A DNA stretch of 32,000 nt, taken from positions 1,320,001 through 1,352,000 of the forward strand of contig CP001848.1 of the NCBI GenBank assembly GCA_000025185.1, given 5' to 3'. Positions 1 to 32,000 of this stretch are shown here, piece by piece. How positions within the stretch are numbered: the first letter of the stretch is position 1; each line of letters starts with the position of its first letter. The notes under the pieces were generated by a model that saw only the letters and a program-made list of their open reading frames with translations, did no database searches and was not told the origin of the DNA. A program made the position numbers and the translations under genes. Source of the DNA: Pirellula staleyi DSM 6068. GTDB lineage: Bacteria > Planctomycetota > Planctomycetia > Pirellulales > Pirellulaceae.

Positions 1-257
1 GAGGTGCACTCGTCGAGGAGTTTTTCCACCTCCTGCCAGGCGGGAGGCGACTGGATCTGCTGCACCACCTTCGGGCCGACACCGGTGACCATCCGCAGCT
101 CGTGCTGCGAGGCGGTGAAGACCTCTTGGGCCGATCCGAAACGATCGACGAGATTAAAACGTGTCCGTGGACCGACGCCATCGAGCATGGCCAGCCGCAT
201 TTCCCAGAGCGAGTTCTCGACCGATTCGTGCATGGGGCACCCGTCGTCGTGGGGCAT
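1..257 (-). CDS. dprA: DNA-processing protein DprA/Smf, N-terminal part (gene runs off the window start)
   Basis: Absent from the ORF track because it is open at the window edge. The minus-strand ATG (complement of 255-257) opens a frame reading MPHDDGCPMHESVENSLWEMRLAMLDGVGPRTRFNLVDRFGSAQEVFTASQHELRMVTGVGPKVVQQIQSPPAWQEVEKLLDEC. The repeated 'GVGP(R/K)' helix-hairpin-helix-like pattern with 'FGSAxxVFxAS' is typical of DprA N-termini. Confidence 0.55.
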   Translation of the reverse strand, partial: MPHDDGCPMHESVENSLWEMRLAMLDGVGPRTRFNLVDRFGSAQEVFTASQHELRMVTGVGPKVVQQIQSPPAWQEVEKLLDECT

Positions 258-972
258 TATCGATAGGCGGGGCTCTTGTGACAAAATTCGCAGAGGCTGC
301 GTCACAAAAAAGAGCTAGTCATAACGCTCGTTCGGCGGATGCCAGTGCCACGCTAGATTGGCATCTATTGTGTAGAAGTGCCAGCGGGCATGCAAGAAAT
401 AAAAAACGGCCGAATCTCAGCGCCACGGGACAACCTGCCTTTGACCCTGAACTGAGACCGGCCGTTAAGGAATACATTCGGCTAGTGTATTGCGAGTAAA
501 TAGTGCGGATAACCGCAAACCGAAAGATATTAGGGGAAAACGATTTGCGGATGATTTGAACGATTTCAGTTCAGGTCGTCCCACGGGAAAGAAGCTGTCC
601 TTTAAAGTGAATTAACACCTTATTTTATGGGGGTTAGGAAGCGTGCACACTTTTGAGAGCAGAGTAGCGTTAAGGGAGTCGCAACTTCCCAAGATCAGCT
701 GGAGCTGTGCAGTAGCTGCACGCTTCAAAACCAAGTGGCTAAGGATCCTACTTATTTTGGCCGGAGGGAATCAGTAGCGTGTGCGGTTGTCCGCAGTGGG
801 GAAAAGCGACTGAAAACGCGGCTAGTGAAATTCTTAAGTACCGCGCTTTTGGACCCCCTTGGTACCCACGCCGGCGGGGCATGACCACCGAAATGCCAGA
901 AAGTCGATGCCACTCAGCCGCCGCTCGTTACTTAGCCACCGCTAGCGGCTAGACGCTGCCAGACGCTTGCGC

Positions 973-1650
973 TTAGTGAATCGAGGGGGTCAGGAAGTTA
1001 ATCAGGATCGCCATTTGGACTAGCTCCGAGAGGGAGTCGGCTTCCATCTTCCGCATGATGTTCGAGCGGCGCAGTTCCACCGTTCGGAGACCGATATCGA
1101 GGTCGGCAGCGATCCGCTTGTTGGGGAGCCCTTCGAGCAACTTTCGCATCACCACCACTTCATCAGAGGTGAGGGTGTTCATGCGAGTTTCGATTTCGGC
1201 CCGCTGACGACGAAGCGTTTGCTGGGCCTGCTCTTGGTTCAGGGCTCGCTCGATGCCGCGCCACAGCTCGTGCTCTTGGCAAGGTTTTTCGAGGAACGTG
1301 ACCGCCCCATTTTGCATGGCGCGAACCGCCATCGGAACGTCGGCATAGCCAGTGATCACAATCACCGGCAGCGTGCAGCCGCGACTCTTCAGCTCTTGCT
1401 GCAGTTGCAGTCCCGACATCCCTTGCATCCGGACATCGACCACCAGACAACCAGTCCGCGAGGCGTCGTAGAAGGCGAGAAACTCTTCGGCTGAACCGAA
1501 GCCCTGGGCCGGAAGCCCCTTGAGTCCGACCATCGCAATGACCGACTCGCGCGCGGCTCGATCATCGTCCACTACGTAAACGGTCGCCGCTTGCTCGATC
1601 ATGGCTCTCTTCTCAGTTTGAAAGGATTGGTTACCTTCGTCGCTCGGCAT
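973..1650 (-). CDS. Response regulator, FixJ/NarL (LuxR-type HTH) family; no kinase gene is adjacent
   Basis: Receiver domain (VYVVDDD..., LVVDVRMQGMSG, VIVITGYADV, FLEKP) is followed by a LuxR-type HTH (LTSDEVVVMRKLLEGLPNKRIAADLDIGLRTVELRRSNIMRKM). The true start may be the internal ATG at 1602 (MIEQAATVYVVDDD). Confidence 0.9.
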   Translation of the reverse strand: MPSDEGNQSFQTEKRAMIEQAATVYVVDDDRAARESVIAMVGLKGLPAQGFGSAEEFLAFYDASRTGCLVVDVRMQGMSGLQLQQELKSRGCTLPVIVITGYADVPMAVRAMQNGAVTFLEKPCQEHELWRGIERALNQEQAQQTLRRQRAEIETRMNTLTSDEVVVMRKLLEGLPNKRIAADLDIGLRTVELRRSNIMRKMEADSLSELVQMAILINFLTPSIH

Positions 1651-2324
1651 GCTGCAAAGTTCATCTCCAGGCTTGGTCGCAGGAATTCATATTCCCCGAG
1701 AGCCAGCAGAGTGTTGCAGCGCCCGCTGATCGATCTCCACAAGTAGAGACCGGCAACAGGGATCGAGCAGACGATTCAATAAGCCAAACGGGAGGAAACA
1801 ACTGTAGAAGCACGTCGGTGAGAAGGGTGCAAGTTTACAAAAAGAACCCCGCCCCAGGGGAAAAAAGTGCAGTGGAAATCACTGCGGTTTTCCGCAAAAC
1901 TCTTCAAAAGTTCTTGAGGAGATACATCCCTCACCTCAGGGGAATTCGTCAACAATATTTTCGTTATCGGCTCACTCGATAGGGTCATTCTTACAAGATT
2001 TGTTAGGGTGTCCAACCTTTTGTGCGAATTTTTCACATCTCGATTCGACGCGAAAAAAAGTGCTTCTCCGCTGGCTTCGCGCGACCCTCGACGAGGTGCT
2101 GTCGCTGCTACTTACCGCAAGCAAATCGGAGTGGAAACATCGCCCTACAAATCTTTCACCGCTCGACGTCGTCTTACAGGGTGTCGCAATCCGTGCATCG
2201 ACGTTCGAAGCTTCACAGCCTCGCGAGGTCGATCGCTAATCTACGAACCATCTTTACTCTAGCACCATTTTTTCCCATCAGCTGACACAAAATTGCCGAA
2301 GCGTTATTCAAAGGGTTTTTACGC

Positions 2325-2948
2325 ATGCATCACGTTTGCGCGCAAGCGCGTCACCTAGTTTTTTCCATGCATCTGAAGTGTTTCGCATGGAGCCTGTGCG
2401 CCACTGCAGGGGGTGCCATGCTCCTGCTGTCGAGCCAGCCGAGCATCGTTGTTGCCGCTGAGCCGGCAGCCGACACCCCCTTAGAGCAACTGGCCGACAG
2501 CCTCGCGAGCTGGAACAAGCTGAAAGAAAAATCGGGAGGCAACTATCGCTACCAAGTGCGGCGGGCCTCTTTCGTCGGCGCGAGCGAAACCGAGGTCGCT
2601 GTCGAGAACGGGAAAGTGGTGATGCGTCGCTATCGCACCTTCACCCCCCCTGCCCCAGTCGACCCCAGTAATCCCAATGCGGCGGCTCAGCCCGACTATG
2701 CCTGGACCGAAGAGGGAGACAAGCTCGGGACCCACAAAGAAGGGGCACCCGCCAAAACCATCGACGAACTCTATGCCGTGGCCCAGGAAGTCCTGACAAA
2801 AAAGCTCGAGCCCCACGAGCGGCTGTACGTGAAATACGACGATCGTGGCCTGCTCAGCTACTGCTTCTACGTCGATACGCGCATCGCCGACGATGCCCCA
2901 TCAACTGGCGTGTTCCTCACCAAGATCGAGCTCTCTGAGCCCAAGTAG
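2325..2948 (+). CDS. Hypothetical secreted protein
   Basis: Long ORF with coding-like composition and an N-terminal hydrophobic signal-like segment (MHLKCFAWSLCATAGGAMLLLSSQPSIVVAAEP). The likely start is the internal ATG at 2367. I recognise no family. Confidence 0.65.
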   Translation: MHHVCAQARHLVFSMHLKCFAWSLCATAGGAMLLLSSQPSIVVAAEPAADTPLEQLADSLASWNKLKEKSGGNYRYQVRRASFVGASETEVAVENGKVVMRRYRTFTPPAPVDPSNPNAAAQPDYAWTEEGDKLGTHKEGAPAKTIDELYAVAQEVLTKKLEPHERLYVKYDDRGLLSYCFYVDTRIADDAPSTGVFLTKIELSEPK

Positions 2949-2963
2949 CCAGCTCGCACGAGC

Positions 2964-4139
2964 TTAACTGGCCGCTGCGAGCCCTTGTTCGAGCCGTGCC
3001 AGGATTGTCTCCTTCGATTCGGTTCCGACGCTGAGCCGAATCGTTCCGCCAGTGATTCCGAGTGCTTCGCGGGCCTCGATGGACATCCCGCGATGGCTCG
3101 TCGTTTCGGGGTGGCTCAGTGTGGTGTTGAGTTCACCCAGCGAGGGGCAGAACGGAATTCCGGAATCGCAAGCGATCAGCGCGTCGGCTGCCGCGCGTCC
3201 GCCACGGAGTCGCAGCGCCACCATCGAGCCAAAACGTCCCTCGCGAAACTGAGCGAGCGACAGCCTGTGATCGGGGTGCGAGACGAGCCCGGGGTAGTCG
3301 ACCAAATCGACCGCCGGGTGCGCTGCCAGAAACTGGGCCACGGCGAGCGCGTTTTCGCAGGCGCGCTCGATCCGCAAATGGGCCGTAGCGAGCCCGCGCA
3401 GCGAGAGCCAGCAGTCGAAGGGACTCGACGACATCCCCCACGCGCTCATCACTTTTACCACCCGAGCCATCGCCGCGCGAGTTCCTCCGATCATGCCGAG
3501 AATCACATCGCTGTGACCACTCAGCATCTTCGTGAGGCTCTCCATCACCAGATCGGCCCCGAGCAGCATCGGCTGACAAACCAGCGGCGATGCAAAGGTG
3601 TTATCGACCAGCAGCAGCGCGCCGCGCTCGTGGGCCAGGTTGGCAAGCTGGCGAATATCGGCGACCTGCAAACGGGGATTGGCCAGCGTTTCGCAGACGA
3701 GCATTTTTGTCTTGGGGGTCAGCGCGCTGGCTGTCGCTGCGAGATCGCTGGTGTCGACCACGGTGACATCGATCGCCAGCCGCGACATCTCTTGTTGTAG
3801 CAAAACGAGTGTTTTGCCATACACACGCGACCCCACCACCACATGATCCCCGGCCCCGACATGCGCCAGCAGCGGCGCGCTGATCGCCGACATTCCCGAC
3901 GACGTAATGGCTACCTGCTCGCAGGCATGAATCAGCCGGAGCTTTTCGGCCAGCATATCGGCGTTGGGGTGCCCGTCGCGCTGATAGACATAGCCCGGCT
4001 GGGTGCCACCCAGAATTTGATCCGCCTCAGCTGGCGACTCCATTTCCCACACACTTGCCAAATAGATCGGCGGGCTGTGAGGCTTCGACTTCGGTGCCGC
4101 CAGCGACGGCGTTTCAGGGCAATAATCGTCGGGATTCAT
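2964..4139 (-). CDS. PLP-dependent Cys/Met-metabolism (trans-sulfuration) enzyme: cystathionine gamma-synthase/beta-lyase/O-acylhomoserine sulfhydrylase family
   Basis: The PLP-lysine motif 'SLTKMLSGHSDV' matches the S-x-T-K-x-x-x-G-H-S-D signature, and similarity runs across the family (YQRDGHPN..., VITSSGMSAI, LLVDNTFASP). The track ORF extends to 4271, but the ATG at 4139 (MNPDDY...) avoids overlap with the divergent gene at 4264. Confidence 0.88.
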   Translation of the reverse strand: MNPDDYCPETPSLAAPKSKPHSPPIYLASVWEMESPAEADQILGGTQPGYVYQRDGHPNADMLAEKLRLIHACEQVAITSSGMSAISAPLLAHVGAGDHVVVGSRVYGKTLVLLQQEMSRLAIDVTVVDTSDLAATASALTPKTKMLVCETLANPRLQVADIRQLANLAHERGALLLVDNTFASPLVCQPMLLGADLVMESLTKMLSGHSDVILGMIGGTRAAMARVVKVMSAWGMSSSPFDCWLSLRGLATAHLRIERACENALAVAQFLAAHPAVDLVDYPGLVSHPDHRLSLAQFREGRFGSMVALRLRGGRAAADALIACDSGIPFCPSLGELNTTLSHPETTSHRGMSIEAREALGITGGTIRLSVGTESKETILARLEQGLAAAS

Positions 4140-4263
4140 TCGCGCGACCACTTCTGGAACGAGACAAAAATCACTCGCGAGACGCACACCCACGAGTGTA
4201 CACTCAAACTTCCTGTCGCGGCTCTCCCCGGCAGACCTACCTTCACGCGGAGCCCATAATCCC

Positions 4264-5361
4264 GTGCCCACCTCGACACTTGCCTCGCGATCGACTGTCA
4301 GCGCGTCGCTACTGCTATTCTGCTTGCTGGCCGTCTCCCACGCTGTCGCAGCGCCGTTTGTACCGGTCCGCGATCCGTCGTGCGTAGCTTACGCGCCAAG
4401 CGGAACCGTTGTCGCCACCGGCTGCAGCGGCCAGAGCGACGGAAATTTTCCACCTCGGCCTCATCCCGATGTTCGCAAGTGTGGCGTGGTCGCCTTGTGG
4501 GATGTCGCCACGGGGAAACGGCTCCGTCGCATGGAGACGTTTGGCGATCTGACCAAAATCGCTTTTTCGCACGATGGCAAACTCGTGGCAGCGTGCCGAC
4601 TCTATGCCAGTGGCGATGGAGTGCGGCTCGACGAGGTGCGTGTCTGGGACACCACCACCGGCCGGGCTGTGCAGGTGCTCGACCGGTGTCATGCGTTCGA
4701 CTTCTCACCGACCGAAAGCAAACTGGTGGTTCTTAGCCGAAGTCGCTGCGTGATCTACGACACCGAGACGTGGGAAAAGCTAGCGCCGATCGACTCGCTT
4801 GGGGGATCGCTCACCATCGAGTACTCAGCCGATGGAAAATCGCTCCTGGGATCGGTCGAGAATCAAGGCCGCTATCAGCTCCGCCGCGTCGCGCTCGATG
4901 CTGTCGATCGCACTATCGATAGCCTCTTGCTCCCCGCGCCGATCTATCAGATTGCGATTGCCGAAGCGGGCGAGCAACTGGCAACTGGCCACGCGCCGGG
5001 GCTCGTGATTGTGTGGAATGCCAAAACACTCGAGCCGATTTCGAAAGTCGAAACGCTCGAGCAAGGGCTTGTGCACCCGTTCTTCTCGCGCGATGGAAAG
5101 CTGCTGGGGATCGGTTCGCAGTTGCGCGGCGATGTGCAGATCGTGCGAACGGAAACTGGCGAAAAACTACGGGAATTTACGTTTGAAAAGGGTTCATTCA
5201 AAACCACGCAAGTTCGCAAAGAGACCGAACAGATTCGTCCCGAGAGCGATCCGGGGCGGTTTGTCTTCTCACCCGATGGCGACTCTTTTTTGGTCGGCGC
5301 TTACGGCGGCATCGTCCGTTTGATCGACAGCGGCGCCGATATTCGGCGCTTCGGCGACTGA
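4264..5361 (+). CDS. Secreted WD40/PD40-like beta-propeller repeat protein
   Basis: GTG start and a signal peptide (LLLFCLLAVSHAVAAP). Repeated blade-like motifs: YAPSGTVVATG, IAFSHDGKLVAA, FDFSPTESKLVV, IEYSADGKSLLG, FFSRDGKLLGIG, FVFSPDGDSFLVG. Confidence 0.8.
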   Translation: MPTSTLASRSTVSASLLLFCLLAVSHAVAAPFVPVRDPSCVAYAPSGTVVATGCSGQSDGNFPPRPHPDVRKCGVVALWDVATGKRLRRMETFGDLTKIAFSHDGKLVAACRLYASGDGVRLDEVRVWDTTTGRAVQVLDRCHAFDFSPTESKLVVLSRSRCVIYDTETWEKLAPIDSLGGSLTIEYSADGKSLLGSVENQGRYQLRRVALDAVDRTIDSLLLPAPIYQIAIAEAGEQLATGHAPGLVIVWNAKTLEPISKVETLEQGLVHPFFSRDGKLLGIGSQLRGDVQIVRTETGEKLREFTFEKGSFKTTQVRKETEQIRPESDPGRFVFSPDGDSFLVGAYGGIVRLIDSGADIRRFGD

Positions 5362-5394
5362 GCGCAGCTCAAAGCTCACGCGATAATCAGCGCT

Positions 5395-7020
5395 CTATTT
5401 CCGACGCTTGGAAGTCGGGATTTTAGGCGTCGGTTTTTCGTCGCTGACAGTGCTCGTGAGACCTCCGGCGAGGATGCCTCGTAGCCAGCGAACATCGGGC
5501 CAAGCGAGCAGCAGATAGAGCGCGACTCCCAGTGGCACCAAGATCGACAGCCGCGCTAAATCGCCAAGCGTATCGAATCGAAGCAGCACGCTTCGCGCGA
5601 GCATCACGATCGCTCCCATGATCACGGCGGCTCGCAGTGGACGCAGGAGTGGCAACAGGATGGTGCGTGCCGAGAGTCCGGTGCTCTGCAGCATCAGCCA
5701 CAGCTGGGGCGGCGCGATCACCAAGCATGTGACAACGGAAGTGACCATCGCCAGGCGGATTGTCGCTTCGAGGGCCTCATCGCCCGCTGAGAACGAAATG
5801 TTGGTCGCCCACAGCGCCAGCAGCGCTGATTGCACGAGCATCACGAGACTGACCAGCGACATCGCGACCAGCACCACTAGCCGCGAGTAGGCCATCATGA
5901 CGTATGCCGCGAGATTCAGCATCCCTTGCACCAGGATCACCGGCGCCAGAATCGCCAGGATGGTTCCTGCGGTTTTCCAGTTCGATCCGCCGAGCAGTGG
6001 CATCAGCTCCATGGCGGTGGCGAAGGTTCCGCTCGCCACGGGAAAGAGCAAAATGGCAGTCATTCGAAACAGCCGCGCCACGACAGGAGAGGGATCGTGT
6101 CGCGCTTCGCGAGCGCGCGAGATTCCGGCCAAGAGGACACTCGTGAGGGGCGAGGTGACAAGTAGCACCGGCTTAAGCATCAGGTTATAGGCCTGCGTGT
6201 AGAGTCCCAGCGCGGTCCGGAAATTCTCGGGCAACAGCAGCGGAAGGAGCAGCAGATGCAAATTCTGCGCGACGTAGAAAATCACTTGCGCTAGGCTCGT
6301 AAGTCCGCTGAACTGCGCAAGCGTTGTGTGGCTGCGCGAGAAGCGGGGCCACGCGGGTCGCCAGCGCGTGACGAGCCAGCCACCGATCGACAGCGTGAGA
6401 AGCTCGCCGTACTGCTGTGCCACAAGCGCCGCTGCTGTTGGCTTTTGATACGCCACAGCAATCGCCGCCACTGCACCCGCCAGCTGCGCGAGGAGCCTCA
6501 CGCGCGAAAGAGCCACCAGCTTCAGTTCCCGCTCGAGGATCGCCAAATGCGTCGCGCCGAGCGAGCCTGCAATCGTGCTTCCCGCCAGCGCGTAGCAAAG
6601 CAGGGCGAGTCGCGGTTCGCTCAATTGCCAAGCGAGCCACGGCCCGCAAGCGGCTGTGATGAGGGCCGCCACCATCGAAGCAGCCAGTTGTAGCCAGAAG
6701 ATCGCCGACGTTTCGTCGCTCGTAATTGCGTGTCGCTGCACCGTGGCTGCTGAAGTGCCGAGCGCGGCGAACATTCGGGGCAGCATCAGCGCGGGGGTGA
6801 CCGCCGCCAGCAAACCATACTCCGCCGGAGCAATCCAGCGCAGCAGCAGCGCCAGACTTGCGATCGAGATTAGCTGCGAGAAGATCTGGGTCGCCAGAAC
6901 CGTTCGCGCCCCTTGCTCGACGCTGCTCGTGAGTGTTTCGGCCTGGCTCGCTGTGGGTGACATAAGGAGCTTGAGAAGAGCGATCGGCGTGCGGTTGTGC
7001 AAGCGGGGATCGCTCTTCAA
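5395..7020 (-). CDS. Polysaccharide biosynthesis protein / Wzx-like oligosaccharide flippase (MOP superfamily)
   Basis: About 540 aa and very hydrophobic, with many predicted TM helices. The N-terminal region (GARTVLATQIFSQLISIASLALLLRWIAPAEYGLLA...) is typical of Wzx/PST-family flippases. Alternative start at 6963. Confidence 0.8.
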   Translation of the reverse strand: MKSDPRLHNRTPIALLKLLMSPTASQAETLTSSVEQGARTVLATQIFSQLISIASLALLLRWIAPAEYGLLAAVTPALMLPRMFAALGTSAATVQRHAITSDETSAIFWLQLAASMVAALITAACGPWLAWQLSEPRLALLCYALAGSTIAGSLGATHLAILERELKLVALSRVRLLAQLAGAVAAIAVAYQKPTAAALVAQQYGELLTLSIGGWLVTRWRPAWPRFSRSHTTLAQFSGLTSLAQVIFYVAQNLHLLLLPLLLPENFRTALGLYTQAYNLMLKPVLLVTSPLTSVLLAGISRAREARHDPSPVVARLFRMTAILLFPVASGTFATAMELMPLLGGSNWKTAGTILAILAPVILVQGMLNLAAYVMMAYSRLVVLVAMSLVSLVMLVQSALLALWATNISFSAGDEALEATIRLAMVTSVVTCLVIAPPQLWLMLQSTGLSARTILLPLLRPLRAAVIMGAIVMLARSVLLRFDTLGDLARLSILVPLGVALYLLLAWPDVRWLRGILAGGLTSTVSDEKPTPKIPTSKRRK

Positions 7021-7040
7021 TTGGATCTCGCAGCGTGGTC

Positions 7041-7089
7041 AAGAAACAACAAAGGCCCTGTAGCGGAGTTGGAAGTCCGCTACGGAGCC
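7041..7089 (-). terminator. Intrinsic terminator ending the tad operon
   Basis: Minus strand: GGCTCCGTAGCGGA-cttccaac-TCCGCTACAGGGCC. The core is an 8-bp perfect stem (GTAGCGGA/TCCGCTAC), extendable to about 13 bp with one mismatch, followed directly by TTTGTTGTTTCTT. It lies about 140 nt after the tadC stop. Confidence 0.55.
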
Positions 7090-7230
7090 TCTGTCGAGCA
7101 CTTCAGCTCCTGACACATTGCCAGCACAAGGCGGGCGTGAGTCAGAAGCGATCCCGTCACCAAACATTGTCAGAAAACGCCCGGCGGAGAGCCGAGCGGA
7201 TTCTCTTGTGTGAAAACTGGCCGAGAGGCC

Positions 7231-8316
7231 TTAGCGGGTGGGTGGTCCAGCAGGTGGAGCAAGCGAGGGACGACCAGCAGGGCTGGTGTTTTGGGGAATG
7301 GATTGGTCGAGCGATTCCAAAGTTTCGACGATGCGATCGGTGCTGATCGATTCGTTGTTCGCCAAAGGATTACGGGTGTTGCTCGGGCTGAGGAACTCCG
7401 ACAGCTGCATGAACGAAGGGGACATCAGCAGAATCAGAACAGCGGGAGCAAAGCAGAACATCAAAGGGAAGGTGAGGAACACCGGCGTGCGGTTGGCCTG
7501 CATGGTGGCCATTTGCCGACGAGCGGTCCGGAAATGGTCGGCCTGATCGAGCAAGTTGCGCGAGATCGACGAACCGAGCTGATCGCCGCGCGACAAGAGC
7601 GAGGCAACTTGGCGAACCTCGGGCGTATCGAGGCGATTGGCAAAGTCGGCCAGCGCGTGCTTCAGGCTGCTCACTTCCGCTTGCCGCTTCATGATCAGCA
7701 GCTCGTCGGCCAGCGCCGGGTAGTTCGTCAGGTTCTTTGCCACGTGATCGAGGCTCGCCGACAGCGGCATGCCACCACTCAAGCACATTCCGAGCATATC
7801 GAGCATGTCGGCCAAACCGTTGTTGATTTCGGTGAGCCGTTTGCGTCGACGAAAGAAGATGTACAGACGGGGAATGATCGACAGCGCGATGGCGATGAAC
7901 GCCCCGACGAACAGGATCCGAAACGTTTGCGAGCGAGGCGAAAAGATCGCGATTAAACCGGCACAAACGAGCGGGAAAACGAGGAGCAAAAAGCGGTAGG
8001 CATACACACTCGCCATCGCCGTGCGGCTGTAGAAACCAGCCTGCCGGAGCATCGCGGCAAACTCGGTCCGTTCCTTCTCGCTCCCGGGAATTTGTGCGGC
8101 GAGCGCGGGGGTCAGCGAACCGAAAACACCCCCTGCTTCGGGCTCGAGACCACGCTCGACAGCCACCTGCTTGGTGCGCTTCAGAATCATCCGAATCACG
8201 AGCACCAGCGCCAGGAGGCCACAGCCCAGGGCGACCCACGAACCGGGCCGCTGCAGCCAGGCGGGAGCGCCGATGGTGAAGAGCCACAACTGCACTTGCT
8301 GGATAAGATCTTGCAT
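7231..8316 (-). CDS. tadC: Tad pilus inner-membrane platform protein TadC (T2SS-F domain)
   Basis: GspF/T2SSF-type domain (NGLADMLDMLGMCLSGGMPLSASLDHVAKNL...LDTPEVRQVASLLSRGDQLGSSISRNLLDQADHFR) flanked by TM segments. It follows tadB and cpaF. Confidence 0.88.
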   Translation of the reverse strand: MQDLIQQVQLWLFTIGAPAWLQRPGSWVALGCGLLALVLVIRMILKRTKQVAVERGLEPEAGGVFGSLTPALAAQIPGSEKERTEFAAMLRQAGFYSRTAMASVYAYRFLLLVFPLVCAGLIAIFSPRSQTFRILFVGAFIAIALSIIPRLYIFFRRRKRLTEINNGLADMLDMLGMCLSGGMPLSASLDHVAKNLTNYPALADELLIMKRQAEVSSLKHALADFANRLDTPEVRQVASLLSRGDQLGSSISRNLLDQADHFRTARRQMATMQANRTPVFLTFPLMFCFAPAVLILLMSPSFMQLSEFLSPSNTRNPLANNESISTDRIVETLESLDQSIPQNTSPAGRPSLAPPAGPPTR

Positions 8317-8412
8317 GGCGGTGATTTGCTCGACGACGAAAGTGAGTGGGATAGCGCTGCGAGTCGCGGACCGCTACAGTGGGCAGCGATCGAAAACGTA
8401 GGACTCGCGCGT

Positions 8413-9315
8413 TTAGTAGTTAACCTTCAAGATGCGCCAAACCCAGATCGCTCCCACCACCTGCAACATAAAGGCGATGAAGAGGAGCCAGGGACCTTTG
8501 GGATTCTCGAGGAAAGCTCGGACATAATCGGGTTCGAGCCAGGTAAGGAAGGCCACCGCAATGATTCCGCCGAGCACCATGCCGAAGGCCGAAAGTCGGC
8601 TCCCCGAGGTGACCGCCATCAGGTGATTGCGAACATCCTGGCGATCGCGGGCCGAATGACTCATACGCTCGGTGAGGAGCGACAAGTTTCCACCGGCGCG
8701 GCGATGCACCACCACCGCTGTTGCGAAGACGCGAAACTCGGTCAGTGGCACGCGTGTCGCCATCCGATTCATCACCGAGACCGGGGCATGCCCCAGTTCG
8801 AGCTGCTGATGGGCGTAGGCAAACTCTTGACCAAGGGGCCCTTTGATTTCTTTCGAAACGAGCTGACAGGCTTCTGAAAGGGTTTGACCACTGCGCACCG
8901 CATCAGCTACCGCTTGCAGCGCTTGGGGCATCTGTTTTTGCATCGTGCCGACACGCCACCAGCGAAGCACGCTGAGGTAGACGATCGGCAAAGTGATGCC
9001 GAGGATCAGTCCCCCTGCAGCACCGAGCAGATTCTCGAACATCACCAGTGGAAGACCGAGACCGAGCACACCACCACCAATCACCACGGCGGTGGCGGTG
9101 GTCATGTCCATGAAGGTTCCCGATTCTTCGACAAGCCGGAAGAACCAGCGATTCAGATCACCCTCGGGCTGGGGCTCTGCGAGCTCGAGCCGAGGCCGAC
9201 TGGTGTCGGGCTTCGAAAAGAGGTCGCGCGCCAAGAGACCAATCGTGGCCAAGGCTGCCGAGACACTGGCAAACGTGGCCCCGACGATCGCTAGTTCTGC
9301 AAACATTCCATTCAT
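8413..9315 (-). CDS. tadB: Tad pilus inner-membrane platform protein TadB (T2SS-F domain)
   Basis: T2SSF domain (LQAVADAVRSGQTLSEACQLVSKEIKGPLGQEFAYAHQQLELGHAPVSVMNRMATRVPLTEFRVFATAVVVHRRAGGNLSLLTERMS) plus TM helices. Its start overlaps the cpaF stop by 4 nt (9312-9315). Confidence 0.9.
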   Translation of the reverse strand: MNGMFAELAIVGATFASVSAALATIGLLARDLFSKPDTSRPRLELAEPQPEGDLNRWFFRLVEESGTFMDMTTATAVVIGGGVLGLGLPLVMFENLLGAAGGLILGITLPIVYLSVLRWWRVGTMQKQMPQALQAVADAVRSGQTLSEACQLVSKEIKGPLGQEFAYAHQQLELGHAPVSVMNRMATRVPLTEFRVFATAVVVHRRAGGNLSLLTERMSHSARDRQDVRNHLMAVTSGSRLSAFGMVLGGIIAVAFLTWLEPDYVRAFLENPKGPWLLFIAFMLQVVGAIWVWRILKVNY

Positions 9316-10742
9316 GCCAGGTCCTCCTGCAGGAAGCGATTGCCGCTGGCAATGGCATCGATGTTACTGACCGGACCGGTGGCGATTTCGCCAGTGAGTG
9401 CGCGCTGCGTGAAGAGCTTGTCGGAGAGTTCGATTCCGACTTCCTTCAGCCGTTTCGCAAAGTTCGGCTTGATGCCGGTGGCATAGAAGTGACCGCGAGC
9501 AATGCCGCGATCATCGATGCCCGACTGCTGGAAGCCAAACAAGTCTTGAATAACGTAGTCGCCACTTTCGAGCGCTGTGATTTCCGAGATTCGCATCACC
9601 CGGCGCACACCCCCCTTGAGGCGCGACAGGTGCACTACCAGCGTCACCGCCGAAGCGATGTAGCGTCGCACCACGGGAACCGGCAGATCGAAGCCAGCCA
9701 TGCTGACCATCACTTCGAGTCGGCTGAGGGCGTCGCGCGTGTCGTTGGCGTGAATCGTCGACATCGAACCTTCGTGGCCCGTGTTCATCGCCTGGAGCAT
9801 ATCAAGCGCTTCACCACCACGAACTTCTCCCAGGATGATCCGGTCGGGACGCATGCGGAGGGCGTTGCGAACCAGGTCGCGCTGCGAAATTTCCGAAGCT
9901 CCTTCCGCGCTCTTCGGGCGCGTTTCGAGCTTCACCACATGCTTCCGCTGCAGCAAAAGTTCGGCCGAATCTTCGATCGTCACCAGTCGCTCGCCACCCG
10001 GAATGAAACGCGACAGGTTGTTCAGCATCGTGGTCTTACCGCTACCGGTACCACCGCTGATCATGATATTGATGCGACCTTCGATCGCCGCTTCGAGCAG
10101 CTCAAGCATCTCGGGACAAATGCTGCCGCGCGTCAGCAGATCGTTCACTTGCAAAGGTCGATGGCCGAATCGGCGAATCGACAACACCGGTCCACCGAGG
10201 GCCAGTGGTGGAATGATTGCGTTCACACGCGAGCCGTCGGGCAAGCGGGCATCGCACATCGGCGAGTGCTCGTCGATACGACGTCCGACCCGGGCCACAA
10301 CGCGCTGGATGATTTGCAGCAAATGCTCTTCATCGGCGAAAACGGTGTTCGTCTCTTGCAAACGCCCCAGACGTTCGACGTACACTTCGTGCGGGCCATT
10401 CACCAGGATATCGGTGACGTCGGGGTCCTGCATATAGACTTCGAGAGGACCCAGGCCGAACGATTCGGCAATCAGTTCCTCGACGAGGCGTTCTTCGTCG
10501 ATCGCAGGGAGCTTGCGGCTGCGGGTCCGGAGCATCGTCTCGGCCAGCCGGCGAATATCTTCGCGAAGTTCTTCGTCCGAGAGACCAGCCAAGCGCGACA
10601 GATCGAGCGAATCGAGCAGCTCGCGATGGATGCCCGTCTTCAGCCGTTGAAATTCCGATTCAACAGTCTCGCCATGCATCATTGCATCGGCTTGACCATT
10701 GCCGTTTTTCTCACCGGCTGGGCGGAATGATTGAAGGAACAT
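9312..10742 (-). CDS. cpaF: Tad pilus secretion ATPase CpaF/TadA (T2SS-E / VirB11-like)
   Basis: Walker A 'ISGGTGSGKTTMLN', 'LVTIEDSAEL', Walker B/His box 'RPDRIILGEVRGGEALDMLQAMNTGHEGSMSTIHAN', and a CpaF-type N-terminal domain. Confidence 0.95.
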   Translation of the reverse strand: MFLQSFRPAGEKNGNGQADAMMHGETVESEFQRLKTGIHRELLDSLDLSRLAGLSDEELREDIRRLAETMLRTRSRKLPAIDEERLVEELIAESFGLGPLEVYMQDPDVTDILVNGPHEVYVERLGRLQETNTVFADEEHLLQIIQRVVARVGRRIDEHSPMCDARLPDGSRVNAIIPPLALGGPVLSIRRFGHRPLQVNDLLTRGSICPEMLELLEAAIEGRINIMISGGTGSGKTTMLNNLSRFIPGGERLVTIEDSAELLLQRKHVVKLETRPKSAEGASEISQRDLVRNALRMRPDRIILGEVRGGEALDMLQAMNTGHEGSMSTIHANDTRDALSRLEVMVSMAGFDLPVPVVRRYIASAVTLVVHLSRLKGGVRRVMRISEITALESGDYVIQDLFGFQQSGIDDRGIARGHFYATGIKPNFAKRLKEVGIELSDKLFTQRALTGEIATGPVSNIDAIASGNRFLQEDLA

Positions 10743-10840
10743 GCTCTCTACTCCTGGCGATCGGTGCCGAGCGGCGGCGACAGCTCGTGCGAACGTTGAC
10801 GTGTATGCTGGGGTTGAATCAGTGAAGTTGCAGGCTTGGT

Positions 10841-12073
10841 TTATCGAGTCAGTCGGACTTTGTGGATGTAGGTGTTTTCCGGGACGATCGTGCTGGTACT
10901 GTCGCGGTAGCTCGTCACCACGGTACGGTGGATGAGGAACTCCGGCTCCAGTCGAACGCGAAGTCGATCGCCGAGCATGGTCGATTCGATGGCGACATCG
11001 AGGACGCGAGCAGCGATGAAGCCGATCACTTCCACCGAGCCGGGCGAAGCAGCATCGTAGATCGGAAAAACGCGGCGCGGATCGCTCGAGGCAATCACAT
11101 CGAGGAAGGCATCTTCGAGGTTGCCAGCGACCGAGCTATTCACTTCCGCTTCGGCGGCTAGATCCATCGGATCAGCCTCCGTGGCAGGCCCGAGTCCACC
11201 AGGGGCGACACTCGCGGCGAGCACGCCACTGCGAATTTGATTGGCTAAGTTGGTTGTGAGAAACGGCAGGTTTTCGTTCAGATTGACGAAGGCACCATTG
11301 GTGACCACCGTTCCGGCGTCGACCTGGATGATCACGTCGAGTTCGGGACGGTTGTTAGCGTTGCTGTCGTTCGGGGCGCTCGTGCGATCGACGAACCAGG
11401 CGTCGCTCGAGATCGCCAGTGGCGCGACCGGGGAAGCGATGCTCGACGTCGGGCGGAAGCCGATCACGCGGCTGTCGAGTGTCGCGTAGCTCGTACCTTC
11501 GATCGTCGCCGCTTCAGGAGAACCCCAGCCACGAATGATCAGGTTCACCGGATTGGCGCCCGATGCTTCGCGAGCAACGTTCACCATCAAGGTGTTGGCC
11601 CGTTGTCCGGCAACGATGGTGTTGTCGAAGTTAGCGCCATACGGTGGGCTGCTGGCATCTTCAATGCGGGCAGCAAGAACCGTGAGATCACTCGGAGCAT
11701 TCACCCGCAGGGGCTCGCCACTCACGGCATTGTGCCGAGCGATCAGCCCGGTCAGTGGGGCGTCGAGCAGCGTGCGAGCAGCGGACAAATCGTCGGCCTG
11801 GTTGTAAGCCGGTGGAGCGGGAAAATCTTCGAGCTGCGCGTCGTCGAGCAGCTCGTGGGCGGCACTGTAGGAGAGTGTCGTGACGAGTTCTTGCGTTCGT
11901 TGACGAGCCAGGTTGAGGTAGGTCCAGTTCACCACCAGCAGCATCGTGACGATGCCGACAGTGATCAGCAGCACGGCCGAGACGCTCGCATACCCGCGCT
12001 TCCGAAGAGCGCGAGGCAGCTGGCTGCATCGACAGCAGTCTCGGTCTTTCGTGCTAGGGTGACGATGCATCAT
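10841..12073 (-). CDS. TadG-like pilus-assembly protein / pseudopilin (N-terminal TadE/G-like anchor)
   Basis: N-terminus RKRGYASVSAVLLITVGIVTMLLVVNWTYLNLARQRTQELVTTLSYSAAHELLDD resembles the 'putative Flp pilus-assembly TadG-like' anchor, followed by a large beta-rich extracytoplasmic part. It sits between cpaB and cpaF. Confidence 0.6.
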   Translation of the reverse strand: MMHRHPSTKDRDCCRCSQLPRALRKRGYASVSAVLLITVGIVTMLLVVNWTYLNLARQRTQELVTTLSYSAAHELLDDAQLEDFPAPPAYNQADDLSAARTLLDAPLTGLIARHNAVSGEPLRVNAPSDLTVLAARIEDASSPPYGANFDNTIVAGQRANTLMVNVAREASGANPVNLIIRGWGSPEAATIEGTSYATLDSRVIGFRPTSSIASPVAPLAISSDAWFVDRTSAPNDSNANNRPELDVIIQVDAGTVVTNGAFVNLNENLPFLTTNLANQIRSGVLAASVAPGGLGPATEADPMDLAAEAEVNSSVAGNLEDAFLDVIASSDPRRVFPIYDAASPGSVEVIGFIAARVLDVAIESTMLGDRLRVRLEPEFLIHRTVVTSYRDSTSTIVPENTYIHKVRLTR

Positions 12074-12141
12074 GGCGAGTGGCTACTGATTCAAAAGTGC
12101 TAGAAAAACTGGGTAAAACCTGTTGCTAGGCGCTCGAGCGA

Positions 12142-13134
12142 CTACTGCACGTTGGCGGTCGAGATCGAGCGGGTGTTCTTCACGCCGCTGGGAACAGCGG
12201 TCGTTTCGGGGGTGCTCGAGGTGTTAGCGGGGGCCATGGGCTCGCCGCTGGCAGCCCGCGATTCACGCACGCGATCGTCGCTCATTTCCACGACGCTCAC
12301 ATTGCCGCCGCTCCACTTTTCCACCATGAACTTGCGTGGGGTCGGTGGCACAGGAACTTCCTTGAGGCCGAGCAGTTGGCGACGGGTGATGCTGTCGACC
12401 GTGTCGTCGGCTGGCGCTTCAGCGGCGCTGCAGAGCGAAACGCTCAGCACACCGGTCTTCTGGGCGACCATCAGCTTGTTGGCGTCGGCAGGGAGCACGG
12501 CGACAGTGATCGAGTCACCGGAGCGAGGCTGATCGCGACGCTTGTCGAGCACGATCGGATTGCCAGCAGCGGCGTCGACCACCATCACATCCTTCATCAG
12601 GGTGCGGGTGAGAACTTCGCCCAGGTCGGGGTGGGTCCCTTCGACCGTCATGCTGATGTCGACGAGATCACCTTCAGAGAGTCGCTTGCCACCCGCATCG
12701 ACGTTCATCGCTTCGATCGTCACGGCGCGATAGCCAGCAGGAATACGTTCGGCCAGTGGTGGCAAACCTTCGCCGATGCCGAGCAGGTACTCTTCACGCA
12801 TCACTTGACCGGCAGGAAGTGCCCGGTTGGTGATCCGGCCTTGAGCGGTCGCGGGACCTTTCATGATCGTTTCGAGCTTGGGGAACGTCTTGGGGACGAA
12901 CACCACCTCGACATCGTCGGCGGTCACCAGCGTGTGCTTGGGGAGGTTGTGCTTGGCAATCACGATCCGAATTCCTGGATCAGGAATCGGCGCGGGAGCG
13001 GGTGGAACCGGGGCGACCACTTTGGCGACGACCGGTGGTTTTTGCAGCGACTGACGCACGATGTAGGCGGCCACAAGGCCGAGCACAATCGCCATCACAC
13101 CAAAGGTGACGGTTGCGGGACTAATGCGTTTCAC
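12142..13134 (-). CDS. cpaB: Flp pilus assembly protein CpaB/RcpC (SAF + RcpC domains)
   Basis: N-terminal TM (VTFGVMAIVLGLVAAYIV), then a SAF-like segment (IVIAKHNLPKHTLVTADDVEVVFVP...ALPAGQVMREEYL) and an RcpC-like segment (IPAGYRAVTIEAMNVDAGGKRLSEGDLVDISMTV). Confidence 0.88.
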   Translation of the reverse strand: MKRISPATVTFGVMAIVLGLVAAYIVRQSLQKPPVVAKVVAPVPPAPAPIPDPGIRIVIAKHNLPKHTLVTADDVEVVFVPKTFPKLETIMKGPATAQGRITNRALPAGQVMREEYLLGIGEGLPPLAERIPAGYRAVTIEAMNVDAGGKRLSEGDLVDISMTVEGTHPDLGEVLTRTLMKDVMVVDAAAGNPIVLDKRRDQPRSGDSITVAVLPADANKLMVAQKTGVLSVSLCSAAEAPADDTVDSITRRQLLGLKEVPVPPTPRKFMVEKWSGGNVSVVEMSDDRVRESRAASGEPMAPANTSSTPETTAVPSGVKNTRSISTANVQ

Positions 13135-13216
13135 GAGAGCCTCTCCTCAAAACTGATGCAGCAAGTTGTTCAGAGTTGTTTCAAAAGTTGTTCAAAGGTG
13201 GGACGGAACTTGTTCA

Positions 13217-13720
13217 CTATTCTTTGAATGTTACGTACGTGGTTGACAATTCTTTGCCAGCGATCGAGATGCCAAAGAACGTAAGCAAATCTGGTGCCGC
13301 TTTATCCATCGGAACGTTCACTGTCACGCTAACCCTGGTGCCACTAGGAGCTGCGGCGAGCAGAGCACCGGTGGGATCAGCGGCGCCGTTCACAAAAAGC
13401 AACACTTCGCGGTTGTTTCGCCACGTGTAGCGGGCCAAAGCGGCGTCGATCGCCCCTTCGACACTCGCCCGGGTCGAGCTGGCTAGCGCTGCTTCGCGAG
13501 CGCCGTGATTCGTCGCGGCTGCGACCCCTTGGCTGTTCATCAGCAGGATGCCGAACTCGACAATCGCCAGCAGCAGCACGAGCAGGATCGGCAGCACCAT
13601 GATCAATTCGATCGAGAGTGCAGCGCCGAGGCGCGAGCGCTGGCGGCGCGCTGCGGGAGCGGCTGAGCGTGGGCTCGAGTTGTGCGAGGCTTTGTTCATG
13701 ATGTTCATTGTTTTTCTCAT
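13217..13720 (-). CDS. TadE-like pseudopilin
   Basis: TadE-type N-terminus 'SRLGAALSIELIMVLPILLVLLLAIVEFGILLMN'. The track ORF (to 14062) overlaps the peptidase gene in another frame. In-frame ATGs at 13720, 13708 and 13699 lie just after the peptidase stop (13738). Confidence 0.8.
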   Translation of the reverse strand: MRKTMNIMNKASHNSSPRSAAPAARRQRSRLGAALSIELIMVLPILLVLLLAIVEFGILLMNSQGVAAATNHGAREAALASSTRASVEGAIDAALARYTWRNNREVLLFVNGAADPTGALLAAAPSGTRVSVTVNVPMDKAAPDLLTFFGISIAGKELSTTYVTFKE

Positions 13721-13737
13721 CCGTCCGAGACGTCGGG

Positions 13738-14271
13738 TCACGCCGGGCGCACCACCAGCCAGGTCATCACCAGCACGGTGGCAATCGCCACAGGCACGCC
13801 GAACGGCAACACCCGTTTCACACGTCGAGGAGTTTCCCCTTCGGCGGCCACGTTCTGACCACCACTGCCACTGTTGAGATACTGCCCGCGAGCACGCGAG
13901 AAGCCGTGCGACATGGCGGTGATGGTCATCACGCCGATGGCCATCACGCAGGCGAGACCCACGGCAATTGCAAAGATCACCAGGATGGTGAGCGGGCCGG
14001 TCCAGGCACCTAGTGCGGCGAGAAGTTTCACGTCCCCCATGCCGCCGCCACCGAGTAGCCAAGGCAACAGCAGGAGCGAAAAGCCGATGGCAAAGCCAGC
14101 CACGGAAAGGAGCGGTCCCACACCGGCGGGAGCCAGGCTGCTATAGAGAAGACCGAGCACGGCGGCCGGAACTGTCAGCCAGTTCGGGATCTTACGCGTG
14201 CGATAGTCGAGCACTGCTGCGGCAATGGTAAATGCAGCAGCTAGCGCGGCCAGATCGTAGGCTCCACTCAT
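13738..14271 (-). CDS. cpaA: Prepilin peptidase CpaA/TadV (A24 aspartic peptidase)
   Basis: Two catalytic-Asp contexts typical of A24 peptidases ('AAVLDYRTRKIPNWL' and 'GGGGMGDVKLLAALG') in a polytopic membrane protein. The ATG at 14271 (MSGAYDLAALAAAF...) is preferred over the 14460 track start, whose extension is Arg/Ser-rich and non-protein-like. Confidence 0.85.
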   Translation of the reverse strand: MSGAYDLAALAAAFTIAAAVLDYRTRKIPNWLTVPAAVLGLLYSSLAPAGVGPLLSVAGFAIGFSLLLLPWLLGGGGMGDVKLLAALGAWTGPLTILVIFAIAVGLACVMAIGVMTITAMSHGFSRARGQYLNSGSGGQNVAAEGETPRRVKRVLPFGVPVAIATVLVMTWLVVRPA

Positions 14272-14519
14272 GGTTGTGCGGCCTTCTCTTGAAAAAAACG
14301 CTTGGATTAAACGTGACGCACCCCTGCCAAGGGCACTCGGCCCGCGCAGCGATCGCGCCGCTGAGATCTTCCGGCAATCCACCGATCGCCTTGGTTCAGC
14401 ATGCCCGCTGTTTTCTGTTGCGATTCCCGGTCGCTTCAGAAAAACCCCGAATTCGCTCAATCCACCCGTGTTATCTCAAGCAAGTGCTCGTTGAGAAGCA
14501 CCGGCCCACTCTGCACGCT

Positions 14520-14673
14520 CACTGCTGGACAAGCCAGCAGTGCCACCCGACTTAAAGGTGCCACCCGACTTAGCTGGGCAAGCCAGCTAGTAGCCACCCG
14601 ACTAATTCGGTACCACCCTTAGCTGGACAAGCCAGCGAGTGGCCCATCCGAGCGAGTGGCGATCCACCATCCA
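14520..14673. repeat. Tandem REP-like hairpin repeat block between the last pilin gene and cpaA
   Basis: Three hairpins: CACTGCTGG-acaag-CCAGCAGTG (14520-14542), TAGCTGG-gcaag-CCAGCTA (14571-14589) and GCTGG-acaag-CCAGC (14622-14636). Each is followed by T(G/A)(G)CCACCC(GAC)TTA-type units (four copies). The block begins immediately after the flp-a stop codon (14674-14676). Confidence 0.75.
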
Positions 14674-14973
14674 CTAGTTATCAAAGCCCGAGGAGATACC
14701 TGGCACCGAAAAATCGCGGTCGCATTCGGAGAAGGTATGTCCGGGGTCGTCGTATTCGCTAGGGTCAATCAGTCCTGGAACGCCGGCGAACGAGTACGAC
14801 TGGTCAAACGCCAGGAGCGCTTGGGCCGTGTCGCCGAGTTCGTCGATGATCGCGTCGCGAGCACCAGCAATGCCACTCACGATTCCGATCACCAGCACCA
14901 CCACCAGGATGGTCCATTCGAACGTCAGGACGCCGTCGTCATCGGTCCAAACTTTTTTGAGCAGCTGTGTCAT
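14674..14973 (-). CDS. flp: Flp-family (type IVc) prepilin paralog a, 99 aa, with C-terminal extension
   Basis: MTQLLKKVWTDDDG|VLTFEWTILVVVLVIGIVSGIAGARDAIIDELGD... The Flp-type leader ends in Gly, the mature N-terminus has Glu at +5 and an aromatic at +6 (compare G|XXXXEY), then a hydrophobic helix. The ATG at 14973 is chosen by alignment with the paralogs. Confidence 0.85.
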   Translation of the reverse strand: MTQLLKKVWTDDDGVLTFEWTILVVVLVIGIVSGIAGARDAIIDELGDTAQALLAFDQSYSFAGVPGLIDPSEYDDPGHTFSECDRDFSVPGISSGFDN

Positions 14974-15075
14974 CGCGGTTCTTCTTTCGATCGAGCTACG
15001 TTGCGTTTCCACCTCATCGGCCTCACGTGTGTGGCCTCGGTGCATCACGCACCTGGGCAACCCACATTGGTCCGA

Positions 15076-15420
15076 CTAGCCCCCGTCGGTCGCATCTTCC
15101 ACAGATTCTGGATTCTGGCCGGGAAGGTTGGTTTCCTCATTGCGGGTGCAGTCGAGGTACAGGTTCACATCGTCAGTCGCTTCATCGAATTCACTCGCAG
15201 GCGATTCAAATACGCCCGTGATGGTGATTCCGGCGAGGCTGTAGCTTTGATCGAAGTTCACGGCAGCTTGGGCCACGTCGCCAAGTTCGTCGATAATGGC
15301 ATCTCGAGCACCTGCTAGTCCACCAACGATGCCGATCGTCAGCAGCGTCAGCAGCAAGGTCCACTCGAAGGAGAGAACGCCATCGTCTTCTCGCACCATT
15401 TGGCTCAGTAGCTTTTGCAT
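15076..15420 (-). CDS. flp: Flp-family prepilin paralog b, 114 aa, with C-terminal extension
   Basis: MQKLLSQMVREDDG|VLSFEWTLLLTLLTIGIVGGLAGARDAIIDELGDVAQAAVNFDQSY...LDCTRNEETNLPGQNPESVEDATDGG. Confidence 0.88.
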   Translation of the reverse strand: MQKLLSQMVREDDGVLSFEWTLLLTLLTIGIVGGLAGARDAIIDELGDVAQAAVNFDQSYSLAGITITGVFESPASEFDEATDDVNLYLDCTRNEETNLPGQNPESVEDATDGG

Positions 15421-15538
15421 GACACGAAACTCTTCTCTGTTTAGGAGGATAGGCCGTAAAACGTGAGCTTTACGGCAATTTTTCTTAAATCATGGAGCCC
15501 GGAGCGGAGAGGCTCCTGGCTGCATAGCCCGCATGGTT

Positions 15539-15570
15539 GTTGCGATTGTGCCACGTGGCATCATCGCAAC
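15539..15570. promoter_or_regulatory. 32-bp near-perfect palindrome in the predicted flp-b leader
   Basis: GTTGCGATTG-TGCCACGTGGCA-TCATCGCAAC. The outer arms GTTGCGAT/ATCGCAAC are perfect, as is the central 12-bp palindrome TGCCACGTGGCA. It lies between the candidate -24/-12 element (15601-15617) and the flp-b ATG (15420). Confidence 0.5.
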
Positions 15571-15600
15571 CGAGTCGCGGCTCGCTCTTCATGCGGTAAG

Positions 15601-15617
15601 AGCAAGCCGTGTACCAA
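15601..15617 (-). promoter_or_regulatory. Candidate sigma54 (-24/-12) promoter of flp-b
   Basis: Minus strand TTGGTACACGGCTTGCT versus consensus YTGGCACG-N4-TTGCW. GG and GC are at the correct 10-nt spacing, the -12 TTGC is perfect, and the -24 element has one mismatch. Confidence 0.5.
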
Positions 15618-15649
15618 TCGCTCGATCTCGCGGGGAGATCGCGGCGACA

Positions 15650-15997
15650 TTAGCCCCCGTCAATCGAGTCTTCCACGATCTGTGGCACTTGACCGGGGAG
15701 GTTCGTTTCGACGTTACGTGTGCAGTCGATGAAGAGGAACGCGTCTTCGAACGCCGAGTCACTAGCTGTACTGGTGGTGGCGGCGTGCACGATCACTTCC
15801 AGCGGGAAGTCGATGGTGTACGACTGGTCGACGGCGAGCATCGCTTCCGACACGTCACCGAGTTCGTCGATGATGGCGTCGCGAGCACCGGCCAGGCCGC
15901 TCACAATGCCGATCGTCAGCAGCGTGACGAGCATCACCCATTCGAACGACAGCACGCCGTCGTCTTCGGCCCAAATCGCTTGTACAAGCTTGTTCAT
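15650..15997 (-). CDS. flp: Flp-family prepilin paralog c, 115 aa, with C-terminal extension
   Basis: MNKLVQAIWAEDDG|VLSFEWVMLVTLLTIGIVSGLAGARDAIIDELGDVSEAMLAVDQSYTIDFPLEVIVHAATTSTASDSAF...IDCTRNVETNLPGQVPQIVEDSIDGG. Start at the ATG at 15997 by paralog alignment. Confidence 0.88.
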   Translation of the reverse strand: MNKLVQAIWAEDDGVLSFEWVMLVTLLTIGIVSGLAGARDAIIDELGDVSEAMLAVDQSYTIDFPLEVIVHAATTSTASDSAFEDAFLFIDCTRNVETNLPGQVPQIVEDSIDGG

Positions 15998-16141
15998 TGC
16001 AAAATCTTCCCGTGTGTGTGAAGTAATCGGTTGGTGTCCCATTTCCCGGATGGGTGGTGCCTCGTTGCACCCGTCGTTGCACATGCTGTGGCAGATTCCT
16101 TTGCCCCAGTCTTGGCAAGCTGCATTGCCCGTCGCCGCGCG

Positions 16142-16158
16142 AGCTGGCCTAGTGCCAC
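16142..16158 (-). promoter_or_regulatory. Candidate sigma54 (-24/-12) promoter of flp-c
   Basis: Minus strand GTGGCACTAGGCCAGCT. The -24 TGGCAC is perfect and GC is at the correct spacing, but the -12 element is weak (CAGC rather than TTGC). Confidence 0.4.
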
Positions 16159-16199
16159 TTCGCGACTGCGGACAAGGCAGTCTCGCACCGCAAAAATCG

Positions 16200-16532
16200 C
16201 TAGTTCGGACTGTTGCTGTTCACAACTTGCTGAGGAGCGCCGGTGGCACGTCCGCAGTCGCTGTAGACAATGTTGTCGGTGAATCCCGAGTCGCTGGCAG
16301 CGCCGGTCGAATCGCCATCGATCACAAATCCGAGGGGATAGTCGATCGTGTACGAATCGTCGAGGGCGAGCATCGCTTCGGCCGCATCACCAAGTTCGTC
16401 GATGATGGCGTCGCGAGCGGCAGCCACGCCGGTGACGATGCCAATCACCAGGACGGTGAGGAGGAGCGTCCATTCGTAGGCGAGCATGCCACTTTCGTCG
16501 TTCCACATCTGCTGGAGCAGTTGCTTGTGCAT
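16200..16532 (-). CDS. flp: Flp-family prepilin paralog d, 110 aa, with C-terminal extension
   Basis: MHKQLLQQMWNDESG|MLAYEWTLLLTVLVIGIVTGVAAARDAIIDELGDAAEAMLALDDSYTIDYPLGFVIDGDSTGAASDSGF...SDCGRA... Confidence 0.88.
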   Translation of the reverse strand: MHKQLLQQMWNDESGMLAYEWTLLLTVLVIGIVTGVAAARDAIIDELGDAAEAMLALDDSYTIDYPLGFVIDGDSTGAASDSGFTDNIVYSDCGRATGAPQQVVNSNSPN

Positions 16533-16700
16533 CGCTAGTTGATCTCGCTACGAAAAACCAAGGAATTCAGGCTGTTTTTGAGCTTCGGCGAGCGGGCTCG
16601 GGGCTCGAAAGCGACCAAGCCCACTCGTTGTGAAGCAGGGGTTCGGCGACGGTGAGATCGCCGAACAGCGTTTCAATTGCTGACCTAAGTCAGCTGACAA

Positions 16701-17048
16701 TTAGTTGCCACCGACCGAGTCGAGAACTGGCGAAGGAACCTGACCGGCTTGGTCAGCAGCGCTGTTACGTCCGCAATCGGTGAACGTGAAGGCGTCAACA
16801 AAGGCCGAGTCCGAAGCGGTGCTGGTCGTTGGAGCGTGAACGATAACTTCGAGAGGGAAGTCGATCGTGTACGATTGGTCGAGAGCCAACATGGCTTCTG
16901 CAACGTCGCCCAATTCGTCGATGATCGCATCACGGGCGCCAGCGAGGCCCGAAACGATGCCGATCGTGAGGAGGGTCACGAGGAGGACCCATTCGAAGGA
17001 AAGGACGCCGTCCTCTTCCTTCCACATACGTGCGAAACAATTCTTCAT
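16701..17048 (-). CDS. flp: Flp-family prepilin paralog e, 115 aa, with C-terminal extension
   Basis: MKNCFARMWKEEDG|VLSFEWVLLVTLLTIGIVSGLAGARDAIIDELGDVAEAMLALDQSYTIDFPLEVIVHAPTTSTASDSAF...TDCGRN... Start at the ATG at 17048 by paralog alignment. Confidence 0.88.
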   Translation of the reverse strand: MKNCFARMWKEEDGVLSFEWVLLVTLLTIGIVSGLAGARDAIIDELGDVAEAMLALDQSYTIDFPLEVIVHAPTTSTASDSAFVDAFTFTDCGRNSAADQAGQVPSPVLDSVGGN

Positions 17049-17162
17049 CCGAAACTCCTTGTACCTGATACCTGAAAACACGTGTGTGGTTTGGAGATAC
17101 AGTCTCCGCGCCACGCCGTCCCCCTTGTTGTGCCCAAAGAGACGGCTTTCGACGCACGCTCT

Positions 17163-17180
17163 ATGCAGGGGACGTGCCAA
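17163..17180 (-). promoter_or_regulatory. Candidate sigma54 (-24/-12) promoter of flp-e
   Basis: Minus strand TTGGCACGTCCCCTGCAT versus YTGGCACG-N4-TTGCW. The only mismatch is the first T of the -12 element. It lies about 117 nt upstream of the flp-e ATG. Confidence 0.6.
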
Positions 17181-17384
17181 GAGCAAGTATTTAACTGGAG
17201 ATTTCTGGGTGAGCGCTGGCTAAGTGTTGTGCGCCAATCACTTACAGCATTTTGGCGGCTGGCCCCAAGCTGGTTGCACTTCAGCAACCATGTTGCGAGC
17301 GCGAAACACGCGATGTTTAGCGCGTGAAGCAGAATGTAAGCATCGTGGTGCGCCAGGCCGGGGATGTTCAGCTCGCCAGGCGCG

Positions 17385-17428
17385 CAAAAAAGAGGCCCCC
17401 GAGCCGCACAAAACGACTCGGGAGCCTC
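17385..17428 (-). terminator. Strong intrinsic terminator about 400 nt downstream of flp-f
   Basis: Minus strand GAGGCTCCCGAG-(13-nt loop)-CTCGGGGGCCTC forms a 12-bp stem including one G-U pair, followed by TTTTTTGCGC. Confidence 0.7.
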
Positions 17429-17826
17429 TCGGAGTTTCGGACGCTTAGCGCAGCTTCGCGATCAGGCCTTCAGGTGGGCCTCGGCCACTCGTGGTGAGTC
17501 GCTCGGGGGGCACATCCCAAGCGGCTCGTAAGTGGCGATTTGCGCGGAAGTTAATCAAGTTCGATCAGGCTGTTTTCAGCAGCCGCTCGGCCGTGGCGGA
17601 GTGACCAGGGCCGAGCCTTCTCACAAGCTTCATCTGCAGGGTTATTTCGGGGGCACATCCGGCATAACCGCTACAGCTGTTTGTGGCCAGTCTCGGGCGT
17701 CAAGCGTAAGACTGGGAGTTTGTTCAATCGCCTTAGCCAAGTGGGGTGCGATGTTAATGTTCGCTTACCACCGCACGCTGCAGGCGATTACGGGGACGAT
17801 TCACTGTCCGCAATTACTGCCCGCAT

Positions 17827-18228
17827 TTACTGCGGGATGTTTTCGTCGACCACGCCGGGCTGATTCTGGTTCTGAGCCGAGCGAGGGAATTCGGTGATCT
17901 TCATGCCACCTTGGCGACGGGTGTCGGCGCGGCCGCAATCTTCGAACTGGGCAGCATCGACGAACTGCGAGCTGGCAGCGCCCGAAGGTCCGTAGTAGCC
18001 GTTGTTTCCGACGGTGTGGACCGTCACGCTGAGCGGTGGCTGGATGTAGTACGACTGATCGAGGGTGACCATCGCTTGGGCCACGTCACCCATTTCGTCG
18101 ATCACGCTATCTCGCACGGCGGCGAGACCGGCGACCGTGCCGATGGTGAGCAAGCTGGCGAGCATGGTCCATTCGAACGAGAGGACGCCGTCCTCTTCGT
18201 TCCACATTTGAGCGAGCAACTTCTGCAT
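17827..18228 (-). CDS. flp: Flp-family prepilin paralog f, 133 aa, with the longest C-terminal extension
   Basis: MQKLLAQMWNEEDG|VLSFEWTMLASLLTIGTVAGLAAVRDSVIDEMGDVAQAMVTLDQSYYIQPPLSVTVHTVGNNGYYGPSGAASSQF...EDCGRADTRRQGG... Start at the ATG at 18228 by paralog alignment. Confidence 0.85.
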   Translation of the reverse strand: MQKLLAQMWNEEDGVLSFEWTMLASLLTIGTVAGLAAVRDSVIDEMGDVAQAMVTLDQSYYIQPPLSVTVHTVGNNGYYGPSGAASSQFVDAAQFEDCGRADTRRQGGMKITEFPRSAQNQNQPGVVDENIPQ

Positions 18229-18370
18229 GGCGAAACTCCTGGTTTCATGTGCCGAGGGAACCGTTAAGGGAAAGCGAGAACACCTCGCCACCCCAGCCGA
18301 GCCATGAACATCGAGATTCTCTAGTCTTCCCAAATGTTCAATCGGCTTAACCGGCATGTTCACTACGATT

Positions 18371-18387
18371 GGCACAATCCGTACCAA
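18371..18387 (-). promoter_or_regulatory. Candidate sigma54 (-24/-12) promoter of flp-f
   Basis: Minus strand TTGGTACGGATTGTGCC. The -24 TGGTACG is the same variant as flp-b, and GC is at the correct spacing. It lies about 144 nt upstream of the ATG. Confidence 0.45.
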
Positions 18388-18720
18388 ATGCAAGTTCGGC
18401 GCTCCACTTTTTTGACAGAATGTTCAGAAAAGCTTGCCACGTTTCAGTTTAGAAACAAACGGCGGTGTTAAGCAGTCGGATCACGACAGCTGGGCGATGT
18501 TAAGCAGATTGAACACTCGGAGCCAAGCAGCTTGACAGAATGTCAAGAGAACTGAACATCGCACCTTACGCAGCTTGCCGAGCGAGGTGATTTGCTAAGA
18601 GGCTTGAGCAAAATGCTTCAAGGGAGAATCGCAGCGCGTTAAGAAAATGAAGGCTAAGCCCGCTTAATGCCCCGCAGGTGGGGCCAGCAAGGCTCGCAGC
18701 GGCTGTGACTGGGCCTATCG

Positions 18721-18750
18721 CGCAAAAAAGAAGGGAGCCGAAAGCTCCCT
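18721..18750 (-). terminator. Intrinsic terminator after the 550-aa membrane-protein gene
   Basis: Minus strand AAGGGAGC-tttcg-GCTCCCTT (8-bp perfect stem) followed by CTTTTTTGC. It lies 50 nt after the stop at 18800. Confidence 0.75.
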
Positions 18751-18799
18751 TAGGTGGATCAGAATCGATGGGCCCCAGGCGGGGCCCGATGCGTGTGGA

Positions 18800-20452
18800 T
18801 TAGCCGGCTGCTGTGGCCGCAGGCGCCGCCTTGGCCGGGAGCTCGATCAGGATCAGACGCTGATCGTGGTAGAGAATCCGCCCCCGCCCTTCGCGATCGG
18901 CCAGCAGAACTTCGCGGGCCAATTGGGGGTAGGAGTTTTTCGAGACCGCCAGGTACTTCATGTCGCGCCCTCGGGCGACGGCGAGCCAGTTCTTATCCCC
19001 GCGGAAGATCGTTTGGTAGTCGTTCCAGACATCGGGGCTGACGAGGTGGACATGGGTGGCGACGAGCGGACGGAGCTTTTCGTCCGAACGCATCAGGAGG
19101 TAGTCCCCCCAGTCCATCGGCGCGGCGATGTTCCCTTGCAGGTTCATCCGCACCACTTCGTCGGCCAGATAGACCGGAGTGTCGGTGACGGTGCTTCGCG
19201 CTTCGCCGCGTGGGGCACCTCGCAGCAAACTGCTGCTCGGTGGAGAGACGAGGAGCGTGACAAAGACAATTGCCATCGCATAGACGGTGCGCATCGCCAC
19301 CGGCTGATCGTCGGTGGCGGTGGTTTCGGGGGTGGTGGCACGCGAGCGGCTGAAAATGGCCGACAGATGTGGGACGACGGCAAAGGGCCACACGAGCGCC
19401 CACCAGGCGAGCATGCGAATGGCCATGACGGTGGCCAAAGCAAACAGGGCGAGGAGGAGGATTTCGTACCAGGCGATGGGGCGTGGTGTTTTGAAGCTGA
19501 CAGCCACCGCGACCACAGCGCTAGAGACCAGCAGGAAGCAGGTGAGGCTTTTGAGCGGAAGGCGTTGCCATTCGGAGATCGACTGTAGCGCGCTCGACTC
19601 GCCAAAGAAAATCACGTGGGGCCAGATCATCGGGCCGTGCGGTCCGATGGAAGCGAAGGCAACGAACAAGAGCGCGGCAATCCAAAGGGGCGCAACACCG
19701 CTGGCTTTGGCAGCAGCGGCGAGGTTCCAGCCATTTTTGGCGAGCTCTTGCAGCGTGTAGCCCAGGGCAATAGCGCCGAGCATGACGAGCCCCATCAGCA
19801 TGCTGCCATGCAGGTTTGCCCAGCAGATGGAGACGATCGGCAGCCAGAAGAGTGGATGCTTTTTGCCCGCCATCAGCTGCGCTGCTGCCAGGAGCACGAG
19901 CGCCGCGCCGAGCTGCCCAAACAGCTGGGGGCGAATCGTGCCGACGATCGGCAGGTTGAGTGTCATCACTACCAGCGGAACGACCCACAGGAGTTTCGAC
20001 TCGGGATCGCGCGCTCGCACCGCCAGCACCATCACCAGCGCCGTGAGTGTGACGAGAAGCGCATGGGCCAGGATGAGTCCTTCGTTGCCGAGCGTTTGAT
20101 GCGTGACGTAAGCGAGCAGCTGCGAGAGCCACGCGCTTTGCAGCACTGGTGTTGCCGAGGGGTGCGCGACAATTGGATCAAACGGGGGAAGAGCGCCGTG
20201 ATCAACGATCCAGCGACCAAAGTTCACATGCGCCCAGAGATCGGTGTGGTTGAGCCGGTTGAGACTCGTCACAAAGAAGACGATCGCGAGTGATGCGACC
20301 ACGGCGAGCGTGCTTTGGCGGATGCTTGGAAAGTAGGGACTGGTGAGCCGATCGCGCGTGATGCACTCCGGGAGCGCATCGGTGGCAGCGGTGTCGGTCG
20401 TTGTCCGCTCGAGTCGTGTGACGGTTGTGGCCATGGCATCCACCTTCTTCAA
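18800..20452 (-). CDS. Polytopic inner-membrane protein with a C-terminal extracytoplasmic domain; possibly a GT-C-like glycosyltransferase (functional call is weak)
   Basis: At least 10 hydrophobic helices. The first periplasmic-loop motif 'NHTDLWAHVNFGRWIVDHGALPPFDP' is reminiscent of the Asp-containing first loops of GT-C enzymes. The soluble tail of about 150 aa includes YLADEVVRMNLQGNIAAPMDWGDYL... Alternative start at 20434. Confidence 0.8.
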   Translation of the reverse strand: MKKVDAMATTVTRLERTTTDTAATDALPECITRDRLTSPYFPSIRQSTLAVVASLAIVFFVTSLNRLNHTDLWAHVNFGRWIVDHGALPPFDPIVAHPSATPVLQSAWLSQLLAYVTHQTLGNEGLILAHALLVTLTALVMVLAVRARDPESKLLWVVPLVVMTLNLPIVGTIRPQLFGQLGAALVLLAAAQLMAGKKHPLFWLPIVSICWANLHGSMLMGLVMLGAIALGYTLQELAKNGWNLAAAAKASGVAPLWIAALLFVAFASIGPHGPMIWPHVIFFGESSALQSISEWQRLPLKSLTCFLLVSSAVVAVAVSFKTPRPIAWYEILLLALFALATVMAIRMLAWWALVWPFAVVPHLSAIFSRSRATTPETTATDDQPVAMRTVYAMAIVFVTLLVSPPSSSLLRGAPRGEARSTVTDTPVYLADEVVRMNLQGNIAAPMDWGDYLLMRSDEKLRPLVATHVHLVSPDVWNDYQTIFRGDKNWLAVARGRDMKYLAVSKNSYPQLAREVLLADREGRGRILYHDQRLILIELPAKAAPAATAAG

Positions 20453-20492
20453 AAATCAGATCGACAAATCGGAGTCGTGCGCTGCGCGGGTA

Positions 20493-21731
20493 TTAGTTCG
20501 TGGTGGCTGCAGCGGGTGCAGAATCAGCCGCTTTTCCCTGGGAATCACGCGCTTTTTGACCCGCAGCGCCAAAGCGCCAAGCATCGTAGGGAGTCGTGCT
20601 GCGCCACAAGCACAAAGCGCGGGCCGCGTGGCTGTAGGGACCGTAGTGATCGACAATCGCTTTGTCGTCGAGCTCGGTGAGAGTGCGACAAAGCCACTGA
20701 CCCGCGCGCACAATCGTCTCTTGCGGAGGCTGAACTTCCGGCGGTGCATAGGCCAGCCATTCAATCTGGTGACCAGTCACCAGGATCTTGTCGTAGACCG
20801 TCGACTTCGTATCGACATCCGACGATTGACCAGTCGACCAGCTGCGCGACCAGAAGCCATCGCGCGACTGGGTTTGCTCGAGCAGGAGCGAAACCCGTTT
20901 CATATAAACGAGCATCTTCATCCGCTGCTTAGGGGTGAGCTTCTGCAGGTCGTCGTCGATACGGCAGAGGACCGTCATCGCCTCGAGCCGATGCAGGCCA
21001 TTACATGGACCATGTTCCGGCGGCGCTTTCACTAGTTCATCGATCAGCAGATCGAGCGTGATCGTCTCGCCAAACTTGTTGCTCCACATCGGCTGTGGAA
21101 AGACGTAGCGGGCATAGGTGATCGCCGTCCACTCGTACTCGAGCCGGTCGAGATGAAAGCGGCGGAGCGAGGTGGCGAGCAAATCGTTGATGGTGGCTTT
21201 ATCATCGCGCAGCGCGAGTGGATAGTCGCGCGCGAGTCCCGATTCGGCATACGTGGCGAGCAAGTCGTCGTTGTGATAGCTCGACGTATCGCGCGAGTTG
21301 GTCCCATCTTCAAATCCGCGAATCGTGATCCCTTCGCTCGTGCGCTGCAGCAGCGGAGGGGCGTTTTCTCCAACAATTTCGCGGAATTTTGCATCGTCGG
21401 TCAAATAGCCGAGCATCTGCTTGCCGCTGAGAACCTTGGGGTCGAAGAAGTCGGCGTCGGTTCCCCATAAGCGGAGCGAGTGGATCAAATTGTTCGTCAG
21501 CGGCGCAGTGCGCGGCGGCTTCACCCGGTCGAGAACATCAGAGAGTTGCTCGTCGGTTGCGACGCGCGGATCGTTGTAGCGCGGCAGCACCGAGTGGGGC
21601 GCTAGCGACTCGGGCAAGATCATCGGCGCGGGGGTGCTGCGACCTGTCGCTAAGGAGTAAACCAGTAGCGCGATCGCAATCACGGCCGGTGGAACAGTCC
21701 ATCGCGAAAGTGTGGGAAGTGGCGACGTCAT
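20493..21731 (-). CDS. Hypothetical protein with an N-terminal membrane anchor
   Basis: 412 aa with an N-terminal TM (WTVPPAVIAIALLVYSLATG) and a large soluble domain of no family I recognise. Its ATG overlaps the upstream EBP stop in a TAATG junction at 21729-21733, sharing one nucleotide (21731). Confidence 0.8.
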   Translation of the reverse strand: MTSPLPTLSRWTVPPAVIAIALLVYSLATGRSTPAPMILPESLAPHSVLPRYNDPRVATDEQLSDVLDRVKPPRTAPLTNNLIHSLRLWGTDADFFDPKVLSGKQMLGYLTDDAKFREIVGENAPPLLQRTSEGITIRGFEDGTNSRDTSSYHNDDLLATYAESGLARDYPLALRDDKATINDLLATSLRRFHLDRLEYEWTAITYARYVFPQPMWSNKFGETITLDLLIDELVKAPPEHGPCNGLHRLEAMTVLCRIDDDLQKLTPKQRMKMLVYMKRVSLLLEQTQSRDGFWSRSWSTGQSSDVDTKSTVYDKILVTGHQIEWLAYAPPEVQPPQETIVRAGQWLCRTLTELDDKAIVDHYGPYSHAARALCLWRSTTPYDAWRFGAAGQKARDSQGKAADSAPAAATTN

Positions 21732-23341
21732 TAGAGGAGCCCAAACTTTTTCATCTTGTTGTAAAGCGTGACGCGACTGATCCCGAGCTCCGCTGCGGTC
21801 TCTTTACGACGGAAGTTATTGCGCTGCAGCGAATCCTCGATGATCCGCCGCTCGAGCACGTCGACACGTGCTTCCAGCGAGTTGGTTTGCATCCGCAGCG
21901 CTGGTGCAGCAGCTGGTGGTGGATTGGCGATGCCAGTTTCGGTCGCCGTGGCCATTGGATGAGTGTGCGTCATCGAACTGGCATGCCCGTGCGACGAACT
22001 TGGCATGCTGCTGCGCGCCATGGTGTTTGGCGAGCCGACCCGAATGCGAGCACCCATGCCGGCGGGCAGCATGCCAGGTTGGAGTTGCCGATCGTCGTGC
22101 AGCGTCATGTTGTGCATGGTGGGCTGGTTTGGCTCGTTCTCGTTGTGCGACTGATTGGCAGCCGCCACGCGAATGGAGCTCGGCAGATCCCCGACGGTGA
22201 GCATGCCACGATGACAGTACAGCACGGCGCGGCGCACCACGTTTTCCATCTCACGAACGTTGCCAGGCCAGTGATAGGCACGCAAGGTTTCGAGGAACGC
22301 AGGCTCGATCAGCCGCAGCGGAATGTTGTGGGTGCGGCTATGTTCGAGCGCGAACTTACGAGCCAGGTATTCGATATCCCAAGGTCGCTCGCGCAGCGGG
22401 AGCAAGCGGAAGTTGAGGATGTTCAGACGATAGTACAAGTCGGTTCGAAAATTGCCGCTGCGAACCAGTTCCTCGAGGTTGTAGTTCGAGGCAACCACCA
22501 GCCGCGCTTGCGAGTACTGCGTTTCGTTACTCCCGACCGGCTCGTATTCGCCCGTCTCGATCACCCGCAGCAGCTTGGCTTGTTGTTCGAGCGGGAGGAC
22601 GTCGATTTCGTCGAGCAGCAGTGTGCCCCGACCAGCTGCGGCAAACTTTCCTTCGCGGTCGCGATCGGCGCCGGTGAAGGCCCCTTTCACGTAGCCAAAC
22701 AGTTCGCTTTCAATCAGATCGGGTGGCAGAGCGCCGCAGGCGACGGTGCAAAACCGTTCCTCGCGACGATCGGAGAGTTCGTGAATCAAGCGGGCGAGAA
22801 AGGTCTTGCCGCTCCCCGTTTCGCCAATCAAAAGGACGGTCACATTGTGGCGCGCCGCCACTTTGATCTCGTCCATCGTGTCGAACATTTCCGGAGTGAA
22901 CGTGACGAGCGATCGGCTGCGGCCGTGGAGTTCCTTATGCGGCATCTCGCTCCAGAAACCAGCGAGTTCCCCTTCGAGATCCTGGCGGTCGGACAAGAGG
23001 CGTCGGAGTCGACCAAAGTCGAGTGGAAACTCGAGGACATCGTCGATCGTTTTATCAGCCAGCTTACGGAGTCGAGGTGGGCAGTCCTGATCGACGAGGC
23101 CGTATAGCGGCGCGTTATCGATCGCTTCGTCGAGTTCGGCGATGAAGCGCGCGGGGGAATAGCCGTTGAGGGTGGTGCGGTCGAGATGCACGAGCACAGC
23201 ACTGATGGTCTGCGTTTTGAGCAGCTCAGGTAAAGATTCGAGAGCATCGCAGGGGACGATCAGTTGCTTGCCTTCGAGCTGCGTGCCGAGTTCGAAAAGC
23301 AAATTCTGATCGCGCGTGAAGACGAGGATGCTGTTGGACAT
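21731..23341 (-). CDS. Sigma54-dependent transcriptional activator (bacterial enhancer-binding protein): receiver-like N-domain + AAA+ + Fis-type HTH
   Basis: Walker A 'GETGSGKTFLARLIH', the sigma54-contact loop 'GAFTGA' (ESELFGYVKGAFTGADRD), Walker B 'LLLDEID', 'WPGNVREMENVV', and a C-terminal HTH 'ETAAELGISRVTLYNKMKKFGL'. The ATG at 23341 (MSNSILVF...) is preferred over the track start at 23371. Confidence 0.93.
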   Translation of the reverse strand: MSNSILVFTRDQNLLFELGTQLEGKQLIVPCDALESLPELLKTQTISAVLVHLDRTTLNGYSPARFIAELDEAIDNAPLYGLVDQDCPPRLRKLADKTIDDVLEFPLDFGRLRRLLSDRQDLEGELAGFWSEMPHKELHGRSRSLVTFTPEMFDTMDEIKVAARHNVTVLLIGETGSGKTFLARLIHELSDRREERFCTVACGALPPDLIESELFGYVKGAFTGADRDREGKFAAAGRGTLLLDEIDVLPLEQQAKLLRVIETGEYEPVGSNETQYSQARLVVASNYNLEELVRSGNFRTDLYYRLNILNFRLLPLRERPWDIEYLARKFALEHSRTHNIPLRLIEPAFLETLRAYHWPGNVREMENVVRRAVLYCHRGMLTVGDLPSSIRVAAANQSHNENEPNQPTMHNMTLHDDRQLQPGMLPAGMGARIRVGSPNTMARSSMPSSSHGHASSMTHTHPMATATETGIANPPPAAAPALRMQTNSLEARVDVLERRIIEDSLQRNNFRRKETAAELGISRVTLYNKMKKFGLL

Positions 23342-23819
23342 GCGCCACCCAAAGAAAAGAAGACTAGCCAAACCATAGCCCGAAAATCTTGCCTGTTTGA
23401 CTTAAGCTACTTAGCCTGGGCAGCTTCACTAGCGCAAAACAGACTTAGCATCGTGAAATAAAACTGAACAATGTGCGATTGTTTGGGTTGTAGGTTTTGT
23501 GGCGATTGTGCGGCCTGTAGCGGGGCGGCTATCTAACTAACGAGTAGATCACTATTTAGATCTGCTAGCTCTGATCGCTAGCAGTTTCAGCGTGCTAGCG
23601 GGGCTATGTGGAACTGCGTAGTTCAGGGTGACTGTGGCGGTGGTGCACCGAAAACTTGATATGCGGGGAGCGGCGATCCGATGGAGTGGATCAGAAGCGT
23701 TTGCTGCCAAGGCGAAGGCAGTTGCTAGCGACAGGTTGTCGTTCTCGCGAGGAAACAGCCGCGAGTTCCCGATCAAGCTCCTGTCTGGCCCAGGCCTAAT
23801 TTTTCGAGGGGTTTTTCCG

Positions 23820-24305
23820 ATGCACGCGATTCTGCTGACAGTGCTTGCCCTAGGTGCGGGTGCAGGAGAATATCCAGTGCAGCAGGCAGCCTATGGCTGC
23901 GAGCAATGCGATTCAGGTCACTGCGGACATGCCAAAGCCGAGAAGCGTCCCCACGCTGGCTTCTTTGGAATGATGCCCCAGACCTGCTACGAGCCGCATT
24001 TCGGATGTTACGACGGCGATCGCCACATGCATCGCTACCCCGCCTTTCACGGCACCTACTATCGCCGTGCTTATAACTATCGCAACTACTTCGACTACCC
24101 TTGGCATGCTGAAATGCATGAGCCCACCTCGCACTACTCGTATCACACGACGAGCGAGATGCTCGAGCAAGGCTCCGCACCACCTCAGCCTGTGCCAGAC
24201 GCCGCCGCTCGCACCCAGTCGCTGCACGACAACATGCGATCGGCTCTTCGTTCAACACAGCCTGTCTATCAAGGTGGGGAAGATTCGCGAACCCTTCGCC
24301 GCTAA
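23820..24305 (+). CDS. Small secreted Cys/His/Tyr-rich hypothetical protein
   Basis: The internal ATG at 23820 gives the signal peptide MHAILLTVLALGAGAG. The mature part contains CEQCDSGHCGH and HMHRYPAFHGTYYRRAYNYRNYFDYPWHAEMHEPTSHYSYH. The upstream part of the track ORF (from 23628) looks non-coding. Confidence 0.6.
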   Translation: MHAILLTVLALGAGAGEYPVQQAAYGCEQCDSGHCGHAKAEKRPHAGFFGMMPQTCYEPHFGCYDGDRHMHRYPAFHGTYYRRAYNYRNYFDYPWHAEMHEPTSHYSYHTTSEMLEQGSAPPQPVPDAAARTQSLHDNMRSALRSTQPVYQGGEDSRTLRR

Positions 24306-24425
24306 GTCTTAGCAGCTATTGAGTCTTGGAATAATGAGTTAGAAGATCCTTCTAACTATTAGACCTCTGATAGTAAAGGCAGCTCTGAATTACCAAGTCC
24401 CAGTCATTGGGATCTTGTAACTATA

Positions 24426-24476
24426 GAAAAAGGTCGGCGTCGCTCTCAAGCGATGCCGACCTTGTTTCATTTTCTT
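24426..24476. terminator. Bidirectional intrinsic terminator between convergent genes
   Basis: GGTCGGCGTCGCT-ctca-AGCGATGCCGACC forms a 13-bp stem including one G-U pair, flanked by GAAAAA upstream and TTGTTTCATTTTCTT downstream. Confidence 0.75.
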
Positions 24477-24544
24477 GCTCAAGTTGAGCCGGTGGTTTTG
24501 CTGTTTTCTCGCAAGAACACCCTGGTTTTAAGGGCTAGTGGTAT

Positions 24545-25474
24545 TTAAGGGCTTAGCCAGCGGAAGAAGTTGCGGACCGGTTGTCCGTCGACATAGGCGG
24601 TCGGCTGACCATAGAGGCCACTTCCGAGCGAGACTCCACCACGGCTCACTGGTGGACGAGCGGTCGCTGCTGTGGTTCCGCGACCCGTAGTGGGCAACGT
24701 TCCATAAACACCTGTTTGAGGGTAGGCAACCACCACCGGCCCTGTTGGAGCCACATAACTGCTCGGCGCTACGTAGCTAGGTGTTACATAACTAGGCGCG
24801 GCATAGTTATAAGTAGGTGCCCCAAACGTTGGGTTCATAGGAACCGTGTAGTCGACGATGCGCGGTGGCATGGTGTTGATCGAGGGGGAATTGAGTGGAG
24901 CCGAATAGATCGGCTCGCTATAGCTGGGGCCTTGCACCACGGTGCCTGGACGAGAAGTCGCTGGGCTATACGAGGGATTGTAAGGTGCGGTCGTTGCCGA
25001 TGGAGGTGGAAAAACACCTTGTGCCGACGAGGGCTCGAGGAGTGAGGGGCGGACGTCGGCGGGCGAGAGTCGCTCGCCAGGCTGAATGGGAGTGATAGGG
25101 TACTGCACTTGCGAGGGAGCGAGGCAGGCAGACTGCGATGCGGCGTATTCATCGGACGACATCAGCGGCTGGCGAGCGGTGTCGTGCGTCGGTGGCAGCA
25201 TCGTCGCAGCGCTTGGACGAGCAACGATCACACCTTTGTGGCCAATGTCGTTCGGGGCTGAGTCGGTGATTGGGCGCAGGTTCGCTGCTGGGGCAAACAC
25301 CTCGGGCCGAGGGAGGTCGGTGATCTCGGGATAAGGGCTATCGGCGGCGATATCGCTGGCAATCAGAATGACCGGATCGACAGCAGGGTTGGTTGTCGAT
25401 TGGCCAGCAGCGGTCATGGAGAATGACACGGTCGCCAGCATCGTGAGCGTGAGCACTGAAAGCTTCTGGGGCAT
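24545..25474 (-). CDS. Secreted Pro/Ser/Tyr-rich low-complexity protein
   Basis: Signal peptide MPQKLSVLTLTMLATVSFSMTAAG. Long P/S/T/Y-rich sequence with short repeats (APTYNYAAPSYVTPSYVAPSSYVAPTGP). No family recognised. Confidence 0.65.
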   Translation of the reverse strand: MPQKLSVLTLTMLATVSFSMTAAGQSTTNPAVDPVILIASDIAADSPYPEITDLPRPEVFAPAANLRPITDSAPNDIGHKGVIVARPSAATMLPPTHDTARQPLMSSDEYAASQSACLAPSQVQYPITPIQPGERLSPADVRPSLLEPSSAQGVFPPPSATTAPYNPSYSPATSRPGTVVQGPSYSEPIYSAPLNSPSINTMPPRIVDYTVPMNPTFGAPTYNYAAPSYVTPSYVAPSSYVAPTGPVVVAYPQTGVYGTLPTTGRGTTAATARPPVSRGGVSLGSGLYGQPTAYVDGQPVRNFFRWLSP

Positions 25475-25789
25475 ACACCACCAAGATGGCCAGGAGTGAA
25501 GAACAGGAAGTCGCAGGTGAGCACTCAGTTCTCAGTACATCACCGCGAACGAAACCACTCTACGCAACAGCTATGCCATTGGTGCGCAGGAAATGGAGCA
25601 GCGCTCTCAACCGACATTGCTAGCGGCTATTTTGCTAGCGTCGTTAAGTCGTGATCTGCAGAGACAATGGCTCGGCTGTCGCGCGGCAAATGTCGCGCAA
25701 AGAGCGGCTTGAAGATCCTGCTGGAATTGTGGCAGCGACAGCTGGGTTTTGATGTAAAGCTTACAAAAGAGCCGCCGCCCCGTGCTGTG

Positions 25790-26578
25790 CTAGCGCGGGA
25801 GTGTCAGCGTGAATTGGCACCCGGTGGGAGCGAGGTTCTCGGCCGCAATGGCTCCCCCATGCAGCTCGGCAATGCGCCAGGTTTTCGAGAGACCGAGTCC
25901 AAGTCCGCGCCCCGCTTCGCGCCCGCTATAGAACGGGTCGTAAAGATGCTCGCGGGCTTCTTCCGAAAGGCCCGGCCCGGTATCGCGCACCACGATCGCA
26001 ATGGTCTTGCTTGCGACGCACAGCTGCAGCGTGACTGCTCCTTGATGAGCCACCGCTTCGAGCGCGTTGCGGAGCATCGCTTGCACCCCCATTTTCAGAT
26101 GCACAGGGTCGGCTGAAATGGCGACCTGCTCGGCTGTTTCGTCGCCAGGGGGAACAAGCGTGAGCGAGGTTTGCTGGGCCGCAGCTTCGCTTTGAAACTG
26201 GTCGACCAGTTCGCGAAGGAGCGAGAAAACGAGCACCGTTTCGCGGTTCAGCCGAGGTGGCTTGGCGAACAGCATAACGTCGGCCAGCATCTCGTGTGCG
26301 CGAAAGGCCTGGGCCACAATCACGGCGAGTCGCCGCTTGCGATCGGGGTGGGGCTCGTCGGCCAGCAGGGTTTGGGCCCGGGTGGCGATGTTCGCCAGCG
26401 GGTTGTTGATTTCGTGACTCAGGCCATAGGCAAACGCGTGCAAACTGGCGAGTTTTTGCTGCTCGAGCAGCTTGGGAAGTTCCGCCGCCAATCGCTTGCG
26501 CGCAAGGGGATCGTCGACCAGCTTGAGAAGCTCATCGAGGGAGGTGGTGGTCGAACTGGTGGGGGCTGGGTCAGGCAT
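25790..26578 (-). CDS. Histidine kinase, soluble, without a recognisable sensor or TM domain (HisKA + HATPase_c only)
   Basis: H-box 'FAYGLSHEINNPLANIATRAQ', N-box 'MLRNALEAV', G1 'VRDTGPGLSEE', G2 'GRGLGLGLSKTWRIAELHGG'. The track start at 26581 is TTG and the adjacent ATG at 26578 is used. Confidence 0.9.
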   Translation of the reverse strand: MPDPAPTSSTTTSLDELLKLVDDPLARKRLAAELPKLLEQQKLASLHAFAYGLSHEINNPLANIATRAQTLLADEPHPDRKRRLAVIVAQAFRAHEMLADVMLFAKPPRLNRETVLVFSLLRELVDQFQSEAAAQQTSLTLVPPGDETAEQVAISADPVHLKMGVQAMLRNALEAVAHQGAVTLQLCVASKTIAIVVRDTGPGLSEEAREHLYDPFYSGREAGRGLGLGLSKTWRIAELHGGAIAAENLAPTGCQFTLTLPR

Positions 26579-26600
26579 CAAGCTGCGCCGCTGCAGGCAC

Positions 26601-26632
26601 GAAAAAAGGCTGGGGGAATGTGGGGCATTCCC
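26601..26632 (-). terminator. Intrinsic terminator/attenuator between the response-regulator and kinase genes
   Basis: Minus strand GGGAATG-cccca-CATTCCC (7-bp stem), then CCAGCC and TTTTTT. The T-tract ends about 24 nt upstream of the kinase ATG. Confidence 0.45.
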
Positions 26633-26748
26633 GTCAGCCTGGATGGTTCTTGTTAATCAACCTTTTGCGAAGCGAGATTCGAGGTTCACTTCGCCAGGAT
26701 CTTCTAAATGGGAGAAGATCCTGGGGGTTCCGAGCAGACGTGTCAGCG

Positions 26749-27336
26749 TTAGCTGGCGACGACGCGTTCGATTTCGAGCAAGTCGCAAGCACGGTCGAGC
26801 AATTTGTCGACAGTGAAAGGCTTTTGCAGGAAGTCGTCGGCACCGGCGGCACGCAGGTCGGCCACTTTGTCTTGTTCGACCATACCCGAAATGCAGATGA
26901 TTTTGACAGCTTCCAGAGTGCTATCGCTGCGAACTCGCTGGCAAACTTCTTTGCCATTGATATCGGGGAGCATCACATCCAGCACGACGAGATCAGGACG
27001 AAATTCCTTGACGAGCATACCGGCATCGAAACCATTGTTGGCGGTTTTGATATCGAAGCGTCCGTCGCGCTGGAATGTATCGAGCATCAGCTCTACAAGC
27101 TCTTGATCATCGTCGACGATCAGAAGCTTACGCTTGCCACTCTCGAGGGCATCGGTGGGGATGCCATTGTCGCGCATGAAACTATAAAGTTCGTTCCGCG
27201 GAATGCGTCGGAACCGGCTGCCTGGGACTCGAAAGCCCTTCAGGGTGCCGTTGTCGAAGCAGCGAATAATGGTCTGCTGACTGACTTTGCAGATCTTGGC
27301 TGCTTCGCCTGTGGTGAATACTGTCTTCGTTGACAT
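26749..27336 (-). CDS. Response regulator with an N-terminal excisionase/MerR-type HTH preceding the receiver domain
   Basis: HTH 'FTTGEAAKICKVSQQTIIRCFDNGTLKGFRVPGSRFRRIPRNELYSFM' is followed by REC (LLIVDDDQELVELM..., DLVVLDVMLPDINGKEV, ICISGM, FLQKPF). The ATG at 27336 is preceded by GGAAGGAAGGA about 13 nt upstream, so it is preferred over the track start at 27402. Confidence 0.9.
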   Translation of the reverse strand: MSTKTVFTTGEAAKICKVSQQTIIRCFDNGTLKGFRVPGSRFRRIPRNELYSFMRDNGIPTDALESGKRKLLIVDDDQELVELMLDTFQRDGRFDIKTANNGFDAGMLVKEFRPDLVVLDVMLPDINGKEVCQRVRSDSTLEAVKIICISGMVEQDKVADLRAAGADDFLQKPFTVDKLLDRACDLLEIERVVAS

Positions 27337-27579
27337 AACGACGAACCATCCTTCCTTCCCGATGGTTGGACCAGCAGCTTTTGGAGACAGCACCGTGGAC
27401 ACATGCCCACAAGTGGTGCAGCCTCAACCCTCCGTGGGATGCCACGTCGATGCTGGACCTAAACTCCCTCGACAGAACAATTCTACGCGAGGTGCGCAGA
27501 CCGCATACCTTGCGATCCTGCCCGTATCCGGCAAAAAGGTCAGGTCTTTCCTGAATTGCCAATCTTGCCAGTCGTGGTG

Positions 27580-27607
27580 ATTATAGCGGGCCCTCGGATC
27601 GCGTCAA
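27580..27607 (-). promoter_or_regulatory. Near-consensus sigma70-type promoter
   Basis: Minus strand TTGACG-(16 nt)-TATAAT. It lies about 240 nt upstream of the response-regulator ATG, and no credible ORF lies between them. Confidence 0.4.
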
Positions 27608-27918
27608 GATTGAAACGCGCGACGTAAGTCTCTATTAAATAGTGCTTTAGGATAATTAACCGATCAGGGCCCGAAGATTTTCCCCAAACCACGATAGCCA
27701 CTGAATTCGACCTAACTTCCGATTCGACCCCCTGCCCCACGACCCACAAGAGAGCCTCCGGACTACTCCTATGGCACTGCTGGTGGGGTTCTGAGGCGAG
27801 GCTGATGGAGAGCGGTGTGCCCAAATTTCAGCGGCGGCTGCGATACTCTGGGGCCCTTGGCGAGGGACGGTCGTCCAGGTGGTTCTCGCGATCGACTCGG
27901 CGAGCGCTCGCCCAAGCG

Positions 27919-29760
27919 TTACGCCCCGCGACCTTCGAGGTAGGCCATCACCAGGGCAACGTCGGCTGGCGTGATGCCGCTGATGCGGCTCGCTTGGGCC
28001 AGCGTCACCGGGCGAATTTTCGACAGCTTCTCCTTCGCCTCGGTCCGCAAATGGCGGATCGATTGATAGTCGAGTCGCTCGGGGATCGTCTTGTCCGACA
28101 GTCTCCGCTGCCGCTCGACCTGCTGCTCCTGCCGCGTCAAATACCCCTCGTATTTCACGTCGAACATCACCTGCTCGGCTGCATCGGGGCCGATTTCCGC
28201 CAGCTCCCCTTCCACTGCAACCAGTTGTGGCCAATCGACTTCCGGCCGACGGAGCCACTTCTCGAGTGAGATCTCGCCCATCCGTCCCCGGCGGAGAATG
28301 GCCATTGCCCGGGCGATTTCGGCTTCCTTCTGGTGCAGCAGCGCCAGCCGCTCGGCCGAAACGAGTCCCGCTTCGGCTCCCAATGCGGTCAGGCGTCGAT
28401 CGGCGTTGTCTTGACGTAGCAGCAGACGGAACTCGGCGCGGCTGGTGAACATGCGATAAGGTTCGTCGACGCCACACGTTACGAGATCGTCGACCAGCAC
28501 ACCGATATAGGCCTCGTCCCGAGAAATCGTGAGCGGAGCTTTCCCCGCCACCTTGAGCGCGGCACTCGCCCCGGCCACTAGCCCCTGCGCTGCGGCTTCT
28601 TCATAACCGGTGGTGCCATTAATCTGTCCCGCGAAGAAGAGCCCGGGTACCGACTTGGTTTCGAGCCACGGCCACAGTTGATCGGGAGGACAATAGTCGT
28701 ACTCCACGGCATAGCCATAGCGCATGATCTGGGCATTCTCGAGCCCCGCAATCAGTCGAAGCATTCCATCCTGCACATCGCGCGGCAAGCTCGTCGAGAT
28801 GCCGTTCACATACACCTCGGTGGTGTGTCGCCCCTCGGGCTCGAGGAACAGCTGATGGCTTTCCTTGTCGGCAAAGCGAACGATTTTGTCCTCGATACTC
28901 GGGCAATAGCGCGGCCCGCGCGAGTGGATCTGTCCGCTGTACATCGGTGCCCGGTGCAGATTCTCCCGAATCAAATCGTGCACGGCTGCATTGGTATGCG
29001 TGATCCAGCACGGCATTTGCGCCGCGACGATAGTGCTTCGAAACGAGCGTGGCGTCAGGAACGAAAAAGGCTGCGGGTCATCGTCCCCCGGCTGAATTTC
29101 GGTCTTCGAGTAATCGATCGTCCGCCCGTTCAGCCGACAGGGGGTGCCGGTCTTAAAACGCGAGACGCGAAAGCCCAAACGTGCAAGCGCTCCGCTGATG
29201 CCGCTGGTGGTCCCCTCCCCTGCTCGGCCACCGGGCGTTTTCACCTCGCCGGTGTGCATGATCGCCGACAGGAACGTGCCGGTGGTCAAAACCACCGATT
29301 TTGCGCGGTAAACGACGTCGCCGCGCACTCGCACACCAACAATCCGCTCGCCGTCGGCGGTGGTTTCAGTCAGCAGATCTTCCACTGTTTCTTGACGCAG
29401 CGCGATGTTGGGTTCGGCCTCGATGCGCCGCTTCACTTCAAACTGATACGCTTTTTTATCCGCCTGCGCTCGCGGACTATGCATCGCCGGCCCTTTGCGG
29501 CGATTCAGCAGACGAAACTGAATCCCCGTGGCGTCGATCACTTCCCCCATCAGCCCACCCAGGGCGTCGATTTCCCGAACGATCTGTCCCTTGGCCACGC
29601 CACCGATGGCCGGGTTACAGCTCATTTGCCCCACGGTGTCGCAGTTGGTGGTCAGCAGACCGACCCGCGCACCAATCCGCGCAGCAGCCATCGCTGCTTC
29701 CACACCGGCATGTCCGCCACCAATCACCAGCACGTCGTAGTCGTAGAACGTCGCATTCAT
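27919..29760 (-). CDS. mnmG: tRNA uridine-5-carboxymethylaminomethyl(34) synthesis enzyme MnmG (GidA)
   Basis: FAD-binding N-terminus '[21 protein letters not shown]', '[26 protein letters not shown]', and full-length collinearity with MnmG. The ATG at 29760 ([16 protein letters not shown]) is preferred over the track start at 29802. Confidence 0.95.
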
Positions 29761-29918
29761 ACCGGTTATCGTACGTCCGTGGCCCACTGCTGTCCAAGGC
29801 ACCCCTCCTCTTGCTCGCTAAGCCAGCCGCTCGCCAAAAATGGGCTCCGCTGACTTTGCCAGCACACCACAACCGCCAATCGACTTTCCAACGATCCCCT
29901 TCCTGCGAGGTTCAGCCG

Positions 29919-30869
29919 ATGTTCCGCTATTTCCCAACTGCCACCACCCTGAGCCTTGCGCTGGCCCTGTTTTTGGCCTACTCGAGCCTCAGTCTCTCGG
30001 CCGAGCCGGTGAAAGCCAAAAAGGTCCTCTATATCGGCATCGACGGCTGTCGTTTCGATGCCATCCAAAAGGCCGAGGCCCCGGCGATCGACGCCCTGAT
30101 CGAAAAAGGCGCCTACACCGGTCACTGCCTGATCCTCGGCGATCGCTACCGCAAGAACGACACCATCAGCGGACCAGGCTGGAGCACCATCCTCACCGGC
30201 GTGTGGGCCGACAAACATGGCGTGCACAACAACACCTTCAAAGGCTCGCAGTACGACAAATTCCCCTGCCTCTTCGATCTCGTGAAGAAGAAGCTCCCCA
30301 CAGCTCGCTGTGTTTCGCACGTCACTTGGGAGCCGATCGACAAATTCATCATCACCGCGGCTGACGAAAAGAAGAGCTATGAACAAAAGCCCCACACCAT
30401 CGCCGACTATGTGAAATACGACACCGAGGCCACCGATGCCAGCGTGAAGGAACTGAAAGAACAAAACCCCGACATTGTGTTCCTCTACATTGGTCAGGTC
30501 GATGTCACCGGACATACCCACGGCTTCCACCCGACAGTTCCTCAGTACATCGAAGCGATCGAGCGCGCCGATGGACATGTCGCCGCCGCTGTGGCCGCGA
30601 TGAAGTCCCGTCCGACGTTCGACCAAGAAGATTGGCTCGTGGTGGTCACTAGTGATCACGGTGGCAAAGGAACCAACCACAGCAGCGGCCACGAGGTCCC
30701 CGAGATCCTCAACAGCTTTTTGATCGTGAGTGGCAGCGATGTCGCGCCGGGCGAAATCGCCGAGCAATGCTACCTGGTCGACGGCGCCGCCACCGTCATC
30801 CATCACCTCACTCCCCTCGACCCCGCCTGGCAACTCGACGGCACCCCCCGCGGCAAAACAAAACAATAA
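29919..30869 (+). CDS. Secreted alkaline-phosphatase-superfamily enzyme, nucleotide pyrophosphatase/phosphodiesterase (NPP) type
   Basis: Signal peptide MFRYFPTATTLSLALALFLAYSSLSLSA. Metal and nucleophile motifs 'YIGIDGCRFD', 'TISGPGWSTILTG', 'VDVTGHTHG', 'VVVTSDHGG'. The track ORF from 29301 is an artefactual 5' extension overlapping mnmG. Confidence 0.85.
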   Translation: MFRYFPTATTLSLALALFLAYSSLSLSAEPVKAKKVLYIGIDGCRFDAIQKAEAPAIDALIEKGAYTGHCLILGDRYRKNDTISGPGWSTILTGVWADKHGVHNNTFKGSQYDKFPCLFDLVKKKLPTARCVSHVTWEPIDKFIITAADEKKSYEQKPHTIADYVKYDTEATDASVKELKEQNPDIVFLYIGQVDVTGHTHGFHPTVPQYIEAIERADGHVAAAVAAMKSRPTFDQEDWLVVVTSDHGGKGTNHSSGHEVPEILNSFLIVSGSDVAPGEIAEQCYLVDGAATVIHHLTPLDPAWQLDGTPRGKTKQ

Positions 30870-30962
30870 CAGCCATCGCCCCAAGGCACGGGGCTAGAGG
30901 CTAAGAACTAGAGGCAAGGGATGTTCGATCAGGACATGCCCAGCGCTCTGGGTTCACTGTCT

Positions 30963-31122
30963 AGTAGTAGTCCGTCCAGCGATGAATGTCAGGCTAAACG
31001 GGGTGGCACTGCTGGCTTGTCCAGCAGTGTGCAGCGTGATAATGCCTAAACTGTGTTGAGCTACGCACAACACAGCCACCCAATGCACATGACATTCATC
31101 GCTAGACGAAGTAGTAGGTCCG
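30963..31122. repeat. MITE-like composite repeat element
   Basis: Perfect 14-bp inverted repeat AGCGATGAATGTCA (30978-30991) / TGACATTCATCGCT (31090-31103), extendable to 17 bp with one mismatch. Flanking direct repeats AGTAGTAGTCCG (30963-30974) and AGTAGTAGGTCCG (31110-31122). Inside are a 9-bp-stem copy of the REP-like hairpin CACTGCTGG-cttgt-CCAGCAGTG and a second hairpin CTGTGTTG-(9 nt)-CAACACAG. Confidence 0.5.
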
Positions 31123-31434
31123 GTTCCACCGGACGATCTCTTGCCAATAGGTATCCCAGGTAGCTCCCCAACCGGGGCCAGCTCCATCAGCCAGAGCCCT
31201 TCCCCCAATCCCATGCATCAAAGATTGGAGCTAAGTATCACTGAAGAACTCTTTATTTCGAATAAGCTCCAGCCCTAGTAAAATCTATGAGGAGTATGGC
31301 ATTCGTGCAAAAAATAAAAAATTGCTTCCACACCTTGAAGTGACTTTGATATCACTTTTTTATATGCCTGCGTGGAACAATAAACTCGACTATCATGCGA
31401 TCTTGCATGGACAGTTAGTGCCACTGCTGAGTTC

Positions 31435-32000
31435 ATGGGTGCGAGGGAGAATAGGGAATTGAGCCGATTCAACTTTCACGACCATCTGCTGCGATGTGAT
31501 CATACTCTCTTCGGAGGAATACTCCTTGGGATCGAAGGGCATGCCATTGAGCTCCAAGGTCGTGCTACGAGTGTGCTTCCGCGACCATCTCCAGTAGCTG
31601 AAGTCTGTGAAATCACAGGCATGGCTAAGGGGTCAGTCCGCGAAGCAATTTCTCGAATTAGCGGAGCATTTAGCAAACTTGGAATACCGAATTCCCCGGT
31701 AAGTATTCTTATCAACCTAGCTCCAGCAGCGCTAGAAAAAGGTGGCGCTTGGCTCGACCTTCCGCTAGCGGTGCTGATGCTTCAAGTAGCAGGACTTCTC
31801 CCCGATTTGCCGCAGGAGCAAGAGAAGAAGTACATGCTCATTGGAGAGCTTGGGATTCATGGTGAATTGCGGCGTGTGCCAGGAGCACTTTCACTCGCTT
31901 ATCGCGCCAATCCAGGGCAGTCTTTGATTGTGCCTGCTGGCAATGAAAAGGAGTGTGCACTGATCTTGGCGAAGCCAGGTCACGAAGGTTGCGGTGTCTA
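31435..32000 (+). CDS. comM: YifB/ComM-family Mg-chelatase-like ATPase, N-terminal part (gene runs off the window end)
   Basis: Absent from the ORF track because it is open at the edge. The frame from the ATG at 31435 reads ...HTLFGGILLGIEGHAIELQG...GMAKGSVREAISRISGAFSKLGIPNSPVSILINLAPAALEKGGAWLDLPLAVLMLQVAGLLP...YMLIGELGIHGELRRVPGALSLAY. This is the Lon-like ChlI_N domain pattern ('xNLAPAxxxKxGxxxDLPxAxxxL', 'GELxLxGxxRxVxG'). The start codon is uncertain (TTG at 31459 is an alternative). Confidence 0.7.
   Translation, partial: MGARENRELSRFNFHDHLLRCDHTLFGGILLGIEGHAIELQGRATSVLPRPSPVAEVCEITGMAKGSVREAISRISGAFSKLGIPNSPVSILINLAPAALEKGGAWLDLPLAVLMLQVAGLLPDLPQEQEKKYMLIGELGIHGELRRVPGALSLAYRANPGQSLIVPAGNEKECALILAKPGHEGCGV

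Follow-up and report, generated by a model that had tools for sequence, protein, structure and literature searches.

We asked whether the six Flp-like pilin genes in the Tad locus of Pirellula staleyi DSM 6068 are transcribed from sigma-54 (RpoN) promoters, and which enhancer-binding protein (EBP) would activate them. Planctomycetes alternate swimming and attached stages and their pili are abundant; to our knowledge, the control of planctomycete pilus genes is essentially unstudied. A sequence-only reading of the window, by which we mean the whole stretch of 32,000 nucleotides analysed, had proposed -24/-12 elements ahead of four of the six genes: flp-b, flp-c, flp-e and flp-f.

The pilin array and its candidate promoters

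14674-18228, minus strand: six Flp-like pilin genes with the G/VLSFEW motif (alignment A1), Tad machinery downstream
17827-18228, minus strand: flp-f
16701-17048, minus strand: flp-e (Psta_1087)
16200-16532, minus strand: flp-d
15650-15997, minus strand: flp-c
15076-15420, minus strand: flp-b
14674-14973, minus strand: flp-a

The pilin genes adjoin genes for an A24 prepilin peptidase, TadE, CpaB, CpaF, TadB and TadC, and more than 30 related loci share this gene order. As in Flp pilins, a short leader ending in Gly is followed by a hydrophobic helix and Glu at +5. The motif G14/VLSFEW has invariant G, E and W, with W in place of the Y of the Flp motif G/XXXXEY, and the helix was predicted at residues 15-59 (block-mean pLDDT 88-95 over residues 21-50). 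Profile searches of Pfam, NCBIfam and PDB gave no match to Flp_Fap or to a solved Flp pilin; JGI and UniRef name the homologues Flp pilins ('Flp pilus assembly pilin Flp'). The Pirellula proteins, at 99-133 aa, have a C-terminal extension, whereas typical Flp pilins have none.

All four proposed strings were found in place on the minus strand:

18371-18387, minus strand: candidate flp-f promoter, -24/-12 element TTGGTACGGATTGTGCC, GG at 18385-18384 and GC at 18373-18372
17164-17180, minus strand: candidate flp-e promoter TTGGCACGTCCCCTGCA, GG at 17178-17177 and GC at 17166-17165
15601-15617, minus strand: candidate internal promoter of flp-b TTGGTACACGGCTTGCT, 32 nt past the flp-c stop codon
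16142-16158, minus strand: claimed flp-c element GTGGCACTAGGCCAGCT, unsupported as a promoter

Each matches the pattern TGGYAC-N7-GC (15602-15616, 16143-16157, 17165-17179 and 18372-18386, minus strand). This pattern had been estimated to carry 15 bits and to occur about once per 33 kb per strand, in agreement with the roughly 1 per 26 kb per strand counted empirically. Over both strands, the window held six matches against 2.45 expected from shuffling, an excess reached by 6 of 100 shuffled windows; the remaining two (8746 and 19336) lie on the plus strand within coding sequence. Measured to ATGs supported by homology, the distances were 180 nt for b, 144 nt for c, 115 nt for e and 142 nt for f, close to the 117-182 nt first proposed.

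The window was scored with a generic sigma-54 matrix, built from the published consensus, and with a clade matrix trained without the window. The latter is partly circular because it was derived from generic-matrix matches in related loci. On the generic matrix, the flp-e and flp-b elements were the best two matches in the window (17.4 and 16.6 bits), and the flp-f element scored 11.8 bits. On the clade matrix, the f, e and b elements (23.6, 17.9 and 15.0 bits) were the top three over both strands. Five window matches scored 11.7 bits or more with this generic matrix, and three of them, those of f, e and b, fell in the 1.5 kb of sense-strand pilin-upstream DNA, where 0.047 were expected (Poisson P = 1.7e-5 for their location). 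The argument that the clustering exceeds chance holds for f, e and b, whereas chance suffices for c. In all three, GG and GC keep the exact 10-nt spacing of the consensus TGGCAC-N5-TTGC. The six upstream regions could not otherwise be aligned with one another, so the matches were not inherited through recent duplication. No sigma-70-consensus site was found in 14400-18900.

Conservation of the elements across Pirellulales

The comparative set comprised 223 homologous pilin genes from 74 Pirellulales loci of distinct species. Sense-strand pilin-upstream DNA contained 100 sites of at least 10 bits in 56 kb (1.78/kb), versus 6 on the antisense strand (0.11/kb); the background was 0.184/kb in all DNA and 0.085/kb in other non-coding-like DNA. 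Matches of at least 14 bits numbered 54 in 1.03 Mb, of which 30 were upstream of pilin genes in the sense orientation and 7 more preceded either cpaB or the gene of the A24 peptidase; 52 of the 54 were on the tad strand. Site positions peaked 110-120 nt ahead of the ATG of the pilin homologues, and a site was present at 82 of 111 first or solo pilin genes (74%) versus 10 of 110 inner genes (9%). The sites are thus conserved, in the sense orientation, at orthologous genes. Across 78 sites, only the positions typical of sigma-54 were conserved (GG, C/T-A-C/T, TGC), with fixed spacing and variable spacers. T at -14, a feature not selected by the scoring matrix, was found in 75 of the 78, and two positions beyond the matrix, downstream of the -12 GC, were A/T-rich in 65 and 66 of them.

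The flp-f element is invariant, spacer included, in 11 orthologous promoters. Regions of this type show conserved blocks from about -190 to +35, and the rest of the leader is free to vary. The element is also a near-palindrome, TTGGTAC-N5-GTGCCAA, and because conservation extends to its spacer, a further factor may bind there as well. In flp-e orthologues the site lies 111-118 nt ahead of the ATG, and in two related loci (L012 and L015) the flp-b-like genes are preceded by a correspondingly placed site. Judged from element positions, transcription would start near 18360 for flp-f (leader about 132 nt), near 17153 for flp-e (about 105 nt) and near 15590 for flp-b (about 170 nt). These results suggest that the f, e and b elements are very probably genuine sigma-54 promoters of Flp/Tad pilin genes, conserved in related planctomycetes.

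The fourth proposed element did not survive this comparison. With the generic matrix the flp-c string reached 9.5 bits, placing it at rank 15 among the 27 window sites that exceed 8 bits, which is the level of chance. On the clade matrix it scored -2.8 bits in spite of its GG and GC, because it reads AGC, with A at -14, where 75 of the 78 related sites read TGC and none has A. A second partial match near flp-c (16075-16095) reads GC where GG is otherwise invariant. We concluded that the flp-c element does not work as a promoter, or at most weakly; it may have decayed from a former copy or have arisen by chance. The absence of an element ahead of flp-a and flp-d was borne out, the best upstream scores being -2.9 and 0.1 bits, and the suggestion that both are co-transcribed with their neighbours fits the scarcity of sites at inner pilin genes.

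A further site was found downstream of the array:

13284-13300, minus strand: candidate sigma-54 promoter for cpaB-cpaF-tadBC GCGGCACCAGATTTGCT, lying within the 3'-terminal part of the TadE-like gene

Half of the cpaB upstream regions (17 of 34) have a site of at least 10 bits, mostly about 113-116 nt before cpaB, and synonymous positions in the TadE-like gene are fixed where the motif requires it and free in the spacer. This pattern suggests that 13284-13300 is a probable sigma-54 promoter of cpaB.

The neighbouring candidate activator and the upstream DNA

21731-23341, minus strand: EBP, the candidate activator, composed of a receiver-like fold, a GAFTGA-bearing AAA+ domain and an HTH of the Fis type
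18532-18559, minus strand: flp-f distal enhancer-like block ATGTTCAG-N5-TTGACA-TTC-TGTCAA, about -199 to -172 from the predicted start
18412-18426, minus strand: flp-f proximal palindrome TGAACATTCTGTCAA, about -66 to -52, within a conserved block of alignment A3
17284-17370, minus strand: flp-e enhancer-like half-sites, TGAACAT at 17364-17370 and TAAACATCGCGTGTTTCG...CAACATGGTTG at 17284-17319
18731-18751, minus strand: intrinsic terminator after the EBP-hyp-membrane operon, a 9-pair stem followed by a T-run
17384-17431, minus strand: strong, U6-tailed terminator hairpin that separates flp-f from the enhancer region of flp-e
17109-17151, minus strand: conserved flp-e mRNA leader hairpin with invariant loop GGGCACAAC

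The GAFTGA protein reported upstream in the same orientation is indeed encoded 3.5 kb upstream of flp-f and shares its strand. With matches to PF00158 (E = 1.8e-59), HTH_8 (E = 1.1e-12) and AAA_lid_14, it combines the AAA+ domain with GAFTGA and the HTH expected of a sigma-54 activator, and both GAFTGA and the HTH are invariant among 45 orthologues. Residues 1-120 were predicted to form a (beta-alpha)5 fold (block-mean pLDDT 85-93); no Response_reg profile match was found, and the protein fell below every NCBIfam equivalog cut-off. Asp54 is not conserved, being E, Q, G, S, H or T in orthologues, and the histidine kinase in the window (25790-26581) is not syntenic in other loci. We therefore rejected a two-component response regulator of the NtrC/PilR type. 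A receiver fold that lacks a conserved phospho-acceptor Asp suggests that the switch acting on the protein is probably not a histidine kinase.

Foldseek matched the EBP to NtrC1, FleQ, LuxO and VpsR. FleQ and VpsR are atypical EBPs whose receiver-like domains are not phosphorylated. The EBP resembles these two in its receiver-like fold, AAA+ domain and HTH, and in lacking a conserved phospho-acceptor Asp. They differ from it in that FleQ is a c-di-GMP-binding regulator of flagellar and exopolysaccharide genes and VpsR works with sigma-70; identity over about 400 Foldseek columns is only 24-32% (FleQ, 8p53; VpsR, 7v2b).

Conserved, enhancer-like palindromes lie 50-220 bp upstream of the promoters. 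The distal flp-f block is kept in 11 orthologous promoters, and its halves covary (TGAACA/TGTTCA, TTGACA/TGTCAA, TTTACA/TGTAAA). The class TGWWCA-N3-TGWWCA was found 12 times upstream of promoters and never in 44 kb of other non-coding-like DNA. The flp-e half-sites recur ahead of flp-e-type promoters in other loci, with enriched k-mers; no obvious palindrome of this type was found upstream of the flp-b promoter. The neighbouring EBP may bind these palindromes.

The terminator at 18731-18751 isolates flp-f as a separate transcription unit. The hairpin at 17384-17431 has a folding energy of -48.4 kcal/mol (z = -6.6), and similar T-run terminators stand ahead of flp-e-type upstream regions in two related loci (L025 and L005).

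The leader hairpin shows compensatory changes at 6 of 10 pairs. Its covariance model finds one copy per locus, always within a pilin leader; the covarying hairpin is specific to flp-e-type mRNAs.

Assigning the EBP to the pilins rests on association. It neighbours the pilins in 12 loci, each with a strong site ahead of its first pilin gene; it is missing beside most loci, adjoining pilins in just 11 of 48 with at least 6 kb upstream. Activation of the pilin promoters by this EBP is thus plausible. The promoters could instead be real and activated by another EBP encoded elsewhere, with the neighbouring one controlling, for example, its own operon partners. The sparse synteny favours this, as do the many EBPs encoded by planctomycetes (supplement of PMC12316311) and Anatilimnocola sp. 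NA78, in which 1.2 Mb separate the orthologue from the tad array and its neighbours are not tad genes. However, the Anatilimnocola pilin promoters have the same architecture, so the orthologue is kept where the architecture is kept; the invariant HTH and the enhancer-like motifs are conserved over the same clade; and no sites were found upstream of the EBP, hyp412 or memb550 genes themselves. Together with the sites in all 12 EBP-linked loci, these data make another activator rather unlikely, though worth keeping in mind.

We also considered whether the elements are sites for a sigma-70-type regulator that binds as a dimer, or function in the RNA, and resemble -24/-12 promoters by coincidence. 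The flp-f element lends itself to this reading, being near-palindromic, scoring 8.4-10 bits on the opposite strand too, and having a spacer and 3' flank (GCCAATAAT) conserved beyond the needs of sigma-54. Against it, the 78 sites conserve only sigma-54 positions at fixed spacing, sense sites outnumber antisense sites 100 to 6, and a GAFTGA EBP is syntenic. Terminators just upstream make it unlikely that the elements lie inside longer transcripts. We regard this explanation as improbable. That all four elements are functionless chance matches in GC-rich intergenic DNA is barely credible: the pattern was picked after the sequence was viewed, the window-wide excess is modest and chance is sufficient for flp-c alone, but f, e and b hold the top ranks at an improbable location, and their conservation at orthologous positions in many species refutes chance for these three.

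Transcription model and relation to known systems

We consider it likely that 18371-18387, 17164-17180 and 15601-15617 are RpoN -24/-12 promoters, most likely driven by the EBP of 21731-23341. Sigma-54 RNA polymerase would sit on each element as a closed complex, and initiation would await ATP hydrolysis by the AAA+ EBP, bound about 50-220 bp upstream on TGWWCA-N3-TGWWCA or AACAT-type palindromes and probably switched in a FleQ- or VpsR-like manner. The first transcription unit would be flp-f alone, with terminators on both sides; the second flp-e, then d and probably c; and the third, from an internal booster promoter at flp-b, would run through a and probably the peptidase and TadE genes. 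The probable fourth promoter would serve cpaB-cpaF-tadBC.

Type IVa pilA genes in Pseudomonas, Myxococcus and Geobacter are under PilS-PilR/sigma-54 control. There, as proposed here, the major pilin gene has a -24/-12 promoter that an NtrC-family EBP bound upstream activates, whereas the Pirellula pilins are of the Flp/type IVc kind, no PilS-like kinase accompanies them and the EBP receiver is degenerate. Studholme and Dixon reportedly described an in silico sigma-54 regulon of Pirellula sp. strain 1 in 2004.

Contrary to the sequence-only reading, which knew of no sigma-54 control of Flp pilins, there is a precedent. In D. vulgaris Hildenborough, the Flp-type pilin genes DORF39640-DVU2116, neighbours of cpa/tad genes, have an upstream region to which the sigma-54 response regulator DVU2114 binds (Rajeev et al. 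2011, PMC3333781; Kazakov et al. 2015, PMC4641369). In both organisms, a GAFTGA sigma-54 EBP gene adjoins a cpa/tad-type locus, the targets, proposed ones in Pirellula, are Flp-type pilin genes heading that locus, and an EBP motif upstream of them, putative in Pirellula, is conserved in related species. Sigma-54/EBP control of Flp pilins in Pirellula would therefore not be a new kind of system. The two differ in that DVU2114 is a classical two-component regulator, whereas the Pirellula EBP has a receiver fold that lacks a conserved phospho-acceptor and no conserved kinase neighbour. Pirellula also belongs to another phylum, its array of six pilin genes contains several promoters, and cpaB has a probable promoter of its own inside another gene.

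Planctomycete sigma-54 promoters have been predicted near EBP genes, for cell-exterior functions (PMC12316311, 2025). That regulon paper makes no mention of Flp or Tad, and its supplement lists RpoN for Pirellula sp. SH-Sr6A, R. baltica and P. limnophila; the rpoN gene of P. staleyi lies outside the window. According to Leary 1998, as cited in PMC3906078, planctomycete rpoN works at canonical promoters, and the P. limnophilus gene complements Salmonella.

As a tentative wider reading, Pirellulaceae may devote a sigma-54 regulon with multiple promoters to the entire Tad locus (pilins, assembly operon and sometimes the peptidase). It would be driven by an orphan EBP with an unphosphorylatable receiver that senses, as FleQ or VpsR does, a second messenger or partner protein, and the main pilin operon would be under added post-transcriptional control by the previously undescribed leader hairpin.

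These data provide a promoter map for a culturable type strain, together with a candidate activator with an unusual pseudo-receiver, a conserved enhancer motif and an RNA element confined to the leader of the main pilin operon. They suggest that sigma-54 control of Flp/Tad pilins, documented so far in Desulfovibrio, recurs in a distant phylum, which would support sigma-54 as a controller of the cell exterior.

The locus and its pilin genes

The genes of the locus lie on the minus strand as follows.

23341..21731 (-): EBP, a sigma-54 enhancer-binding protein
21731..20493 (-): hyp412, a 412-aa protein
20452..18800 (-): memb550, a polytopic membrane protein of 550 aa
18228..14674 (-): six pilin paralogues, flp-f, flp-e, flp-d, flp-c, flp-b and flp-a
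after the pilin array (-): an A24 prepilin peptidase, then a TadE-like protein
13134..12142 (-): CpaB
10742..9312 (-): CpaF
after CpaF (-): TadB and TadC

Profile searches of Pfam, NCBIfam and PDB gave no match to the pilins of the window, which, at 99-133 aa, exceed the classical Flp length. We classed them as Flp-like because an alignment of the six showed an N-terminal G/VLSFEW motif followed by a hydrophobic helix, because a structure model of homologues predicted the long N-terminal helix confidently (its C-terminal half had low confidence), because their neighbours (the A24 peptidase, TadE-like protein, CpaB, CpaF, TadB and TadC) are those expected of a Flp locus, and because JGI and UniRef name the homologues Flp pilins. 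Database comparison identified the flp-e product as Psta_1087 of Pirellula staleyi DSM 6068 (100% identity) and that of flp-c as Psta_1085. The public record of Psta_1085 begins at ATG 16084 and has 144 aa (15650-16084, minus strand); comparison with the five other pilins in the alignment supports a start at ATG 15997 (115 aa), which gives the flp-c upstream region a different apparent length.

The C-terminal tails of the pilins are Ser/Thr-rich. The memb550 gene (18800-20452, minus strand) shares an operon with EBP in about 12 loci, and one of its homologues is named 'Glycosyltransferase RgtA/B/C/D-like' in UniRef. Given the tails and this name, pilin glycosylation is a possibility.

Sigma-54-type elements upstream of the pilin genes

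The sequence-only reading had placed sigma-54-type -24/-12 elements upstream of flp-b, flp-c, flp-e and flp-f, and all four strings were found where it had located them. The pattern TGGYAC-N7-GC occurred six times on the two strands of the window against 2.45 expected, and four of these matches were upstream of pilin genes, on the strand that encodes them. The six upstream regions could not be aligned with one another apart from the motifs, so duplication does not account for the motifs. We then scored the entire window, both strands, with a generic sigma-54 matrix, whose approximate weights follow the published consensus (YTGGCACGrNNNTTGCW). The four elements ranked as follows among 27 sites above 8 bits.

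flp-e element: 17.4 bits, rank 1
flp-b element: 16.6 bits, rank 2
flp-f element: 11.8 bits, rank 5
flp-c element: 9.5 bits, rank 15

Three of the five matches of at least 11.7 bits fell within the sense-strand DNA upstream of the pilin genes, 1.5 kb in all, where 0.047 were expected (P = 1.7e-5). A clade matrix, trained with the window left out but partly circular, because the related-locus sites from which it was built were themselves generic-matrix matches, gave its three highest window scores to the flp-f (23.6 bits), flp-e (17.9 bits) and flp-b (15.0 bits) elements. A sigma-70 consensus scan of 14400-18900 found no match, a negative result that carries little weight because no definition exists for the sigma-70 promoters of planctomycetes. 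An Rfam search of the same region returned sub-threshold noise only.

Another sigma-54-like site, ATGGCATAGCTGTTGCG (25563-25579, minus strand; 13.2-13.4 bits), lies 88 nt upstream of an ORF (25474..24545) whose Pro/Ser/Tyr-rich product has a signal-peptide-like N-terminus and no family match. No homologue of this ORF was found near EBP in other loci.

A genome scan with one genome per species gave 74 Pirellulales loci, which together with the window contained 223 pilin homologues. Matches of at least 10 bits were distributed as follows.

Sense strand upstream of pilin genes: 1.78 per kb (100 in 56 kb)
Antisense strand of the same DNA: 0.11 per kb (6 matches)
All locus DNA: 0.184 per kb
Other non-coding-like DNA: 0.085 per kb

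At 14 bits or more there were 54 matches in 1.03 Mb, 30 of them upstream of pilin genes and a further 7 upstream of cpaB or the peptidase gene; 52 of the 54 were on the tad strand. The distance from site to ATG peaked sharply at 110-120 nt among the pilin homologues. First or solo pilin genes had a site in 82 of 111 cases, those close behind another pilin gene in only 10 of 110. The logo of 78 non-redundant sites reads tYGGYAYG-N5-TGCAww. T is present at -14 in 75 of them, a preference that the generic matrix does not impose, and the two positions just past the matrix, on the 3' side of the -12 GC, are A or T in 65 and 66 sites, likewise independently of the matrix.

The tad loci of relatives have further strong sigma-54-like sites (L004:16089-16105, L001:10999-11015, L012:11045-11061, L015:3606-3622 and L008:4605-4621). 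One L004 site, downstream of tadB/C, reaches 20 bits, and the string TTGGCCTGGATGTTGCT, with a close variant in L008, recurs at the 3' end of the peptidase gene or close to it. No equivalent of these extra sites was found among the best matches of the window.

Of the four pilin promoters originally proposed, those of flp-f, flp-e and flp-b held up, by top rank and conservation in orthologues. The flp-f element, TTGGTACGGATTGTGCC, is unchanged, spacer included, in 11 orthologous promoters. Read on both strands (18369-18388) it is a near-palindrome, TTGGTAC-N5-GTGCCAA, and its spacer and the AATAAT that follows are kept in all orthologues, a constraint beyond that expected from sigma-54 alone. 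This pattern suggests that a second factor may also bind there. Orthologues of flp-e have yGGCAYG-N5-TGCW at 111-118 nt before the ATG. The flp-b gene is one of few inner pilin genes with a predicted promoter of its own, and a site in the corresponding position accompanies the flp-b-like genes of L012 and L015. The flp-c promoter did not hold up: its element, GTGGCACTAGGCCAGCT, has A at -14 and scores -2.8 bits with the clade matrix. A second partial match in this region (16075-16095) lacks the GG, and alignment of the region with flp-e-type promoters was ambiguous. On these sequence grounds our reading is that flp-c is transcribed together with flp-d, or else that any promoter of its own is weak or decayed. 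Neither flp-a nor flp-d has a site upstream, in agreement with the sequence-only reading.

Palindromes, the cpaB element and a leader hairpin

Three kinds of short motif, TGWWCA-N3-TGWWCA palindromes, GCGCTAAG and GCTTAACAT, showed strong enrichment in the DNA 40-220 nt upstream of the sites; in 44 kb of other non-coding-like DNA the first two were absent and GCTTAACAT occurred once. Promoters of the flp-f type have a distal block, ATGTTCAG-N5-CTGAACA-N3-TGTTCA, whose palindrome halves co-vary between species. The features around flp-f are these.

18731-18751 (-): intrinsic terminator 3' of the membrane-protein gene
18532-18559 (-): flp-f distal block, enhancer-like
18412-18426 (-): flp-f proximal palindrome
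17384-17431 (-): very stable terminator between flp-f and the flp-e upstream region

Both predicted terminators mark transcription-unit boundaries. About 400 nt (17432-17826, minus strand) separate the flp-f stop codon from the second, very strong one, and this stretch may represent an extended 3' UTR, or a feature missing from the annotation.

Sites were also found in 17 of 34 cpaB upstream regions, mostly about 113-116 nt before cpaB, and in none of the regions upstream of EBP, hyp412 or memb550 across loci. In the window the cpaB element is inside a coding sequence.

13284-13300 (-): cpaB element GCGGCACCAGATTTGCT, in the last codons of the TadE-like gene (AAPDLL), 149 nt before cpaB

This element is kept in at least ten loci. 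Comparison of ten loci showed no change at the synonymous positions on which the motif depends, namely base three of the GCG and GCA codons and the choice of TTG over CTG for Leu, but free variation at synonymous positions in the spacer, which points to a putative promoter within the TadE-like coding sequence. Four TGAACAA-type repeats lie between the element and cpaB, at about 13165-13222.

The mRNA leaders of the flp-e type contain a predicted hairpin.

17109-17151 (-): leader hairpin, also at L012:8035-8077, L013:4880-4921, L004:7862-7903 and in 19 other loci

Its loop of 9 nt, GGGCACAAC, is invariant, its stem covaries and measures 8-12 bp, and on its 3' side come a conserved CCACACGTGTTTTC box and then the ribosome-binding site. 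The stem was assessed by loop-anchored folding and explicit pair counts; RNAalifold on a MAFFT alignment of the leaders mis-registered it and was set aside. The hairpin folded in 12 of 12 copies examined despite differing stem sequences, compensatory changes occurred in 6 of 10 pairs, and 80% of the cells were paired, against 30-53% with partners slid. With E < 0.02 as the cut-off, a covariance model detected 23 copies, a single one in each locus and every one on the pilin strand. Of the 11 new matches, 10 were compared with pilin starts, and each of the 10 lay about 55-65 nt upstream of one. Rfam gave no match to the hairpin. On these data it is a candidate new cis-regulatory RNA.

The candidate activator and the proposed mechanism

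By profile search, EBP combines a GAFTGA-bearing sigma-54 interaction domain with an AAA lid and an HTH of the Fis type; this HTH is invariant among 45 orthologues. Residues 1-120 were confidently predicted to form a (beta-alpha)5 receiver fold, and the model structurally matches the receiver-plus-AAA+ proteins NtrC1, NtrC4, FleQ, LuxO and VpsR. Family profile searches gave no receiver match, and the position of the phospho-acceptor Asp is E, Q, G, S, H or T in the orthologues (n=45). The N-terminal domain is a pseudo-receiver of the kind found in FleQ and VpsR, and its degeneracy argues against simple phosphorylation.

In 11 loci the EBP-hyp412-memb550 module precedes the pilin genes and in 1 it is inverted, and all 12 have strong sites at their first pilin genes. 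Many related loci have flanks without EBP, and in Anatilimnocola sp. NA78 the orthologue (71% identity) is 1.2 Mb from a tad array with the same promoter architecture, so EBP is assigned to these pilin promoters by association.

Upstream of the EBP region lies a two-component pair (25790-27402, minus strand): a regulator of HTH_17-receiver type (27402..26749), and a kinase of 263 aa that lacks a sensor domain (26581..25790). We rejected it as an EBP partner because it is not syntenic with EBP in other loci. Divergent from EBP is a gene (23628-24305, plus strand) for a small His/Tyr-rich protein without a family match, the C-terminal part of which reads CYEPHFGCYDGDRHMHRYPAFHGTYYRRAYNYRNYFDYPWH; it adjoins EBP in about 10 loci.

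Control by sigma-54 and PilR is classical for type IVa pilins. DVU2114, a sigma-54 response regulator of D. vulgaris, binds upstream of the flp genes DORF39640-DVU2116, which adjoin cpa/tad genes (PMC3333781, PMC4641369, PMC3944678). This is a direct precedent for sigma-54 control of Flp-type pilins. The sigma-54 regulons predicted for Planctomycetia nowhere mention Flp/Tad (PMC12316311), and planctomycete RpoN is cited as functional on canonical promoters (Leary 1998, cited in PMC3906078). In the mechanism we propose, E-sigma54 would occupy the -24/-12 elements, and EBP on the upstream palindromes would hydrolyse ATP to remodel the closed complex. As a result, flp-f, the flp-e operon, a boost at flp-b and the assembly operon would each be controlled separately.
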